A stretch of 64,000 bases of DNA from Candidatus Magasanikbacteria bacterium RIFCSPHIGHO2_01_FULL_41_23 (GCA_001782805.1 MFPT01000021.1:10546-74545); one strand, 5' to 3'. Counted from the stretch's first letter, positions 1-64,000 are shown. Numbers and translations are program-made. The notes: generated by a model from the letters alone, not told the origin.

Positions 1-32
1 GGGTAGAATTTTACCAGTTAAACTATCGGCCC
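1..32 (-). tRNA. Partial tRNA gene (5' acceptor strand, D-arm and start of anticodon stem); the rest lies beyond the window start
   Basis: Reverse complement reads GGGCCGA-TA-GTTT-AACTGGTA-AAAT-T-CTACC-C, a tRNA 5' half. Anticodon-stem 5' strand CTACC and C32 are identical to the tRNA at 36090-36166. The flank at 33-110 is ~80% identical to the flank of that tRNA (36167-36250). Confidence 0.3.
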
Positions 33-192
33 ATAATCCACCATCTATAACCATAACACAAACAACCTTAAGAAAGTCTTAAATTTTAAAAGTTATTCAC
101 AAATTATCCCCAATATTTTGAAACATTTATAAAGAGCTGTTTTTTGTCTTCATCTGTGTTATAATAATTTCATAAAGAATTTACTGATTTAC

Positions 193-3100
193 ATGAACTC
201 GCATCTCCGCTCCATGCTCGGACGACTGCAGTTATTGGCACAGAAAATTTGTCCCGCGTCGGGATCATCTTGGCGCACTCCGTGGATGGTATTTTTTGGT
301 ATATTGTTTTTGGGATTTTTTCTTTTAACCATTTCTCCGGCCAATGCTCAGTTCGAAACTGTAACCAATATTTTTATTATCGGCGCGGCGCATATTATGA
401 TTGTCGTCGCCAATATTGCCATTGGTTTAACTATTTTCTTTTTGCGTTTTTTCATCATGCTGGCCAGTTACAACAATTATATTGATGTTGACGTGGTGCA
501 ATTGGGCTGGATAATGGTGCGGGATGTGGCCAATATGTTTTTTGTCGTCGCGCTGTTGGTCATAGCCTTTGGCACTATTTTGGGTTTGGAAGAATATGAA
601 TGGAAAAAGAATTTGGTTAAACTTATTCTCGCCGCGATTTTAATTAATTTCAGCAATTTGATTTGCCAGCTGCTTATAGATGTTTCCCATGTTTTTAGCA
701 TTACTTTTTTGAATGCCATTTCGGCTACGGCCGGAGGCAATCTGATTAACATGTTCAAATTGGATCAAATAACGGCTTTGGCCGGTGCGGATGATACATC
801 GGGGATTGATATTGAATTGTTGGCCGCGGCTATACCGGCCATGATGTTCGCGCTTATGGCCGCGGCCGCGCTGGGATCATACGTGTATGTTATGGCGGCG
901 CGAGTGGTGGCATTGTGGGCTTTGATTATTTTTTCCCCGCTCGCTTTTATTTTTGGCGTTTTGCCCAAGACCAAAGGATATGCGGAAAAATGGTGGACTG
1001 AATTTAACAATAACATAATTGTCGTGCCGATAATGGTGTTTTTTTTGTGGCTGTCGTTTGCCACGTTGGGTTTGGGTAATATTGCGGAACAAATTCAAAC
1101 TGGTTTGCCCGCGGGTGTCCAGATAGATGGAGCGCAACAAGGTAAAACTGAATATAAGAAGACATCGTTATCATTATCCAAAGTAACCAGTTGGGAAAAT
1201 ATGGCCAGTTTTTTGGTTGCTTTTGCGTTTTTGATGCGCGGCATTCAAGAAACCGAACAAACCGGAGTTACTGGAGCCGGAGCCATCGGCTCGGCCGTGG
1301 ATTTTGCCAAAAAAGTCGGTACCATTGCCAGTGGGTATGCGGCGGGGAGATGGTTGGCGGGGAAGACGAGGGATGGAGTAGTTGGTGGATCCAAATGGGT
1401 GGGCAAAGAACTTGGTGTACATCTGGCCAAACGGGCCGGAGTTTACGATGTTCCCGAGCGAGTCGGTAATTGGTGGAAAGCCAGAGGCGTGGCATTTGAT
1501 AAACGAAGAAGCGAAGGTCCGCTTAGTGGTGTTGTCGATTCAAAAGAAGTAGGAGAAGGTGATCAAACTAAAGATGAAACGAAAAAATTGACCGATGAAC
1601 AAGTTAAGGCTGGTTGGTCAATGAGGTTTGATAGAGAAAAAAATAAAACTGTTGCCGAACAATGGGGTGTATTGAAAGATAAGGATGGAAATCCCAAATA
1701 CAAAAGTGGTTATCAAAAATTTCTCTCTCGTCGTCACGAAAAAATAATCGCTTCTCGCAAGACTTTGGAAAAAACCGAAGGAGAATTTAAAGATAATGAA
1801 GAATTAATGGGGAAGCGTACTGAGGCTCAGTCGTTTGTTACCGGTGCAGAAAGGAGAGAGAATAGAAAATTAGAAAAAGAAGGTTTTGTTGTCAAAGACT
1901 ATGATCGTGTCAAGCGTGGTATGCTTGAAATTGAAGAAGAACGGGCATCAGCAAAAACAGCCGAGTTTAAGAATAGAGGTAAAATGATTGCTCTTGGTAG
2001 CCAACGTCTAAAGGCAGAAGGAGGAAAACCTCTTGGTTTTCAAGAAGGCGGGACAGTTGCCGAGCAAATTGCGGGTCACAAAACCCGAGCGGAATTCTTT
2101 GAATCACGAGTTAACCAAATTCTCAAAACCGCAGAAAGTAAATATAAAGGCAGTGCAGCCGGTAAACGATTTTTGGAAGGAAAAATTCAAGCCGATTTGG
2201 AAATAAAGGCTCAAGAAGCAAAGACTAAAGAATTACAAGCAGGCGCCACGACGAGAATAGCTTTGACCGATACCACTGATGTTTTAGCGCGTACAATAGA
2301 GGCGGAAAAAGCCGCGCATTTAGAAGAACAAAGATTGGCAAGAGTCCAAAAAGCCGAAGAAAGAGAATTTTACAAAGGCGATCATGGCCAAGAAGAATTG
2401 CGTGAAGAAGCGGTTTTGAAAGAACAAATCGCGGCCAGTGAAGCGGGAATAAAAAAAGAAGAGGCTGAAGCCAAACGCGAAGTTGCTGAAGGTACAGGCA
2501 GTGGAGACGAAGCGAAAGAGCGAGAACACCTCTTTAAAGTAGCTCAAGACGAGAAAATCGCGGCGACAAAACAAGCAGGTGTTCGGGAATCTTTAGCGAC
2601 CAGTGTTGAAAAAAAGGCTGAATTGGTCTATGAGACATCAGACCCAGGTAAAGAAGAAAAAGAAAAAGAATTAACTGCCAAAGAAACCATTGCCGCCACC
2701 GAAGGAAAAATAAAGAAAGAAGAGGCTACTAGAAAAGCCGTACTTGCCACAGAAGACAGTAATGAATACAAGTTACAAATGGCGGAGAGGATTGCGGCGG
2801 AAAAAGGCGCAAAGTTGGAAGAGGGGAAGGTCGCGCTTGCAGAAAAAGAGGCCACCAAAGCGTATGTTTCTGGTACAGGTGCAGATACAATTACCCAAAC
2901 CAAAGAAGTTGAATTAAAAACAAAAGCCGAAGACGCGGAAATTAAACAACGTGAAGCCGAGGCAGACAGACAAGCGGCCAATAATTTAAAAGAAGTGTTT
3001 GCTAGAATCAATTTTTCGGAACAAGCAACAAAAGCGGCTGAAGATTTTGTAAAAAATATTAAAGAAGAAGACCTGAGAGATAAATTTAAATCAGCTTCTG

Positions 3101-5001
3101 AGCAAATGAAGGGATGGATGAAATTAGACGCCACGGCTTTGGCCACGGAAATTGAAAAATTTAAGACTGCCGGTCATACTCAAGGAATTGACGCGTATGT
3201 AGTGGCGTTGGGTCAAGCTCAATTGTTAAAAGTAACTACGAGTGATTCCGGTATTCGCCATAAACAAGCCGAGGATGCGGCGTCTGACGGTTTTGTGAAT
3301 AAATCTCGGTATGGAACCACTACTGCCTCAACTGCCTATTCTGATTTTTCCGATACCAAATTAAAGGATTATAAAAAACTGGAACGCACCGCCGCCATGA
3401 AAAAAGCCACCGATGTCCATGCTTTTTTAATGCACCAAAAAGAAAATTTGCCAGCGGGTCAAGAACTTGATCTTGATCAAACAGCGGAATTATATGCTGC
3501 CAGTTCTTATTTACAATCAGAAGCATGGAATGATGATCAGGCGGCGTATACATACTCTATGTTTGAAAAATTACAAAGACATCAAGCCGAAGTAGCGAAT
3601 AAAGGAAGTTCAACTGTCATGAAAACTGATGAAGCAGCACAGTGGACCACTATGGCGAAACAATATACTAGGTTGGGCTGGCTTGATAACAATGTTATTG
3701 ATGCTGGTGGTAATTTTGTATTGGATAATGAGAAAAAAGCAGATGGTACTGATGTCATTGATAAAACAAATGGAAAAGTAGTCAAAAAGGGGAAAGCCAT
3801 TGCCAAAAAATATACACGACAAAAAGCCGCGGATATGCAGAATTTAGCTGTTACAGGCGGTGATGTAAATTTAGTGGTTGCCCATCACCAAATTTCTGAA
3901 GCGGTTGATGCCAATGCTCGGGATGTTGAAAATGCTAAGCTTGAAGCAAGAAGTAGGATTATTGCGGATAAGAAAAGTGCTAATACAACATTAACAGACG
4001 AAACGGCCGCTGCATCGGCGGAAAAAGAAATTGAATCCGCAATGGCAGCTGCGGGTAAAGCTACAGCAAAAAATTATTGGGAATTGGCGGATGTTATTTT
4101 GAAATTAGGAACTAACACAACAGGCATCGTCGATGCTGCTGCTTTGAAAGTACGTTATGAAGAACATTCTGATTTGCTTCAAGACGCCACCAAATCATAC
4201 AAAGGTTTTGCACATGCCACCGGCCATGAAAAATTAGGTGGAAACCAAGGATTTGATGAAGAGGCTGATTCCTATCGTTTTATGACGGTAAGAGAGGGTC
4301 AGGCAGAAGTTCGGGCTGATCGGGTAAAAATGAAAACTCGCCAAATCTTAAATGGAGATCAGTATCATAGTAATGGTGGTGAATTAGATTTGGATACAGG
4401 GATAATTGATAATTTCTTGGAAGACACGCTTAATCTTACTATTGGTAAAATTACCCGATACCTTGATATGGTTGATATGCCTGAACGTTCTTTGAAAGGC
4501 GCGTTCTATTTACATAAAAATGAACAAGCAAAAGTAGTGCAAGGTACGGAAGGTGCTTTAAAAGATAAAAAAGTTGCGGTGTTGGGTGGAAATAAAGCCA
4601 TGCAAAAATTTGAAGCCGATGGTGATGTTGATGAAGAAAGTAAGACAAAGCATATGATGACACGTGGTGTTGTACCGGCTTTAATGTCAGGTCATAGAGG
4701 TTGGGCAGTCGCAGCCAGTAAATTATATGGCGGTCATGTTGTGGAGGCCGACGCTCAAAAAGGGACAATAAATATGCGGGTCGGTAATAAAGAATTTGCA
4801 ACTACGAAGAATGCGGCTGAACATGTTATTACTAATTTGGAATCAGATAAAGATTACTTTAAGGGTAGCGATCTTTATGGTCAAGAAAAAAGAATATTAG
4901 AGGCCATGAATCAGATTATCGCGGATTTTAATTCTGCACCTGCACCTGCATCTGCTGTTGATACTGCTGCTGCTGGTGAAGATGATACTCCTCCTACTTA
5001 A
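193..5001 (+). CDS. Giant polytopic membrane protein: N-terminal TrbL/VirB6-like multi-TM domain (~400 aa) plus a ~1200-aa K/E/A-rich low-complexity or coiled-coil C-terminal extension
   Basis: Uninterrupted 1602-codon ORF. The first ~330 aa carry 6-7 hydrophobic helices in a VirB6/TrbL-like layout. The rest is strongly biased to K, E, A, T and Q with EAK/KEE-type periodicity. It lies in one cluster with the PrgI-like and VirB4-like genes. Confidence 0.55.
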   Translation: MNSHLRSMLGRLQLLAQKICPASGSSWRTPWMVFFGILFLGFFLLTISPANAQFETVTNIFIIGAAHIMIVVANIAIGLTIFFLRFFIMLASYNNYIDVDVVQLGWIMVRDVANMFFVVALLVIAFGTILGLEEYEWKKNLVKLILAAILINFSNLICQLLIDVSHVFSITFLNAISATAGGNLINMFKLDQITALAGADDTSGIDIELLAAAIPAMMFALMAAAALGSYVYVMAARVVALWALIIFSPLAFIFGVLPKTKGYAEKWWTEFNNNIIVVPIMVFFLWLSFATLGLGNIAEQIQTGLPAGVQIDGAQQGKTEYKKTSLSLSKVTSWENMASFLVAFAFLMRGIQETEQTGVTGAGAIGSAVDFAKKVGTIASGYAAGRWLAGKTRDGVVGGSKWVGKELGVHLAKRAGVYDVPERVGNWWKARGVAFDKRRSEGPLSGVVDSKEVGEGDQTKDETKKLTDEQVKAGWSMRFDREKNKTVAEQWGVLKDKDGNPKYKSGYQKFLSRRHEKIIASRKTLEKTEGEFKDNEELMGKRTEAQSFVTGAERRENRKLEKEGFVVKDYDRVKRGMLEIEEERASAKTAEFKNRGKMIALGSQRLKAEGGKPLGFQEGGTVAEQIAGHKTRAEFFESRVNQILKTAESKYKGSAAGKRFLEGKIQADLEIKAQEAKTKELQAGATTRIALTDTTDVLARTIEAEKAAHLEEQRLARVQKAEEREFYKGDHGQEELREEAVLKEQIAASEAGIKKEEAEAKREVAEGTGSGDEAKEREHLFKVAQDEKIAATKQAGVRESLATSVEKKAELVYETSDPGKEEKEKELTAKETIAATEGKIKKEEATRKAVLATEDSNEYKLQMAERIAAEKGAKLEEGKVALAEKEATKAYVSGTGADTITQTKEVELKTKAEDAEIKQREAEADRQAANNLKEVFARINFSEQATKAAEDFVKNIKEEDLRDKFKSASEQMKGWMKLDATALATEIEKFKTAGHTQGIDAYVVALGQAQLLKVTTSDSGIRHKQAEDAASDGFVNKSRYGTTTASTAYSDFSDTKLKDYKKLERTAAMKKATDVHAFLMHQKENLPAGQELDLDQTAELYAASSYLQSEAWNDDQAAYTYSMFEKLQRHQAEVANKGSSTVMKTDEAAQWTTMAKQYTRLGWLDNNVIDAGGNFVLDNEKKADGTDVIDKTNGKVVKKGKAIAKKYTRQKAADMQNLAVTGGDVNLVVAHHQISEAVDANARDVENAKLEARSRIIADKKSANTTLTDETAAASAEKEIESAMAAAGKATAKNYWELADVILKLGTNTTGIVDAAALKVRYEEHSDLLQDATKSYKGFAHATGHEKLGGNQGFDEEADSYRFMTVREGQAEVRADRVKMKTRQILNGDQYHSNGGELDLDTGIIDNFLEDTLNLTIGKITRYLDMVDMPERSLKGAFYLHKNEQAKVVQGTEGALKDKKVAVLGGNKAMQKFEADGDVDEESKTKHMMTRGVVPALMSGHRGWAVAASKLYGGHVVEADAQKGTINMRVGNKEFATTKNAAEHVITNLESDKDYFKGSDLYGQEKRILEAMNQIIADFNSAPAPASAVDTAAAGEDDTPPT

Positions 5002-5022
5002 CAAATAATCTAGACTAATTTT

Positions 5023-6276
5023 ATGGATACTACACCATTAAAGAATCTGATTGATTGGTATAAAAAATATTCTCTAAGACAGGGAGAGACTTTTATATTG
5101 GAATTTTTTGAAAAATCAAAAAATAAGTCTGACTCTCCAGTGAATAATTTAGAAAAAATTATTCGTAGTCTGGTTGAATTTGTCACTGAATCAAAAAAAA
5201 ATCCGGAAGAATTCTTTTTATTTCCAAATGACAAAATCATTATTAGTAGTCTTGCGACCGTTGACAAAGATTATATCCATTCTGTTGTGCCAGTTATGTG
5301 GTATGGTCTTGGTTTGCAAACCGGAGATTATGATTTGTGGGAACCGGAACAGATTATCAAAGAATGTGAAGAGGTTTTTTCCGGCGCGGTTGATAATGTT
5401 CCGGTTCTTATACGCAACATCCGCGAAGTCGGAAAGAACGAGGATGCTATAAATTTTTGCCAGAAATTTATTAACCAGTTTATTCTGCTTGATAAATGCA
5501 CAATAATCACAGAATTAAATTGGCATAATTCTTTGATAATAGCGATTGCGCTTAATACGGTATATGAACGACTATATCAGCTTTCCGAAGACGAGCAAAA
5601 AATTATTCTTCAACACAGTCTTTATGTCGCTTTGTGCGCGGGCATCAATGTGCAAACGAGTCTGCAGGCTGTCTTGTATCACACCAAAACTATTTTTAGT
5701 TTTATTGCCACGTATGAACGACTGACACAGATTTTAGAAGAAAGTAATGAAACGGTGATTCAAATTAATGAAAATTCTATTCAAACTCTGGGGAGTTTGT
5801 GGAATGATTATTGTGAAAAAAATAAAAATGATTGGTCGGATATAAAAAAATTAAAATTTTTTTCTGACAGTCTGACAACCAATGAATTTCAGAAAGAAAA
5901 AATATTTGCAGGTTTTAAGATACTCCTTGATCTTAAGACAGCGGTTTTGCAACAAAAAAATTACAGTGATGATTATAATGAATCCGAAGAGTTTCGCAAT
6001 GATGTCATTAAATTAATTTTTTGGTTTGGAATCGGTGACGCCGGTTACGATGATCTAAAAAAATATTTTCAACAGACAGAAAAAAAAGTTTCTATTACTG
6101 CTTTTGTAAAAAGGCTAGTTGAAATTATTGGTCTACAAGATATGGAACAAATTGAAAATGTACTTCTTTTTTCTGGATTACTTCGCGAATTAAACTGGAT
6201 GCCGGAAGATGACAACTTAATCAGTTTCCACGAATCCACCTCCCAATTCCATTGGAATCAAGAATTATTATCCTAA
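5023..6276 (+). CDS. Hypothetical protein, paralog of the next gene
   Basis: 417-aa ORF. Segment EQKIILQHSLYVALCAGINVQTSLQAVLY aligns with EQQFILQHYFYYAIIMGVPVQSWLNVAF of the downstream ORF. A second shared block is WFGIGDAGYDD vs WYGNDAQGNQY. No recognisable family. Confidence 0.6.
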   Translation: MDTTPLKNLIDWYKKYSLRQGETFILEFFEKSKNKSDSPVNNLEKIIRSLVEFVTESKKNPEEFFLFPNDKIIISSLATVDKDYIHSVVPVMWYGLGLQTGDYDLWEPEQIIKECEEVFSGAVDNVPVLIRNIREVGKNEDAINFCQKFINQFILLDKCTIITELNWHNSLIIAIALNTVYERLYQLSEDEQKIILQHSLYVALCAGINVQTSLQAVLYHTKTIFSFIATYERLTQILEESNETVIQINENSIQTLGSLWNDYCEKNKNDWSDIKKLKFFSDSLTTNEFQKEKIFAGFKILLDLKTAVLQQKNYSDDYNESEEFRNDVIKLIFWFGIGDAGYDDLKKYFQQTEKKVSITAFVKRLVEIIGLQDMEQIENVLLFSGLLRELNWMPEDDNLISFHESTSQFHWNQELLS

Positions 6277-6277
6277 T

Positions 6278-7222
6278 ATGCCCGCTCCATTATTTTCCTA
6301 TTGCCAAAATAATCCGCTCAAAAATGTCTCTGCTTTGGAGCGGCTTATTATGGCAGTTGAGCCTAGTGCGATTACGGATACCGCGCTTAGTGGTGTCGTG
6401 GAATACGCGGCTTTGATTCTTTCCGGTTTGCGCGATTTGGAACCGCGCGGATTGGCCGACAGTTATGTTACGCAAGTTTTGGGATTTATTGACACAAAAC
6501 TTGTGGAGCAAGTGGCGACTGATCCAGCCAAATCCGCGAGTAATGATCTCAATGAATTGGCAGTGGAATTGCTCCACTCTGCGGCCGCGATTGGCGTGGT
6601 GGAAGAAATTACGCCGTATACGGTTGAAGAATTGACCGAGATTATCAACAGTTCTGACGTTGATTTTAATCATGCTATTTTGGCCTTCACTATTGGCTAC
6701 GCGATTGTGAGTGGAGAAAAAGATTATGGATCTCTATTAATGCACATTCTCATGAATCATAAAGATGAAGAATTGCAAACGCCATACGAATGGATGGATG
6801 CGTTTTTGCTCGGTTTATTAATTCATAGTGCGTGGAGTTATTTTCCCGATGCCACGGATCGTGAACAGCAATTCATACTCCAACATTATTTTTATTATGC
6901 CATTATCATGGGCGTGCCGGTACAAAGTTGGTTGAATGTGGCGTTTGCTGCCAATCCCAAATTATTGCCGCATATATTGATGCAAAAATTAAGCAGTTCG
7001 CAAGAAGTGATTCCGGAGAATTCCGGATTAAGCAGTAGTGCGGATTTTGCCAATGTCATACGCGATTATATGTCTGCAGTCAATCAAAATTCCATTCCCA
7101 CTTTGGCCGCGGAAAAATTTTTGGGCAAATGGTATGGCAATGACGCGCAGGGAAATCAATATCGTCTATGGTTGCGCGCCGCGCTTGGTACTGCCTATCG
7201 TTTGCAAACGCGGAATTTGTAA
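6278..7222 (+). CDS. Hypothetical protein, tandem paralog of 5023..6276
   Basis: 314-aa ORF starting 2 nt after the previous stop. Shares a ~60-aa conserved core with the upstream gene. Confidence 0.6.
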   Translation: MPAPLFSYCQNNPLKNVSALERLIMAVEPSAITDTALSGVVEYAALILSGLRDLEPRGLADSYVTQVLGFIDTKLVEQVATDPAKSASNDLNELAVELLHSAAAIGVVEEITPYTVEELTEIINSSDVDFNHAILAFTIGYAIVSGEKDYGSLLMHILMNHKDEELQTPYEWMDAFLLGLLIHSAWSYFPDATDREQQFILQHYFYYAIIMGVPVQSWLNVAFAANPKLLPHILMQKLSSSQEVIPENSGLSSSADFANVIRDYMSAVNQNSIPTLAAEKFLGKWYGNDAQGNQYRLWLRAALGTAYRLQTRNL

Positions 7223-7273
7223 TGCGATTTTTTTGTGATATACTTCAATTAATTTAATTTTAAAAGGAGGGAT

Positions 7274-7777
7274 ATGAATTACAATCAAAATAATTTTGCT
7301 TTTATTGACAGCCAAAATTTACATTTTGGAATTTTGGAACAAGGTTGGAAGATTGATTATCGAAAATTTCGTAATTATTTAAGGAATAAATACGATATTA
7401 CAAAAGTTTTTATGTTTATGGGGTATTTACCCTCAGAACAAGCTTTATATACATTTCTTAGACAATCAGGGTTTACGTTAATCTTCAAACATGTGTCTAA
7501 GTTACTTGACGGTTCGGTAAAAGGTAATTGCGACGGTGAGATGATTTTACAAGCTATGATAGAGTATCCGAATTATCACCAAGCTTTGCTCATTACAGGG
7601 GATGGGGATTTTGTATGTTTGATAAAATATTTACAAAAACAGAATAAATTGTTGCAAGTAATTGCTCCAACATTAGAAAATTGTTCTAAATTTATTCGTG
7701 AAGTTGCCGGTAAAAAATTATTGTTTTTTAACGATTTACAATCAAAATTGTCATATAAAGACAAAAAGACCCTATAA
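7274..7777 (+). CDS. NYN-domain (LabA-like / DUF88) putative RNase
   Basis: Motifs FIDSQNL near the N-terminus, GNCDGEMI and ITGDGDF match the PIN-like NYN domain acidic residues. AGGAGG RBS 6 nt upstream of the ATG. Confidence 0.65.
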   Translation: MNYNQNNFAFIDSQNLHFGILEQGWKIDYRKFRNYLRNKYDITKVFMFMGYLPSEQALYTFLRQSGFTLIFKHVSKLLDGSVKGNCDGEMILQAMIEYPNYHQALLITGDGDFVCLIKYLQKQNKLLQVIAPTLENCSKFIREVAGKKLLFFNDLQSKLSYKDKKTL

Positions 7778-7887
7778 AGACAAAACAGTATAGGGGCATT
7801 CTTGCTGGGAAGGACCATACAAAGACAAAACAGTGTACAGGATATTCCCTCATGATTACTTTCTAAAGTATACAACACTACAAATAG

Positions 7888-8922
7888 TTGTCAAGCCAAG
7901 TTATGCCCAATCAACCCACAATTCTCGTAAAAAAATCCGACGGAACGACAATCCGGATGACTCTTGACGAAGTCAAAAAAATGAAGGCGGAGAAAAAAGC
8001 AGATAATCCTTTGTTGCCACAAGAATTAGAGACAGCACCAGAAACAGTGATCAAAAAAGCTGTGGAAATGTTAAAAACTCCGGAATTGGAACCGGCACCA
8101 GTGGAATTTTTATTAAAAGCCAGCGCCGAGCCACATCTTTTGCATGAAGAAATAGAATCGCACGAAGTTACCAGACCGGAATTAGTGACCGCGGTTTCGT
8201 ACGATCGCACGGTTGACGCCGTGCTTAAAAATGCTCGCTTAACTCCGAGTCCGGAACTAATGCCGCGATTTCAGTCACTCATTATGTCGCTTATAAAAGG
8301 CGTGCGTACTGTGGCGCAAGTAATGGAATACGCGAGCGCGCCGCTTCTGCGCGGAGGTTTGGCACTTTCGATCGCCGAGGCAGAACGTCTTGCCACGGCT
8401 TTGAACACACAAACCGGTTTGCCCAATAACCGATCGATTATTATTCCCAAACCCATGACTGCGCCTGCCTCCACGCCCTCAAACATTCAGGGATCAGTCA
8501 AAAATAATCCAACTTCAAATCGTCCTCACAACACAGGCGCGGCTTTTGTCCAAATGCATGATGTGCAAGCGCCGCAGTCCGCGCCAAGCACAAGCAATAA
8601 AGCAGTCATGGGTCCTATAGAAGAAATGAAAATTTTTTCTCTCCTTGATTGGCGTCGTCTCGCGGCTACGCCGGATAAAGCCAAAGAAATAATTTTAAGT
8701 AAATTTTCCGGCTGGAAAGATGAATCATTTTTTTTGTATCGTGATACCAGATTGGCCTGGTTGGAATCGCCATTGGTGCGCGAATATCAAGAAAAAGTTA
8801 TCACTGCCATCAATCAAAGTACGCGTTTGTCTGATATGGCTTCCGGATTTGCGGTGAAAAAAACCCTGACACCGGCTGACATTGCCGCGCTCGTTGAAGT
8901 GAATAGGGTACTTGCGGTATAA
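7888..8922 (+). CDS. Hypothetical Pro/Ser/Ala-rich protein
   Basis: 344-aa ORF in the same orientation inside the T4SS-like cluster. No recognisable motifs. Confidence 0.5.
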   Translation: MSSQVMPNQPTILVKKSDGTTIRMTLDEVKKMKAEKKADNPLLPQELETAPETVIKKAVEMLKTPELEPAPVEFLLKASAEPHLLHEEIESHEVTRPELVTAVSYDRTVDAVLKNARLTPSPELMPRFQSLIMSLIKGVRTVAQVMEYASAPLLRGGLALSIAEAERLATALNTQTGLPNNRSIIIPKPMTAPASTPSNIQGSVKNNPTSNRPHNTGAAFVQMHDVQAPQSAPSTSNKAVMGPIEEMKIFSLLDWRRLAATPDKAKEIILSKFSGWKDESFFLYRDTRLAWLESPLVREYQEKVITAINQSTRLSDMASGFAVKKTLTPADIAALVEVNRVLAV

Positions 8923-8956
8923 TACTCCTACGGCCATGTAATCAAATTTTTACCGC

Positions 8957-9385
8957 ATGCAACAATTTGTTGTTCCACAATTTATTGAAGTGGAAGATAA
9001 AATTTTCGGGCCGATTACGACTCGGCAATTTTTAATTTTATTGGCCGCGGGCACAGCCATATTTTTGTCGTATCGGTTTGGCGATTTGGCTTTATTTATT
9101 TTTACGGTTGTTTTTGTCGGCGGTTTTTCCGCGATTTTGGCTTTTGTAAAAGTGAATGGTCAAAATTTTCATTATTTTTTGCTGAATATTATACAAACCA
9201 TGCGCAAACCATCATTGCGCATTTGGCAAAAAAGTTACAATAAAGAAGAACTGAATTATTTGCGCAAGCGCGATGCCGATATTAAAATAGAGCCGCTCAT
9301 CGTGGTCACAGCAGTAAAAAAAGATCGGATTCGCGACTTGGCTCTGTTGGTTAATACGGGCGGTTTTTACAAGCCCGAGGAATAG
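8957..9385 (+). CDS. PrgI-family (VirB3-like) small membrane protein of Gram-positive-type conjugation / T4SS systems
   Basis: The N-terminus VPQFIEVEDKIFGPITTRQFLILLAAG matches the PrgI-family signature (VPK..ee.KIFG.T.RQ followed by two TM helices). It lies immediately upstream of the VirB4-like ATPase, as PrgI lies upstream of PrgJ. Confidence 0.65.
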   Translation: MQQFVVPQFIEVEDKIFGPITTRQFLILLAAGTAIFLSYRFGDLALFIFTVVFVGGFSAILAFVKVNGQNFHYFLLNIIQTMRKPSLRIWQKSYNKEELNYLRKRDADIKIEPLIVVTAVKKDRIRDLALLVNTGGFYKPEE

Positions 9386-9403
9386 CGCGCGTTCACCATA
9401 AAT

Positions 9404-10093
9404 ATGTCTGACGAAAAAATGAGAAAAAAAACCAAAAAACGGCCTTCATCACAGGCTCATTTGCCCATCGCGGAAATCAAAGACAGCGTGGTGATTTTAA
9501 AAGACGGCACATTGCGCGCGGTTATTTTGGTTTCCAGTTTGAATTTTGCTCTAAAATCCGAAGATGAACAAAATGCGATTATTTCCGCGTACGTTGGTTT
9601 TCTTAATTCACTGGATTTTCCAATTCAAATTGTAGTCCAATCGCGCAAATTGCAAATCAAACCCTATTTGGAAAAATTGCAGGGGATTGAACGGACACAA
9701 ACCAATGAATTGTTGCGCATCCAAACCGCGGATTATCGCGCGTTTGTGGAAGAGTTGGTGGAGATCGGGCAGATTATGACCAAACGTTATTATGTCATTG
9801 TGCCCTATGATCCGCTGAATAATCGGCGCAAGAATTTTTGGGCACGATTTAAAGAAGCGCTTAAACCGGGAATTACCATTCGTTTGCGTGAAGAGCGATT
9901 TCAGACACGCAAAAGTGAAATTGATTTGCGTTTGCGTCACATTATTGGCGGACTGTCCGGCATGGGACTCACCACAGTTCAGCTGGATACGCAATCTTTG
10001 ATTGAATTATATTATTCCACTTACAATCCGGATATCGCTTTTGCCGAAACATTGGGCACGATTGGCGATCTCCAAATTGAAGATATTTCATAA
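9404..10093 (+). CDS. VirB4/TraC-type ATPase, N-terminal domain (separate ORF; frame differs from the ATPase domain ORF)
   Basis: IKDSVVILKDGTLRAVILVSSLNF resembles the conserved N-terminal 'IxDGiixtkdGslxrvievepin' region of VirB4/TrbE/PrgJ. The stop at 10093 is followed 2 nt later by the ATG of the ATPase-domain ORF in another frame. Confidence 0.55.
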   Translation: MSDEKMRKKTKKRPSSQAHLPIAEIKDSVVILKDGTLRAVILVSSLNFALKSEDEQNAIISAYVGFLNSLDFPIQIVVQSRKLQIKPYLEKLQGIERTQTNELLRIQTADYRAFVEELVEIGQIMTKRYYVIVPYDPLNNRRKNFWARFKEALKPGITIRLREERFQTRKSEIDLRLRHIIGGLSGMGLTTVQLDTQSLIELYYSTYNPDIAFAETLGTIGDLQIEDIS

Positions 10094-10095
10094 GT

Positions 10096-11955
10096 ATGCC
10101 ATTTAAACCCATTGCCACCAATAAAAAAGGAATCAGTTCGGCAGCGCCGGACATTGAGAAAAAAAAACTGCAAAAAGAATTGATTACTTTGGAAGAAGAA
10201 CGGGTGTATCGCGAAGGCACGGTGGCCATTCGCGATTTGGTCGCGCCGTCCGCACTATCGGTTCAGTCCAATTTTGTGCAATTGGGCACGACTTTTTTGC
10301 GTACGATTTTTGTGATTACGTATCCGCGTTATATGTCAGTCGGCTGGAGTTCGCCGATTTTAAATTTAAATTTGACCATGGATTTGGCTATGTTTTTTTA
10401 TCCGGTCAATTCGGAAATTATTTTAAAACAGCTCAAGAAAAAAGTTGGCGCGCTGGAAGCGCAATTGTCCGGTGACGCGGAAAAAGGCGCGGCGCGTGAT
10501 CCGTTGCGCGAAACTGCTTTGCGCGATATTGAACAACTGCGCGATGATTTAACGCAAGGCGTGGAACATTTTTTTCAATTTGCTTTTTACGTTACGCTTT
10601 ACAGCCAAGACAAAAAAGAATTGGATAAAGTTACGGAAGACATTCAGAATATTTTTGGTTCCAAATTAATTTACAGCAAAAATGTTTTGTATCAGGCCGA
10701 ACAAGGTTTTACTTCAACGTTGCCGCTGGGGATTGATGAGTTGACGATTTCTTTTAACATGAATTCCTCGCCGATCGCGGCCTCGTTTCCGTTTATTTCC
10801 TCGGAATTAAGCAGTGATGATGGAATTTTGTATGGCATCAATCGCCATAATAACAGTTTAATTTTGTTTGATCGTTTTTCTTTGCAAAATGCCAATATGG
10901 TGGTTTTTGCCACTTCCGGAGCGGGAAAATCTTATGCTATTAAATTGGAAGTTTTGCGTAGTTTAATGATGGGAACTGACGTGATTGTGATTGATCCGGA
11001 AATGGAATATGAGCATTTGGCCGAGGCGGTTGGCGGAACTTATATCAGTATTTCTTTGGCTTCGGAAAGCAAAGTCAATCCGTTTGATTTGCCGCGTCCG
11101 GTTGGTCAGCAAATTTCCACCGAAGATATTATTCGCAGCGCAGTAATTACGATGAAAGGTTTGTTGCGGATTATGTTTGGCACACTGACGCCGCAGGAAG
11201 ATTCAATTTTGGATCGCGCGCTTTTGGAAACGTACGCGAAAAAAGACATTACAGCTACAGTTGATCTGACCACAGTCGAGCCGCCGATTATGCAGGATTT
11301 GCTGGATATTTTGGAAGGCATGACGGGCGCGGAAGTATTGGTTTTAAAATTGCGCAAATATACCGAAGGCACGTTTGCCGGATTATTCAATTCTCCGACC
11401 AATGTGAATGTGACCAATCAATTGGTTATTTTTAGCGTGCGTGATTTGGAAGATGAATTGCGGCCAATGGCGATTTATACGTTGGTGAATTATATTTGGA
11501 ATTTAGTTCGTTCCGAACAAAAACGGAGAATTTTGATTATTGATGAAGCGTGGTGGCTTATGAGTCACGAGGATTCGGCCAAATTCATTTACGCGCTCGT
11601 GAAGCGTTGTCGCAAATATTATTTGGGTGTGACGACCATTACCCAGGATGTGAATGATTTTTTACGTTCGCCATACGGACAGGCGATTGTAACCAATTCG
11701 GCTTTGCAACTTTTGCTCCGTCAATCACCCGCGGCCGTGGATATGATTCAACGCGTGTTTATGTTGACCGAAGGAGAAAAATATTTGCTTTTGGAAGGCG
11801 CGGTCGGTGAAGGCATATTTTTTGCCGGCAATAAACACGCGGCCATCAAAGTCGTGGCGTCTTATACCGAAGATCAACTCATCACGTCTGATCCCAAACA
11901 ATTATTGGAAATTGAAAAAGCCAAAAAAGAATTTGAAGAACAAATGGGAAAATAA
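10096..11955 (+). CDS. virB4: VirB4/TrbE/PrgJ-like T4SS ATPase, central and C-terminal ATPase domains
   Basis: Walker A VVFATSGAGKSYAIK and Walker B ILIIDEAWWLM. The architecture resembles VirB4/CagE/TraC. Together with the upstream ORF it gives ~848 aa, a typical VirB4 length. Confidence 0.75.
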   Translation: MPFKPIATNKKGISSAAPDIEKKKLQKELITLEEERVYREGTVAIRDLVAPSALSVQSNFVQLGTTFLRTIFVITYPRYMSVGWSSPILNLNLTMDLAMFFYPVNSEIILKQLKKKVGALEAQLSGDAEKGAARDPLRETALRDIEQLRDDLTQGVEHFFQFAFYVTLYSQDKKELDKVTEDIQNIFGSKLIYSKNVLYQAEQGFTSTLPLGIDELTISFNMNSSPIAASFPFISSELSSDDGILYGINRHNNSLILFDRFSLQNANMVVFATSGAGKSYAIKLEVLRSLMMGTDVIVIDPEMEYEHLAEAVGGTYISISLASESKVNPFDLPRPVGQQISTEDIIRSAVITMKGLLRIMFGTLTPQEDSILDRALLETYAKKDITATVDLTTVEPPIMQDLLDILEGMTGAEVLVLKLRKYTEGTFAGLFNSPTNVNVTNQLVIFSVRDLEDELRPMAIYTLVNYIWNLVRSEQKRRILIIDEAWWLMSHEDSAKFIYALVKRCRKYYLGVTTITQDVNDFLRSPYGQAIVTNSALQLLLRQSPAAVDMIQRVFMLTEGEKYLLLEGAVGEGIFFAGNKHAAIKVVASYTEDQLITSDPKQLLEIEKAKKEFEEQMGK

Positions 11956-11956
11956 T

Positions 11957-12150
11957 CCAATGCAACACCAAAACATCCACTATACCAATAAGCAAAATGG
12001 AGACGAATATACTTTTGCTGAAAGCTGAGTATATTGACTTGTTGAGAATGCATAATCCGTCAGACTATCAGTTGAACAAAAGGATATCGTTGAATTTTGC
12101 TTAAGACTTAGAATAAATAAAGTTTGATTAAGACTTAGAAAATGGAGTTT
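11957..12150 (+). repeat. Copy 1 of a ~200-nt dispersed intergenic repeat (second copy at 35643..35900)
   Basis: Near-identical blocks: AATGCAACACC..AATAAGCAAA.TGGAG.., GAAAGCTGAGTATA.TGACTTGTT.AGAATGCATAATCCGT.AGACTATCAGTTGAACAAAAGGATATCGT.GAATTTTG.TTAAGACTTAGAA..AATGGAGTTTG. There is an internal direct repeat TTAAGACTTAGAA. Confidence 0.7.
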
Positions 12151-12177
12151 GATTACGAGGGAATAAGATGCTATACT
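12149..12177 (+). promoter_or_regulatory. Putative sigma70-type promoter (TTGATT-17-TATACT) with the -10 only 8 nt from the ATG of the next gene (leaderless-like)
   Basis: Hexamers read directly from the sequence. Spacing 17 nt. ATG at 12186. Confidence 0.3.
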
Positions 12178-12185
12178 AAATACAT

Positions 12186-12788
12186 ATGATGACTCTCCGC
12201 AAACGCATTTTTATCATTAACATTATCGTTACGGCCATAATTTTGGCAATTTTTTTGTATTTGGTATATGGTCGCGAATCTGACACTAGTATAATAACTT
12301 CTGACAGCGAATCCGAAACATCGCCTACAGCGCCAAAAACCATTACCAATCAAGATAAAACCAACATAACAAAACCAGCCATCGCCAAACCGATTTTAGC
12401 TTTGCCGGCGTATTCCGAAGAATTATACGTCCGTCAACTAGCCAAAATTTTTGTGGAACGTTTTGCCAGTTATTCCACGCAAAATGATAATAATAATATC
12501 ACTGATTCACTTGATTTGGCGACAGTTAGTATGCAAACTTGGATGAAAACACAGCTAAAGCCGGGAAGTCGAGATTATGAAGGCGTGGTAACTCAAGTTC
12601 TGGCTTCTTCGGTTAAAGAAAAAACCGCTTCCAGCGCCACTGTTGACTTGCAAATTCAACAAAATTTTGAACAAAAAACCGCCACAGCCGTTGGCGCTAC
12701 GCAAAAAGAAATGCGTCAAAAAAAAGGAACGGTTAAATTGCTTAAAATTGGCGATCAATGGAAAATTGATGGTCTGTATTGGGAATAA
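12186..12788 (+). CDS. Hypothetical membrane-anchored protein (N-terminal TM helix; possible NTF2-like / VirB8-like periplasmic domain)
   Basis: 200-aa ORF. The N-terminus RKRIFIINIIVTAIILAIFLYLVY is a single TM helix. The remainder is soluble and ends in a beta-rich region. Size and topology resemble VirB8-type proteins, but there is no sequence-level proof. Confidence 0.45.
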   Translation: MMTLRKRIFIINIIVTAIILAIFLYLVYGRESDTSIITSDSESETSPTAPKTITNQDKTNITKPAIAKPILALPAYSEELYVRQLAKIFVERFASYSTQNDNNNITDSLDLATVSMQTWMKTQLKPGSRDYEGVVTQVLASSVKEKTASSATVDLQIQQNFEQKTATAVGATQKEMRQKKGTVKLLKIGDQWKIDGLYWE

Positions 12789-12804
12789 TAGTATGAAGGA
12801 GGGG

Positions 12805-13467
12805 ATGAAAAAACTAACTGATTTTTTACTGGATTGCGTATTTCCTTATTTTTGTTTACAATGCGGCGCATCTGATGTTTATTTTTGCTTTCTTTGTCGA
12901 CAAGCCGATTGGTTTAAAAATCCGACGGGAATTTTTGTGCATGGCAACGAGATTGATTCTTCCTTAACTCGAATCATCAGTTTGACTAAATATAATTCGG
13001 AAGTTGACGCGGCACGACTGATTGAGGATTTTAAATATGGTTTTATAAATCAGGCCAGTACGGAAATTAACGTCTGGCTAAAAAATACCGCGTGGTTAAA
13101 TAAAGAAATCGCAGATTGTGATTTAATAATTCCCGTGCCACTGCATCGCCGTCGTTTTGCCGAACGAGGATTTAATCAAGCGGAAATTATTGCCGGTTTT
13201 ATGAGTACGATTATACATCGTCCGATTGATTTTTTGTCTTTAATTCGTGCTAAATCAACCAAACAACAAGCCAAACTGGGTCGCGAAAAACGACTGAAGA
13301 ATGTGATTGACGCCTTTGTCTGCAAAAATAAAGAAAAAATTGTCGGCCAAAATATTTTGTTGGTTGACGATGTGTACACCACCGGCGCTACATTGGAGGA
13401 ATGCGCTAAAGTTTTATTGGCGACGGGCGCGAAAAATGTTTCCAGTTTTACTTTGGCTCACGGCTAA
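12805..13467 (+). CDS. comFC: ComF-family protein (ComFC-like phosphoribosyltransferase, competence-associated)
   Basis: N-terminal Cys-rich zinc-finger-like region (CLQCG..CFLCRQ). PRTase motif ILLVDDVYTTGATL near the C-terminus. GGAGG RBS 5 nt upstream of the ATG at 12805. The ORF track extends the frame upstream to 12643, which overlaps the previous gene. Confidence 0.7.
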   Translation: MKKLTDFLLDCVFPYFCLQCGASDVYFCFLCRQADWFKNPTGIFVHGNEIDSSLTRIISLTKYNSEVDAARLIEDFKYGFINQASTEINVWLKNTAWLNKEIADCDLIIPVPLHRRRFAERGFNQAEIIAGFMSTIIHRPIDFLSLIRAKSTKQQAKLGREKRLKNVIDAFVCKNKEKIVGQNILLVDDVYTTGATLEECAKVLLATGAKNVSSFTLAHG

Positions 13468-13485
13468 TAATTCCAGAAATAATAT

Positions 13486-14244
13486 TTAATTATATTGTGC
13501 CTCAACACTGCAATGTTTGCCATTGCCGATTATCACATGATCGATCAAATGAATTCCCATTATTTTGCCGGCGGCAATCAGTTGTTCGGTTATTTCTATA
13601 TCAGCCGCGCTGGGAGTAACAATTCCCGATGGATGATTGTGTACCAAAATTACAGCCGCGGCTCCGTATTCCACGGCTGGTTTAAATACTTCGCGCGGAT
13701 GGATCAAATTGGCATTGATTGTGCCAATCGATAAAACTTCATCATGAATTACGCGATAATGAGAATTTAAATAAATGCCGCGCAGATGTTCTTTGGGCAA
13801 GCGTTCCATATCGCGCGCATAATTAAATACATCTTTGGCTGTGCGCACCATTGTCAATCCGCTTTTATTTTTTTGGAAAAAGCGTCGACCAAGTTCACCA
13901 CATGCTACGATCTGCGCGGCTTTGTGAATGGGAATTTCCAAGTCTGTTGCCAGCGTGGCCGGATTGGTTTGGGCGGACAATGCTCGCTCGCCATATTCCT
14001 TGACTACGCGCGCTGACATCGCCAATACATCTTCTTTTGTAGAGCCGGTGTTAATAATTACTGCCAAAAGTTCTTGTACGGTCAAATTGCTTGGACCATA
14101 TTTGAGCAATTTTTCGCGCGGTTTGTCTTCGCTGGGCATGTCTTTGATGCGCAAAAAATACGTACGACCACTGGACAAAGCATCGGCTTCCAGCAAAATC
14201 AAACCGGTTTCGGGAATTGTATACGTATTCGTTTGAATATTCAT
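13486..14244 (-). CDS. radC: RadC-family (JAB/MPN domain) DNA repair protein
   Basis: HhH-type N-terminal region. JAMM-like motif VHNHPSG. C-terminus AADIEITEQL. Typical UPF0758/RadC architecture. Confidence 0.8.
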   Translation of the reverse strand: MNIQTNTYTIPETGLILLEADALSSGRTYFLRIKDMPSEDKPREKLLKYGPSNLTVQELLAVIINTGSTKEDVLAMSARVVKEYGERALSAQTNPATLATDLEIPIHKAAQIVACGELGRRFFQKNKSGLTMVRTAKDVFNYARDMERLPKEHLRGIYLNSHYRVIHDEVLSIGTINANLIHPREVFKPAVEYGAAAVILVHNHPSGIVTPSAADIEITEQLIAAGKIMGIHLIDHVIIGNGKHCSVEAQYN

Positions 14245-14378
14245 AAGGAAAAATTAAACATTACCAATGTAATCCTCAGTATCATATCACGAAAAAAAAT
14301 CTCCAGCAATGTGGTTTACCCTGAGCTTGTCGAAGGGAATTGTCCACATTTTTGGGGATAAATATCATTTTTCCATTA

Positions 14379-14408
14379 TTGACAAGAGTGATTTTTAATT
14401 ATAAAATA
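14379..14408 (+). promoter_or_regulatory. Putative sigma70-type promoter TTGACA-17-TAAAAT upstream of the 14417 ORF, in a divergent intergenic region with radC
   Basis: Perfect -35 TTGACA at 14379, 17-nt spacer, TAAAAT -10. ATG at 14417. Confidence 0.4.
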
Positions 14409-14416
14409 AAAATACT

Positions 14417-14722
14417 ATGAAACAAATTTGGGATAAATTAAAAGAACATGACAAGCGATTTGACCAGATTGATGGTCAAATTGATTTTTTGGCCATTAAA
14501 GTGTTGGAACATGACGATAGGTTGCAAAGAATTGAAGAAAATATGGCAACCAAAGCCGATTTGCGGACAATTTCCGATACTCTTGATAAATTAGTCGGAT
14601 TAGCCCTCAAAAAAGATCAGGAAGTAACTTTTTTGACCCATAGTGTAAAAGGGTTATGGAATAAATTTGAAGAGTATGATCTAGATATAAAGCAAATGAA
14701 ATTATTGTTAGAATTAGGTTAA
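14417..14722 (+). CDS. Hypothetical small coiled-coil protein
   Basis: 101-aa ORF with heptad-like charged/hydrophobic periodicity. No known motif. Confidence 0.4.
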   Translation: MKQIWDKLKEHDKRFDQIDGQIDFLAIKVLEHDDRLQRIEENMATKADLRTISDTLDKLVGLALKKDQEVTFLTHSVKGLWNKFEEYDLDIKQMKLLLELG

Positions 14723-14783
14723 GAGAAATAAAAAAATAATAGGTTAAATAAATTAACACCTTGGATGGTGTTAATTTTATGGC

Positions 14784-14873
14784 TGGCGGAGAGGGAGGGA
14801 TTCGAACCCTCGAGGGATTTGACTCCCTGCAGCTTTAGCAAAGCTGTACGATCGGCCACTCTGACACCTCTCC
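14784..14873 (-). tRNA. tRNA-Ser (anticodon GCU), class II long variable arm, CCA encoded
   Basis: The reverse complement folds as GGAGAGG..T-arm GGTTCGAATCC..CCTCTCC-G-CCA. Anticodon loop UUGCUAA. Long variable arm and G73 discriminator. Confidence 0.8.
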
Positions 14874-14930
14874 ATTTTTTATTTTTTTTGCTTGCTCTGA
14901 GCGATCCCGACATAGTCGGGAGAGTCGAAG

Positions 14931-15019
14931 GGCGGAGAGATAGAGATTCGAACTCTAGAGGCTCTTGCGAGCCCGGCAGTTTAGTAAACTGCTGCCTTAA
15001 ACCACTCGGCCATCTCTCC
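14931..15019 (-). tRNA. Class II (Ser-type) tRNA with atypical anticodon loop UUACUAA (apparent anticodon ACU); CCA not encoded
   Basis: GGAGAGA-U-GGCCGAGUGGUUUAAGGC-A-GCAGU-UUACUAA-ACUGC-long arm-UAGAG-UUCGAAU-CUCUA-UCUCUCC-G. The body closely parallels the adjacent tRNA-Ser(UGA). Its loop differs from the tRNA-Ser(GCU) loop only by A at position 34. Confidence 0.55.
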
Positions 15020-15094
15020 ATAAATTCTGATATTGTGGGCTTGCCCTGAGCGAGCGACTTGTGGTGAGCGGAGTCGAAACCAAGCGAGTCGAAG

Positions 15095-15183
15095 GGCGGA
15101 GAGAGTGAGATTCGAACTCACGGAGGACTTGCATCCTCAACAGTTTTCAAGACTGTCGCCTTAAACCACTCAGCCATCTCTCC
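15095..15183 (-). tRNA. tRNA-Ser (anticodon UGA), class II
   Basis: GGAGAGA-U-GGCUGAGUGGUUUAAGGC-G-ACAGU-CUUGAAA-ACUGU-long arm-GUGAG-UUCGAAU-CUCAC-UCUCUCC-G. Confidence 0.8.
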
Positions 15184-15282
15184 AGAACTTTATCCTATAA
15201 ACAGAAAAACTATAGCAAAATTAAGTATTTTTCGCAAGTGTATTGTGCCGTGATTTTTGCCATGATATACTCAAGTTGAACT

Positions 15283-15735
15283 ATGGCTCAACACATAAAA
15301 AAAAGTTATTTGCTTCCATTAGTTAAAAATTTTGTTGAACCTGATTATAGCTTGGCTCAAACCTGGCCATTTGGTGATGAACATTGGAGCACGGCGGAAA
15401 CCGAAGGTAAATTGGCAGTTGACGTAATTGAAACCGAAACATCCATCATTGTAATTACCACTATTGCCGGAGCCCGCTTGGAAGCAATCGAAGTTTTTGC
15501 CCACAATGATATAATTACTATTCGTGGTCGTCGTGATGCTCCTATTGCAGTCGAAGACGGAGTTGAATTTATTCATACTGAATGTTTTTGGGGACCGTTT
15601 TCCCGAACCATTGTTTTGCCCGCGGAAATTAAAGCCGAACAAGCGCGCGCTGAATATAAAAATGGCGTGTTGACAATTCGCATTCCCAAGCGTAAAGTTG
15701 ATACCAAGATTTCCGTAAAAATTATTGAGGAATAA
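15283..15735 (+). CDS. Hsp20 / alpha-crystallin family small heat-shock protein
   Basis: Alpha-crystallin domain pattern: KLAVDVIETETSIIVITTIAGARLEAIEVFAHNDIITIRGRR ... NGVLTIRIPK. Confidence 0.8.
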   Translation: MAQHIKKSYLLPLVKNFVEPDYSLAQTWPFGDEHWSTAETEGKLAVDVIETETSIIVITTIAGARLEAIEVFAHNDIITIRGRRDAPIAVEDGVEFIHTECFWGPFSRTIVLPAEIKAEQARAEYKNGVLTIRIPKRKVDTKISVKIIEE

Positions 15736-15769
15736 AGTGGGAGTTTTATGTGGCGAGAGTATAAAAATT

Positions 15770-17701
15770 ATGCGTGGATTTAGAATAATCTTGATAACAT
15801 CCACTTTTTTATTATTGGCCGGTCTGGGAACAGTGGCTAGTTTTGCTTTTTTTTATCAAGATAGAATTTTGCCTTCTCTCTCCATTGGATCGGTTGATGT
15901 CGGTGGTAAAACAGAATCGGAAGTGCGTCGCATTATTCAAGAACATTATAATAAAACGATTAAATCCGGAATTAATGTTTTGTATGACAAAGGTCAAGGC
16001 AATGAGGAAATAGTGGTTGTCGTACCAGTGCAGTTTGATCTTGACGCGGCCGCGCGCGCTGTGATGCGTTATGGAAAAGAGGGGAATTATTTAAATCGCG
16101 GTTTTCAGGTTATTTTAAGTTATTTCGGTCAAGCCAGCATCGTCTTGCCCGGCTTGTCAGTCACACAGACTGATATTGAGTCAGCCATTCGGACAAAACT
16201 CTCACCATTTGAACAACTCGCGCGCAATGCTGAATTGAAGATTACCAATCTTGATCCTTTAAAATATACTATTTCAGCCTCAAATCCCGGAGTGGTTTTT
16301 AATTATAATGAAATTGGTGCCGGAGTTTTGCGCAATTGGAAACAATTATTGCCGGCTCGTGTTCAACTTTCATCTCAAATTGATTATCCAAATCTGACAG
16401 AAATTGAAATCGCGAGTGTGGCTTCAAATATGGCGGTAATTTTTTCCACGCCAATCAACTTAACTTATTATGACGCGCACACGAAACGTTCATATCAATG
16501 GTCAATAAAGCGTCAGCAAATTGTCGATTGGATTAATCCTATCAAGAATGAAAATAATTTGATTCAATTGACTTTGGCAACTGATCCGTTGACAGCGTTT
16601 ATTTCGAGTACGATTAAAGCGGTCGTGGATGTGCCAGCTCTTGACGCGGTTTTCAAACTAAATACTTCCACCACAAAAGTCATTCAATTTGTCGGTGCTC
16701 GTCCAGGTGTCACTGTCGATGTTCCCGCTACACAGCGTGGCGTGGCCTTGCTTTTTAATAAACGTCAAAACGGAGAAACAGTCACTTCCACTCCGCTCAT
16801 AATTTCCAAAGTCGAGCCAAAAATAAAAACCGAAGACACAAATAATTTGGGAATTAAAGAAATTTTAGGCGTTGGTTTTTCCAATTTTTCCGGCAGTCCG
16901 AAGAATCGAATTTTAAATATCAAAAACGCGGTCATGAATAAATTGAATGGCACATTGGTTGCGCCCGACACTGAATTTTCATTGGTCAAGACATTAAGTC
17001 CATTTACGTTAGAAGCCGGATATTTACCTGAATTGGTTATTAAAGGCGATCGCATAACTCCGGAAATCGCTGGCGGACTGTGTCAAGTTGGCACGACGAT
17101 GTTTAGGAGTACGATGAATTCCGGTTTACCCGTTACTGCACGGACGAATCATGGTTTGGTGGTTTCTTACTATAATGATCCGGCCAATGGAAATCCGGGA
17201 ACAGACGCCACGATTTATGATCCATCGCCTGATTTTCGTTTCAAAAATGATACTGGCCGCCATCTTTTGATTACCACTGACATGAAAACTAAAACCGGTG
17301 AACTGACATTTACGATTTGGGGGACAAATGATGGTCGGAAAGGCTATTATACGCCGCCAAAAGTTTTGTCTCGGATTCCGGCGCCTGAGTTTCAAACTAT
17401 TGAAACCGATGATTTGCCTCCGGGTAAAAAAGAATGTCAAAGCGTTCATCCCGGAGCAGTTGCTACGTTTAATTATATTCGTGAATTGGCCAGTGGTGAA
17501 CGTGAAGTTCGTGAATTTAAAAGCGTGTATCGCGCTGTTTCGGCTCGCTGTTTTGTAGGGAAAGATCCCAATAAACCAACTTGTCCTGAAGGCGAACCAA
17601 ATTGCGCACCTCCCCCGACAATCGGGGAACAAACTTCGCCAACGGTTGACACTGAAAAACCACTGGCCGATGTTTCTCCTCCAATCCCAATTGCTGAATA
17701 A
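15770..17701 (+). CDS. VanW-family protein (membrane-anchored, C-terminal VanW domain)
   Basis: N-terminal TM helix. C-terminal GGLCQVGTTMFRSTMNSGLPVTARTNHG matches the VanW core. An in-frame GTG at 15737 with an upstream GAGGA is an alternative start. Confidence 0.7.
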   Translation: MRGFRIILITSTFLLLAGLGTVASFAFFYQDRILPSLSIGSVDVGGKTESEVRRIIQEHYNKTIKSGINVLYDKGQGNEEIVVVVPVQFDLDAAARAVMRYGKEGNYLNRGFQVILSYFGQASIVLPGLSVTQTDIESAIRTKLSPFEQLARNAELKITNLDPLKYTISASNPGVVFNYNEIGAGVLRNWKQLLPARVQLSSQIDYPNLTEIEIASVASNMAVIFSTPINLTYYDAHTKRSYQWSIKRQQIVDWINPIKNENNLIQLTLATDPLTAFISSTIKAVVDVPALDAVFKLNTSTTKVIQFVGARPGVTVDVPATQRGVALLFNKRQNGETVTSTPLIISKVEPKIKTEDTNNLGIKEILGVGFSNFSGSPKNRILNIKNAVMNKLNGTLVAPDTEFSLVKTLSPFTLEAGYLPELVIKGDRITPEIAGGLCQVGTTMFRSTMNSGLPVTARTNHGLVVSYYNDPANGNPGTDATIYDPSPDFRFKNDTGRHLLITTDMKTKTGELTFTIWGTNDGRKGYYTPPKVLSRIPAPEFQTIETDDLPPGKKECQSVHPGAVATFNYIRELASGEREVREFKSVYRAVSARCFVGKDPNKPTCPEGEPNCAPPPTIGEQTSPTVDTEKPLADVSPPIPIAE

Positions 17702-17733
17702 ATTTTTCTTCTTAACTTAAAAAATTTAGGTAT

Positions 17734-19047
17734 ATGTTAAAACTTTTAAGCAAGATGGTTTTATTTGTATTTATAGTCTTACTATTTTCTCTATCTTTTA
17801 CATCTTTCACACTTGCTATTTCGGTTTCAGAGTCTAATATCGACACTACGTACATGGTGGAGGATATGGTCGTGGATAGTTCGGGCAATATTCATACTGT
17901 TGTTATCCAATCAGTCAGCCAAACGGCGAATAATTTAGTATACAAAAAATATAATGGATCAAGTTGGAGTGCGACAACTGTTAGTAGCACGGTGAATATA
18001 TCTTACTATGCCAGTATAAAACTGGATTCCAGTGGTAATCCGGGGATTGCTTTTGCTGAATGGAATAGTGGTGTTGGAACACGAGCACTTTATTATAAGA
18101 AATATAATGGCAGTACTTGGGGAACAACAGTTGAAGTCGAAACAGGAATGGACAATGCTTCCGGAAGACCGGCATTGGAATTTTACAAAGAAGACGTGGA
18201 TGCAAACTATCCCACGATTTTCACTTGTCACGGATCTACGTATATTGTAGAAGAACATAAAGCGACTGGCAGCGGAACAGAACCAACTTTTGCCGCTCCC
18301 GCGAGTGTTTCCAATAACAATGACCATGATTGTTCGTCAATTGATGCGCATATTTCCGCGACAGATTATAGAGAAATTGTTATATCCCCAAAAGGTAGTC
18401 CCGGCACGACTGCATACGCTTTAAGTAATGATGGAAGTGGCTGGAATGCTAGCACTCTTTTTACCAGTGTTGATGTTATAAATGGCAGTGTGATTTTTTT
18501 GGATTATGATGGCAGTGAATATCATGCGGTAATAATAGATGATGCTTCGGCCAGCACTACGGATAATATTCTATATAGTAAAATGTCAGGCGGAAGCTGG
18601 TCGGCACAAGAAACAGTCGTTTCCGGAGCGCGACTTGGTCAAAATTATGTTGATATAGTTGCTGATACGGACAATTCTATTCCGTATGTTCTTTATTTTG
18701 ACAATGCCAACAATCTGCTTAAATATTCCTACAAACAAAATGGAAGCTGGACAGCCGGTACAATTGACAGTGGATTTAGCTTGGGGACAATGCAAGGAGA
18801 TTATAATAATTTTGTCGCCGGAGATTATTATTCCGGAGGATCAAAATTGATTGTTTTGGGTACACAATATTTGTCTGGTCCACCCAAATCATTTGAATTC
18901 AATAAATACGATTTAACCGGTCTCCCCACTCAAAGTCAAGAGGGTTCGGGAGTGCCGGAATTTAGCACCTATATGTATACTCTAATTCTTATTATGGGAT
19001 TTGGTTTTTTATACAGACGTTTTGGAGGAGAATTTTCTTTAAGATAA
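17734..19047 (+). CDS. Secreted repeat protein (YNGSxW beta-propeller-like repeats) with a C-terminal PEF/PEP-CTERM-like sorting signal
   Basis: N-terminal signal/TM segment. Repeated blocks KKYNGSSWSATTV and KKYNGSTWGTTV. The C-terminus is GSGVPEFSTYMYTLILIMGFGFLYRRFGG: a VPEF motif, a hydrophobic helix and an RR basic patch. Confidence 0.55.
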   Translation: MLKLLSKMVLFVFIVLLFSLSFTSFTLAISVSESNIDTTYMVEDMVVDSSGNIHTVVIQSVSQTANNLVYKKYNGSSWSATTVSSTVNISYYASIKLDSSGNPGIAFAEWNSGVGTRALYYKKYNGSTWGTTVEVETGMDNASGRPALEFYKEDVDANYPTIFTCHGSTYIVEEHKATGSGTEPTFAAPASVSNNNDHDCSSIDAHISATDYREIVISPKGSPGTTAYALSNDGSGWNASTLFTSVDVINGSVIFLDYDGSEYHAVIIDDASASTTDNILYSKMSGGSWSAQETVVSGARLGQNYVDIVADTDNSIPYVLYFDNANNLLKYSYKQNGSWTAGTIDSGFSLGTMQGDYNNFVAGDYYSGGSKLIVLGTQYLSGPPKSFEFNKYDLTGLPTQSQEGSGVPEFSTYMYTLILIMGFGFLYRRFGGEFSLR

Positions 19048-19342
19048 ATTTGAATCAATGGAAAGGGGTGGCCACTAAGGCTATCCCCAGACAGAACTTG
19101 ACAAAAGTTCTGGGTTTTGGTATTGTTCTGCGTTACATTGTAATCTTGTGTCCACTATCTCGACTTAGTCGGGACGAGCGAGGATATAGGGTATGTGCGT
19201 GTTTCTTCCTTAAGTAGGATAGCAAATAAGTATTACCCTGTATCCACGACAAGCATGGAGGTGTGAAGTAGGGAAGAGCAGGCTCACGCTCGCCTTTACC
19301 TATGTCACACCTTCTTGGATACGGGTAGGTTTATCCTATATA

Positions 19343-19394
19343 AAAAAAGCCTTCTTCGACACGGGTTTATCCCGAGCTTGTCGAGGGAGGCTTT
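19343..19394 (-). terminator. Rho-independent terminator downstream of clpP (minus strand)
   Basis: On the minus strand: AAAAGCCTCCCTCGACAAGCTCGGGATAAACCCGTGTCGAAGAAGGC followed by TTTTTTT. The hairpin contains a copy of the dispersed GTTTA.CC.GAGCTTGTCGA.GG motif. Confidence 0.45.
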
Positions 19395-19397
19395 TGT

Positions 19398-20012
19398 TTA
19401 TATGACTTTATCCGCCAAACCATAGGCCACGGCTTCGGTTGGATCCATAAAATGATCGCGATCAGTGTCTTGTTCTATGCGACTGATTGGTTGTCCGGTA
19501 TGATCAGCCAAGATTTGATTGAGTCGGTCTTTAATTTTTAAAATGCGTTCGGCGTGAATTTTGATATCACTGGCTTGGCCTTGCGCGCCGCCCAATACTT
19601 GATGAATCATAATTTCGCTGTTGGGCAAACAAAAACGTTTGCCTTTTTGACCGGCGGCCAAAAGCACTGATGCCATGCTCGCGGCCAAACCAATACAAAT
19701 GGTGGAAACATCGGATTTTATATATTTCATGGTGTCATAAATCGCCATGCCGGCTGTGACCGATCCACCCGGGGAATTGATGTACAATTTGATATCTTTT
19801 TCCGGATCTTGGTTTTCCAAAAATAAAAGTTGCGCAATCACAATATTGGCCACATGATCATCAATTTCCGTGCCCAAAAAAATGATCCGGTCTTTGAGCA
19901 GGCGCGAATAAATATCATACGCGCGCTCGCCGGACGATGTTTTTTCAATGACAGTGGGGATGAGATATTGGGCGGTGGGCGCAATGGTATTTTTAATACT
20001 GGTATTATTCAT
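19398..20012 (-). CDS. clpP: ATP-dependent Clp protease proteolytic subunit
   Basis: Full-length ClpP pattern: [24 protein letters not shown], catalytic Ser region [14 protein letters not shown], and the His/Asp region. Confidence 0.9.
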
Positions 20013-20265
20013 ATATATCGTGATTTCCTATATGTATAAAAATTACTTCGTTATTATTTCTGAATTGAAATATTATACGTAGTTTGTATGTTAAACGAAA
20101 AGACCATAAATCCAACAGATGTCCCTTTAGTTTGTGAGTTTGCAATGTATTGTCAAATGGATTTATGCAAAATATTTTTTCTTTTTCTTTAGCAGTTGCC
20201 TTTGTTTCATCGGTACATTTTTTATACTCCCGAATAAAAGATTTTGCATAATAAATATATAGCAT
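20005..20265 (-). CDS. Type II toxin-antitoxin system toxin, RelE/YafQ family
   Basis: 86 aa. The C-terminus [41 protein letters not shown] fits the RelE/StbE/YafQ signature. Paralog of 48482..48739. G-rich RBS 8 nt upstream of the ATG. Confidence 0.7.
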
Positions 20266-20283
20266 ACCCCCCCTTTTTTTATT

Positions 20284-20481
20284 TTAATTATCCAAATCTT
20301 TTAGTGAAGACAGATGATAAATTCTACCTTTTTTTATATCGCGCATTGACGGCCATAATTTCCACAACAAAATATATGGACTAATGGCGTGACGGAATCG
20401 AAAATATAACCCACTACGATTGGGGATTTTATTTTTCCGTGTATCGAGATTACACTGTAGAGTCGCAGTTATTTGTTCCAT
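20284..20481 (-). CDS. Putative cognate antitoxin-like small protein (member of a 3-copy paralog family; RelB/DinJ-like by position only)
   Basis: 65-aa ORF ending 18 nt before the toxin start. The C-terminus DIKKGRIYHLSSLKDLDN aligns with the C-termini of 48757..49023 (EREFRAGKGKILHSFADLDKD) and 49554..49784 (QRQFKAGKAIKLNSLADLD). Confidence 0.4.
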   Translation of the reverse strand: MEQITATLQCNLDTRKNKIPNRSGLYFRFRHAISPYILLWKLWPSMRDIKKGRIYHLSSLKDLDN

Positions 20482-20514
20482 ATATTCATATCATACGGTA
20501 AAAAAATTCATTCG

Positions 20515-22734
20515 TCAAACGGTCGTTGCCATTTCTTTTTTAAATCCACAGCCCTTGGTCGCACACTTAACCGTTCCTTTGGCGCCAAAGATAAGCGGAG
20601 CATAACACTGTGGACACATTTCTCCGGTTGGTTTGGTTGGTAAAATATTTTTGCATTCCGGATACTGATTGCAACTGTAAAAAATTCCACGTTTGCCTTT
20701 TTTCCCCACAAATTCTCCGACTTTACAAAGATTGCACATCACACCGGTTTTATTTTCTTTCTTTTTAATGTTTTTGCATTCGGGATATCCACTGCAACCA
20801 AGGAATGAACCAAAACGACCACGTTTGAGCGCCATTGGTTTGCCGCATTTTTCACAAACTTCTTTGATTTCATTGGCGAGCTCGGCCGCTTCTGCACTTC
20901 CTGGAATTGGTTTGGTGCTTTTGCACGTGGGATAATTAGTGCAGGCAATGAATTTTCCAAATCGGCCGATTTTTATGACCATGGCACTTTGGCATTTCGG
21001 ACAAATTTCATCGGTTTTTTCCTCGGTAATATCTTTTTTAACCAATGTTTCGGTTTTTTCAACAAGATTTTTGTGGAAAGGTTCATAAAATGTGGCGATA
21101 ATCGGTTGCCAATCTTTGGTGCCTTCGGCAATCGCGTCCAAATTTTCTTCCATTTTGGCGGTAAATTGATAATCCACAATATCGCCGAAATGTTCAACCA
21201 ACAAATCATTGACCACGAGCGCGATGTCAGTGGGTTTAAAGCGTTTATGTTCATCGCGTTCCACATAATTGCGATCTTCAATTGTGGCAATCGTTGGCGC
21301 GTACGTTGATGGCCGGCCGATGCCATATTCTTCCAAGGCTTTGACTAAAGTAGCGTCCGAATAACGCGCGGCTGGTTCGGTAAAATGTTGTTCTTTTTTT
21401 AATTCTGTGCAGGGAATAATCGCGTTGATTTTTAAATCCGGCAAAATCGTTTCCGTGCCAGTGTCGGGCATAATCGCCAGCCAGCCGGGAAAAAGAAGGG
21501 TTTGGCCGGTGGCGCGGAAAATATACGGATTACTGGCAATATCCACGCTTACTCGATTGAGTTTGGCCGCAGTCATTTGCGTGGCAACTGCGCGTTGCCA
21601 AATTAAACTGTACAATCTTAATTGATCGTTGCTCAAGTATTGTTTAATTGATTCCGGCGATAATCCGGCTTCGGTCGGGCGAATCGCTTCGTGCGCTTCT
21701 TGTGCGTTTTTGGATTTGGTGGCATAACGACGTGGTTTTTCCAGTGCGTAATCAGAACCGAATTTTTGCATTACAAATTCACGCGCGTCAGTCGTGAATT
21801 TTTCCGACATATTAAGCGAATCCGTACGCATGTAAGTGATAAGACCGGTATGTCCGGCCGCGCCCAATTCCACGCCTTCATATAATTGTTGCGCCAAACG
21901 CATAGTATTTTTGGCGGAATATCCCAAACGTTGATTCGCGGTTTGTTGCAGTGTGGACGTAGTAAATGGTGGTGGCGGAACACGCGCGGCTTCTTTTTTT
22001 ATAACGTCTTTAATGGTAAATGTCTTACCGACTAATTCGCTGATTATTTTTTGCGCTTCAATTTCAGTTTCAATACTCAATTTATGTAATTTTTTGTCTC
22101 CTATCGCAATGAGTGTTGCCGGAAATTCGTGCGGATGCGCATTAAAAATTCCAATAATACTCCAATATTCTTGGGTTTTAAAGGCTTGAATTTCTCGTTC
22201 TCGCTCCACCACCAAACGTACGGCCACTGATTGCACGCGTCCGGCGGATAATCCACGCGTTACTTTTTTCCACAAAAATGGGGATAATTCATAGCCAACC
22301 AAACGATCAAGTACGCGACGCGCTTGTTGTGCGTCTACTAATTTTTGATCAATGTGGCGCGGATTGGCAATCGCCGTATCCAGCGCGTGTTTGGTAATTT
22401 CATGAAATACTATTCGCTCGGCAGTTTCAACCGGAATGTTGCAGACGTGAGCCAAGTGCCAGGAAATGGCTTCTCCTTCCCGATCTTCATCAGTCGCGAA
22501 TATAATGCGGTCGCTTTTTTTTGCCAAGTCTTTTAATTTTTTTACTTGCGCGGCTTTTTCTTTGGGAATTATATATGTTGGCAAAAAAGTTCCGCCCTCA
22601 ATGTCAATGCCGATTTTGCTTTTGGGCAAATCACGAATATGACCGAAAGATGACTCGACTGTGTAGCCGCGTCCCAGAAATTTAGTAATAGTTTTGGCTT
22701 TGGCCGGAGATTCAACGATAACCAATGTTTTCAT
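20515..22734 (-). CDS. topA: DNA topoisomerase I with C-terminal C4 zinc-ribbon repeats
   Basis: Toprim N-terminus MKTLVIVESPAKAKTITKFLG. Active-site region around LITYMRTDS. Four CxxC..CxxC zinc-ribbon modules at the C-terminus. Confidence 0.9.
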   Translation of the reverse strand: MKTLVIVESPAKAKTITKFLGRGYTVESSFGHIRDLPKSKIGIDIEGGTFLPTYIIPKEKAAQVKKLKDLAKKSDRIIFATDEDREGEAISWHLAHVCNIPVETAERIVFHEITKHALDTAIANPRHIDQKLVDAQQARRVLDRLVGYELSPFLWKKVTRGLSAGRVQSVAVRLVVEREREIQAFKTQEYWSIIGIFNAHPHEFPATLIAIGDKKLHKLSIETEIEAQKIISELVGKTFTIKDVIKKEAARVPPPPFTTSTLQQTANQRLGYSAKNTMRLAQQLYEGVELGAAGHTGLITYMRTDSLNMSEKFTTDAREFVMQKFGSDYALEKPRRYATKSKNAQEAHEAIRPTEAGLSPESIKQYLSNDQLRLYSLIWQRAVATQMTAAKLNRVSVDIASNPYIFRATGQTLLFPGWLAIMPDTGTETILPDLKINAIIPCTELKKEQHFTEPAARYSDATLVKALEEYGIGRPSTYAPTIATIEDRNYVERDEHKRFKPTDIALVVNDLLVEHFGDIVDYQFTAKMEENLDAIAEGTKDWQPIIATFYEPFHKNLVEKTETLVKKDITEEKTDEICPKCQSAMVIKIGRFGKFIACTNYPTCKSTKPIPGSAEAAELANEIKEVCEKCGKPMALKRGRFGSFLGCSGYPECKNIKKKENKTGVMCNLCKVGEFVGKKGKRGIFYSCNQYPECKNILPTKPTGEMCPQCYAPLIFGAKGTVKCATKGCGFKKEMATTV

Positions 22735-22795
22735 ATTTCGGTTGACTCAATATAAATATCGCGTAGAGCATAGTGGATATTTAGCTGATTGTCAA

Positions 22796-24160
22796 TTAAG
22801 CTATTTTTTTTGTATTGTTATTTTTGATTAATGTCGGTCGCAATTCTCCGCTTAGATAAATTGACCCAGTGACAAGAATAATACCTTTAGTTTCAGCTTG
22901 TTTTTTTGACCAAGCCACGGCTTCGATTGGATCAAGAAAAATTTCAGTTTTTATTTCCGGAGAATATTTTTTTACGATTTTTTGCATGGCATCAAGATTC
23001 AGCGTTTTTCTGAATACATTCGTGATATTTTTAGTGCAGGCTACGGACGTTGGTTTAAGAGTTAGGAGTTTTTTAATCATGATATTTGTTTTTTTGTCGC
23101 CGGAAAATCCCATGACCAAATGAATTGGTTTATCGCCCAAAACCAGTCGTAATTTTTTTATTGTTTCAATCGTAGCGGAAATTTTTTGCGGATTATGCGC
23201 GCCGTCTAAAATGATATGCGGATTATTTTGTATGATTTCAAATCTAATCGGCTGGACGGTTTTTTTTAGTCCGGTTTTGATGGCGGTTTGATTAATGCCA
23301 AAATGCTTGGCAACTGTAATGGCCAATGCCGCGTTTCGTGCCTGATGCATGCCAAGAGCTTTAATTTCATAATTATTTCCGCGGTATGTAAAATTCGTGC
23401 TTATTTCAGAAATGGAAATTGATTTTTTTTCAGCCGAGGATAAATGAGAATGTATGACTATGGCTTTTTTATGATCCGCGGCTTTTTTTATGATTTTTAA
23501 AACAGCGCTACTTTCACTCATCGTAAAAACCGGCGCGTTGGTGGTAATGATGCCGGCTTTTTCGGCGGCAATTTGAGAAATAGTCGTGCCCAAATGTTTG
23601 GTGTGATCCAACCCAATGTCAGTAATAATGGCGGCATCTTTTCGTGGTATTATATTTGTGGAATCAATTCGTCCGCCCATCCCAACTTCCAGTACCGCAC
23701 AATCGACTTTTTTTCTAGCAAAATAATGCAGAGCCATAACCGTATAAATTTCAAACAATGATGGCACGTCATATGGACTCGTGCGGATGTATGTTTCCAA
23801 TGCTGTTTTAATTTCTTGCACTAAAATAATAAATTCGGTTTTTGATATTGGTTTATTATTAATTTGCCAGCGTTCTCGAATATCACTGATATAGGGAGAT
23901 AAAAATAAGCCGGTTTTGCGTCCGGCACATTGCCAAATTGAACTTAAATACGCGCAAACCGAACCTTTACCACTGGTTCCCGCCACATGCAAATAATGAG
24001 GAATTTTTTTCTCCGGATTATGCAATATATCCAGCAAAAATTGCGTTCGTTTAAAAAAATGATTATCCGAGTCATTATTTTTGTTCGCGCTATCCGAATA
24101 TTCCCGTCGATTGATGGTTTTGAAAGAATCAAGTAATTGGATGGCATTCTGATAATTCAT
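22796..24160 (-). CDS. folC: Folylpolyglutamate synthase / dihydrofolate synthase (Mur ligase family)
   Basis: P-loop HVAGTSGKGSVCAY. Mur-ligase middle and C-terminal domains. Confidence 0.8.
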   Translation of the reverse strand: MNYQNAIQLLDSFKTINRREYSDSANKNNDSDNHFFKRTQFLLDILHNPEKKIPHYLHVAGTSGKGSVCAYLSSIWQCAGRKTGLFLSPYISDIRERWQINNKPISKTEFIILVQEIKTALETYIRTSPYDVPSLFEIYTVMALHYFARKKVDCAVLEVGMGGRIDSTNIIPRKDAAIITDIGLDHTKHLGTTISQIAAEKAGIITTNAPVFTMSESSAVLKIIKKAADHKKAIVIHSHLSSAEKKSISISEISTNFTYRGNNYEIKALGMHQARNAALAITVAKHFGINQTAIKTGLKKTVQPIRFEIIQNNPHIILDGAHNPQKISATIETIKKLRLVLGDKPIHLVMGFSGDKKTNIMIKKLLTLKPTSVACTKNITNVFRKTLNLDAMQKIVKKYSPEIKTEIFLDPIEAVAWSKKQAETKGIILVTGSIYLSGELRPTLIKNNNTKKIA

Positions 24161-24205
24161 AAGAAGAGACGCGTTGACTGATTTTTTAATTCATCATTTT
24201 TTATT

Positions 24206-25273
24206 TTAAGAGCATATATATCGATTTCCCAGAATGGCCTGTATCATCCCTTTAATTTCCATTTCCGTCAAGAGGACAGCCACATGATGGGCGGGCAGAT
24301 TAAGTTTTTGGACAATCGCATCACCAGTTTGCGGTTCGTTTGCCAGAAACGCCATAATTATATTTTCGATTGGGTTTGAGGAAATAGGTACTGTACTCTG
24401 CGATTTCTTTTTTTGATTAAGATTAAAAACCGCACGCAAATCATTGACGCTGGTAATTATGGTGGCACCGTCTTTAATTAAATTATTCGGACCAACACCA
24501 ACAAGTGAAAAAATAGAATGAGGAACTGCCAATACTTCGCGGCCTTGCTCCAGTGCGCAGCTGGCAGTGATGAGTGCGCCGGATTTAATTCCGGCTTCAA
24601 TAACGAGTGTCGCTTTGGCTAAACCGGAAATAATCCGGTTACGTTTGGGAAAAGTATAATTGGTTGAAGCAGTGCCTGGGGGATATTCAGTAATTACGGC
24701 TCCGCCTGAAGCAATAATTTGTTCACTGATTTTTTTTCGCTCCGCGAATAATTCATTGCTATCAAATCCCGCGCCCAAAACTGCGATGGTGTAAGCATTA
24801 ACATTGAGAGCGGCTTGATGAGCAAAACTGTCTATGCCATAGGCCAAACCGGAAACAATGCCGATTTCCTTGGCAAACGGCTCGACAATTTTTTCGATAA
24901 TTTGTTTTCCAACAAAAGTATTTTGGCGTGTGCCGACCACGGCTAAGAGCGGTTGATTGTTTTTTAATTGTCCTTGAACAAACAATGTGTATGGCGGATC
25001 AAAAATTGCCGCGAGTAATGGCGGATAATCAGGATCGACAATGGTAATAATTCGCGCGTTGGCTTTTTTTAGATCATTTTCGCATTTTTGTTCATCAAGA
25101 CTGTCTCGCCAGACAATAAATTTATCAAGTGTTTCTTTTGGCCACTTTAATTTTTGTAAATCAGATTTTTGCGTTTGCCAAAAATTATCAAGCGAACCAA
25201 ATAGCGCGATGATAGTTTTGTAACGCGGCACACTGATGTGCAGCCAAAAAGCCAGAAGTCCCTCCTTGGTCAT
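24206..25273 (-). CDS. dprA: DNA processing protein A (Smf/DprA family), competence/recombination mediator
   Basis: Rossmann-like DprA core GLAYGIDSFAHQAALN ... AVLGAGFD. C-terminal winged-helix-like extension. Confidence 0.8.
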   Translation of the reverse strand: MTKEGLLAFWLHISVPRYKTIIALFGSLDNFWQTQKSDLQKLKWPKETLDKFIVWRDSLDEQKCENDLKKANARIITIVDPDYPPLLAAIFDPPYTLFVQGQLKNNQPLLAVVGTRQNTFVGKQIIEKIVEPFAKEIGIVSGLAYGIDSFAHQAALNVNAYTIAVLGAGFDSNELFAERKKISEQIIASGGAVITEYPPGTASTNYTFPKRNRIISGLAKATLVIEAGIKSGALITASCALEQGREVLAVPHSIFSLVGVGPNNLIKDGATIITSVNDLRAVFNLNQKKKSQSTVPISSNPIENIIMAFLANEPQTGDAIVQKLNLPAHHVAVLLTEMEIKGMIQAILGNRYICS

Positions 25274-25276
25274 AAT

Positions 25277-25822
25277 TTATATAATTTTTTTAAGAGCCGC
25301 GACCGCTTTTTCAATTGATTGATGAGCAGTTCGTCGTTCCAATAAACTGAATTTTTTTAAAACAAAATGCGCCATATCAGACATTTTTTTAGGATCGGTG
25401 CTGGCAATTCCCACGCGGAGTCGGGTAAAATTTTGCGTGCCCAGTTCAGCTACAATGGAAATTACGCCGTTATGTCCGGCTGAGCCGCGATTAGTTTGAA
25501 TTTTCATTTCTCCCAAAACAATATCTTTATCATCGTGCACGACGATAATTGATTCGGGATCAATTTTATAAAAGCTGGTCGCTAGTTGCACGGCAATGCC
25601 GGACGCGTTCATGTACGTAAGCGGTTTCAGCAGAATAACTGTTTCCGTGCCAATCGTCCCTTTACAGATCTCCGCGTTGCATTTTTTGCTGATTTCCCAG
25701 CCTGACCATTGGGCTTCGTTCGCAGTGAATTTTTTTAATTCATCCAATATTATAAACCCAACATTGTGTCGAGTTTTTTGATATTGTTTGCCTGGATTGC
25801 CAAGACCGACGACCAGTTTCAT
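25277..25822 (-). CDS. pth: Peptidyl-tRNA hydrolase
   Basis: MKLVVGLGNPG..YQKTRHNVGF N-terminus and HNGVISI motifs. The ORF track allows an upstream start at 25861, but the conserved Pth N-terminus begins at MKLVVGLGNPG. Confidence 0.85.
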   Translation of the reverse strand: MKLVVGLGNPGKQYQKTRHNVGFIILDELKKFTANEAQWSGWEISKKCNAEICKGTIGTETVILLKPLTYMNASGIAVQLATSFYKIDPESIIVVHDDKDIVLGEMKIQTNRGSAGHNGVISIVAELGTQNFTRLRVGIASTDPKKMSDMAHFVLKKFSLLERRTAHQSIEKAVAALKKII

Positions 25823-25869
25823 ATTTCGATAGTTCAGCGAGTTCACTACAAGTAAACTCAATATAAATA

Positions 25870-27288
25870 TTATCGTTTCATTTTGGTTAATTTAATCACA
25901 ATGGGCGCGCCGATAAAATTAAACTGTTCACGCAATTTATTTTCAATAAAATGAACGTAGGACAAATGGAGCGATGTCTGATATTTGATAAACAATTCAA
26001 AAATCGGCGGTGCCGCATTTATTTGACTAAGGCCAAGTAATCCCGGTTGACGCGTCCCTTTGCCTTTGGCCGGTTTGTGCAATCGTTTGATCGTGCGGAA
26101 AAATTCATCCAGCTCCTTGGAATCAATGATGGTTTTGCGCGCTGCGTTTACTTCCAATAGTAATGGAAAAATTTGATGGACGCGATAACCGGTTTTGCCG
26201 CTCACCATTACAATCGGCGCGAATTTAAGATGAGGGAAATGCTGATAAATTTTTTCTTTTACGTCTTGACGATGCGCATCAGAAACATCATCGGTCAGAT
26301 CCCATTTGTTCAGCACGATAATAACACTGCGACTGTGCCGTTCCAACAGTCCGCCAAGTTGTAAATCTTGGCTTGATAATGCTTCATTCGCATCAAGCAC
26401 CAAAAGAACAATATCTGATCGTTCAATTGATTCCAGACTTTTGTGCACTCCTTGATTTTCCAATCCGCCTTCCACTCGTGATTTGCGACGAATACCGGCC
26501 GTGTCAACAAAGGTAATGTGATGTTTTATTTTGTCTGCTTCATAGACAAGAGTCGTATCAAATGATTCACGCGTCGTGTGTGCGATGGGACTGACAATTA
26601 CTTTTTCTTCGCCGATTAATTTATTGAAGAGAGATGATTTTCCCACGTTTGGTTTGCCGATTAAGGCTACACGCAGGGGATTTTTTGGCTCCACGAGAGA
26701 TAAAATTTTTGGTCGCTTATTTTTTTTACCAAGAGCGGTGTACAATACATCCAAAAAATCACCTACGCCTCGACCACTGGCGGCAGAAACAGCCAAAGGT
26801 GAACCAAGACCAAGACCAAGCCATTCTTGATTGTAAATTTCCAATTCATATTTGGGTTTATCGCATTTGTTGGCAACGAAAATAATCGGAATATTTTTGC
26901 CTAGAAAGCGTTGGCGGATTTTTTTTATCAGTTCTAGTTCTTGGGGCAAAATACCCACTTGTGTGTCAGCGACAAATACAATCGCGTCAGCCAACTGGAG
27001 CGCGCTGTCTGCTTGCGCCAAAATTTCTTCGGCAAAAAATTCATTTTCCGCTGTATCTTGTCCGCCCGTGTCAATGATTTTGATGTTTTTACCGCGCCAC
27101 AAAACTTCGCCTTCATTATTGGTACGCGTGGTTCCGGCAACATTGGAAACCAAGGCTTTGCTATCTTCGATTACGCGATTGAACAAGCTGGATTTACCGA
27201 CGTTGGCTCGACCGATAATCACGGCGATTGGTAAATTGCGTGTTGGTTTGGTTGTTGGAGTTGCCATATAATTAATCAATAAAATCAT
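25870..27288 (-). CDS. der: Ribosome-associated GTPase Der/EngA (tandem GTPase domains plus KH-like domain)
   Basis: Two G1 motifs, GRANVGKSS and GKPNVGKSS. DTGG/DTAG G3 motifs. NKxD motifs NKCD and NKWD. Confidence 0.9.
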   Translation of the reverse strand: MILLINYMATPTTKPTRNLPIAVIIGRANVGKSSLFNRVIEDSKALVSNVAGTTRTNNEGEVLWRGKNIKIIDTGGQDTAENEFFAEEILAQADSALQLADAIVFVADTQVGILPQELELIKKIRQRFLGKNIPIIFVANKCDKPKYELEIYNQEWLGLGLGSPLAVSAASGRGVGDFLDVLYTALGKKNKRPKILSLVEPKNPLRVALIGKPNVGKSSLFNKLIGEEKVIVSPIAHTTRESFDTTLVYEADKIKHHITFVDTAGIRRKSRVEGGLENQGVHKSLESIERSDIVLLVLDANEALSSQDLQLGGLLERHSRSVIIVLNKWDLTDDVSDAHRQDVKEKIYQHFPHLKFAPIVMVSGKTGYRVHQIFPLLLEVNAARKTIIDSKELDEFFRTIKRLHKPAKGKGTRQPGLLGLSQINAAPPIFELFIKYQTSLHLSYVHFIENKLREQFNFIGAPIVIKLTKMKR

Positions 27289-28801
27289 CGCCGAGCATAA
27301 TTAAAATATCGGTCGAAGTGGATGGATGAATGGTCGAAGGAATATTTTGGGTGGTGGAAATTTTTAATTCATCAACCAATATATCCAGTATTGTTGACGG
27401 CGTATTTTTTTGCAAGACATATATTTTGCTTTGGCTGATTGGTTTTTCTTGAGTATTGTTGACGGTAGTAATTGCAATGGATCGAAATTCCAAACGCCGA
27501 CGGACTCTCGCGGCCAATCCCGCGTTCCATGTGCCGTTTTGAATTTCCAAAATCGGTTCTACGGTTTTTGGCGCAAAAGTTTCAACCGGATTTTTTTCTT
27601 TATTTTTAATATCCGCGTTGAAAAAAGGATTTTCCGCTGACGCGTTCGTGAGGGCAATTGCTTTGTTTGGATCACCATTAAAAATTAATTTAATGGAGTC
27701 ATTGATGGCGTTAAAATTATCGGTTTTGGGATACAAGATGTATGCGCCGCTTGAGGTAAATGTGCTTTTCAGAAAGCCATCGGGATTGGAATCCAAAACT
27801 AGAGAAATGATGCGGCCGGTATCAAGTGTTTGGCCTGTTTTTGCCAAAGAAACCAATTCGTCAAATTCCATGTTGGTCGTCAAATGCGATTCAAGTGAAT
27901 TCATAATATTGTTCGCGCGAAGGGGATTGAGGTATGTTCCAATGTCAGATAATTTTTGCTTAAGAGCCAAAAGAATTTTTTGTTGTCGTCGAGCCCGTGC
28001 AAAATCCGATCCCTCGTTGTTATTGCCATGTCGGGAGCGTGCGAATGTGAGGGCAGTTTGTCCATCCATGGTTTGCTCTCCAGCGGTAAATGACACTGTT
28101 TGGTATTCGTCATAGGGCGCCGGAAACATGGGATCGGTAAAACTGCGATCCACGGTTACCGTTACCCCATCCAGTTCATTAATTATTTCCGCAAAGGCTT
28201 TGAAATCCAATCGAATGTAGTAGGGAATGTCAATGTTGAATGTTTGGGAAATGAGTTCTGTGGCCGCGGCCGCGCCCCAATTGGGTTTTTTTAACTCGCC
28301 ATAGGCATTGACATGATTGATTTTTTGGTAACCATAACCGGGAATATCCACGCCCAAATCGCGAGGAATGGAAATTAAAGCCACTTGTTTGGTGGATGGT
28401 TTGATGCTGGCAATCATTATCGTGTCAGTTAGGAATGGTCCATCGTGACCTGGCCCGCCCATTCCCAAAAGCAAAATATTTATCCGATCAGTTTTGGCTC
28501 CAGCCAGATTTGAATTTCCTGTTTCACTGTTACCAAAGGCGATGTAACTTATTTTTTTCAATAAACTTTTTGGTTTTTTGGGTTCTAGAGTTACTCCGGC
28601 ACGGATTGTATCTGTTGTAACAGTTAAACTATTATACCACCACATGCTTCCAGCCAGCAAAAATATCGCCAGCAACAAAAAAAGCGCTTTCTTGCGGCGT
28701 CCTTTTCCCTCTTTAGCCAATTCATTCGGTTCAAAATCGCGAGGCGGATGATTTGACGGTTCTTCAACCTCGCTCATAAAATTAATCGCATGTGGCACCA
28801 T
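27272..28801 (-). CDS. LytR-CpsA-Psr (LCP) family cell-envelope phosphotransferase, membrane anchored
   Basis: N-terminal TM helix. LCP core NILLLGMGGPGHDGPFLTDTIMIASIKP ... ALISIPRDL. Confidence 0.75.
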   Translation of the reverse strand: MVPHAINFMSEVEEPSNHPPRDFEPNELAKEGKGRRKKALFLLLAIFLLAGSMWWYNSLTVTTDTIRAGVTLEPKKPKSLLKKISYIAFGNSETGNSNLAGAKTDRINILLLGMGGPGHDGPFLTDTIMIASIKPSTKQVALISIPRDLGVDIPGYGYQKINHVNAYGELKKPNWGAAAATELISQTFNIDIPYYIRLDFKAFAEIINELDGVTVTVDRSFTDPMFPAPYDEYQTVSFTAGEQTMDGQTALTFARSRHGNNNEGSDFARARRQQKILLALKQKLSDIGTYLNPLRANNIMNSLESHLTTNMEFDELVSLAKTGQTLDTGRIISLVLDSNPDGFLKSTFTSSGAYILYPKTDNFNAINDSIKLIFNGDPNKAIALTNASAENPFFNADIKNKEKNPVETFAPKTVEPILEIQNGTWNAGLAARVRRRLEFRSIAITTVNNTQEKPISQSKIYVLQKNTPSTILDILVDELKISTTQNIPSTIHPSTSTDILIMLGDDFID

Positions 28802-28925
28802 AGCTTTAACACTATAACGGATTTTTTTGGTTTTGGCAAGGGATTTTTAGGAGAGTTATTATCCTGATTTGACACACAAAACAAGATGTGGAATAATTCT
28901 TTCATAATTTATTAACTAAAATTCT

Positions 28926-29378
28926 ATGTCAGGTCCAGAAGGATCAGGAGAATCATGTCCACAATGTAACCAACCAAAGTTTGCTTGTAAATGTCCCAAG
29001 ACTACGGCAGAAGCACAGGGAGGTCAAGCACCAGAAATTTCGGCAAATTTACAGGATCAAGATACTGCATCAAATGAAAAATATCCAAGACCTGGTTCTC
29101 CTGAAGCACAAGAACTTCATCGTTTACACGAAGAATTTTATAGAAATAATGGAGGACCTACCCCAAGAGAAGCTGGGTTAGAACAGTTACAATATAATTG
29201 GCAACAAGAAGAAATATTGGGTGTACCGCGTGATCAAAGAGGGAAGGAACAATATGAAAATCCAAATAGTAGACAGAATCTTACTGATAAAGCGTTTTTT
29301 CAGACACCAGAGGCCGTAGCAGAATTCGAAAAGAATGGATGGACTCTACCAAAAAGTGGAGTTGATGAGAATAAATAA
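28926..29378 (+). CDS. Hypothetical protein with N-terminal CxxC..CxC zinc-ribbon-like motif
   Basis: 150-aa hydrophilic ORF beginning SCPQCNQPKFACKCP. Confidence 0.4.
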   Translation: MSGPEGSGESCPQCNQPKFACKCPKTTAEAQGGQAPEISANLQDQDTASNEKYPRPGSPEAQELHRLHEEFYRNNGGPTPREAGLEQLQYNWQQEEILGVPRDQRGKEQYENPNSRQNLTDKAFFQTPEAVAEFEKNGWTLPKSGVDENK

Positions 29379-29394
29379 TAAAAGAAAGATTTTT

Positions 29395-29427
29395 AACCGG
29401 TTATTTCTACATAGCCGGTTTTTTTAT
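29395..29427 (+). terminator. Rho-independent terminator
   Basis: AACCGGTTATTTCTACATAGCCGGTT hairpin followed by TTTTTTT. Confidence 0.5.
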
Positions 29428-29543
29428 ATCGTTGACAAAAAGAATAATTTGGAGAATAATTAAAACATAAGAGGCCACATCTTCGCCGAATTTTTTGATT
29501 CGACGAGGTTTTTTATTTTACAAAAGAAAATTTTAAAATTAAT

Positions 29544-29858
29544 ATGGAGGTTCAGTTTTTTGATAAAAAAATAGAAGAATTTATTGATCATTTAGATAAT
29601 ATTGTTAATCCGAAAGTATTTCGGGTAATTGCTCTTTTGGAAGAATTTGGACCAAGTCTAGGAATGCCGCAAAGTAAGAAAATTGGTCAGCGACTGTTTG
29701 AGCTCAGGATACTTGGTAAACAGCATATTCGTATTATATATACTTTTCATCGAGATTCGGCGATCTTGTTGCATGGATTTATTAAAAAATCAGAAAAAAT
29801 TCCTCTGAAAGAAATTTGCCTTGCCAAAGCTAAATTATCGGTTCTTGACAGAAGATAA
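29544..29858 (+). CDS. higB: Type II TA toxin, HigB-like (RelE/ParE superfamily, Gp49/DUF891-type)
   Basis: 104 aa. The pattern LFELRILGKQHIRIIYTFHRDSAILLHGFIKKSEKIPLKEI matches the HigB/Gp49 C-terminal signature. It precedes an HTH antitoxin, which is the HigBA gene order. Confidence 0.7.
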   Translation: MEVQFFDKKIEEFIDHLDNIVNPKVFRVIALLEEFGPSLGMPQSKKIGQRLFELRILGKQHIRIIYTFHRDSAILLHGFIKKSEKIPLKEICLAKAKLSVLDRR

Positions 29859-29880
29859 CATATACGTTATATTAATCTAT

Positions 29881-30156
29881 ATGAAAAACTTTTCAACTTT
29901 TAGGGAGGAACAGTTCAAAAAAAAACCAGGTCTTCGGGAGGCCTATGAAGCCCTTGGGCCGGAATATGAGTTAATTGCTCAGCTTATTCGGAAGCGTCTT
30001 AATAAAGGCCTAACTCAATCAGCCTTGGCCAAAAAAATTGGAACAAAACAGTCGGCGATTGCTCGTTTGGAGTCAGGAAACTATAACGCTTCGATTGCTT
30101 TCTTGGAAAAAGTTGCCAAGGCGCTGGATGCAAAGCTGGTCGTTTCAATTTTATAG
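29881..30156 (+). CDS. higA: HTH XRE-family antitoxin (HigA-like)
   Basis: Helix-turn-helix LTQSALAKKIGTKQSAIARLESGNYNASIAFLEKVAKAL. The ORF track extends the frame upstream to 29821, overlapping the toxin. The ATG at 29881 follows the toxin stop. Confidence 0.7.
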   Translation: MKNFSTFREEQFKKKPGLREAYEALGPEYELIAQLIRKRLNKGLTQSALAKKIGTKQSAIARLESGNYNASIAFLEKVAKALDAKLVVSIL

Positions 30157-30173
30157 ATTTTATTTTTACAAAA

Positions 30174-30725
30174 TTGTGGTATACTTCTCATTATCGTAAA
30201 GATACGACCACTATGCCGCAAATAATTGGAAAAGAAGGAAGTACTGTTTTAACCGGCCAAATTTTGCATACTTGGGAAGTTTCCGAGTATGAACAGCATG
30301 ATCGGCCGATGCGCTGGTATCTCATTATGTTGGTGCTTGGTCTATTTTTGGTTGGTTACGGCCTGTTTACCAATAATTTTTTGTTTGCGCTGATTGTTAT
30401 ATTGTTTTCCATTATTATTTTTTTGCAATCGCATCAGATTCCGCATCGTGTGCCGTTTAGCATCACTGATCTTGGTGTTCTCGTCAACAATCGCTTTTAT
30501 ATGTATTCCGAGTTTATGGATTTTTATATAATTTATAATCCACCGCAGGTAAAAACATTATTTTTGGAACCGGAAAGTACTTTTCGTCCGCGCTTGCGTG
30601 TGTTGCTTGGAGAAGAGGATCCCAATGAAATTAAATTTACGCTTCGCCAGTTTTTGTCGGAAAATGTGACCAAAGAAGAAGAGCCGTTATCGGACAAGAT
30701 GGCGCGGGAATGGATGATACATTGA
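30174..30725 (+). CDS. Hypothetical membrane protein (two TM helices)
   Basis: 183-aa ORF. Hydrophobic helices YLIMLVLGLFLVGYGLF and FLFALIVILFSIIIFL. Alternative start at 30213. Confidence 0.5.
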   Translation: MWYTSHYRKDTTTMPQIIGKEGSTVLTGQILHTWEVSEYEQHDRPMRWYLIMLVLGLFLVGYGLFTNNFLFALIVILFSIIIFLQSHQIPHRVPFSITDLGVLVNNRFYMYSEFMDFYIIYNPPQVKTLFLEPESTFRPRLRVLLGEEDPNEIKFTLRQFLSENVTKEEEPLSDKMAREWMIH

Positions 30726-30784
30726 CGGGTTGGAAATTTTTTGCTATAGTCACTGCGTTTTACCGCGTCTAAAATACGCAAAAC

Positions 30785-30856
30785 GCACCCGTCGTTCAAT
30801 GGATAGGACAAGAGTTTGCGGAACTCTAGATCTAAGTTCGATTCTTAGCGGGTGCA
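30785..30856 (+). tRNA. tRNA-Arg (apparent anticodon GCG)
   Basis: GCACCCG-UC-GUUC-AAUGGAUA-GGAC-A-AGAGU-UUGCGGA-ACUCU-AGAU-CUAAG-UUCGAUU-CUUAG-CGGGUGC-A. A20 in the D-loop. Preceded by the hairpin GCGTTTTACCGCG..CGCAAAACGC. Confidence 0.6.
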
Positions 30857-30901
30857 CCGATTATTATTGATTTGTTCTGACGTATTCAAGAAGTTCGCAC
30901 A

Positions 30902-32962
30902 ATGAATCTCCAAACTCCCATTACACAATTGAATAAAGTGGGGGATGTGTTGAGCTCTCGTTTGAAACGTCTGGGAATTTTTTGCGTACAGGATTTATTA
31001 TATTATTTTCCGTTTCGGTACGAAGACTTTAGTGAATTGGCCAAAATTGCGGATTTGGTTGAAGGAAAACAAGTAACAGTGCAGGCGAAAATTGAATTGA
31101 TTATGACGCGACGAAGTCCGCGCAAGCGAACAGTGTTAACTGAAGCCATGGTCTCGGATGAAAGTGGTCAGCTTCGCATTATTTGGTTTGGTCAGCCCTT
31201 TATTGCTCAAAATTTGCACGTTGGAGATGAAATTTATTTTTCCGGAAAAGTAACGCGCGATCGGTTGGGGTTACAAATGATTAGTCCGGAATACGAAAAA
31301 GTAAAAATTGAGACTGCGCATACAGCGCGAATTGTGCCTTTGTATCCTTTAACTGAAGGCATAACGCATAAACAGATGCGGTATTGGTTGAGGCAAGTAA
31401 TTCATTTGGCCGAAACAATAGAGGATTGGTTGCCACTGGAAATTTTAAAAAAAGCGAGTTTACCTGGACTTGGGAAAGCCATGCGCGGCATTCATTTTCC
31501 GGAAAATGAAGAAGATTTGAAAATAAGCACAGCGCGACTTAAGTTTGATGAGTTGTATATTTTGCAATTGCGAGCGGAAATGATGCGGCAATTATTGGCG
31601 CGATCCGTTGCGCCCCGCATAAAATTTGTGACCGAGCCAATTAAAAAATTTGTGGCTGATTTGCCATTCACTTTAACCAATGATCAAAAAGTCGCGGCGT
31701 GGGAAATTTTTAAAGATTTGGAACGCGCGACACCAATGAATAGATTGTTGGAAGGAGATGTGGGTTCGGGAAAAACTGTGGTCGCGGCGCTGGCAATGTA
31801 TTTGGCGATTGAAAATGGTTATCAATGTGCGCTCATGGCGCCGACGGAAATTTTGGCTACGCAACATTATGCGACAATTACAAAATTATTGGATAAAAAA
31901 ATTACTTCGATTGGTTTGTTGACGGGCAGTACTAAACCAAAAGAAAAAATCACGATTGGCGCGCGATTGGAGGCGGGAGAAATTTCAATTATTATCGGCA
32001 CGCATGCGTTGTTGTCTGAAAGCGTGCAATTTAAAAATTTGGGCTTGGTGATTGTGGATGAACAACATCGGTTTGGTGTGGATCAACGCCGGAAAATGCG
32101 CGCACATAATAATGACGATACAGCGCCGCATTTTTTGAGCATGACTGCCACGCCGATTCCGCGTTCTTTTGCACTGACGTTATTTGGCGATTTGGATGTG
32201 TCCATTATTAAACAAATGCCGGTCGGTCGCAAACCAATAAAAACACGCGTGGTCGCGCCGCATAATCGCGAGAAAGCGTACGCGTTTATTCGCGAGGAAA
32301 TAAAAAAAGGCAGACAGTGTTTTGTGATTTGTCCGTTGATTCAAGAAGATACTACTTCTGTTCCAACTCAGTCAAAATTATTGCGTGGCGAACAAAAAAC
32401 AGTTTTAAAAGAATATGAACATTTGTCCAAAGAAATTTTTCCGAATTTACGCGTGGGATTTTTGCATGGCAAAATGAAGGCGAAAGAAAAAAATACGACA
32501 ATGCAAAAATTTGCTAATGGCGAAACCGATATTTTAGTTGCGACTTCGGTTGTGGAAGTTGGTGTCAATATTCCCAATGCCAGCGTGATGATGATTGAAG
32601 GCGCGGAACGATTTGGTTTGGCGCAATTGCATCAATTTCGCGGACGCGTGGGAAGAGCGGAACATCAATCATATTGTTTTTTATTTACTGACAATGACAC
32701 ACAAAAAGTCACGGAGCGTTTGGCTTTATTTGAAAAAACTTTGGATGGTTTTGCCCTCGCTGAATATGATTTGGAAACGCGCGGGCCGGGCGAAGTATAC
32801 GGCACTGCTCAAAGTGGTATGATGAATCTGCGTTTGGCCACGATGCGTGACATTGGTCTGATAAAACTGGCACGCGAACTGGCGCGCGGGACAAATTTTA
32901 CGAAATTTTTACAATTAAAAGAAAAAGTAAAAGAATGGGAAGAAAGGACGCATTTGGAATAA
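30902..32962 (+). CDS. recG: ATP-dependent DNA helicase RecG
   Basis: N-terminal wedge/OB region. Helicase motifs GDVGSGKT (Walker A), DEQH (motif II) and QFRGRVGR (motif VI). Confidence 0.9.
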   Translation: MNLQTPITQLNKVGDVLSSRLKRLGIFCVQDLLYYFPFRYEDFSELAKIADLVEGKQVTVQAKIELIMTRRSPRKRTVLTEAMVSDESGQLRIIWFGQPFIAQNLHVGDEIYFSGKVTRDRLGLQMISPEYEKVKIETAHTARIVPLYPLTEGITHKQMRYWLRQVIHLAETIEDWLPLEILKKASLPGLGKAMRGIHFPENEEDLKISTARLKFDELYILQLRAEMMRQLLARSVAPRIKFVTEPIKKFVADLPFTLTNDQKVAAWEIFKDLERATPMNRLLEGDVGSGKTVVAALAMYLAIENGYQCALMAPTEILATQHYATITKLLDKKITSIGLLTGSTKPKEKITIGARLEAGEISIIIGTHALLSESVQFKNLGLVIVDEQHRFGVDQRRKMRAHNNDDTAPHFLSMTATPIPRSFALTLFGDLDVSIIKQMPVGRKPIKTRVVAPHNREKAYAFIREEIKKGRQCFVICPLIQEDTTSVPTQSKLLRGEQKTVLKEYEHLSKEIFPNLRVGFLHGKMKAKEKNTTMQKFANGETDILVATSVVEVGVNIPNASVMMIEGAERFGLAQLHQFRGRVGRAEHQSYCFLFTDNDTQKVTERLALFEKTLDGFALAEYDLETRGPGEVYGTAQSGMMNLRLATMRDIGLIKLARELARGTNFTKFLQLKEKVKEWEERTHLE

Positions 32963-33030
32963 GGTATATTTGCTCATATATCTTCCGTTTGATACACTAA
33001 GTAACGGTTTTATTTTTGGTTTAGTTTTTT

Positions 33031-34464
33031 ATGAATTCCATTCCGATCGCTTTAACCTACGATGATGTTTTAATTGTGCCGCGACGTTCCGGTCTTAATT
33101 CACGCAGTGAAGCCGTGACAACAACGCGGTTAACCAAGAAAATAAATTTGCATATTCCATTGGTCAGCGCGAATATGGACACGGTGACTGAATCGCAAAT
33201 GGCGATTGCGTTGGCGCGATTGGGCGGGATTGGAATTTTGCATCGCTTTATGACGATTGAAGAAAATATCGAAGAAGTAAAACGAGTTAAGCGCGCGCAA
33301 AATTTTGTGGTTCGCGATCCATACAGCATTGATCCGAATAAAACAATTGGTCAAGCCAAAGAATTTATTGCCAAATGCGGTGTAACGGGTTTGGTAGTGG
33401 CGAATGATGATGGACGTTTGCACGGGATTCTTTCGCGTCGAGATATGATGTTTGCGGAAAATGACCACGCACTTGTTTCGGAAATTATGACGCCGCGTGC
33501 CAAATTAATTGTGGGTGTTCCATCAACCACATTTGAAGAAGCCAAAAATATTTTTGCGCAAAATAAAATAGAAAAATTGCCGCTTGTGGATGAAGACAAT
33601 AAAATTATTGGTTTAATTACCAGTGATGATATTCGGTTGAGGATTGATTATCCATTGGCTAATACTGATGAGAAAGGCAATCTTTTGGTGGGCGCTTCAA
33701 TTGGCGTGAAAGGGGATTATATTGAGCGCGCGCAAGAATTAATTAAAGCCGGAGTGGATGTGCTGGTGATTGATATTGCGCACGGACACTCGGATTTAAT
33801 GTTTGACGCGATTAAAAATGTTCGCGCGGCTTGCACAGATGTGCAATTGATTGCAGGTAATATCGCGACAAGCGGAGCGGCGCAAGAATTATGTGAAGCC
33901 GGAGTTGATGGTTTAAAAGTGGGAGTGGGTCCGGGAACAATTTGCATTACTCGTTTGGTGACCGGATGTGGCGTGCCGCAATTATCCGCGGTGATGAATG
34001 TGGCCGCGACCGCACAAAAATATAATGTTCCGGTAATTGCGGACGGAGGAATTCAAAAATCCGGTGATATTGTAAAAGCGATTGGTGCGGGTGCGGATAC
34101 GGTTATGCTGGGCGGATCTTTGGCTGGAACACATGAAAGTCCCGGTCTGATAATTAATCGCGATGGCAAGAAATATAAAGTTTGCCGCGGTAGCGCCAGT
34201 TTTGCGATTGCTGAACGTAGGCAAAAAGTGGGGCAAGAAAAAAAGGAAATGAATGAAGTTACGCCAGAAGGCGTGGAAGCAGTTGTGCCGTATAAAGGGT
34301 ATTTGGCGGAAATTGTCGGTCAATTTATTGGTGGTTTAAAATCAGGGATGAGCTATACCAATTCGCGAACGATTGGTGAATTGCAAAAAAATTGTGATTT
34401 TGTGCGGATTACGAACGCGGGTTTGCGCGAAAGCGGGCCGCATGATTTGCAGGATGTGCGCTAG
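33031..34464 (+). CDS. guaB: Inosine-5'-monophosphate dehydrogenase (IMPDH) with CBS pair
   Basis: TIM-barrel IMPDH motifs IDIAHGHS and GVGPGTICITRLVTGCGVPQLSAV (catalytic Cys loop). Two CBS domains in the middle. Confidence 0.9.
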   Translation: MNSIPIALTYDDVLIVPRRSGLNSRSEAVTTTRLTKKINLHIPLVSANMDTVTESQMAIALARLGGIGILHRFMTIEENIEEVKRVKRAQNFVVRDPYSIDPNKTIGQAKEFIAKCGVTGLVVANDDGRLHGILSRRDMMFAENDHALVSEIMTPRAKLIVGVPSTTFEEAKNIFAQNKIEKLPLVDEDNKIIGLITSDDIRLRIDYPLANTDEKGNLLVGASIGVKGDYIERAQELIKAGVDVLVIDIAHGHSDLMFDAIKNVRAACTDVQLIAGNIATSGAAQELCEAGVDGLKVGVGPGTICITRLVTGCGVPQLSAVMNVAATAQKYNVPVIADGGIQKSGDIVKAIGAGADTVMLGGSLAGTHESPGLIINRDGKKYKVCRGSASFAIAERRQKVGQEKKEMNEVTPEGVEAVVPYKGYLAEIVGQFIGGLKSGMSYTNSRTIGELQKNCDFVRITNAGLRESGPHDLQDVR

Positions 34465-34527
34465 AACTTGAATAAACTAGAAGCTGAATAACTATTTAAG
34501 ACTAAAAACAATTAATTTTTTTGGTGA

Positions 34528-34561
34528 GGGGGCTCCGACTTCATGTCGGAGCCCCCTTTTT
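34528..34561 (+). terminator. Strong rho-independent terminator after guaB (12-bp GC stem plus T5)
   Basis: GGGGGCTCCGAC-TTCAT-GTCGGAGCCCCC followed by TTTTT. Confidence 0.7.
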
Positions 34562-34580
34562 GTTCTTCCTCCTTTCTTCG

Positions 34581-34820
34581 CTAGGCGAAGTTCCCGTAGT
34601 AGCTCATGACGTGACCGAAGCCTCCGCGTGGCGAAGCGCGTCGGTGATGCTCGTTGTCGTCAGATCCCCCCTTCTTCTTAGGGGGATCCACGATCGGCGA
34701 CCGGTTTGTGGACAGGCTCCGCGGCGGACGGTAGGGGGTTCCATCGGCCGAGGGGATGTCCTCGGCACGTCGGAGGGGGTTTCCCTTGTCATCCAGCGTC
34801 GCGGCACGAAATCTTTCCAT
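34581..34820 (-). CDS. Hypothetical small basic protein encoded in the GC-rich island
   Basis: 80-aa ORF on the minus strand (MERFRAATLDDKGNPLRR...KKKGGSDDNEHHRRASPRGGFGHVMSYYGNFA). GC content far above the genome background. The coding call is uncertain. Confidence 0.25.
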   Translation of the reverse strand: MERFRAATLDDKGNPLRRAEDIPSADGTPYRPPRSLSTNRSPIVDPPKKKGGSDDNEHHRRASPRGGFGHVMSYYGNFA

Positions 34821-35033
34821 GGTCAATGATCCTTGTGTCCCGACTTCGTCGGGACGGTTTGAGATGAAGAAGATTATAAATAATTGTGATGCTTTTGTCA
34901 ATAATTTTAGGCTAAAAAATTTTAAAAAAATGTTCGGTTTGACTTTTTTGCTTTTTTATTTTATTCTTTGAACAGATTGTTTTAATTTGGCTGAACAATG
35001 AGGGGTTGTTTGGTCAACTAAGGGGTTTTTTCA

Positions 35034-35231
35034 ATGAAGGTTTTGATGGTCACCCTGACTACCAAGAACAGCCGTGGAGAGGACATCCATTTCTCGATCT
35101 CGAAGGAGGGCGCGCGGGAGGCCGGAATCCTCCCTGATTCTCGATCCTGGGATCGTGCCCAGGGTGTCTCGGCGGGAAACCGCCAGTACATGAAGCGCCT
35201 CGTTCGTCGACTCGACGAGATCGGATCGTAA
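35034..35231 (+). CDS. Hypothetical small protein in the second GC-rich segment
   Basis: 65-aa ORF (MKVLMVTLTTKNSRGEDIHF...). GC-rich. A terminator follows at 35378-35405. The coding call is uncertain. Confidence 0.25.
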   Translation: MKVLMVTLTTKNSRGEDIHFSISKEGAREAGILPDSRSWDRAQGVSAGNRQYMKRLVRRLDEIGS

Positions 35232-35377
35232 GCGATCCGAACCAACGCCGTTGATTCGCCGCCACTCGCGGATCCGGCACGATCGTTCTTCATCAAGTAG
35301 CCCACCAGTTTCTGTCCCACCTTTGTTCCTTCCTCGGGCTCAGACTTCACGTCCGAGCCCTCCCACCAAAATTAAAA

Positions 35378-35405
35378 CTCTCCGAGATTGTCGGAGGGTT
35401 TTTTT
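35378..35405 (+). terminator. Rho-independent terminator
   Basis: CTCTCCGA-GATTG-TCGGAGGG hairpin followed by TTTTTTT. Confidence 0.55.
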
Positions 35406-35642
35406 ATGACAATAAATACATCAAGGAAATCAATTTAAATCGAATCAATTTAAGTCGACTTAAAATAAATCAAATCAACATGAATTTCAGTAATAGGTAA
35501 TTTTCTTTTCAGTAAAACTCGCTATTCTTCTCCTCTCCTCGTCTCTATCCTTATTGATATATTAAATCTACTTTAACCAAGTAAGCGGAAAGAAAGCTCG
35601 TACACATTACTAAAAAGAAAATTACCTACTACTGAAATTACC

Positions 35643-35900
35643 CCAATGCAACACCGAAAAATTTAATATACCTAATAAGCAAACTGGAGTGAGATCTTTT
35701 TCTCGATGCCCGAGCCTGTTTACCCTGAGCTTGTCGAAGGGTCGAGGGTCGAGAAAAACGGTCTCACGAAGTTTGCTTAAGACTTAGAAAGCTGAGTATA
35801 ATGACTTGTTAAGAATGCATAATCCGTTAGACTATCAGTTGAACAAAAGGATATCGTCGAATTTTGTTTAAGACTTAGAAAATGGAGTTTGCTTATGAGC
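35643..35900 (+). repeat. Copy 2 of the ~200-nt dispersed repeat (see 11957..12150), carrying a ~65-nt internal insertion of the short GC-rich repeat family
   Basis: Blocks align with copy 1 at ~85-90% identity. Extra segment ..GCCCGAGCCTGTTTACCCTGAGCTTGTCGAAGGGTCGAGGGTCGAG.. is inserted between the first two blocks. Confidence 0.7.
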
Positions 35901-36089
35901 AAACAAAGCATGAATTTTGATTACAATTTGGCATATAAAAAATATAAAAGTCCAGTGTTTACCGGACTTTTATATGACACGTAGAAGTTTTGCCAATGAA
36001 GCACTGGCTCACTACCCTTTAATGTAAATTATATCAAGATTTATTATTTTGTCAAATAAAAAACACAACGAGAAGTTGTGATTTTTAGG

Positions 36090-36166
36090 TGGTGGACCTG
36101 ACGGGAATCGAACCCGTTCTACTACGTGTCAAGGGTAGTGTGCTCAACCAGATACACCACAGGCCC
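36090..36166 (-). tRNA. tRNA with short variable arm, CCA encoded, anticodon loop CUUGACA (apparent anticodon UGA); isotype uncertain
   Basis: GGGCCUG-UG-GUGU-AUCUGGUUGA-GCAC-A-CUACC-CUUGACA-CGUAG-UAGA-ACGGG-UUCGAUU-CCCGU-CAGGUCC-A-CCA. The stem has a C31.C39 mismatch, position 37 is C, and there is one acceptor-stem G.U pair. Confidence 0.55.
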
Positions 36167-36255
36167 TAGGTCCACCATGTACTACCATAACATAAACCAC
36201 ATTAAGAAAGTCTTAAGTTTTTGTAGTTATCCACAAAGTATGCACAAAAACAATA

Positions 36256-36285
36256 AAACTCCTTTTTGAGGAGCTTTATTGTACG
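36256..36285 (-). terminator. Rho-independent terminator downstream of radA (minus strand)
   Basis: On the minus strand: AAAGCTCCTCAAAAAGGAGTTTTATTGTTTTTG. Confidence 0.45.
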
Positions 36286-36357
36286 AATATAGAATTGTTA
36301 CTGTAGTGCAGGTTGATAATATCCTTATAAACTATAATATAGTAAGAAAATTATTTG

Positions 36358-37743
36358 TCAAGTATGTGTAATCAACTCCGCGATATTTTTTACGCCGATT
36401 ATTTTTAATCCCGATTTATCGTAATTTTTCCCTTCTGATAATTTGGGATTGGGATTTATTTCGACAGTCGTGGAATTTTTAGTAGAACTCGCGGCCGTAA
36501 TCACGCGACGCATCCCAAGATTGGCGGATTCTTTAATTCTTTTTTCCGCTTGGGAAACTCTGCGCACTTCGCCGCCCAAACCAACTTCACCAAAAACTAC
36601 CAGATCCGCGCCCAATGCCTTATCTTTATATGAACTCGCAATTGCCAAACAAACCGTCAAATCCGCGGCCGGCTCGCCGGCATTAATTCCCCCGACAACA
36701 TTAATGTGAATGTCATATTGTCCGAGCGACAAACCCGCGCGTTTTTCCAGAACCGCAACCAAAACGTGAAGTCGATTCAAATCAAAACCACTGGCTTTGC
36801 GCACGGGATAGCCAAAGACAGTTTTGTTGACGAGCGCTTGAATTTCCACGAGCATGGGACGTGTTCCTTCCATTAAACAAGTCAAAATACTGCCGGACAC
36901 GGCTTCACCCCGATCCGCAATAAACGCGGCCGAGGAGTTTTTTACTTCCACCAAACCATGTTCTTGCATAGCAAAAATCCCCACTTCATCCGTGGCGCCA
37001 AACCGATTTTTTACCGTGCGCAATAAACGATAACTGTGATGGCGTTCACCTTCCAAATAAAGAACCGTGTCCACCAAATGTTCCAAAGTTTTGGGTCCGG
37101 CCACAGTGCCTTCTTTGGTGACATGCCCAATAATAACAATCGCAGTATTCGTTGATTTGGCAGTTTCCAAAAGTTTTACAGTCGCGGCGCGGACTTGATT
37201 GGGATTGCCGGCTTCGCCGAGCACATCATGGGAAGTAATTGTTTGGATAGAATCAATAACTGCGAGGGTTGGTTTTTCCGCGGTTATGGTCGCGCAGATT
37301 GTTTCCACGTTGGTTTCATTGCCTAAACGAAAATTTATTTTTTTTGTAAACAAACGATCCGCGCGCAATTTTATTTGTCCGACTGATTCTTCGCCGGATA
37401 AATATAAAGTAGGGGAGATGAGTGTGGCGAGTTGTAATGCCAGTGTTGATTTGCCAATTCCCGGTTCGCCACCAAGCAAAATTAAACTGCCCGGCACAAT
37501 TCCACCGCCGAGTACGCGGTCAAGTTCAGACAGGCCAGTCGCGATACGCGGCGTATTTTCGCCTTTAATTTCATCCAGAGAAACAGTTTTTGCAGCCGCG
37601 GTTTTATTTTTTTCTGTTTCAGATTTTTTGACCGCGGATTCGCTAATCGTTCCCCATTGCCCGCATTCCAAACAGCGCCCAATCCATTTTTGGTATTGCG
37701 CGTCGCAGTGGGAACAGAGGAAGATGGTGGTGGATTTGGGCAT
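36358..37743 (-). CDS. radA: DNA repair protein RadA/Sms
   Basis: N-terminal C4 zinc finger CSHCDAQYQKWIGRCLECGQW. Walker A GGEPGIGKSTL. KNRFG motif. C-terminal Lon-protease-like domain. The ORF track starts at 37797, but the conserved N-terminus begins at MPKSTTIF (37743). Confidence 0.85.
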   Translation of the reverse strand: MPKSTTIFLCSHCDAQYQKWIGRCLECGQWGTISESAVKKSETEKNKTAAAKTVSLDEIKGENTPRIATGLSELDRVLGGGIVPGSLILLGGEPGIGKSTLALQLATLISPTLYLSGEESVGQIKLRADRLFTKKINFRLGNETNVETICATITAEKPTLAVIDSIQTITSHDVLGEAGNPNQVRAATVKLLETAKSTNTAIVIIGHVTKEGTVAGPKTLEHLVDTVLYLEGERHHSYRLLRTVKNRFGATDEVGIFAMQEHGLVEVKNSSAAFIADRGEAVSGSILTCLMEGTRPMLVEIQALVNKTVFGYPVRKASGFDLNRLHVLVAVLEKRAGLSLGQYDIHINVVGGINAGEPAADLTVCLAIASSYKDKALGADLVVFGEVGLGGEVRRVSQAEKRIKESANLGMRRVITAASSTKNSTTVEINPNPKLSEGKNYDKSGLKIIGVKNIAELITHT

Positions 37744-37765
37744 ACCTACTAAGATGTTAGAAATA

Positions 37766-40063
37766 TCAGCCTGATCCTCCATGATCCTCGGTCGCAATTT
37801 TGTCCTCTTCTTCTGTCAGTTGTTTTCCATGTTCCAAAGGGCATATTTTATAATACCACAAAGCCCGAGCCATGGCAGGATCACTGACGCGGTTGCATTT
37901 AAAGGCTTCGGTAATAGTGGGTTTATTAATACATTTACCTGTGCCTCCACTAGTTATCAATCGAACTCCAGCCTCAAGTCCCGTGTCAGGATTTAGTAAA
38001 TCAGTGACCGTATACCAACGATCGTACATATTAACCGCCCACTCAGAACCAAGTGGACCATTTATCTTTTTTGCTTCAAAACCACCCCCTTCTGGGAAAA
38101 TAGTAATGCCCATAAAAAAACCATGAGAAAATCTCCAATCAATGTCATAGTCTGGTGGATTGCTAAAATCGTTTCCTGTTTTGCCACCATGGTAATGCAA
38201 GTCATCATTTGATTGTCCTCCACCGGTTTTTTTTGGACTGGCAGGGTAATTGTTCCAATATTTTTTTCCACCTAAATCGTACTGAGATTCGTTCATTGGT
38301 GTAAAAGCGACACCTTTATATGTTACACCGGACATTAAAAATTTTTTTCTAGCAAGGACAGGTTTGTTATTATTTTGATAACCCTCATCGCCTCCGAGTA
38401 TTAAAGTTGACGCACCACCCTTTTCATTTCCCGATTCTTTATTGGCCCAAGCCCAGGCGTAACAGGCGTCTATCTTTAATTTTTCGGCAAGGTCAGCGAT
38501 ATTTTGGTTTGTAATTTTTCCGCTTGCCTTAGCTGGAATACTGTTGTGATGAAAATTAGTATCGCTCACCAAAGTACCATTAGAATTCATTTGATTTATA
38601 TATTGCGTAAAATCGGCTTGACGCGCATATAAAACTTTTAAGTTTCTAAATTGAACAAGTTCCGGATTAATGGTAAAGAGAATAACATAAGAAGTTGAGC
38701 TGATTAATAATCCGGTAACTGCTTGCACAATCATATTTTTGCCCGATGACTTGCTGTTTCCACTCGTATCGGGAATCGTAAATAAAAATCCGCCAATTAT
38801 AATCCGAACAAGACAAAAAATTCCGGCAATAACCACTAAATATTTGTAGACTGCGGCCAGATATTCTCCCAGAAAAGGAATATTCAAATAAGTGTTTCCC
38901 AAATCATCGCCACTTAATTCTCCCTCAATAGTTATATCAGAAAAATTAAGGCCGGGGATTTTTATTTTTGGTTGAGGTTTTTGTAATAATTGCCGAAGTT
39001 CATCCTCGGATAATGATGTATTTTTAATGGCGTGCGCAACATCACTTGATGCGGTCGCATCGGTGGCCGGCGCGGTTTTATCAGCCTCGATACTTATGGG
39101 GTATTTTGTTCCTTGTACAGAGCCAACACAAAAATGAAGGGCGTGAGCATCATCAATTCCACCATCATTTTTACATTCCCATGTTTCGTCGGCTGTGGAT
39201 TTGCCATAAGCGTTTTCACAATCAACATTTTTATTACACACGCAAATATTAGCATTTGCTCCATCGAGATCACTGTCTTCACAATCCAATTTATTTGGAC
39301 AATCAGAGTTGCTAACCCAATTTTTACATTGTTTTCCAATTCCATATTCGAGGGCTTTGGGATCAGTAGTTACAACAGGATTGTTTTTTGGAGCAGACGC
39401 AGGCAGAGGTACATCCTTGCCATACGCCGCGCTCATTACCGCTTTGAAAAGTAAAGCATGGCCAGCGTCATTGGTGTGTAGAGCATTATTACCCAAACCA
39501 GTATCAATCGCATCATCGCCGTTTTTGTCAATAAGAGCAGCATAATCAATATAAATATCAACTTTAGTTTTGAACCACGCATTATTTTTTTTGAGATTTT
39601 CACTCCACAGAGGAGTCCATGCGCCCCAACCTTTGAAAGGTTGGGCGCCGACACCAATTATACGCATGCCTTCTTTTTTTGCCTCAGTAATAATCTTATC
39701 TAGATCCGCTTGATTTTTGACTGTAGTATTTTCCAAACCATTTAATCCCGCGTATAATATAAGTTCTTTAAAACCATTATTAGCAACTCCTCCTTGCATG
39801 GTAAATTGTTCTAAAAAATAAGTGGAATTTGTACTAAGTTTGGCGAAACAAGTAAAATTGTAATCAGGCAAAGCTTTCTTAAGTTGCATGACAAAACCAT
39901 TCGTCACATTATTTTTTTCAGGTTTTGAACCAATACAACCATCATCGAACGTTGATGAACCAACAACCGCTACATTAGTTTTGGCCAAGGCTGTTAAAGG
40001 AAAAAAAATAAAAGCAAAAGTAAGAATGATAATTTGTAATGCTCTATACTTCATATTTAACAT
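37766..40063 (-). CDS. Large secreted/membrane protein: N-terminal SGNH/GDSL-hydrolase-like domain, Cys-rich region, two internal TM helices, C-terminal unknown domain
   Basis: Signal peptide MKYRALQIIILTFAFIFFPLTALA. SGNH blocks VAVVGSSTF (Ser), GxND-like and NDAGHAL (DxxH). About 20 Cys in 120 aa. A TM hairpin YLVVIAGIFCLVRIIIGGFLF..NMIVQAVTGLLISSTSYVILFTI. Located next to a DsbA-like gene. Confidence 0.55.
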   Translation of the reverse strand: MLNMKYRALQIIILTFAFIFFPLTALAKTNVAVVGSSTFDDGCIGSKPEKNNVTNGFVMQLKKALPDYNFTCFAKLSTNSTYFLEQFTMQGGVANNGFKELILYAGLNGLENTTVKNQADLDKIITEAKKEGMRIIGVGAQPFKGWGAWTPLWSENLKKNNAWFKTKVDIYIDYAALIDKNGDDAIDTGLGNNALHTNDAGHALLFKAVMSAAYGKDVPLPASAPKNNPVVTTDPKALEYGIGKQCKNWVSNSDCPNKLDCEDSDLDGANANICVCNKNVDCENAYGKSTADETWECKNDGGIDDAHALHFCVGSVQGTKYPISIEADKTAPATDATASSDVAHAIKNTSLSEDELRQLLQKPQPKIKIPGLNFSDITIEGELSGDDLGNTYLNIPFLGEYLAAVYKYLVVIAGIFCLVRIIIGGFLFTIPDTSGNSKSSGKNMIVQAVTGLLISSTSYVILFTINPELVQFRNLKVLYARQADFTQYINQMNSNGTLVSDTNFHHNSIPAKASGKITNQNIADLAEKLKIDACYAWAWANKESGNEKGGASTLILGGDEGYQNNNKPVLARKKFLMSGVTYKGVAFTPMNESQYDLGGKKYWNNYPASPKKTGGGQSNDDLHYHGGKTGNDFSNPPDYDIDWRFSHGFFMGITIFPEGGGFEAKKINGPLGSEWAVNMYDRWYTVTDLLNPDTGLEAGVRLITSGGTGKCINKPTITEAFKCNRVSDPAMARALWYYKICPLEHGKQLTEEEDKIATEDHGGSG

Positions 40064-40068
40064 TCAAA

Positions 40069-40725
40069 TTAATTACTTTTGATGGCCAATATATCCGCCC
40101 ATCCCTCCACTGTCTCCGCCTCTTCAACTTGTTTATTATCCACAAAAAAAGTCGGTACGGCTTGAATGTTTAATTGCAAGGCCAGATTTTTGTTTTGAAA
40201 AATATAATTTTCGGTTGCAGGCGCGGCCAGACATTTTTCCAAATCAGTCGAATCCAAAGCAATATCAACCGCGATTTTTTTTAAAGTTGCGTCTGATAAT
40301 TGATCGTTTAAAATAAATGCCTGATTTTTAAATTCAGTGAATTTTTTTTGACTATGCGCGCAAAAACCATATTTCAAAGCTAATTCACTGGGATAAGGAA
40401 AACGCGTTACGGGTAATCCTTTCCAAATAATTTTTATGGCATTGGGATGCTTGGCCACCAATTGCGTGAGGATTTCATCATACTGTTTACAGCGATGACA
40501 ACCAAAATCTTCAAACGCGACAATTGTTTTGCCCGCGCGTTTTTGGCCGATAATAGGATCAGTGATGGAAAATGGAATGGAAAATTCCGGTGGTTTTTCT
40601 CCATCAGACGACGAGGTATTTTTTTTGGGAAAAAGTGGTTCGTAACGGAGAACTTGGATAAAGAGAGCAAAACCAACAACTAAAAGAGCGGGAATAAAAA
40701 TCAATATCATTTTTTTTATACTCAT
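40069..40725 (-). CDS. DsbA-family thiol:disulfide oxidoreductase (membrane-anchored thioredoxin fold)
   Basis: N-terminal TM helix. CxxC active site FGCHRCKQYD. DsbA-like helical insertion. Confidence 0.75.
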   Translation of the reverse strand: MSIKKMILIFIPALLVVGFALFIQVLRYEPLFPKKNTSSSDGEKPPEFSIPFSITDPIIGQKRAGKTIVAFEDFGCHRCKQYDEILTQLVAKHPNAIKIIWKGLPVTRFPYPSELALKYGFCAHSQKKFTEFKNQAFILNDQLSDATLKKIAVDIALDSTDLEKCLAAPATENYIFQNKNLALQLNIQAVPTFFVDNKQVEEAETVEGWADILAIKSN

Positions 40726-41972
40726 ATTGTCGTTACTTTAAACGCTCCGGATTTATTTTTATCAGTTATATAGAGTGATTGTCCATCTTCGCTCACGGAA
40801 ATAGTGTCTACGGTAAAATTATTTTCCGTGGGAATTTCGGTTTTTATGCCCGTAACCGTGTCAATTTTATACAAGATGTCGGGTGTTTGGTTGGCAATGG
40901 CTGGCGCAAATCCCGCACCAGTATCCAGTTGTTCGGGGACTCCGCAATAAATAAATCGTTCATCGCCCATAGCGCATTTGCTGGCCCAAGTTTGGACGTT
41001 TAACAGTTTACGATTTCCCCCCACTGAATCCGGCTTAGCATCCACAATCCATAATTCCGGTTTGAAATCACTGTTCGCGCTGTATACGCTATGCAAAAGT
41101 TTGGTTCCTTCTTTTGACCATTTGGTTTGGAGTCCACGACCTTCCACCACCAATCCGCGAAAATTTTCTTTGTTTAATCCTACCAATAAAATTTGTTGGC
41201 GATCATCGCCCAGCGGTTCGCCCGTGCGAGACAAGGCCACCACTTGCCGGTTCGGTGACCAATCCATAATTACTTTATCTTGATTTGTGCCCATTGGTTC
41301 AATCAAACGGACACTACTGCCATCGGGCGCGGCCGTAATGATCCAGCGATTTTCCGGCGCAATCCCAATACTTTTGGCCGCGATTTGGTCGCCTTGCGGT
41401 GAAAAAGAAAATTCATCCCAATGTTTGGGCAAAGTAACTTGTTTTTTTGTTTCAAAATTATAGTAAATGTTTGCGCCGTCAGGATACTGGATAATGCTTT
41501 CGTTATTTTTTGGTGACCATGCCACGTCTTTGACATTATAAAATACTTGGTCATCCAAAGTTACAACAGTTCCGTTGGAATCGATTTTATAAAATTTTCC
41601 ATCTTCGGAATTGTAAAATTTGGTTGTTCCGCCGACTGTGGTAACACTGCGCACGGGAGTTTCCACAACTGTGCTGACGCGATCAAAGGTATAATTGGTT
41701 GTTATTTTTTTCGGAGTTTCGATAATTTCCTCAGAAACAAAAGTAGGTTGATTGGTTTGGCTGGTTGGCAAATTGGCCGGAGCAGTGTCAGGCGTGATTG
41801 GTTTTCCTTCGCCGGCAGTGGGAAAGGCGTTTTGTCCGACAGTGGGTTTTTTTCCGATTGGCGCGGTGGACAGTGGCGTGGTTTTGCGAAAAAAAACAAA
41901 ATAAATGGCGTAGGCCATGAGTGCGGAAACAAGGAGAAAAAGAATAATTAATAAAATGCGTTTTTTGTCCAT
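40722..41972 (-). CDS. Membrane-anchored beta-propeller protein (PD40/TolB-like repeats)
   Basis: N-terminal TM helix, Pro-rich linker, then repeated ..W(S/A)P..G..ia/..sG...lw.. beta-propeller-like blocks. The family assignment is tentative. Confidence 0.45.
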   Translation of the reverse strand: MDKKRILLIILFLLVSALMAYAIYFVFFRKTTPLSTAPIGKKPTVGQNAFPTAGEGKPITPDTAPANLPTSQTNQPTFVSEEIIETPKKITTNYTFDRVSTVVETPVRSVTTVGGTTKFYNSEDGKFYKIDSNGTVVTLDDQVFYNVKDVAWSPKNNESIIQYPDGANIYYNFETKKQVTLPKHWDEFSFSPQGDQIAAKSIGIAPENRWIITAAPDGSSVRLIEPMGTNQDKVIMDWSPNRQVVALSRTGEPLGDDRQQILLVGLNKENFRGLVVEGRGLQTKWSKEGTKLLHSVYSANSDFKPELWIVDAKPDSVGGNRKLLNVQTWASKCAMGDERFIYCGVPEQLDTGAGFAPAIANQTPDILYKIDTVTGIKTEIPTENNFTVDTISVSEDGQSLYITDKNKSGAFKVTTI

Positions 41973-41989
41973 AGTTGTACTCCCTAAAG

Positions 41990-43726
41990 TTAGACGGCGG
42001 ATTGTTGTTTAGAACGTTGTTGTTTTAATGTAGTCAGCAGTGATTGATTTATTATTCTAAACCGTTGTTGAGCCAATTTGGCAATTTGCTGGCTGATATT
42101 TTTTAATTTTTTTCGTTTTTCATCACGTTCTTTTTTCTTTTTTTCCATTTTTTTATCAAGATCTGCAATTTTTAGGTCTACGGCTTTCCTGAGAACTTGG
42201 GGGATATTGGAAGCAGTCCAAACCATGGGCGCAATCGGGACAATGAAGAGAAAAATAATCGTCGCGGCCAGAATTGCGGCTAAAACTTTTATGAGAATTT
42301 CAATTGCCAATAATGTCCAGCTGGCAATGGTTAATGCTTTGTGTTCTCGTTCCAAGGGCTTAAGAAATTCATCGATGGTTTTGATTTCTTTTTGTAATTT
42401 TTTTTTGTCTTGGTTAAGTTGTTCGGCTTTTTTGTCTATCTCAGCGATTAACTGTTTGTTCCGTCGTTCATTAAACTTTTGCATTAGTATACCACGTTGT
42501 TGGAGATTTTGTCCGCTCGTTTGTTGTTGAGTCGCATTTTGGTTTGGATCTGTTGTAGTTTGGTTTTGTGGCTGGCCTGATTGGGAATTTTGATTTTGTC
42601 CCGACGCGTTGGGATTAGTTTGTCCTGATGCTTGTTCTTGATTCTGTCCATTTTGTCCGCGTGGTTGGGGATGGCCGGCATCATCTGTCTTAACCAGTGG
42701 TTCGCCAAGCGAAGCTTGATCGTCTTGGTTGGCAGTCATGGGATTTTTTTCCGGTTCCGGTGGTTTTTCTTCGGGAGTTGGTTCTTCCGGCTTTTTTTCT
42801 CCCTCCGATTCTCTTTCTTTTGCTTTTTCCGGCGCGTCTTCTTTTGATTTGGCGTCGTCCTCTTCTTTTTTTCTCTCTTCATCAGCTGACGGATTTGATT
42901 TGTCTGATTCAGTTTTTCCACCTTCAGGAGTTGGTGCTCCTTGTTTTGTTTTTTCCTGTTCTCTTTCTGGTTGTTTTTCTTCCGGTGTTTCTCCAGGATT
43001 TTCTGCATTAGTTGGAGTTTCAGTCGGAGAAGGAGTTGCTTCCTCTTCTGGTTTTGTTTCGGCTTGTTCAGAATTTGGTGTTGATTCGGCATTTTTATTC
43101 GCGGAACGATTATCGGCTGCTTTATCCGCGCCTTGTTGCATTCGATCTTTTTTTTGTGGAGCCCCTCGACTTCCCTCGACTCCGCTCGGGACAAGTTGCT
43201 CGGGGTAAACTGGTTCGGCTTGATCCGGTTCAACATCAGAATCATCAGGTATTTCTTGGTCATCATTGGCCGCTTCATCTGTTGACAGTGAGTCTGCCGA
43301 ATCTGTTGGATCAGCGCCAAAAGAATTAATTGCATCCGTTGGATTTATGCCACTATCAGGCATTTCCACATTATCATTGGCCGCGCTGTTTATGTTAAAT
43401 TCATCAGCCAATAATTCTTCTGCTTCTTTTTCCGCAATTGTTTCCGCAACCGCATTTGCCACTTCTTGATCCAGCATTTCTTTGGTTTCCATTTCTAAAT
43501 TAGTGTTTGCCGCCACTTGATCCACCATTTGTCGGCCAATTTGGGCAATCAAATCAGTTACTTTAGTCAGTCCTGATCCGCGTATTTCACTGGAGCTGAC
43601 GGTTTTTTTTAAAATATTTTCCGCTTGATTATTTTGGCCGCTCAAATAATCGCCGACTCCTTGGGAAATTGGATCGGGTTTTGCTGGATCTGGTTTACGT
43701 TGGGGTAAAGCCACAGCCGAATTCAA
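41990..43726 (-). CDS. Hypothetical acidic low-complexity protein with C-terminal coiled-coil and TM helix
   Basis: 578-aa ORF with long E/K/P/T/Q-rich disordered stretches. TM helix LAIEILIKVLAAILAATIIFLFIV near the C-terminus. Carries an in-frame copy of the short GC-rich repeat (peptide ..LVPSGVEGSRG..). Confidence 0.5.
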   Translation of the reverse strand: MNSAVALPQRKPDPAKPDPISQGVGDYLSGQNNQAENILKKTVSSSEIRGSGLTKVTDLIAQIGRQMVDQVAANTNLEMETKEMLDQEVANAVAETIAEKEAEELLADEFNINSAANDNVEMPDSGINPTDAINSFGADPTDSADSLSTDEAANDDQEIPDDSDVEPDQAEPVYPEQLVPSGVEGSRGAPQKKDRMQQGADKAADNRSANKNAESTPNSEQAETKPEEEATPSPTETPTNAENPGETPEEKQPEREQEKTKQGAPTPEGGKTESDKSNPSADEERKKEEDDAKSKEDAPEKAKERESEGEKKPEEPTPEEKPPEPEKNPMTANQDDQASLGEPLVKTDDAGHPQPRGQNGQNQEQASGQTNPNASGQNQNSQSGQPQNQTTTDPNQNATQQQTSGQNLQQRGILMQKFNERRNKQLIAEIDKKAEQLNQDKKKLQKEIKTIDEFLKPLEREHKALTIASWTLLAIEILIKVLAAILAATIIFLFIVPIAPMVWTASNIPQVLRKAVDLKIADLDKKMEKKKKERDEKRKKLKNISQQIAKLAQQRFRIINQSLLTTLKQQRSKQQSAV

Positions 43727-43730
43727 AAAT

Positions 43731-44078
43731 TTATAATGCGCTCACTGCGCGCAAAAGTTTGGCGCAATCGCGGTAATAATGCGTGATGAGTTCTTTGGTT
43801 CTCATGTCTTCGGTCGCGCTTTTTTGATTATGTAAATCCACGATAAAAATTGTTGTCTGCTCCGCGCGCAATTTAATAAGACGATCCGTGATTTGATTTC
43901 TGTTTTCGATTGGCGCGGCCAAAAGTCGTTGTTTCCAATAACTTAATTCTTCATCAATATGTTTTAATCGTTGTTCTTTTTTCAAACCACGAGTTTGTTG
44001 ATGGCGATTTTTGGCAAATTGATGCGCGCGCGCTTGATCGGTCGTGGGCACTATATTATTTAAGTACATAGGCCTCAT
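43731..44078 (-). CDS. Hypothetical protein overlapping the 3' end of clpC
   Basis: 115-aa ORF with a 23-nt overlap with clpC, suggesting co-transcription. No motif recognised. Confidence 0.35.
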   Translation of the reverse strand: MRPMYLNNIVPTTDQARAHQFAKNRHQQTRGLKKEQRLKHIDEELSYWKQRLLAAPIENRNQITDRLIKLRAEQTTIFIVDLHNQKSATEDMRTKELITHYYRDCAKLLRAVSAL

Positions 44079-46593
44079 GCTCTTGAGTCAACGTATAATG
44101 AGATTTGCGTCCTCGAGTTTTCGTTTGTTTTTTTAATAATTCAATTATCAGTTCAGGCACAATGCGTTCAATTAAATTCTGCACGGGTCGCGCTCCCAGA
44201 TCCGGGTGATATGACTCTTTAGCCAATGCCGCCAGTACGGTTTGATCAGCCGAAATGCTTAAACTTTTGGCAGTCATAAGTTCACGACTGAGCTGGGCAA
44301 TTTGCTGGGCGATTATTTGTTCAATCGTATCTTTATTGAGTGGCGCGAAAATACAGAGTTTATCCAAGCGACTCATAATAGCCGCTCCCAATTCTTCTTT
44401 GACCGCGGCAGTGATTTTTTTGTCTGTATCCGTGCCATAGATTGCGCCAATTGCGCTTTCGCCAAAACCAAAGCCATTGGTTTTGAAAATTTCCGCACCA
44501 ATGTTCGCGGTCATAATTATAATCGCGTGATTAAAATGGACTTTTTTGCCGCCCGCGTCAGTAAGTTCACCTTCGTCTAAAATTTGCAATAATAGCCGAC
44601 GCACATCAGCATGCGCTTTGTCTATTTCATCGAGTAAAATAATTGAATATGGCCGACGACGTAATTCATCGAATAAGCGATTGCGATCTTTGTACCCGAC
44701 ATAGCCGGCGGGTGAGCCCAAAATTTTGGCCACGCTGTGCGGCTCGGCAAATTCGCTCATGTCTAATTTTATCAGTGCTTTTTCATCATGGTATAAACCT
44801 TCGGCCAATAATTTGGCCAGTTCGGTTTTGCCTACGCCGCTCGGACCAACAAACAAAAATGAGGCAAATGGTTTTCCTTTGCGACCCAAACCCAAGTAAC
44901 GTTCCTTCAGTGTGCGCACAATGTTGTCAATGACCATGTCTTGACCAACTAATAGTTTTTTAAGCATATCTTTGGCCTGATCAAGCATATCCCATTCACT
45001 GCTTTCCAATACCGCACGATCAACTCCCAAACGATCAGCCAACGTTGACACAATATCTGCCGGCGAAACTACTATGGGATTTTTTATATTTTTTTTAACC
45101 GTGAACTGACGAATTTTGACCGCGAGTTTTTTCATTTCGTTCTGTAATTTGCTTAAGGTTTTTTTGTATGTTTTGGCGCCATTGATATTTTTTGCTTCCA
45201 ACGCCGCGGTTTTTTGTTTTTCTATTTCCGTGATTTTTCGTTCCAATTGAACTAATTTTTGACTCTCTGAATTTTTATATTTTTTAACTTTTACCGCGGC
45301 CGAGGCTTCGTCCAGCAAATCAATCGCTTTATCCGGCTGATACGCATCATGCAGATATTTGCCACTCAAAGCCACTGCAGTTTCAATCGCGGCCGGAGTA
45401 ATGGTCAAATGATGAAATTCCTCATAATATTTTTTGACGCCGTTTAAAATAGCAATTGTCTGTGTTGTAGTTGGTTCAGCCACAAAGACCGGCTGAAAAC
45501 GACGTTCCAAGGCCGGATCAGCCGCCACATATTTTTTATACTCATCGTACGTAGTCGCGCCAATGCAGTGTAATTGACCGCGAGCCAGAGCCGGCTTGAG
45601 AATATTCGCGGCATCAAGCGTTCCTTGATTGGAACCGGCTCCGATAATAGTATGCAGTTCATCAATAAACAAAATACTATGTTCGCTTCGTGACAACTCG
45701 TCAATCACTTGTTTTAAACGCGATTCAAATTCACCGCGATAAATTGTGCCCGCGATCATCAGCGTTAAATCAAGTGACAGAATTTTTTTGCGGCGCAAAA
45801 TATCCGGCACATCATCGGCACAAATCCGTTTGGCCAAGCCTTCCACAATCGCGGTTTTGCCCACGCCCGGCTCGCCAATAAGAATAGGATTATTTTTGGT
45901 GCGTCGACAAAGAATATTTATCACTCGATTGATTTCTGTGTCGCGTCCAATCACCGGATCCAATTTTTTTTCTACTGCCTTGTCGGTTAAATTTACGGTA
46001 AAATATTGAACTGCGCTTTGTTCCGCTTTTTTCTTTTTACTTCCGCGCAAGGTATTTTCCGCCGCGTCATTTTGTTCATCAGCTTTATGAGTCAAAGAAT
46101 CCATGGTTTCAATCATGTCATCAATCGTCGTGCTTTGGCCGCTGGTTTCCAACGCGGTTCTGACAAGTTTTGCCAATTCACCACGTTCAGTTTTGGCCTT
46201 GGAAAAAATAGTAGTTAATTCTTTGTCATCGTTTTCCAACAACGCCAGCAATAAATGTTCAGTGCCAATATAGCTGTGTCCGCGTTCAAACGCGATGAGG
46301 AGCGATTTTTCAATTGTCCGACTGGCTCCTTGGCTTAAATCAGGCAATGACGGTCGTCCGTCTTCGGTTTTTTCAATTGGCCGTCGTTCAGCGCTGTGCC
46401 GAATTTCTTCTACGGGAAAATTGGCTTTTTTTAAAATTTCCACAGCTACCGAACCCGGCTCTTCCATCAGGCCGATAAATAAGTGATATGGTTCCACTTG
46501 AGCCAAGTGGGCATTGTGCGCCAGAGAAATCGCACGCGCGATGACATTTTTGAGATGAGTGGAAAAATTGTCCAGCAGTTTTTGGGGGGTCAT
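44056..46593 (-). CDS. clpC: Clp/Hsp100 AAA+ chaperone ATPase, ClpC-type (two AAA domains, Clp-N repeats, middle linker)
   Basis: Clp_N repeats at the N-terminus. AAA-1 Walker A GEPGVGKTAIVEGLA. AAA-2 Walker A VGPSGVGKTELAKLLA. Sensor-2 and Clp D2-small domain. 845 aa is ClpC-like. Confidence 0.85.
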   Translation of the reverse strand: MTPQKLLDNFSTHLKNVIARAISLAHNAHLAQVEPYHLFIGLMEEPGSVAVEILKKANFPVEEIRHSAERRPIEKTEDGRPSLPDLSQGASRTIEKSLLIAFERGHSYIGTEHLLLALLENDDKELTTIFSKAKTERGELAKLVRTALETSGQSTTIDDMIETMDSLTHKADEQNDAAENTLRGSKKKKAEQSAVQYFTVNLTDKAVEKKLDPVIGRDTEINRVINILCRRTKNNPILIGEPGVGKTAIVEGLAKRICADDVPDILRRKKILSLDLTLMIAGTIYRGEFESRLKQVIDELSRSEHSILFIDELHTIIGAGSNQGTLDAANILKPALARGQLHCIGATTYDEYKKYVAADPALERRFQPVFVAEPTTTQTIAILNGVKKYYEEFHHLTITPAAIETAVALSGKYLHDAYQPDKAIDLLDEASAAVKVKKYKNSESQKLVQLERKITEIEKQKTAALEAKNINGAKTYKKTLSKLQNEMKKLAVKIRQFTVKKNIKNPIVVSPADIVSTLADRLGVDRAVLESSEWDMLDQAKDMLKKLLVGQDMVIDNIVRTLKERYLGLGRKGKPFASFLFVGPSGVGKTELAKLLAEGLYHDEKALIKLDMSEFAEPHSVAKILGSPAGYVGYKDRNRLFDELRRRPYSIILLDEIDKAHADVRRLLLQILDEGELTDAGGKKVHFNHAIIIMTANIGAEIFKTNGFGFGESAIGAIYGTDTDKKITAAVKEELGAAIMSRLDKLCIFAPLNKDTIEQIIAQQIAQLSRELMTAKSLSISADQTVLAALAKESYHPDLGARPVQNLIERIVPELIIELLKKQTKTRGRKSHYTLTQEHEAYVLK

Positions 46594-46643
46594 AATTTTG
46601 ACTTTTAGGCGTTAGCTTTATACAATAACTATACTTTATTTAA

Positions 46644-48476
46644 ATGAAAATTTCCAGCCCTTATAATATTGAAAGTATGAGAGAAGGTCTAAGTACTATA
46701 TTGGCTCAAATCAAGGATAAAAAGGTTTTGTCCCCAGAGGCTCTTGTTAATCTCACGATTTGGCTCACCCGAGAAGATATGGCGGAATTTCGTGTCGAGA
46801 TTTTTGACTTATTAAACCAGGGAAATTATGAACACTTAGAAGATGCTTTTTATACGCGAATTAAAGTTGGTACGGGAGGAATTAGGGGTATTATTGGTGT
46901 TGGATCAAATCGAATTAATCGTCGTACCATTGCTGAAGCCGCTCAAGCTTTGGCTGATTTTATTGCTGATTTTGGTGGAATCGCCAAACAGCATAGTGTA
47001 GTGATTGGATATGAAGCTCGAACCAATGCCAAAGAATTTGCTGAAATGTGTGCCGAAGTATTTGCGGCCAACGACATTAAATCATACATTTTTGATGGAC
47101 TACGCGCCACGCCTGAAATTTCTTTTGCTGTCCGTTTTTTGGGAGCAACTGCGGGTGTGCAAATTACCGCTTCGCATAATCCTCGCACGGACAATGGTTT
47201 TAAATTTTATTGGTCAGATGGTGGGCAGGTGGTACCGCCATTGGATTTAAAGTTTATGGAGTTGGTACAAAAAGTTGATCGCATACAATACCTAAAGTTT
47301 AGTGACGGGTTAAGAAAAAATTTAATTACCTTTATTGGTAAGGAGATTGACGAGGTATATTATCAAGCGATTCACGGTTTATCGCTTTCTCAAAGTCGTT
47401 CAGCCACGATTGTATTTAGTCCGATTCATGGTGCGGGAATCATGAACGTTTTACCCGTACTGCGTAATGCAGGGTATATGGTTGAGGTTGTTCCGGAACA
47501 AGCTGTGCCTGATGCACAATTTCCAACGGCAAAAGGCGATTTGATAAATCCTGAATATGAGGAAGTCATGGAATTGCCTATAAAATTGGCGGAAAAATTA
47601 GAGTATGACTTGGCAATTAATTCTGATCCTGATGCCGATCGGATCGGTGTTGCCGCTAAGAAAAAAATGAACGAAAGTACTGTCCAATTTTTGACCGGTA
47701 ATGAAATCGGCATTGCACTTGCTCACTTTATATTATCAGCCAGACAAGCGAAAGGAGAGTTAACTAGCCATCATTTGCTTGTGGAAACATATGTCACCAC
47801 GTCGCTCATCGGTGACATTGCTCGGCGTTTCGGTATCACAGTTAAAGATGATTTATTGGTGGGATTTAAATTTATTGGTGAAGTGATTGAAAAATTAAGC
47901 GATAAAAAAGATTTTGTATTCGCGGCCGAAGAAAGTTTGGGATATCTAGCTGGTACGTTTGTCCGTGACAAAGATGCTGCGATTGCCGCTCTTTTATTGG
48001 CGGAGCTGGTATCCGAATGTAAAGATAAAGGCCAAACTTTAGTTGGTTATCTTGATGATATTTATCGTGTCTACGGTTATTACAAAAATCGTTTGCACAT
48101 GGCCGAATTTCCCGGCAAAAAAGGTTTTCAAAATATTCGTCGTATTATGATTGGTTTTCGTCAGAAACCTCCGACTGATTTGGCTGGCATTCCGATTTTG
48201 AAAGTGCTTGATCGTTTACCAGAAGCACAGCGTTCCGCTGAAACTTACAAAGTAGGTGCAACGGGGGATCAATTGACATTTATTTTTTCCGCTGATGAAA
48301 AAACTCGGGTTACAGTTCGCCCATCGGGTACAGAACCAAAGGTAAAATTTTATATACAAGACCGTTCCGATGTTGTCGGTGATTTGGAGGAAACGCGTTT
48401 GCATACAGACGCACGGGTTAATCTGTTGACGTTTGATATCATTGAATATAGCCGGCAATTTGTGCGAGAAGATTAA
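46644..48476 (+). CDS. Alpha-D-phosphohexomutase family (phosphoglucomutase/phosphomannomutase)
   Basis: Active-site Ser loop GVQITASHNP. Metal-binding loop DPDADR. Sugar-binding GEESLG-like EESLG. Four-domain PGM/PMM architecture. Confidence 0.85.
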   Translation: MKISSPYNIESMREGLSTILAQIKDKKVLSPEALVNLTIWLTREDMAEFRVEIFDLLNQGNYEHLEDAFYTRIKVGTGGIRGIIGVGSNRINRRTIAEAAQALADFIADFGGIAKQHSVVIGYEARTNAKEFAEMCAEVFAANDIKSYIFDGLRATPEISFAVRFLGATAGVQITASHNPRTDNGFKFYWSDGGQVVPPLDLKFMELVQKVDRIQYLKFSDGLRKNLITFIGKEIDEVYYQAIHGLSLSQSRSATIVFSPIHGAGIMNVLPVLRNAGYMVEVVPEQAVPDAQFPTAKGDLINPEYEEVMELPIKLAEKLEYDLAINSDPDADRIGVAAKKKMNESTVQFLTGNEIGIALAHFILSARQAKGELTSHHLLVETYVTTSLIGDIARRFGITVKDDLLVGFKFIGEVIEKLSDKKDFVFAAEESLGYLAGTFVRDKDAAIAALLLAELVSECKDKGQTLVGYLDDIYRVYGYYKNRLHMAEFPGKKGFQNIRRIMIGFRQKPPTDLAGIPILKVLDRLPEAQRSAETYKVGATGDQLTFIFSADEKTRVTVRPSGTEPKVKFYIQDRSDVVGDLEETRLHTDARVNLLTFDIIEYSRQFVRED

Positions 48477-48481
48477 AATTT

Positions 48482-48739
48482 TTAATGGTAAATACTGTGT
48501 CGGCCGATTTTATAAAAAATATATTTATTTTCTTTTTCAATTTTAAAAATTACTCGGTAGTCTCTGGTGATGGAAAAAGACCAATGTTCATTCCACGATC
48601 CGTTTAACTTATGAGTCTTTAGGCTAGAATTGAAAGGATCTACACGAAAAATATCCTCCCTTTCTTTGAATGATTGCTGTATATTTTTTGGACATTTTTT
48701 GTAAAGTCGACAAAAAATAGGTAAATAAATAATTTCCAT
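48482..48739 (-). CDS. Type II TA toxin, RelE/YafQ family (paralog of 20005..20265)
   Basis: 85 aa. KTHKLNGSWNEHWSFSITRDYRVIFKIEKENKYIFYKIGRHSIYH aligns with the other toxin copy and with the RelE/StbE signature. Confidence 0.7.
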   Translation of the reverse strand: MEIIYLPIFCRLYKKCPKNIQQSFKEREDIFRVDPFNSSLKTHKLNGSWNEHWSFSITRDYRVIFKIEKENKYIFYKIGRHSIYH

Positions 48740-48756
48740 ACCCTCCTTAAAATAAT

Positions 48757-48963
48757 TTAATCTTTATCTAAGTCAGCAAACGAATGAAGAATTTTACCTT
48801 TTCCGGCACGGAATTCTCGTTCGGCTAATTTGATATGTATTATATCCCACAGATAATACCAAAAATATTTTATCCGGTGCTGTAACAAAGCAAAACCCCT
48901 TAATTTTTTTGGTTTTATGTCAAACTGTGCTGATTGAAGAATTGATTGATTACTATAATTCAT
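48757..48963 (-). CDS. Putative antitoxin-like small protein (paralog family member), upstream of the RelE/YafQ-like toxin
   Basis: Conserved core IKPKKLRGFALLQHRIKYFWYYLWDIIHIKLAEREFRAGKGKILHSFADLDKD. The ORF track start at 49023 overlaps the SDR fragment. An internal Met at 48963 avoids the overlap. Confidence 0.4.
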   Translation of the reverse strand: MNYSNQSILQSAQFDIKPKKLRGFALLQHRIKYFWYYLWDIIHIKLAEREFRAGKGKILHSFADLDKD

Positions 48964-48974
48964 AAAAAAGTAGG

Positions 48975-49520
48975 CTACAATAATATATTTCGCATTATCT
49001 TTGTTGTCAAAGCTCTCGGACAAACGCGCAATAATTGAATAATTATTTTATGGCGCCAACTGGGAATGATAATTCTTTTATTTTTCATTAAACCAGCATA
49101 GGCGATTTCCGCCACAGAGCGCGCATTCATTACTCCGTTGTTTTTAAAAATTTCTGTTTTGTCAGCTCCGGCTCTATTTTGAAATGAAGTTTTTGTCGGT
49201 CCGGGACAAAGCGCGGAAACAGTCACGCCAGTGTGGCGAGTTTCTTCACTCAATGCTTCGGAAAGTGACAAGACGTATGCTTTGGTGGCAAAATATACGG
49301 CCATAAATGGCCCGGGCTGAAAGGCCGCGGTTGAAGCCACGTTTAAAATTTTACCGGACTTTCTCGCCATCATTTCCGGAAGAAATAAACGGCACAGCGA
49401 CGTCAGCGCAGTTATATTCAATTGAATCATTTCAATATTTTTTTGGTCATTGGTTTCGGCAAATTCACCATAATCGCCAAAGCCTGCGTTGTTGACTAAA
49501 ATTAAGGGAAAATGCGCACT
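48975..49520 (-). pseudogene. 5'-truncated short-chain dehydrogenase/reductase (SDR) gene fragment
   Basis: Encodes ..LILVNNAGFGDYGEFAE.. (NNAG motif) and the YxxxK active site (AVYFATKAY). The N-terminal Rossmann TGxxxGIG region is absent. The frame is closed by a TAA just upstream, adjacent to the orphan antitoxin-like gene. Confidence 0.55.
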
Positions 49521-49553
49521 GATCTTTTAATTTTCCGTCCTTTTTAAATAGTA

Positions 49554-49784
49554 TTAATCCAAATCCGCAAGTGAATTGAGTTTTATTGCTTTCCCAGCTT
49601 TAAATTGTCGTTGGCTTATTTTTACGTTAATGTAATCTCTGGTATCGTACCAATGAAATTGCATACGATGCCATATATGAAGAAAAAACCCGACTTTTTT
49701 ACGGTGAGTAATTGGTTTGGAAACGACCTGATTCACAATAACTAAATTCATAATATGAGAAAATATATTTTTACTATACCACAA
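49554..49784 (-). CDS. Orphan antitoxin-like small protein (third paralog), inserted upstream of the truncated SDR
   Basis: ITHRKKVGFFLHIWHRMQFHWYDTRDYINVKISQRQFKAGKAIKLNSLADLD aligns along ~55 aa with 48757..48963. No adjacent toxin. Confidence 0.4.
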   Translation of the reverse strand: MWYSKNIFSHIMNLVIVNQVVSKPITHRKKVGFFLHIWHRMQFHWYDTRDYINVKISQRQFKAGKAIKLNSLADLD

Positions 49785-49830
49785 ATAATATATTAGTCAA
49801 CCTGAAATTGTGAGGAAAAAATCGTTTTTG

Positions 49831-50703
49831 TTAAACCATCTCGCGTAATTGTTTGATCCGCTCAATAATCGGCGGATGCGTGGAAAAAAGATTGGTTAGA
49901 TTTTTTCCTTTAAAAGGATTGGAAATAAATAAATGAGCCGTGGCCGTGGATGCGGTTTCCAGCGGTTGATTGGAAGCCGAAATTTTTTCCAGTGCCCGCG
50001 CCAAGCCTTCGGGATAACGGGTCAAAAGCGAACCAGAAGCATCTGCTAAAAATTCGCGTTTGCGCGACACTGCCAATTTGATGAGCTCGGCAATAATCGG
50101 TGACAAAAGAATTAAGACAAGGCCGGCAATCGCCAAAATCCCGCCGCTTTTATTGTCATTATCCGATGATCGTCGCCAATTGGAGTGTAAAAACCAATTA
50201 GCCATAAGGGAAATGGCGCCAACCAACACAATGACAATCGTCATGACGCGGATATCATAATTTTTGACATGCGATAATTCGTGCGCGATCACGCCTTCCA
50301 ATTCTTCATTTTCCAACGCCTGAATAATTCCCGTAGTAAACGCAATTGATGAATGTTTGGGATCGCGTCCGGTGGCAAAGGCATTTAAAGCCGGGCTGTT
50401 AATGATATAAATTTTAGGCACGGGCAAGCCGGCAGTAATACACAAATTTTCCACTAAATTATACAAATAAGGATTGTCTTTTTTGGCGATGTGTCGCGCG
50501 CTAGTTGAACGCAAGGCAACTTTGTCACCATGATAATAACTGAATAATGTCATGACGAGTGAAATGAAAACAGCCAAAACAATCGCTTCCGATCCATAAC
50601 CAAACCAGGTTTTCAAAACCCAACCAAGCCCGGTGATAAACGAGATGAAAATCAAAATTAAAATAATGGTGCGATGTTTGTTGGCGTCGATTTGGGAATA
50701 CAT
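49831..50703 (-). CDS. htpX: Zinc metalloprotease HtpX (M48 family)
   Basis: HEXXH motif AHELSHV. Four TM helices. Typical HtpX length. Confidence 0.85.
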   Translation of the reverse strand: MYSQIDANKHRTIILILIFISFITGLGWVLKTWFGYGSEAIVLAVFISLVMTLFSYYHGDKVALRSTSARHIAKKDNPYLYNLVENLCITAGLPVPKIYIINSPALNAFATGRDPKHSSIAFTTGIIQALENEELEGVIAHELSHVKNYDIRVMTIVIVLVGAISLMANWFLHSNWRRSSDNDNKSGGILAIAGLVLILLSPIIAELIKLAVSRKREFLADASGSLLTRYPEGLARALEKISASNQPLETASTATAHLFISNPFKGKNLTNLFSTHPPIIERIKQLREMV

Positions 50704-50704
50704 A

Positions 50705-51268
50705 TTAAAATTTAACCGTTACATTTTCTCGTTCAGTCGCATCGGCAATTTCAAAGAAATCAAATTTCACAAACTTAAGCGTGTTGCCAATCAGATTCGT
50801 GGGAAATACTTCCAGTTTAGTATTAAAGTCCCGTGTTTGGCCATTGTAAAAGCGGCGGGCGGCCATAATTTTATTTTCCGTGTCAGATAATTCATCCATG
50901 AGTTGCGCCACGTTCGTATTAGCTTTAAGATCAGGATAGGCTTCCATGCTAACGCGCAGATTGCCCAATAAATTACCAAGCATACTTTCAGCTTTGGCCA
51001 GATCAGTGTGCGAGCCGGATTTTTGCGCTTCCATGGCTTGCGAACGGGATTTGGTAATGTTTTCCAATAATCCGCGTTCGTGACTTAAGTATCCTTTGAC
51101 ACTTTCCAACAAATTGGGAATTAAATCATGTCGGCGTTTGAGTTGAACATCAATATCACTCCACGCTTCTTTGGTGCGATTGCGCGCGGTAACTAAACCA
51201 TTGAATGTTACCACGAGCCAAATAACAAAAACCGCCAATATAATAAGTAAAATCATTGACATTTCCAT
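50705..51268 (-). CDS. lemA: LemA-family membrane protein
   Basis: N-terminal TM helix followed by ..AWSDIDVQLKRRHDLIPNL.. of the LemA family. Forms the common lemA-htpX pair. Confidence 0.8.
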   Translation of the reverse strand: MEMSMILLIILAVFVIWLVVTFNGLVTARNRTKEAWSDIDVQLKRRHDLIPNLLESVKGYLSHERGLLENITKSRSQAMEAQKSGSHTDLAKAESMLGNLLGNLRVSMEAYPDLKANTNVAQLMDELSDTENKIMAARRFYNGQTRDFNTKLEVFPTNLIGNTLKFVKFDFFEIADATERENVTVKF

Positions 51269-51343
51269 ATAGTTTTATTAGTGGCTTGAACTCAAGCCTT
51301 AATTATGTAATAATCCTTATTATTCTAACTCGCTTACTTTCAA

Positions 51344-52519
51344 TTGTCAATTATGTTTACCTTTATTATTTTTCTTTTGGTCTTAAGTTTGGTTGTTTTG
51401 GTGCATGAATTCGGACATTTTTTTGTGGCGCGGTTAAGTGGCATGAAAGTTTTTGAATTTGGCTGGGGATTTCCGCCGCGGGCGATTGGTTTTTATCGTG
51501 ATCCTCTTACCAAAAAAATTGTTTGGGTTTGGAAAAGTCGAGCGAATGATTTGGCGGAAACTGTTGGTGGCGTGCCGAGAGAACAACAATTTCCCGCGAC
51601 ATTATATTCAATAAATTGGCTGCCATTGGGTGGTTTTGTCAAAATTAAAGGAGAAAACGGGGACACAGAAGACGAAGATAGTTTTAGCGCCAAAAAATTT
51701 GGTCCTAAATTAGCGACACTTTTGGCCGGAGTAGTGATGAATTTTATTTTAGCCGCAATTTTGTTGGGCGTTGGTTTTATGATTGGTTTGCCCACTGATT
51801 TATCCAACTTGGGCGATGAACGAGCCATTATAGTGAAATCGGCCGAAGTAATGATCCAACATGTGGAAAAAGATTCGCCCGCGGCCATTGCCGGATTAAA
51901 AACCGGTGATGTGATTAGAACAGTGAATGGAACTGCGGTGCAAAATACGAGCGTTTTGATTAACTTATTTCGTGAATCAGAAAAAAAGGTTTTAAATTTG
52001 GAAATTAAACGTGACGAATTAATTTTTAATCAGGCGGTTACTCCTGTTTACATTGAAAAAGATGGCGTTCCTCGGCTGGGAGTTGGTTTGGCCGATGCGG
52101 GAGTAATTCGTTTTCCTTGGTATTTGGCGTTTTATAAAGGATTTGTTGCGGCCGGAATGGGTTTTTTGAATGTTTTTGTGGCTTTTTATATTTTGGTGCG
52201 CGAGCTTATTTTGGGTAATGGTTTGGCCTTTGGCGTGAGTGGTCCGGTGGGAATTGCTGTCGCGGTCGGTGAAAGCGCGCGCTTAGGCTTTAGTTATTTG
52301 TTAAATGTAACGGCTATGATTTCGTTGAGTTTGGCCGCGTTGAATGTTTTGCCCATTCCCGCGCTGGATGGTGGACGGGCATTGTTTGTGATTATTGAAA
52401 AATTATTTCGGCGCAAAATTCCCATTAAAGTGGAACAAATCACGCATACGGTGGGTTTTGTGGCTTTGTTATTTTTGATTGTGGTTATCACGTGGCGTGA
52501 TATTAGCGCGTTATTCTAA
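51344..52519 (+). CDS. rseP: RIP site-2 protease RseP (M50 family) with PDZ domain
   Basis: HEXXH VHEFGHFF in the first TM helix. PDZ domain GLKTGDVIRTVNG. LDG motif ..ALDGGRALF.. in the C-terminal TM region. Confidence 0.85.
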   Translation: MSIMFTFIIFLLVLSLVVLVHEFGHFFVARLSGMKVFEFGWGFPPRAIGFYRDPLTKKIVWVWKSRANDLAETVGGVPREQQFPATLYSINWLPLGGFVKIKGENGDTEDEDSFSAKKFGPKLATLLAGVVMNFILAAILLGVGFMIGLPTDLSNLGDERAIIVKSAEVMIQHVEKDSPAAIAGLKTGDVIRTVNGTAVQNTSVLINLFRESEKKVLNLEIKRDELIFNQAVTPVYIEKDGVPRLGVGLADAGVIRFPWYLAFYKGFVAAGMGFLNVFVAFYILVRELILGNGLAFGVSGPVGIAVAVGESARLGFSYLLNVTAMISLSLAALNVLPIPALDGGRALFVIIEKLFRRKIPIKVEQITHTVGFVALLFLIVVITWRDISALF

Positions 52520-52555
52520 AATATGGATGCATCTTTTGTATGAAAATAAATTAAT

Positions 52556-53614
52556 ATGTCCAAAGATTTACAAAAATTACATAATGAGAGTTTGGTGCAC
52601 ATTGCGACTGCGCTTGATTTGGCACAATTGGAAGCGGTTGAATTATCGTTATTTTCGCGCCAAAACGGTCGACTGACTATGCTCATGAAAGAAATAGCTA
52701 CTGTTTTGCCGGCGGAAAAAAAAGCGTATGGTGAATCTTGCAACACAGTAAAAGAAGAATTAATCGGTTCGATTGCCAAGCGTCGTGAAGAATTGACGAA
52801 TGTGCGCTGGAAAACAATTGCCAATGATGAGCGGATTGATCCCTCGGCTCCGCTCGGGACAAGTTCTTCGTCCATGACAAGAGCACAAAAAAAGAATTAC
52901 GGTTCGCTTCATCCCATAAGTCGCGTGCAATACGATTTGGAGGATTTGTTTACTTCCATGGGGTTTATGGTGCTGGATGGTCCGGAATTGGAAAGCGATT
53001 ATTATAATTTTGAAGCGCTTAATATTCCGGCCGATCATCCGGCGCGCGACATGCATGATACTTTTTATCTTAAAAATAATCCGAGTTGGGTAATGCGCAC
53101 GCATACCTCGCCGGTTCAAGTCAGAGCTATGGAAAAATATGGTGCGCCTTTACGCGCGATTGTTCCCGGACGTTGTTTCCGGAATGAAGCAACTGATCCG
53201 CGCCACGAGCATACGCTATATCAATTGGAAGGATTGGTGATTGATCGCGGTATTAATTTTGCGCATTTGAAAGGCATTATTGCCACAGTGGCCAAACATT
53301 TGTATGGAGGGGAAACCAAAGTTCGATTTCTGCCAAAATTTTATCCTTTTGTTGAGCCGGGAGTGCGCGGCGAAGTTACGTGTTTTTTGTGTCATGGCAC
53401 TGGCTGTCGCGTGTGCAAAAATACGGGTTGGCTGGAAATTTTTGGCGCGGGCATGATGCATCCGAATGTTCTCCGTGCTGGGAAAATTGATCCGGAAAAA
53501 TATTCCGGCTTGGCGTTTGGACTTGGTTTGTCGCGTTTGGTAATGCTTAAATACGCGATTCCGGATGCGCGCTATGCACTGGGCGGAGATTTGCGATTTT
53601 TAAATCAGTTTTAA
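52556..53614 (+). CDS. pheS: Phenylalanine--tRNA ligase alpha subunit
   Basis: Class II aaRS motifs: motif 2 ..FRNEATDPRHEHTLYQLEG.. and motif 3 ..GLAFGLGLSRLVML... Contains an in-frame copy of the short GC-rich repeat (peptide DPSAPLGTSSS). Confidence 0.9.
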   Translation: MSKDLQKLHNESLVHIATALDLAQLEAVELSLFSRQNGRLTMLMKEIATVLPAEKKAYGESCNTVKEELIGSIAKRREELTNVRWKTIANDERIDPSAPLGTSSSSMTRAQKKNYGSLHPISRVQYDLEDLFTSMGFMVLDGPELESDYYNFEALNIPADHPARDMHDTFYLKNNPSWVMRTHTSPVQVRAMEKYGAPLRAIVPGRCFRNEATDPRHEHTLYQLEGLVIDRGINFAHLKGIIATVAKHLYGGETKVRFLPKFYPFVEPGVRGEVTCFLCHGTGCRVCKNTGWLEIFGAGMMHPNVLRAGKIDPEKYSGLAFGLGLSRLVMLKYAIPDARYALGGDLRFLNQF

Positions 53615-53671
53615 TGTATGTTTACAAAATAAAAATCTTATTTTGTTACTAATCCGGTTAAATTATTTTGT

Positions 53672-56125
53672 ATGTTGATTTCAAAAAATTGGCTCCGCGA
53701 TTTTGTTTTTTTGCCTGATGCGTTTGATGCGCTGGATTTGGCGCGGCGATTGTCATTGTCAACGGTTGAAGTGGAAAATGTGACTGAACAAAGCGCGGCA
53801 TTTGCTGGTTTGGTTGTCGGAAAAATTATGGCGATTGAATCACATTCGGACGCGCAAAAATTAAAAGTCTGTGAAGTTGATGTGGGCGATAAAACTTTGT
53901 CCATTGTGTGCGGAGGAGCAAATCTTTCGGTGGGAATGAAAGTGGTAGTGGCGAAAATTGGTGCTCGTGTGCGTTGGCATGGAGAAGGGGAATCTATTGT
54001 TTTGGAATCAGCGACGATTCGCGGCGTAAAATCATTTGGCATGATTTGCGCGAGCGATGAAATTGGTTTATTGGATCGTTTTCCGAAAAGCGTGGCCAAT
54101 GAAATTATTGATTTAAGTAAGCATAAAGCTCGGTCGGGAACTGCTTTGTCCGAAGCTCTGGGCTTGGATGATGTGATTTTTGAAATTGATAATAAATCAA
54201 TGACGAATCGACCGGATTTGTGGAGCCATTATGGCGTCGCGCGTGAGATTGCGGCTTTGACCGGAAAAAAATTTAAAACGATTAAACCGCCAATGATACT
54301 TGAAGGTAATACAATAAAGATATCGGTTAAAAATGGAGCAAAAGATTTGTGTTCGCGGTATATGGCGGTGGCGATGAATGATGTGTCGCCGATTGCGTCG
54401 CCGGAATGGTTGCGCGCGCGTTTGGAAGCGATTGGTCAGCGATCCATAAATGCAATTGTGGATTTGACTAATTATGTGATGTTTGAACTTGGTCAGCCTT
54501 TGCACGCGTTTGATGCCGATAAAATCGGGAATCATAACGGTGAAGTGGCTTTGACCGTACGTTTGGCCAATGCGGGAGAAAATTTTATTACACTTGATGC
54601 CAAAAAGTTGACATTAACAAATACTACGTTGGCGATTGCCAATGATACGGAAATATTGGCGCTCGCAGGAATTAAGGGCGGAGAAAATAGCGGAGTTGAT
54701 ACCAAAACCACTCGCGTTATATTTGAAGCGGCCACGTTTAATGCCGGTTCAGTGCGTAAAACTTCCACGGCTTTGGGAATTCGTACTGATTCTTCGGCTC
54801 GATTTGAAAAAAGTTTGGATCCACATTTGCCCGCAGTTGCTTTGCGTCGCGTAGTTGAATTGGCACAGAAGATTTGGCCTATGGCAACAGTCGCGAGTAT
54901 AGTTGTTGATATCACTAATTTTTCTTCGACTCCTATTATCGTTAATTTAACCTGCTCTTTTATCAATGAGCGTTTGGGAGTTCAGATAGAAGAAAAAAAA
55001 ATCGTGAATATTTTGGAACGATTGGGTTTTGCAGTTGTTAGAAAAAAGGATGCTTTGGCAGTTACCGTACCAAGCTGGCGTGCAACCAAAGACATTTCGA
55101 TCAAAGAAGATATTGTGGAAGAAGTGGTGCGATTGTATGGTTATGAAAATATTCCGGCCGAATTTCCTCTGTGCCAGATTGCTCCGGCCGCGCCCAATGA
55201 ATTGCGTAATTTGGAACGAGAAATCAAAGAAATTTTAGCGCGCGAATGTGGTTTTACTGAAGTGTATAATTATTCTTTTGCGTCGTCTGAATGGCTCGCT
55301 CGTTTAGGATTATCAACCGAAAATTTTTTGGCGTTGGATAATCCAATCGCCAAGGATCGGCCATTATTGCGTCGCGATCTTATTCCCGGACTTTTGGAAA
55401 ATATTGAATATAATGCTCATCGTTTTGACAATGTTAGTTTATTTGAAATCGGCCGAGTGTATCGCTCGGATACAGCGGGAGAGCGGGCTCGACAAAATTC
55501 CGGCGAATTATTGCCTGATCAGCCATTAATGCTTGGTTTGGCTGTGCTGGAAAAAAATAATAATCAGCCATTTTTTATTTTGGCTGACGCGATTCGGAAT
55601 ATTGGCGAGCGGCTGGGATATTTTTTTTCTTTTTCCGAAATGGAAAATTCCTTGCCACTTTTTCATCCTGGCCGGATAGCACACATTATGTGCGGGGAAA
55701 TTGAGTTAGGTAAAATTGCGGAAATTCATCCGGAGAAACAATTAAAGTTAGGCATTGATGCTCGTGTTGCCGTGGCGGAATTTTCTTTATCCGCGTTGCT
55801 ATTATTGGCATCGACGCCGCGTCGCTATGTTTCCATCCCTAATTTTCCCGAAGTTGAACGCGACATTGCAATTATTGTTGACAAAAAGAAATCACATTCT
55901 GAAATAGAAACAATTATGCTTGGCGCTCATTCTCTTTTGCAGCGCGTAGAATTGTTTGATATATATGAAGATACACAGATTGGGCCAGATAAAAAAAGTA
56001 TAGCATATCATGTGACGTATGCCTCAGACGATCATACTCTTGCCACGGCGGAAATTGATGCGGCACAGGCCGTAATTTTGAAAATTCTTACCAAAAAATG
56101 CGGCGCAATGTTGCGTGGTGAATAG
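53672..56125 (+). CDS. pheT: Phenylalanine--tRNA ligase beta subunit
   Basis: N-terminal tRNA-binding OB-fold domain, B3/B4 domain, B5 domain and C-terminal FDX anticodon-binding domain. 817 aa. Confidence 0.9.
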   Translation: MLISKNWLRDFVFLPDAFDALDLARRLSLSTVEVENVTEQSAAFAGLVVGKIMAIESHSDAQKLKVCEVDVGDKTLSIVCGGANLSVGMKVVVAKIGARVRWHGEGESIVLESATIRGVKSFGMICASDEIGLLDRFPKSVANEIIDLSKHKARSGTALSEALGLDDVIFEIDNKSMTNRPDLWSHYGVAREIAALTGKKFKTIKPPMILEGNTIKISVKNGAKDLCSRYMAVAMNDVSPIASPEWLRARLEAIGQRSINAIVDLTNYVMFELGQPLHAFDADKIGNHNGEVALTVRLANAGENFITLDAKKLTLTNTTLAIANDTEILALAGIKGGENSGVDTKTTRVIFEAATFNAGSVRKTSTALGIRTDSSARFEKSLDPHLPAVALRRVVELAQKIWPMATVASIVVDITNFSSTPIIVNLTCSFINERLGVQIEEKKIVNILERLGFAVVRKKDALAVTVPSWRATKDISIKEDIVEEVVRLYGYENIPAEFPLCQIAPAAPNELRNLEREIKEILARECGFTEVYNYSFASSEWLARLGLSTENFLALDNPIAKDRPLLRRDLIPGLLENIEYNAHRFDNVSLFEIGRVYRSDTAGERARQNSGELLPDQPLMLGLAVLEKNNNQPFFILADAIRNIGERLGYFFSFSEMENSLPLFHPGRIAHIMCGEIELGKIAEIHPEKQLKLGIDARVAVAEFSLSALLLLASTPRRYVSIPNFPEVERDIAIIVDKKKSHSEIETIMLGAHSLLQRVELFDIYEDTQIGPDKKSIAYHVTYASDDHTLATAEIDAAQAVILKILTKKCGAMLRGE

Positions 56126-56196
56126 TGCTGTGGTATACTTTATTTAATTAAAAAACCTGATAAAGTTTTTTAAACTTTCATTTTTAAATTTTAAGT

Positions 56197-56529
56197 ATGC
56201 CTGTCACGTCTACTCAAGATTTTTTGTTTATTGTTTTATCGTTATGTGTTTTGTGGTTTACGGTTTTTTTATGTTGGCTGTTGTACCAAGCGGGCCGAGT
56301 TCTGCGCAACGCCAACAGAATTATTGAAGGCTTGACCAACAAATTGGAATTGATTTCCGAAGCAGTGGAATTTATCAAGAAAAAAGTTGATGGTTTATCC
56401 AGCAATATGGGAATTGTCAGTTCACTCGCGAGTGGAGTGATGGAACGATTTGTCGTGGGCAAAATCGCCAAAAAATTTGAAGAACGGGTGGAAGAGAACA
56501 AAAAGAAAAAAGTAGGGAAGAGAAGATAA
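56197..56529 (+). CDS. Hypothetical membrane protein (N-terminal TM helix plus coiled-coil, DUF948-like)
   Basis: 110-aa ORF. TM helix FLFIVLSLCVLWFTVFLCWLL followed by a charged helical region. Confidence 0.45.
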   Translation: MPVTSTQDFLFIVLSLCVLWFTVFLCWLLYQAGRVLRNANRIIEGLTNKLELISEAVEFIKKKVDGLSSNMGIVSSLASGVMERFVVGKIAKKFEERVEENKKKKVGKRR

Positions 56530-56542
56530 TAATCGAATATAA

Positions 56543-56570
56543 AAAAATCCCCTTAACGAAGGGGATTTTT
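56543..56570. terminator. Bidirectional rho-independent terminator between convergent genes
   Basis: AAAAATCCCCTT-AACG-AAGGGGATTTTT, with T/A runs on both sides. Confidence 0.6.
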
Positions 56571-56582
56571 AATGTTATAAAT

Positions 56583-57422
56583 TTATTCCACTACCAAAGT
56601 TCCTTTCATGGATTTGTGTCCGGAACCGCAGAAAACACTGCAGGTGAATGGGAATGAGCCGGATTTATCCGCAACAAATTCTACGTTTACCGTTTCTCCG
56701 GCTTTAAATTTTTTGTTTACATTAAATTCAGGCAAAGCAAAACCATGTTCAACATCAGTACTAGTAATCGTTAATTTTACCGTATCGCCTTTTTTGACGC
56801 TTATTGTTGAGGGAGAAAATTCCCAGTTTTTCGCAGTCAATGTGAATGATTTTACCGCTGATTTGAGATCAACTTTAACTTCTGTTTTTGTTTCAGTTTT
56901 TAATTCTGGTTTTACTTCTACGGTAATTTTAGCGTTGGTGTTGGCTGAGGTTTTTGTATCGGTTTCTCCAGCTGATTTGGTTACTTGAAATGAACCGGAC
57001 ACTCCTACATTGTTGACGGTTACAGGGACATCATCTCCGGGAAATTCAAAAATTCCTTTTTTATTAAGATCAACATGGAGCATCACATGCACAATTGGCG
57101 TGACTTTTTTCGCGTCAACTGTAACTTTTACATCCGTATGTTCTCCGGTTAAAACAGCTGTTTGACCAATTATTTCGCTTGGCACACCGTCTTTATCCGC
57201 ATGAACCACGACCCAGCCATCAGTGGTCAATATAACTTTTGGCACATAAACGGTTGAATTGACGAGTGTTTGGTTTGCAACGTTAACTGAGGCAGTCACA
57301 AGTTCTTTGTACGCAGTGGTAGACAAATCACTCTCGATTTTCGTTTTTTGGCCGCAACCGCCACCAATTAATAACAAAGCAGTCAAAGCGAGTCCAAGCG
57401 ATAGAGTGGTTTGTGTGCGCAT
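56583..57422 (-). CDS. Lipoprotein with C-terminal CuA-type cupredoxin domain (cytochrome oxidase subunit II-like fold)
   Basis: Lipobox LLIGGGCGQ. C-terminal ..VEHGFALPEF...FTCSVFCGSGHKSMKG.. carries the H..C-x3-C..H..M ligand pattern of CuA/cupredoxin domains. Confidence 0.6.
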   Translation of the reverse strand: MRTQTTLSLGLALTALLLIGGGCGQKTKIESDLSTTAYKELVTASVNVANQTLVNSTVYVPKVILTTDGWVVVHADKDGVPSEIIGQTAVLTGEHTDVKVTVDAKKVTPIVHVMLHVDLNKKGIFEFPGDDVPVTVNNVGVSGSFQVTKSAGETDTKTSANTNAKITVEVKPELKTETKTEVKVDLKSAVKSFTLTAKNWEFSPSTISVKKGDTVKLTITSTDVEHGFALPEFNVNKKFKAGETVNVEFVADKSGSFPFTCSVFCGSGHKSMKGTLVVE

Positions 57423-57545
57423 AGTATTAAATTAAGAATTATTTTTTAAGTATAAGCCGTGTAAAAATTGTCGTCAACCCCACTTTACACTCTCTCCAAA
57501 AAACCGTACAATCCACTTTACTAGTTCGACAGGCTCACTATAAAT

Positions 57546-60500
57546 ATGACTGATTTTGTCCATCTTCATGTCCACTCGCATTATTCGCTCTTGAATGGCT
57601 TAACCAAAATAAAAGCCTTGGTTAAGGCGGCGAAAGCGCGGGGATTTTCCGCTTTAGCATTGACTGATTATGGATCAATGTATGGCGCTATTGAATTTTA
57701 TCAAGCGTGTTTGGCCGAAGGAATTAAACCGATTATTGGATTTGAAGCATACATTGCTCCACGAAGTAGACTTGATAAAGATCCGGCGCATGATTCGACA
57801 TTGTATCATTTAATATTACTCGCGGAAAATTATAATGGCTATAAAAATTTAATGAAGCTGTCGTCGTTTGGCCATTTGGAAGGATTTTTTAATGGGAAAC
57901 CACGCATTGATAAAGAATTGTTGCGGAAATATCATGAAAATATAATTGTTTTGTCCGGACCGATTGAAGGCGAAATTCCCACATTAATAAAAAATGGTGA
58001 GATTGCCAAAGCCAAAGCAGTGGCGCGGGAATATCAAGAAATGTTCAGTTCGACTTCGCTCACCGCGAGTGGATCGGATTATTTTTATTTGGAATTGGAA
58101 GATCATCCGGCAATCTCCGGCCAAATTGAAGTGAATACTAAATTAATTGAATTGGGAAAAGAATTGGGAATTCCGTTGGTGGTAACGCGTGATGTACATT
58201 ATTTAAATCCGGATGATGATGAGGCGCAAGATATTTTGCGTTGTATTGCCGAAGGTTGGCGCGTGGATCAGCCGAATAGAATTGATTATCGCGGCGTTGA
58301 TCGGTCGTTCGCGACTGGCGATGATATTGCCGCGCGTTTTCGGCATGTTCCGGAAGCAATTGCCAATACGATAAAAATTGCGGAGCGTGTGAACATTCAA
58401 ATAGAATTAAACAAATGGCATTTTGCGCCAGTGGAATTACCTCCGGGCAAAACTGCGGACGATGTTTTGGCCGAAGAAGCACATAATCGCGTTACGATTT
58501 ATTTTAAAGAAAAAACGGCTGAACTTACTGAACGTTTGAATTATGAATTGGAAATTATTAAAACAAAAAAATATTCGCCGTATTTTTTGTGCGTGGCGGA
58601 TTTTGTGCGTTATGCCAAAGATCATGGGATTGTGGAATCAACGCGTGGTTCAGCCGCTGGTTCATTGGTGTCGTATGTTATGGGAATTACGACTGTGGAT
58701 CCGATGCGATTTAATTTGCCGTTTGAACGATTTTTAAATCCGTTTCGTCCCAGTCCACCGGATGTGGATACGGATTTTGCCGATGATCGTCGCGATGAAA
58801 TGATTGAATATGTCACGAAAAAATATGGCGCGGATAAAGTGGCGCAAATTATTACGTTTGGAACTATGGCCGCGCGCGCCAGTGTGCGCGATGTTGGTCG
58901 TGCTTTGGGATTCGCGTATTCTTTTTGCGATCAAGTGGCCAAATTAATTCCGCAAGGCGCGCAAGGTTTTCCCATGACGATTGGTCGCGCACTGACGGAA
59001 GAACCGGATTTGAAAAAATTATATGAACAAAACGCGGATGTAAAACGTTTGTTGGATTTGGCGCGAAAAGTTGAAGGCTGTGCGCGGCATACTTCCATTC
59101 ATGCGGCCGGAGTGGTGATTGCGCCGACCGCGCTGATGGATTTTTCGCCCGTGCAATATGAAACCGGTGGCACGCGGATTACCACGCAATATGAAATGAA
59201 ATCCGTGGAAGCGGCCGGAGTTTTAAAAAATGATTTTTTGGGAATTCGCAATTTGGCGATTTTGGGAAACGCGGTGGAATTCGTGAAAAAAACCACGGGT
59301 CAAGAAATTGATATTTATAATTTACCGTTGGACGATGCCAAAGTTTATGAAATGTTGGCGCGCGGAGAAACGATGGGTGTTTTTCAGCTTGGTGGTTCGG
59401 GTATGACGCGCTGGCTAAAAGAACTGAAACCAAACCGGATTGAAGATATTATGGCCATGGTGGCGCTGTATCGTCCTGGACCAATGGAATCTATTCCCGA
59501 ATATATTCGCCGCAAATATAATCCTGAGGCGGTAAAATTTTTTGATTCGCGGTTGGAAAAAATTCTCGGCGCTTCGTATGGATTGTTGGTATATCAAGAC
59601 GATGTGATGTTGACTGCGATCGCACTCGCTGGTTATGATTGGATGGAAGCGGATAAGTTTCGCAAAGCCATGGGCAAAAAAATTCCCGAAGAAATGGCCA
59701 AACAAAAAGAACAATTTTATAAAGGTTGTCAGGAAATAGGCAAAGTAAAAAAAGATATTGTTGATGAAATTTGGCATGCGATTGAACCGTTTGCCGCGTA
59801 TGGGTTTAATAAATGTTTGGTAGGAGAGACTGAAATTGTGGACGCGGCAACCGGAGCAATAAGAACCATCAAGGAAATGTACGAGCAAAAATCGAGGATG
59901 TCGGTATTAAGTTTGTCGGGCTATAAGAAATTAATTAAAAGAAAAATAATTGATATCTATAAAAACGGGAAGAAGCCAGTGTGGGAAATTACTATTCGCA
60001 GTGGCCGGAAAATTACTGCCACGGGCAATCATCCCTTTTTAAAATTTGGCGGCTGGTTCAATTTAGAAAAATTATGTGTCGGTGATTTGATCGCCGTACC
60101 AAGAAAAATTGACTATCGGCCGAGTGCTGATTTAGATTCTAAAAAATTAAAAGTATTGGGCTATTTGTTATCAGAAGGAAATCTCTGTCATCCTTACGGC
60201 GTTTATTTTTATTCTTCAGTCGAGGTAGAAATCCAAGATTTTATTACCGCTGTAAAATCATTTTCTAATTCTAATGTTACGATTAATAGAAGTAAAAGCG
60301 CAGCAGCTGTCTATGTGGGGCAAATCAATCCCAAATTTAGGAACAATTTAATGTTGTGGCTTAAAGAGCTGGGTTTGTATAACAAAAAAGCCACGGAAAA
60401 ATTTATTCCCGAATTTATTTTCAAATTATCACCGGAAAAAATCGCAGTGTTGGTTGGATCGATGTGGCAGGGCGATGGCTGTGTACATGATGACAAAAAT

Positions 60501-62366
60501 GGGCAAATATATTACGCGACCAGTTCAGAAAAGTTAGCTCAGCAAATGCAACACTTACTTTTGCGGTTGGATATTTTGAGTACGATTTATACCAAAAAAT
60601 TTACTTATAGGAATGGCCTAAAAATTGGTTATACGATTAATATCAGCCGTTATAATAACTTGGCCAATTTTGCGCACACGGTGGGTCAACATTTATTGCC
60701 AAACAAAAAAATCATCTTGAATAATATTATTAAAAAAAATAAAATTCTGAATGGCACACTACACACTGGCGTGGCTCGAGGCAGTAAAGATGTTGTGCCG
60801 GCACAAATTTTGGAGTTGATAAGAAAAGAGTTGGGGCAGAAAGGAATAACCATAAAGACAATATCCCAAGAATTGAAAATAGCTGAAAGATTATTTTATC
60901 AAGATACAAAACGGAAAGGCTATTTGCGGGAGACAGTTGGGAAAATCGGCATCTATTTGAAAAGCACTAAATTGTTACAGGAAGCGCGTTCAGAATTGTA
61001 TTGGGACGAAATTGTTTCGATAAAGTCGCGGGGCATGCAAGAAACCTATGATTTGACTGTCCTAGGCGAACATAATTTTGTCGCCAATGATTTCGTGGTG
61101 CATAATTCGCATGCCGCCAGTTATGGCATTGTCGCTTATCAAACCGCGTATCTCAAAGCGCATTATCCGGTGCAGTTTATGACCGCCATTTTGCAAGCCG
61201 AAGCCAGTGATTTGGAAAAAGTGGCGGCCATTGTGTATGAGTGCGGACGCATGGGCATTGAAGTTTTGCCGCCGGACATCAATGAAAGTTTTAAAAGTTT
61301 TGCGATGGTTTCCAAACCCGGACTCCTCGACCCTGCTCAGGGTAAACCCGGTCGGATTCGGTTTGGTTTAAATGCGATTAAAAATGTCGGCGAACATATT
61401 TGTGAAGTTATTTATCGCGAACGCAAAGAACATGGCGCGTATCAATCTCTGGAAAATTTTTTGGAGCGAATTACGGATAAAGATTTGAATAAAAAATCAT
61501 TGGAAAGTTTAGTCGTGGCCGGAGCGCTGGATTGTTTTGGATTTGATCGCAACGTACTTTTTGCCAACAGCGAAAATATGTTATTTTTTTACCGACAAGC
61601 GCGCGACAGGGAATTGACCAAACAAGATTCATTGTTTGCGGCCACGGATATTAGTTTGGATTCCAAAGTAATGCTTAAGCCAGCGCCGAACGCGACGATG
61701 GAACAGAAATTAACTTGGGAAAAAGATTTGTTGGGATTATATTTGTCCGCGCATCCGTTGCATCCATTCGTGGATGCGTTAAAAGGTGTGGTGATTCCTT
61801 TAGCCGAAGTGGAATCTGCGCCGCGCGACAGTTGGGTCGTATGTTTTGGTGTGGTGGAATCCATCAAGAAAAAAATTACTAAAAAAGGCGATATGATGTT
61901 GTTTGTGGTAATTCAGGATTTGTCCGCCACAATGGAACTGTTGGTTTTTCCCAAGACGTACGCGCGCACCAAAGATCTGTGGTTGGAACGCGCGCTGATT
62001 TGTATTGTGGGGAAAACGCCGCGCGAAGAAGGAGAAAATAAAATTTTTGTGGAAAATGCCTATGAATTGCGGCGTGAAACTATTTCCGACTTGGCGCGGC
62101 AACTGGCATTATCCGTAGGGCAGAAATTAAATTCCGACGTTGGTGCCGTGCCCGAAAAATATCTGCGCATTATTTTGTCCGCGGATGAATTACAAACATC
62201 AGCCGAACCAATTAAAACCATTTTGGCCACGCATCCAGGAGATACGACGGTTTATTTGCAAGTAGGAACAGGTACGATTAAAGTGGGAACTAAAGTGAAT
62301 GCGAGCGAAGAACTTTTGTCCGAGTTGATTAAAATTTTAGGAGATGCAAAAGTTGAAATGTTTTGA
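57546..62366 (+). CDS. dnaE: DNA polymerase III alpha subunit (DnaE) interrupted by a full-length intein
   Basis: PHP domain HLHVHSHYSLL. Pol IIIalpha core motif FAAYGFNK / SHAASYGIVAYQTAYLKAHYP is split by the intein. OB-fold at the C-terminus. Carries an in-frame short GC-rich repeat (peptide KPGLLDPAQGKPG). Confidence 0.9.
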   Translation: MTDFVHLHVHSHYSLLNGLTKIKALVKAAKARGFSALALTDYGSMYGAIEFYQACLAEGIKPIIGFEAYIAPRSRLDKDPAHDSTLYHLILLAENYNGYKNLMKLSSFGHLEGFFNGKPRIDKELLRKYHENIIVLSGPIEGEIPTLIKNGEIAKAKAVAREYQEMFSSTSLTASGSDYFYLELEDHPAISGQIEVNTKLIELGKELGIPLVVTRDVHYLNPDDDEAQDILRCIAEGWRVDQPNRIDYRGVDRSFATGDDIAARFRHVPEAIANTIKIAERVNIQIELNKWHFAPVELPPGKTADDVLAEEAHNRVTIYFKEKTAELTERLNYELEIIKTKKYSPYFLCVADFVRYAKDHGIVESTRGSAAGSLVSYVMGITTVDPMRFNLPFERFLNPFRPSPPDVDTDFADDRRDEMIEYVTKKYGADKVAQIITFGTMAARASVRDVGRALGFAYSFCDQVAKLIPQGAQGFPMTIGRALTEEPDLKKLYEQNADVKRLLDLARKVEGCARHTSIHAAGVVIAPTALMDFSPVQYETGGTRITTQYEMKSVEAAGVLKNDFLGIRNLAILGNAVEFVKKTTGQEIDIYNLPLDDAKVYEMLARGETMGVFQLGGSGMTRWLKELKPNRIEDIMAMVALYRPGPMESIPEYIRRKYNPEAVKFFDSRLEKILGASYGLLVYQDDVMLTAIALAGYDWMEADKFRKAMGKKIPEEMAKQKEQFYKGCQEIGKVKKDIVDEIWHAIEPFAAYGFNKCLVGETEIVDAATGAIRTIKEMYEQKSRMSVLSLSGYKKLIKRKIIDIYKNGKKPVWEITIRSGRKITATGNHPFLKFGGWFNLEKLCVGDLIAVPRKIDYRPSADLDSKKLKVLGYLLSEGNLCHPYGVYFYSSVEVEIQDFITAVKSFSNSNVTINRSKSAAAVYVGQINPKFRNNLMLWLKELGLYNKKATEKFIPEFIFKLSPEKIAVLVGSMWQGDGCVHDDKNGQIYYATSSEKLAQQMQHLLLRLDILSTIYTKKFTYRNGLKIGYTINISRYNNLANFAHTVGQHLLPNKKIILNNIIKKNKILNGTLHTGVARGSKDVVPAQILELIRKELGQKGITIKTISQELKIAERLFYQDTKRKGYLRETVGKIGIYLKSTKLLQEARSELYWDEIVSIKSRGMQETYDLTVLGEHNFVANDFVVHNSHAASYGIVAYQTAYLKAHYPVQFMTAILQAEASDLEKVAAIVYECGRMGIEVLPPDINESFKSFAMVSKPGLLDPAQGKPGRIRFGLNAIKNVGEHICEVIYRERKEHGAYQSLENFLERITDKDLNKKSLESLVVAGALDCFGFDRNVLFANSENMLFFYRQARDRELTKQDSLFAATDISLDSKVMLKPAPNATMEQKLTWEKDLLGLYLSAHPLHPFVDALKGVVIPLAEVESAPRDSWVVCFGVVESIKKKITKKGDMMLFVVIQDLSATMELLVFPKTYARTKDLWLERALICIVGKTPREEGENKIFVENAYELRRETISDLARQLALSVGQKLNSDVGAVPEKYLRIILSADELQTSAEPIKTILATHPGDTTVYLQVGTGTIKVGTKVNASEELLSELIKILGDAKVEMF
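59814..61106 (+). mobile_element. Intein (431 aa) with LAGLIDADG/DOD homing-endonuclease domain, inserted in the conserved GFNK|SHAA motif of DnaE
   Basis: Starts with Cys (CLVGETEIVD), ends with ..VVHN, and is followed by Ser (+1). LAGLIDADG-like blocks LKVLGYLLSEGNL and IAVLVGSMWQGDG. The extein junction reconstitutes GYGFNKSHAASY. Confidence 0.85.
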
Positions 62367-62399
62367 CTTTTTGCCTAAATTATCCTAAACTATCAGTGT

Positions 62400-62606
62400 A
62401 TGTACAATTGGACAGTAGATATTAAAGAATTAAAAAAAGATAAAAAGCAGTATGCCATTTGGAAACTGGAACAGATGGTTAATTTTGGTTTGAACGGTAA
62501 AAAATTAAACAAAGCCGATTTGAAAAAGTACTGGTTACAGTTGAATTTAGATCCTAAAAAGAAAAAGTATCTGTCACTTATTTTATGGCCGGCAAAACAA
62601 TCTTAA
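62400..62606 (+). CDS. Hypothetical small lysine-rich protein upstream of the AbiEii-like gene (possible partner)
   Basis: 68-aa ORF overlapping the start of the next gene by 22 nt. No motif. Confidence 0.3.
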   Translation: MYNWTVDIKELKKDKKQYAIWKLEQMVNFGLNGKKLNKADLKKYWLQLNLDPKKKKYLSLILWPAKQS

Positions 62607-63250
62607 GTGAAAATCAACGAAAATTATTAAAAATAATCGGTAATAATAAAAATATCTGCCAATATTTTTATTTGACCGGGGGCACGGCTTTGGCGGAATT
62701 TTATTTGCACCATCGTCTTTCGGAAGACTTGGATTTTTTTTCCGAAGAAGAAATTGATTCTCAAATCGTATTTGCGTTTCTGAAATCAATTCAAAAATCA
62801 GCCGGAATAAAAAAAATCGATGCCCAACAAAGTTTTAATCGCAATTTATTCTTTTTACATTTGCCAGACGGCGATGTTATTAAAACTGAGTTTACTTACT
62901 TTCCTTTCCCCAGAATTGAAAAGAAAAATAAAATTGACAATTTGTTGGTAGATAGTGTGCTTGATATCGCAGTTAATAAAATTTTTACTATTTATCAAAA
63001 GCCGCGGGCGCGCGATTTCATTGATTTATATTTAATTCTTCAAATAAAAAAATGGGGAATAGCTGATTTAGTTAAAAAAGCCAAAGTAAAATTTGATTGG
63101 CATATTGATCTTCTGCAATTGGCAAGTCAGTTTTTGCAAGCCCGAGAAGTGAAGGATTATCCCAAAATGATTGATCCTTTGAAACCGGAAGTGTGGCAAA
63201 AGTTTTTTGAAGAAGAAGCAAAGAAATTAAAAAATCAAATAGTACAATAA
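62585..63250 (+). CDS. Nucleotidyltransferase of the AbiEii/AbiGii (DUF1814) type IV toxin family
   Basis: YLTGGTALAEFYLHHRLSEDLDFFS matches the AbiEii N-terminal GGTAL..R.SEDIDL nucleotidyltransferase signature. Confidence 0.6.
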   Translation: MAGKTILSENQRKLLKIIGNNKNICQYFYLTGGTALAEFYLHHRLSEDLDFFSEEEIDSQIVFAFLKSIQKSAGIKKIDAQQSFNRNLFFLHLPDGDVIKTEFTYFPFPRIEKKNKIDNLLVDSVLDIAVNKIFTIYQKPRARDFIDLYLILQIKKWGIADLVKKAKVKFDWHIDLLQLASQFLQAREVKDYPKMIDPLKPEVWQKFFEEEAKKLKNQIVQ

Positions 63251-63261
63251 TTTTTCCTAAT

Positions 63262-64000
63262 ATGCCCGAACATCAACTTAATCCGGAAATAATAACGACC
63301 ACTCCAGAATCTGAACCAAACTCCGTTCCACCGGAAATTGTACAGCTCCTGAATTTGCTTGATTTGCAGGAAAAGTTGGTGTATTGGAATAGGCATAATA
63401 TCCACGATTTGGCACTTGTTCTGGAAACAGATGAAGACTCTCCGCGTCTCAAAAAAGACGAAGCCAAAGCCATTGCCGAACGAACCGAAGAATTAACAAC
63501 GGCGATTGAAGCCACATTGGCTACATTGACTACGGCAATTGCGGTTAGTATTCAATCAGAAGAAATGCAGAAAACCTGGCAAACACTGATACCTGGAGAA
63601 CATTTTGCGACACCGGATGAAGCGCAACATTTTGCACAGGAACTCTTGGGATCTTTTTATATTCAATACACACGGCGTCTGAGAAAATTATCATCTTCGG
63701 TTAACCATGATGACAAGACTGTTGATCCGATCAATGCTGAGGAACAGGCGATTGATGTGGCATGGGAATTAACCGGCGTTGCTCAGCCCATTGAGTCGAC
63801 TGGAGATCCGGCGACACTGGCTGAAAAACGTGCTACACAAGCAGAAGCATGGGATGAGCTTATTCAAACTCTTTCAGTATTGCCTGGACCGCATCATCCG
63901 GCTTTGCAGGCGTATTTGAAAGACAAAAATGCCACTTCCGCGCGCGCCTTAGTTTTGTCATATAAAAAGTTTACTAATATTGATAAAAATCAGCGACGTA
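63262..64000 (+). CDS. Hypothetical protein, 3' end beyond the window (not in the supplied ORF track)
   Basis: Reading from the ATG at 63262 (MPEHQLNPEIITTTPESEP...) I find no stop codon through position 64000 (at least 246 codons). Acidic and helical. No motif. Confidence 0.4.
   Translation, partial: MPEHQLNPEIITTTPESEPNSVPPEIVQLLNLLDLQEKLVYWNRHNIHDLALVLETDEDSPRLKKDEAKAIAERTEELTTAIEATLATLTTAIAVSIQSEEMQKTWQTLIPGEHFATPDEAQHFAQELLGSFYIQYTRRLRKLSSSVNHDDKTVDPINAEEQAIDVAWELTGVAQPIESTGDPATLAEKRATQAEAWDELIQTLSVLPGPHHPALQAYLKDKNATSARALVLSYKKFTNIDKNQRR

Follow-up and report, generated by a model that had tools for sequence, protein, structure and literature searches.

A short hairpin repeat inserted in-frame in essential genes of a Magasanikbacteria genome brackets small GIY-YIG nuclease genes at other loci

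Remodelling of essential proteins by inserted repeats has until now been linked chiefly to Rickettsia. The Rickettsia palindromic elements (RPE), reportedly described by Ogata and colleagues in 2000, are extended palindromes of about 100-150 bp that are found in Rickettsia only, and to our knowledge they have no associated gene. Correia elements, which occur in Neisseria only, are 100-155 bp long, with 26-bp terminal inverted repeats and a TA duplication. We know of no GIY-YIG enzyme that acts as a transposase, and of no homing genes with hairpin terminal repeats or with thousands of gene-less ends. In the REP/REPIN and RAYT system, hairpins with a conserved tail are found as singlets and as inverted doublets (Nunvar 2010, PMC2817692; Bertels and Rainey, PMC3337134). 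Here we analysed a 64,000-nucleotide stretch from Candidatus Magasanikbacteria bacterium RIFCSPHIGHO2_01_FULL_41_23 (hereafter, the window), in which an initial annotation had pointed to a short GC-rich repeat, dispersed in intergenic DNA and inserted in-frame in essential genes.

Related copies were present at all six sites that had been claimed, with coordinates that were exact or off by a few bases, and both the motif counts against shuffles and the covariance-model matches identify a real dispersed repeat family. The 13-mer GTTTACCCTGAGC occurs three times exactly and six times with up to two mismatches in the window (0.66 expected), and this count of six was reached in none of 100 shuffles. 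A structural pattern composed of three complementary flanking bases, NGAGC, 0-6 nt and NCGAN matched seven times, compared to 0.68 +/- 0.77 matches (maximum 3) in 100 dinucleotide shuffles. The seven copies fit a hairpin consensus of a complementary 3-bp stem closing NGAGC, 3-5 nt and NCGAN, and the window has two composite or deleted copies besides. A covariance model that was built only from the copies of other organisms detected seven window sites at E <= 0.034. Three copies are additional to the original six (G, 15043-15097; H, 57518-57544; and I, 58047-58070), four of the window copies lie within ORFs, and further copies were found elsewhere in the same genome, outside the window. Other assemblies that include these genes are all essentially identical to the window. 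An Rfam scan of the window returned nothing above threshold except tRNAs; an Rfam identity for the unit was rejected, as it produced only sub-threshold matches to RF02901 and spurious matches to miRNA families.

Several copies are located between genes. Copy A (14314..14340, + strand) is a single unit, GTTTAC-CC-TGAGCTTGTCGAA-GG-G, that includes the exact 19-mer core and scores 29.5 bits in the covariance model (E=2e-5). It has radC (-) on one side and a 101-aa ORF (+) on the other, and it lies in the loop formed by a local inverted repeat, AATGTGG..CCACATT (14308-14350). Copy G (15043..15097, + strand), flanked by two tRNA-Ser genes, is a nested double unit, GCCCTGAGC..[TGGTGAGCGGAGTCGAAACCA]..GTCGAAGGGC, with an inverted match to copy E and an inner unit that scores weakly in the model (E=1.7). 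In copy B (19365..19392, + strand; model E=2e-5) the unit variant CCCGAGCTTGTCGAGGG carries C..G in place of the T..A pair. This copy caps a hairpin with a 12-bp stem (~19343-19399) that is bordered by A and T runs and separates two convergent genes, a 437-aa ORF and clpP; the hairpin resembles a bidirectional terminator and has a DNA fold of -18.8 kcal/mol (z=-7.35). Copy H (57518..57544, - strand), a single unit TAG-TGAGCCTGTCGAA-CTA that scores 27 bits (E=1e-4), ends a few bases 5' of the dnaE start codon (57546). A possible decayed copy, GTTTACTTGTAG-TGAACTCGCTGAA-CTA, lies just 5' of the pth start codon (25826..25852, - strand; model E=0.085), and its assignment is uncertain.

Copy C (35677..35778, + strand; model E=1e-6) is a composite hairpin repeat of about 80 nt with the tip unit CCCGAGC-NNG-TCGAGGG, and a second unit of 22 nt (CTGTTTACCCTGAGCTTGTCGA, 35716-35737) is nested within the loop of this tip unit. 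In two paralogous 80-nt hairpins at other places in the genome, precisely these 22 nt are missing. Copy C and its paralogues represent the filled and the empty state of a nested insertion, which is evidence for mobility of the unit within the genome.

The copies within essential genes are in-frame, lineage-specific insertions, as had been proposed: in alignments of DnaE and PheS, the extra residues are absent from homologues. Copy D (61323..61343, - strand) is a 21-nt insertion in dnaE, where the window encodes KPG-LLDPAQG-KPG. The two closest homologues (85% and 82% identical) are without the insert and have KPGETG and QPHEQG there; of the 120 homologues aligned, most of the close ones have KPGEPG or a near variant in this loop. 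In the DNA of these two closest homologues the empty site is AAACCGGGTGAAACTGGCCGT, and the difference is a 21-nt insertion. On the - strand, copy D and the next codon read GTTTACCCTGAGC^AGGGTCGAGG, a copy in which 7 nt (TTGTCGA), and not 8, are missing; this internal deletion accounts for its weak model score (E=1.6). In another CPR lineage, this DnaE loop holds a member of the repeat family that was inserted independently. Copy I (58047..58070, - strand; model E=0.034), a 24-nt insertion with the unit CGG-TGAGCGAAGTCGAA-CTG, adds the peptide SSTSLTAS to the PHP domain of DnaE. This peptide has no counterpart in the Taq and M. tuberculosis Pol III alpha subunits and is also missing from the 60 best of 150 representative DnaE homologues.

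In pheS (52556-53614, + strand), copy F (52841..52867, - strand; unit TCCCGAGCGGAGCCGAGGGA, model E=7e-4) is a 27-nt insertion that adds nine residues, PSAPLGTSS, to a protein whose homologues are typically 343 aa long. The peptide that had been noted there is absent from the other homologues inspected, being shared with one 88%-identical relative only among the 68 closest of 120 aligned PheS proteins. Copy E (43162..43210, - strand; model E=0.0016), a nested double unit GTTTACCCCGAGCaaCTTG[TCCCGAGCGGAGTCGAGGGA]agTCGAGGGG, is in-frame in an acidic low-complexity protein (41990-43726, - strand), where it encodes PEQLVPSGVEGSRG. A fourth essential-gene insertion, a composite copy encoding about 18 aa, was found in tsaD, just outside the window. 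The inserted segments measure 21, 24 and 27 nt for single copies and 49-57 nt for composite ones. Four of the five coding copies are antisense to their gene, and the sole sense copy is a CGAGC variant, without TGA, a pattern in keeping with selection against stop codons. No target duplication was seen at the three insertion junctions that could be reconstructed, and the dnaE junctions show microhomology.

Variation in the length of this DnaE loop across the CPR, and the low complexity of the acidic protein, might suggest that the coding insertions are ordinary variable loops, similar in DNA by chance or composition. However, copies D and C agree at 23/23 bases once the 7-nt deletion is set aside, copies E and F share 90% identity over 31 nt, and copy E is nearly identical to the tsaD composite over 48 nt. 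Together with shuffles that never match the observed counts and nearest homologues without the extra residues, these identities effectively refute such an explanation, which can hardly be correct.

The unit is a small hairpin in which a variable stem of 3-4 bp closes the conserved TGAGC-YTG-TCGAA. The sequence of the stem is free, and between it and the small loop stand, in this order, a T-A pair, tandem G.A/A.G mismatches and a G-C pair. The outer tails are CCGTTCG in GC-rich hosts and TTGTCA in AT-rich ones, while the present genome has GTTTAC. Among loci of other organisms totalling 1.9 Mb, the triplets flanking TGAGC-N3-5-NCGAA were fully Watson-Crick in 153 of 277 cases other than CCC/GGG; shuffles averaged 20 such cases and never exceeded 33. 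The T..A pair switches jointly to C..G, as exemplified in the window by copies B, E and F, and copy E and the tsaD copy, which represent one composite, differ only by two double compensatory changes of their outer stems. In many loci the units occur as singlets and as inverted doublets with a short spacer.

The description of the repeat as palindromic is only weakly true. Sites B and C lie in strong hairpins (z=-7.4 and -3.5), but the stem of the unit itself has 3-4 bp, the unit hairpin is not thermodynamically strong by itself, and coding copies fold no better than shuffles. Long stems characterize a subset of copies, for example B and C; the possibility that every core caps a longer local hairpin was rejected, as complementarity past 3-4 pairs is near background. 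Candidate origins were likewise discarded by eye, since order or core positions misfit: tRNA, which offers resemblances to AGCTCAG and GGTTCGA, the 5' end of tmRNA, the hammerhead ribozyme and the kink-turn.

The repeat had also been regarded as a feature of this lineage, which proved to be wrong, as genomes of more than 20 phyla and many viral contigs have an identical 19-mer core. The exact 19-mer CCCTGAGCTTGTCGAAGGG is present in at least 120 contigs each of viral and of genomic origin, the latter from more than 20 phyla with cultured isolates included. Sphingobium chromids carry up to 20 unannotated copies. Searchable literature yielded no description of the repeat family or of its GIY-YIG element, and a hairpin core of about 19 nt, identical across most bacterial phyla and phage contigs, is apparently unnamed. 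An all-against-all comparison of ORFs at 240 unit loci revealed no recurrent neighbour gene except for a set of related prophage and gene-transfer-agent genes, which recur because of IMG/VR sampling. The repeat was absent from 5,426 E. coli genomes.

The absence from E. coli bears on whether the unit is a host-selected RNA or ssDNA motif, for example the tip of a terminator, a processing site or a hairpin to which a protein binds, that has a universal partner, is copied by template switching or gene conversion, and serves GIY-YIG genes as a 5'/3' signal. The strongly conserved loop with its covarying stem would agree with this, as would the terminator-like hairpins capped by copies B and C, the unit doublet in the consensus of the Aggregatibacter sRNA family RF02901, and the microhomology at the dnaE junctions. 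Nevertheless, a binding partner of a unit that E. coli lacks cannot be universal, and in the window there is no consistent orientation to transcription, with copy G antisense to tRNAs and copies D, F and I antisense in genes. An RNA function cannot account for copies within essential proteins, and the matched inverted ends round one small gene, described below, typify a discrete element. We consider a host-selected motif unlikely.

That small gene encodes a GIY-YIG (PF01541) nuclease of about 95 aa and of the UPF0213 type, and the units form the terminal inverted repeats of an element of ~350-400 bp that carries it. The nuclease matches solved UPF0213 proteins (YazA, YhbQ; PDB 1zg2, 1ywl) at E=1e-9, and NCBIfam has no model for this subfamily. 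Eighty metagenomic GIY-YIG loci were picked by protein alone. Units were found within 200 nt of the gene ends in 57 of them and on both sides in 38, while the remaining 23 had no match to the strict unit pattern; unit density was 4.76/kb near the gene ends versus 0.14/kb farther out, a 34-fold enrichment. The units point inward, mostly sense upstream of the gene and mostly antisense downstream. The two ends of an element, tail included, are closer to each other than to the ends of other elements, and 27 of 30 elements span 328-402 nt. In one locus (L184) the gene is bracketed by three units per side, and in a cultured Sphingomonas the same architecture lies between nrdR and an RNA methyltransferase gene. 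A co-varied type of the unit is present in a low-GC genome. Unit-encoded peptides (PSTSSG*, FDKLRVT, LRQAQGD, VTLSLSKG) were observed at the start or end of 27 of 120 GIY-YIG homologues, as against 1 of 390 control proteins. The loci of three distant viral homologues are without units.

Counted from the units, a GIY-YIG gene lies within ~4 kb at only 2 of the 240 loci; the link therefore rests on the gene-centred test, and a REP/RAYT-like ratio of repeats to genes fits these figures. No such gene was found in the ~84 kb of the 221-kb contig that comprise the window and ~10 kb on each side. With most copies distant from any GIY-YIG gene, the units might instead be classical REP/REPINs that a RAYT-type transposase of the HUH (Y1) class mobilises in trans, with the GIY-YIG gene as no more than a frequent neighbour. 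Tailed hairpins, inverted doublets with short spacers and the lack of target duplication are indeed traits of REP/REPINs and IS200/IS605. However, it is a GIY-YIG gene that is bracketed by inward-facing units, with the enrichment and the matched ends given above, and the units carry no GTAG-type tag. The identity of the core across phyla also contrasts with the species-specific REP families. No Y1-like ORF was detected at the 240 unit loci, which is weak evidence, as the Y1, RAYT and IS200 queries were approximate. Movement by a RAYT-type transposase is in our view very unlikely.

Because the unit forms the terminal repeats of the GIY-YIG element, the window copies are best read as solo ends, and they are probably solo ends together with nested or truncated derivatives of a compact bacterial element. 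The full element consists of a hairpin terminal repeat, the GIY-YIG gene and an inverted hairpin terminal repeat. Gene-less ends, as single copies, inverted doublets or nested stacks, far outnumber full elements, in a ratio comparable to that of REPs to the RAYT gene or of MITEs to their parent IS. New copies would leave no target duplication on insertion, and hairpin loops already present, those of other units among them, would often be the sites. In this small genome, insertions that hit a gene would survive only if their length is a multiple of three, their frame is free of stops and they fall in a tolerant surface loop, a filter that would leave DnaE with two peptides and PheS with one peptide of 7-9 residues, and TsaD with a longer one. 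The GIY-YIG nuclease may recognise the hairpin and drive or maintain its spread, and this genome presumably has, or once had, a unit-flanked GIY-YIG gene. More tentatively, and short of calling it probable, we propose that the units could be the recognition ends of an undescribed pan-bacterial class of minimal mobile elements of ~350-400 bp, with a ~95-aa GIY-YIG nuclease as sole gene and with gene-less ends that are now dispersed among more than 20 phyla and their phages.

Selfish or repeat DNA has reshaped DnaE, PheS and TsaD, core proteins of replication and translation, in a CPR bacterium. Gene calls are polluted as well, with repeat-encoded peptides in more than one fifth of the 120 nuclease-family entries, and the repeat may lie behind a large class of metagenome ORFs that are spurious or chimeric. 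If the element is pan-bacterial, its ends would explain the metagenomic 'junk' peptides PFDKLRANG, LSLSKG, VRPELVEG, LRQAQG and PSTSSG, and would be the source of recurrent in-frame peptide insertions in the essential proteins of reduced CPR genomes. If the GIY-YIG nuclease mobilises it, this would add a catalytic class of prokaryotic mobile DNA beside DDE, HUH, serine, tyrosine and Cas1 enzymes, give a function to the orphan UPF0213 family, and provide both a compact nuclease specific for hairpins, which might find practical use, and a second, independent system in which the origin of REP-like repeats can be directly tested.

The initial annotation had seen in these insertions the hallmark of RPE and Correia-like elements. 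The resemblance to RPE holds in that short repeats are both intergenic and in-frame in conserved essential genes, where they encode surface peptides and function is kept. Membership does not hold, given units of 20-50 nt compared to 100-155 bp. Set apart from RPE by description, the present inserts are 21-57 nt long, reside in a Magasanikbacteria (CPR) host, have a core that is shared across phyla, and correspond to the ends of a gene-carrying element. They differ from Correia elements in size, in the lack of an observed duplication and in having no sequence relation. The Rfam family RF02901 (AaHKsRNA41) has the inverted unit doublet GCUGAgCUUGcCGAAGC ... UUCGgCAAGcUCAgC in its consensus, but it is a single genus-level sRNA, and its best scores in other loci are 24-31 bits against a gathering threshold of 97.

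Like free-standing GIY-YIG homing genes such as phage T4 seg, the element places a small nuclease gene as a discrete insert in varied contexts. The related UPF0213 proteins of the Firmicutes differ, as they are single-copy, without reported repeats; in Bacillus and Listeria they presumably have a housekeeping role. With IS200/IS605 the element shares hairpin ends, the lack of target duplication, presumed single-strand intermediates and insertion at exposed ssDNA (hairpin loops), but it lacks Y1 and TnpB genes, and we identified no defined tetranucleotide target. The REP/RAYT system is similar in its many repeat copies per single-copy gene, in the inward-facing repeats that flank this gene and in the absence of target duplication, whereas the gene flanked here encodes a minimal GIY-YIG nuclease and not a HUH Y1 transposase. 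REPs, moreover, have a GTAG tag, are extragenic by definition and vary in sequence by species, while the present units also lie within ORFs and have a loop that is identical in more than 20 phyla. Compared to MITEs, the parent element encodes no known transposase type and solo ends are common; the likeness is one of layout, in that the GIY-YIG element is bounded on both sides by units whose tails are the same as those at both ends of gene-less inverted doublets, arranged as end, short spacer and end.

A short repeat unit recurs through the window, which has a G+C content of 41% and belongs to a candidate-phyla-radiation (CPR) bacterium whose PheS is identical to that of Candidatus Magasanikbacteria GCA_001782895.1 (contig MFPY01000010.1, 221 kb). 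Related sequence was present at all six sites named in the initial annotation. Exact matches to GTTTACCCTGAGC number three in the window, and allowing ≤2 mismatches raises the count to six, against 0.66 expected. A structural pattern that demands only a 3-bp complementary stem around NGAGC-N0-6-NCGAN matches seven times, compared with 0.68 ± 0.77 (maximum 3) in dinucleotide shuffles, and a covariance model trained on copies from other organisms only recovered seven window sites at E ≤ 0.034. Against such numbers, chance is hardly credible as the source of the family. Several more copies, intergenic and coding, lie in the flanking 20 kb, so that the recurrence elsewhere in the genome on which the annotation had made its proposal depend was found.

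Three copies had been overlooked: copy G between tRNA-Ser genes (15043-15097), copy H directly upstream of dnaE (57518-57544) and copy I within dnaE. Two doubtful, decayed copies were likewise unlisted. These weak unit-like sequences, at 22730-22756 and 25826-25852 (- strand), lie directly upstream of topA and pth; both end in ..CGAAATATG, which abuts the start codon, and they could be either decayed copies or a common 5' leader feature. The tRNA-Ser genes around copy G form a tandem set of three, ~150 nt apart (14784-15184, - strand), with copy G between two of them; ARAGORN assigned the anticodons GCT, ACT and TGA, the ACT assignment being unusual. A fourth tRNA-Ser(TGA) lies 21 kb from the set, at 36090-36166 (- strand). 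Elsewhere in the window, a cluster encoding NYN-domain, PrgI-like, TraC-like and VirB4/TraG-like ATPase proteins (7274-11955) adjoins large ORFs of 1602, 417 and 314 aa that have no Pfam matches; the cluster resembles the type IV secretion or competence-like machinery of CPR genomes.

Rather than a long palindrome, the unit is a three-part structure: a short tail (GTTTAC in the window genome), 3-4 free bases, and the conserved TGAGC-YTG-TCGAA with the complement of those free bases behind it. It is read as a hairpin whose stem is followed by a T-A pair, by tandem G.A/A.G mismatches, and then by a G-C pair and a small loop. Covariation demonstrates that the hairpin is under constraint. In 1.9 Mb of unrelated loci, with the common CCC/GGG cases left out, the flanking triplets were fully Watson-Crick in 153 of 277 cases (shuffles: mean 20, maximum 33), the recurring pairs being GGC/GCC, TGG/CCA, TGC/GCA, TCC/GGA and CAC/GTG. 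The T..A pair can become C..G, both bases switching together, as is also seen in window copies B (by clpP), E (in an acidic low-complexity protein) and F (in pheS). The composite copies of the acidic protein gene and of tsaD, in the same genome, differ only in the outer stem, through two double compensatory changes (CCCCGAGC..TCGAGGGG versus CCGTGAGC..TCGAACGG). The fold prediction proposed initially gave a divided answer: isolated units were no stabler than shuffles under nearest-neighbour folding, which gives no score to G.A pairs, and clear structure was confined to copies B and C, each at the tip of a longer local stem.

Nested units are frequent, with the order left-left-right-right in copies C, E and G and in the tsaD copy, and one case records how such forms arise. 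An ~80-nt composite hairpin repeat, AAGCAAACTGGAGTGAGATCTTTTTCTCGATG-unit-TCGAGAAAAAYGGTCTCACGAAGTTTGCTT, bears copy C at its tip at 35677-35778 of the window and recurs, in the flanking loci of the same genome, at L340 14880-14960 and L341 8425-8508. There are thus at least three copies in ~84 kb, one of them flanked by the genes for ribosomal proteins L10 and L7/L12. Both flanking copies lack exactly 22 nt, CTGTTTACCCTGAGCTTGTCGA, that copy C has, and their tip is a plain unit, CCCGAGC-ACG-GTCGAGGG. One unit was therefore inserted in the loop of another, which explains the nested forms. Copy C is also housed in the second copy of a ~220-nt non-coding dispersed repeat (11948-12166 and 35634-35906; 95% identical over 94 nt), which includes an internal sub-repeat, AAGTTTGNTTAAGACTTAGAA, and may be a leader or small RNA.

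Judged from homologue alignments, the in-frame insertions in dnaE, pheS and tsaD are real. At site D of dnaE the window encodes KPG-LLDPAQG-KPG, where its two closest homologues (85% and 82% identical) have KPGETG and QPHEQG and most close homologues (120 aligned) have KPGEPG or a near variant. The added 21 nt, CTCCTCGACCCTGCTCAGGGT, are absent from the DNA of the two closest homologues, which carry an empty site. Read on the opposite strand, the insert and its next codon match copy C at 23 of 23 bases, save a 7-nt internal deletion that makes the insert length a multiple of three. At site I, SSTSLTAS (24 nt) is absent from the Taq and M. tuberculosis Pol III alpha and from the 60 best of 150 representative homologues. 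The nine residues (27 nt) at site F of pheS are shared only with one 88%-identical relative among the 68 closest of 120 aligned homologues, and are absent from the others inspected. In tsaD, ~10 kb past the window end (L340 13705-13800), an in-frame composite double unit and a second unit add ~18 residues, including PFDFPRLRSGQVAHGK (..KKPFDFPRLRSGQVAHGK..), relative to solved TsaD proteins. No target duplication was visible at the insertion junctions. Among the five coding copies, antisense orientation relative to the gene prevails by four to one; a canonical unit in sense orientation has TGA in one frame, and the sole sense copy is a CGAGC variant without that stop. This is the bias that a filter for stop-free insertions of length 3n would leave.

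Other CPR lineages have independent inserts at the same DnaE loop, one of the same family, ATGAGCGGAGCGAAG, and one from a different palindrome. Long unrelated inserts of up to ~60 residues also occur there in other CPR lineages (DnaE homologues P0032, P0021, P0095, P0116, P0117), some of which look repeat-encoded (SPQPSPYKGEG...), and the loop appears to be a general insertion hot spot or a tolerant site. The window DnaE is 1606 aa long (gene 57546-62366) owing to a 431-aa intein at 59814-61106, CLVGETEIV...VVHN/S, with a LAGLIDADG homing-endonuclease domain; one essential gene thus hosts an intein and two repeat-derived peptide insertions. Toxin-antitoxin-like genes lie at 29544-30156 (Gp49/HigB with an HTH partner), 48482-48739 (a weak YafQ-like match) and 62366-63250 (AbiEii, preceded by a small ORF); in the closest relative's contig, too, dnaE is followed by an AbiEii gene.

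The repeat had been taken for a feature of this lineage, a view that its distribution overturns. At least 120 stretches of IMG/VR viral contigs contain an exact match to the 19-mer CCCTGAGCTTGTCGAAGGG, with <1 expected by chance on our estimate, as do at least 120 from species-representative genomes. The matches listed include Bacteroidota, Cyanobacteria, Actinomycetota, Alpha-, Beta- and Gammaproteobacteria, Nitrospirota, Chloroflexota, Acidobacteriota, Planctomycetota, Verrucomicrobiota, Myxococcota, NC10, Eremiobacterota, Zixibacteria, Armatimonadota and several CPR groups, and among them are cultured isolates of Microbacterium, Microlunatus, Rathayibacter, Sphingopyxis, Porphyrobacter and Moraxella. 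Flanks differ between loci, with no relation seen. One common form is an inverted doublet (CCGTTCG-unit, spacer, reverse-complement unit-CGAACGG), and tandem arrays also occur; on Sphingobium chromids an 81-nt doublet reaches as many as 20 copies, none of them annotated. No unit was found in 5,426 E. coli genomes. In Rfam the repeat is only implicit, within an Aggregatibacter sRNA family, and matches fall far below threshold.

In general, no neighbour gene recurred among the ORFs near 240 unit loci. At one Eremiobacterota locus, however, three sense-oriented units precede, and three antisense units follow, a gene for a ~95-aa GIY-YIG protein. Unit-encoded peptides (..PSTSSG-stop, FDKLRVT, LRQAQGD, VTLSLSKG) end or begin 27 of the 120 best homologues of its product, compared with 1 of 390 DnaE and PheS controls. 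Flanking units were present in all three further homologue loci whose DNA was inspected, one of them in a genome of low GC content whose units are of a co-varied type, GTCA-NNN-CGAGCGCAGTCGAG-NNN, and another in Rhodopseudomonas palustris with an expanded-loop variant. In an unbiased set of 80 metagenomic loci chosen by protein similarity alone, a structurally valid unit lay ≤200 nt from the gene ends in 57 and on both sides in 38, and unit density fell from 4.76 per kb near the gene ends to 0.14 per kb at distances over 250 nt. Upstream units were mostly sense (52 versus 19 antisense); downstream units were mostly antisense (48 versus 29 sense) and often overlapped the stop codon. These loci establish that units bracket the nuclease gene.

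The two ends of one element, tail included, resemble each other more than the ends of other elements, and 27 of 30 elements measure 328-402 nt from end to end. In a cultured Sphingomonas, an element so arranged separates nrdR from an RNA methyltransferase gene. BH0048 and EF2693, two UPF0213 proteins of solved structure, are relatives of the nuclease, which is not covered by any NCBIfam model. Diverged units flank the GIY-YIG gene in R. palustris BisB18 (L256 1340-1400, 1990-2050) and Methylobacterium bullatum (L339); this alphaproteobacterial form has a ~35-nt GC-rich hairpin expanded within the loop, CATCCTGAGG-[GAGCCCGGCGC..GCCGGGCGTC]-TCGAAGGATG, which suggests that units may grow by loop insertions.

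Of the alternatives, a RAYT-type enzyme acting in trans is quite improbable. A host-selected structured motif copied by template switching, which GIY-YIG genes merely use, would accommodate the conserved hairpin; given the matched inverted ends of the elements, we consider it unlikely. The simplest reading of the repeat family is a discrete ~350-400 bp element consisting of a hairpin end, a GIY-YIG gene and an inverted hairpin end. Ends and doublets that lack the gene, the window copies among them, far outnumber it and would relate to it as REPs/REPINs do to RAYT, or MITEs to IS. We infer that the nuclease recognises the hairpin and drives or maintains its spread, and that the window genome has, or had, a unit-flanked GIY-YIG gene; none was found in ~84 kb of this genome (window and flanks). 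Tentatively, the element may represent a new class of mobile element. No description of it was found in the searchable literature, whose coverage leaves out most subscription journals.

The likeness to Rickettsia palindromic elements (RPE) and Correia elements drawn in the initial annotation holds in effect for RPE and does not extend to membership of either family, since size, host range and the absence of target duplication set the repeat apart from their descriptions. Most formal features of REP/REPIN-RAYT systems are common to the unit family; however, their defining feature is an HUH transposase gene, and the gene found with these units is a GIY-YIG gene.
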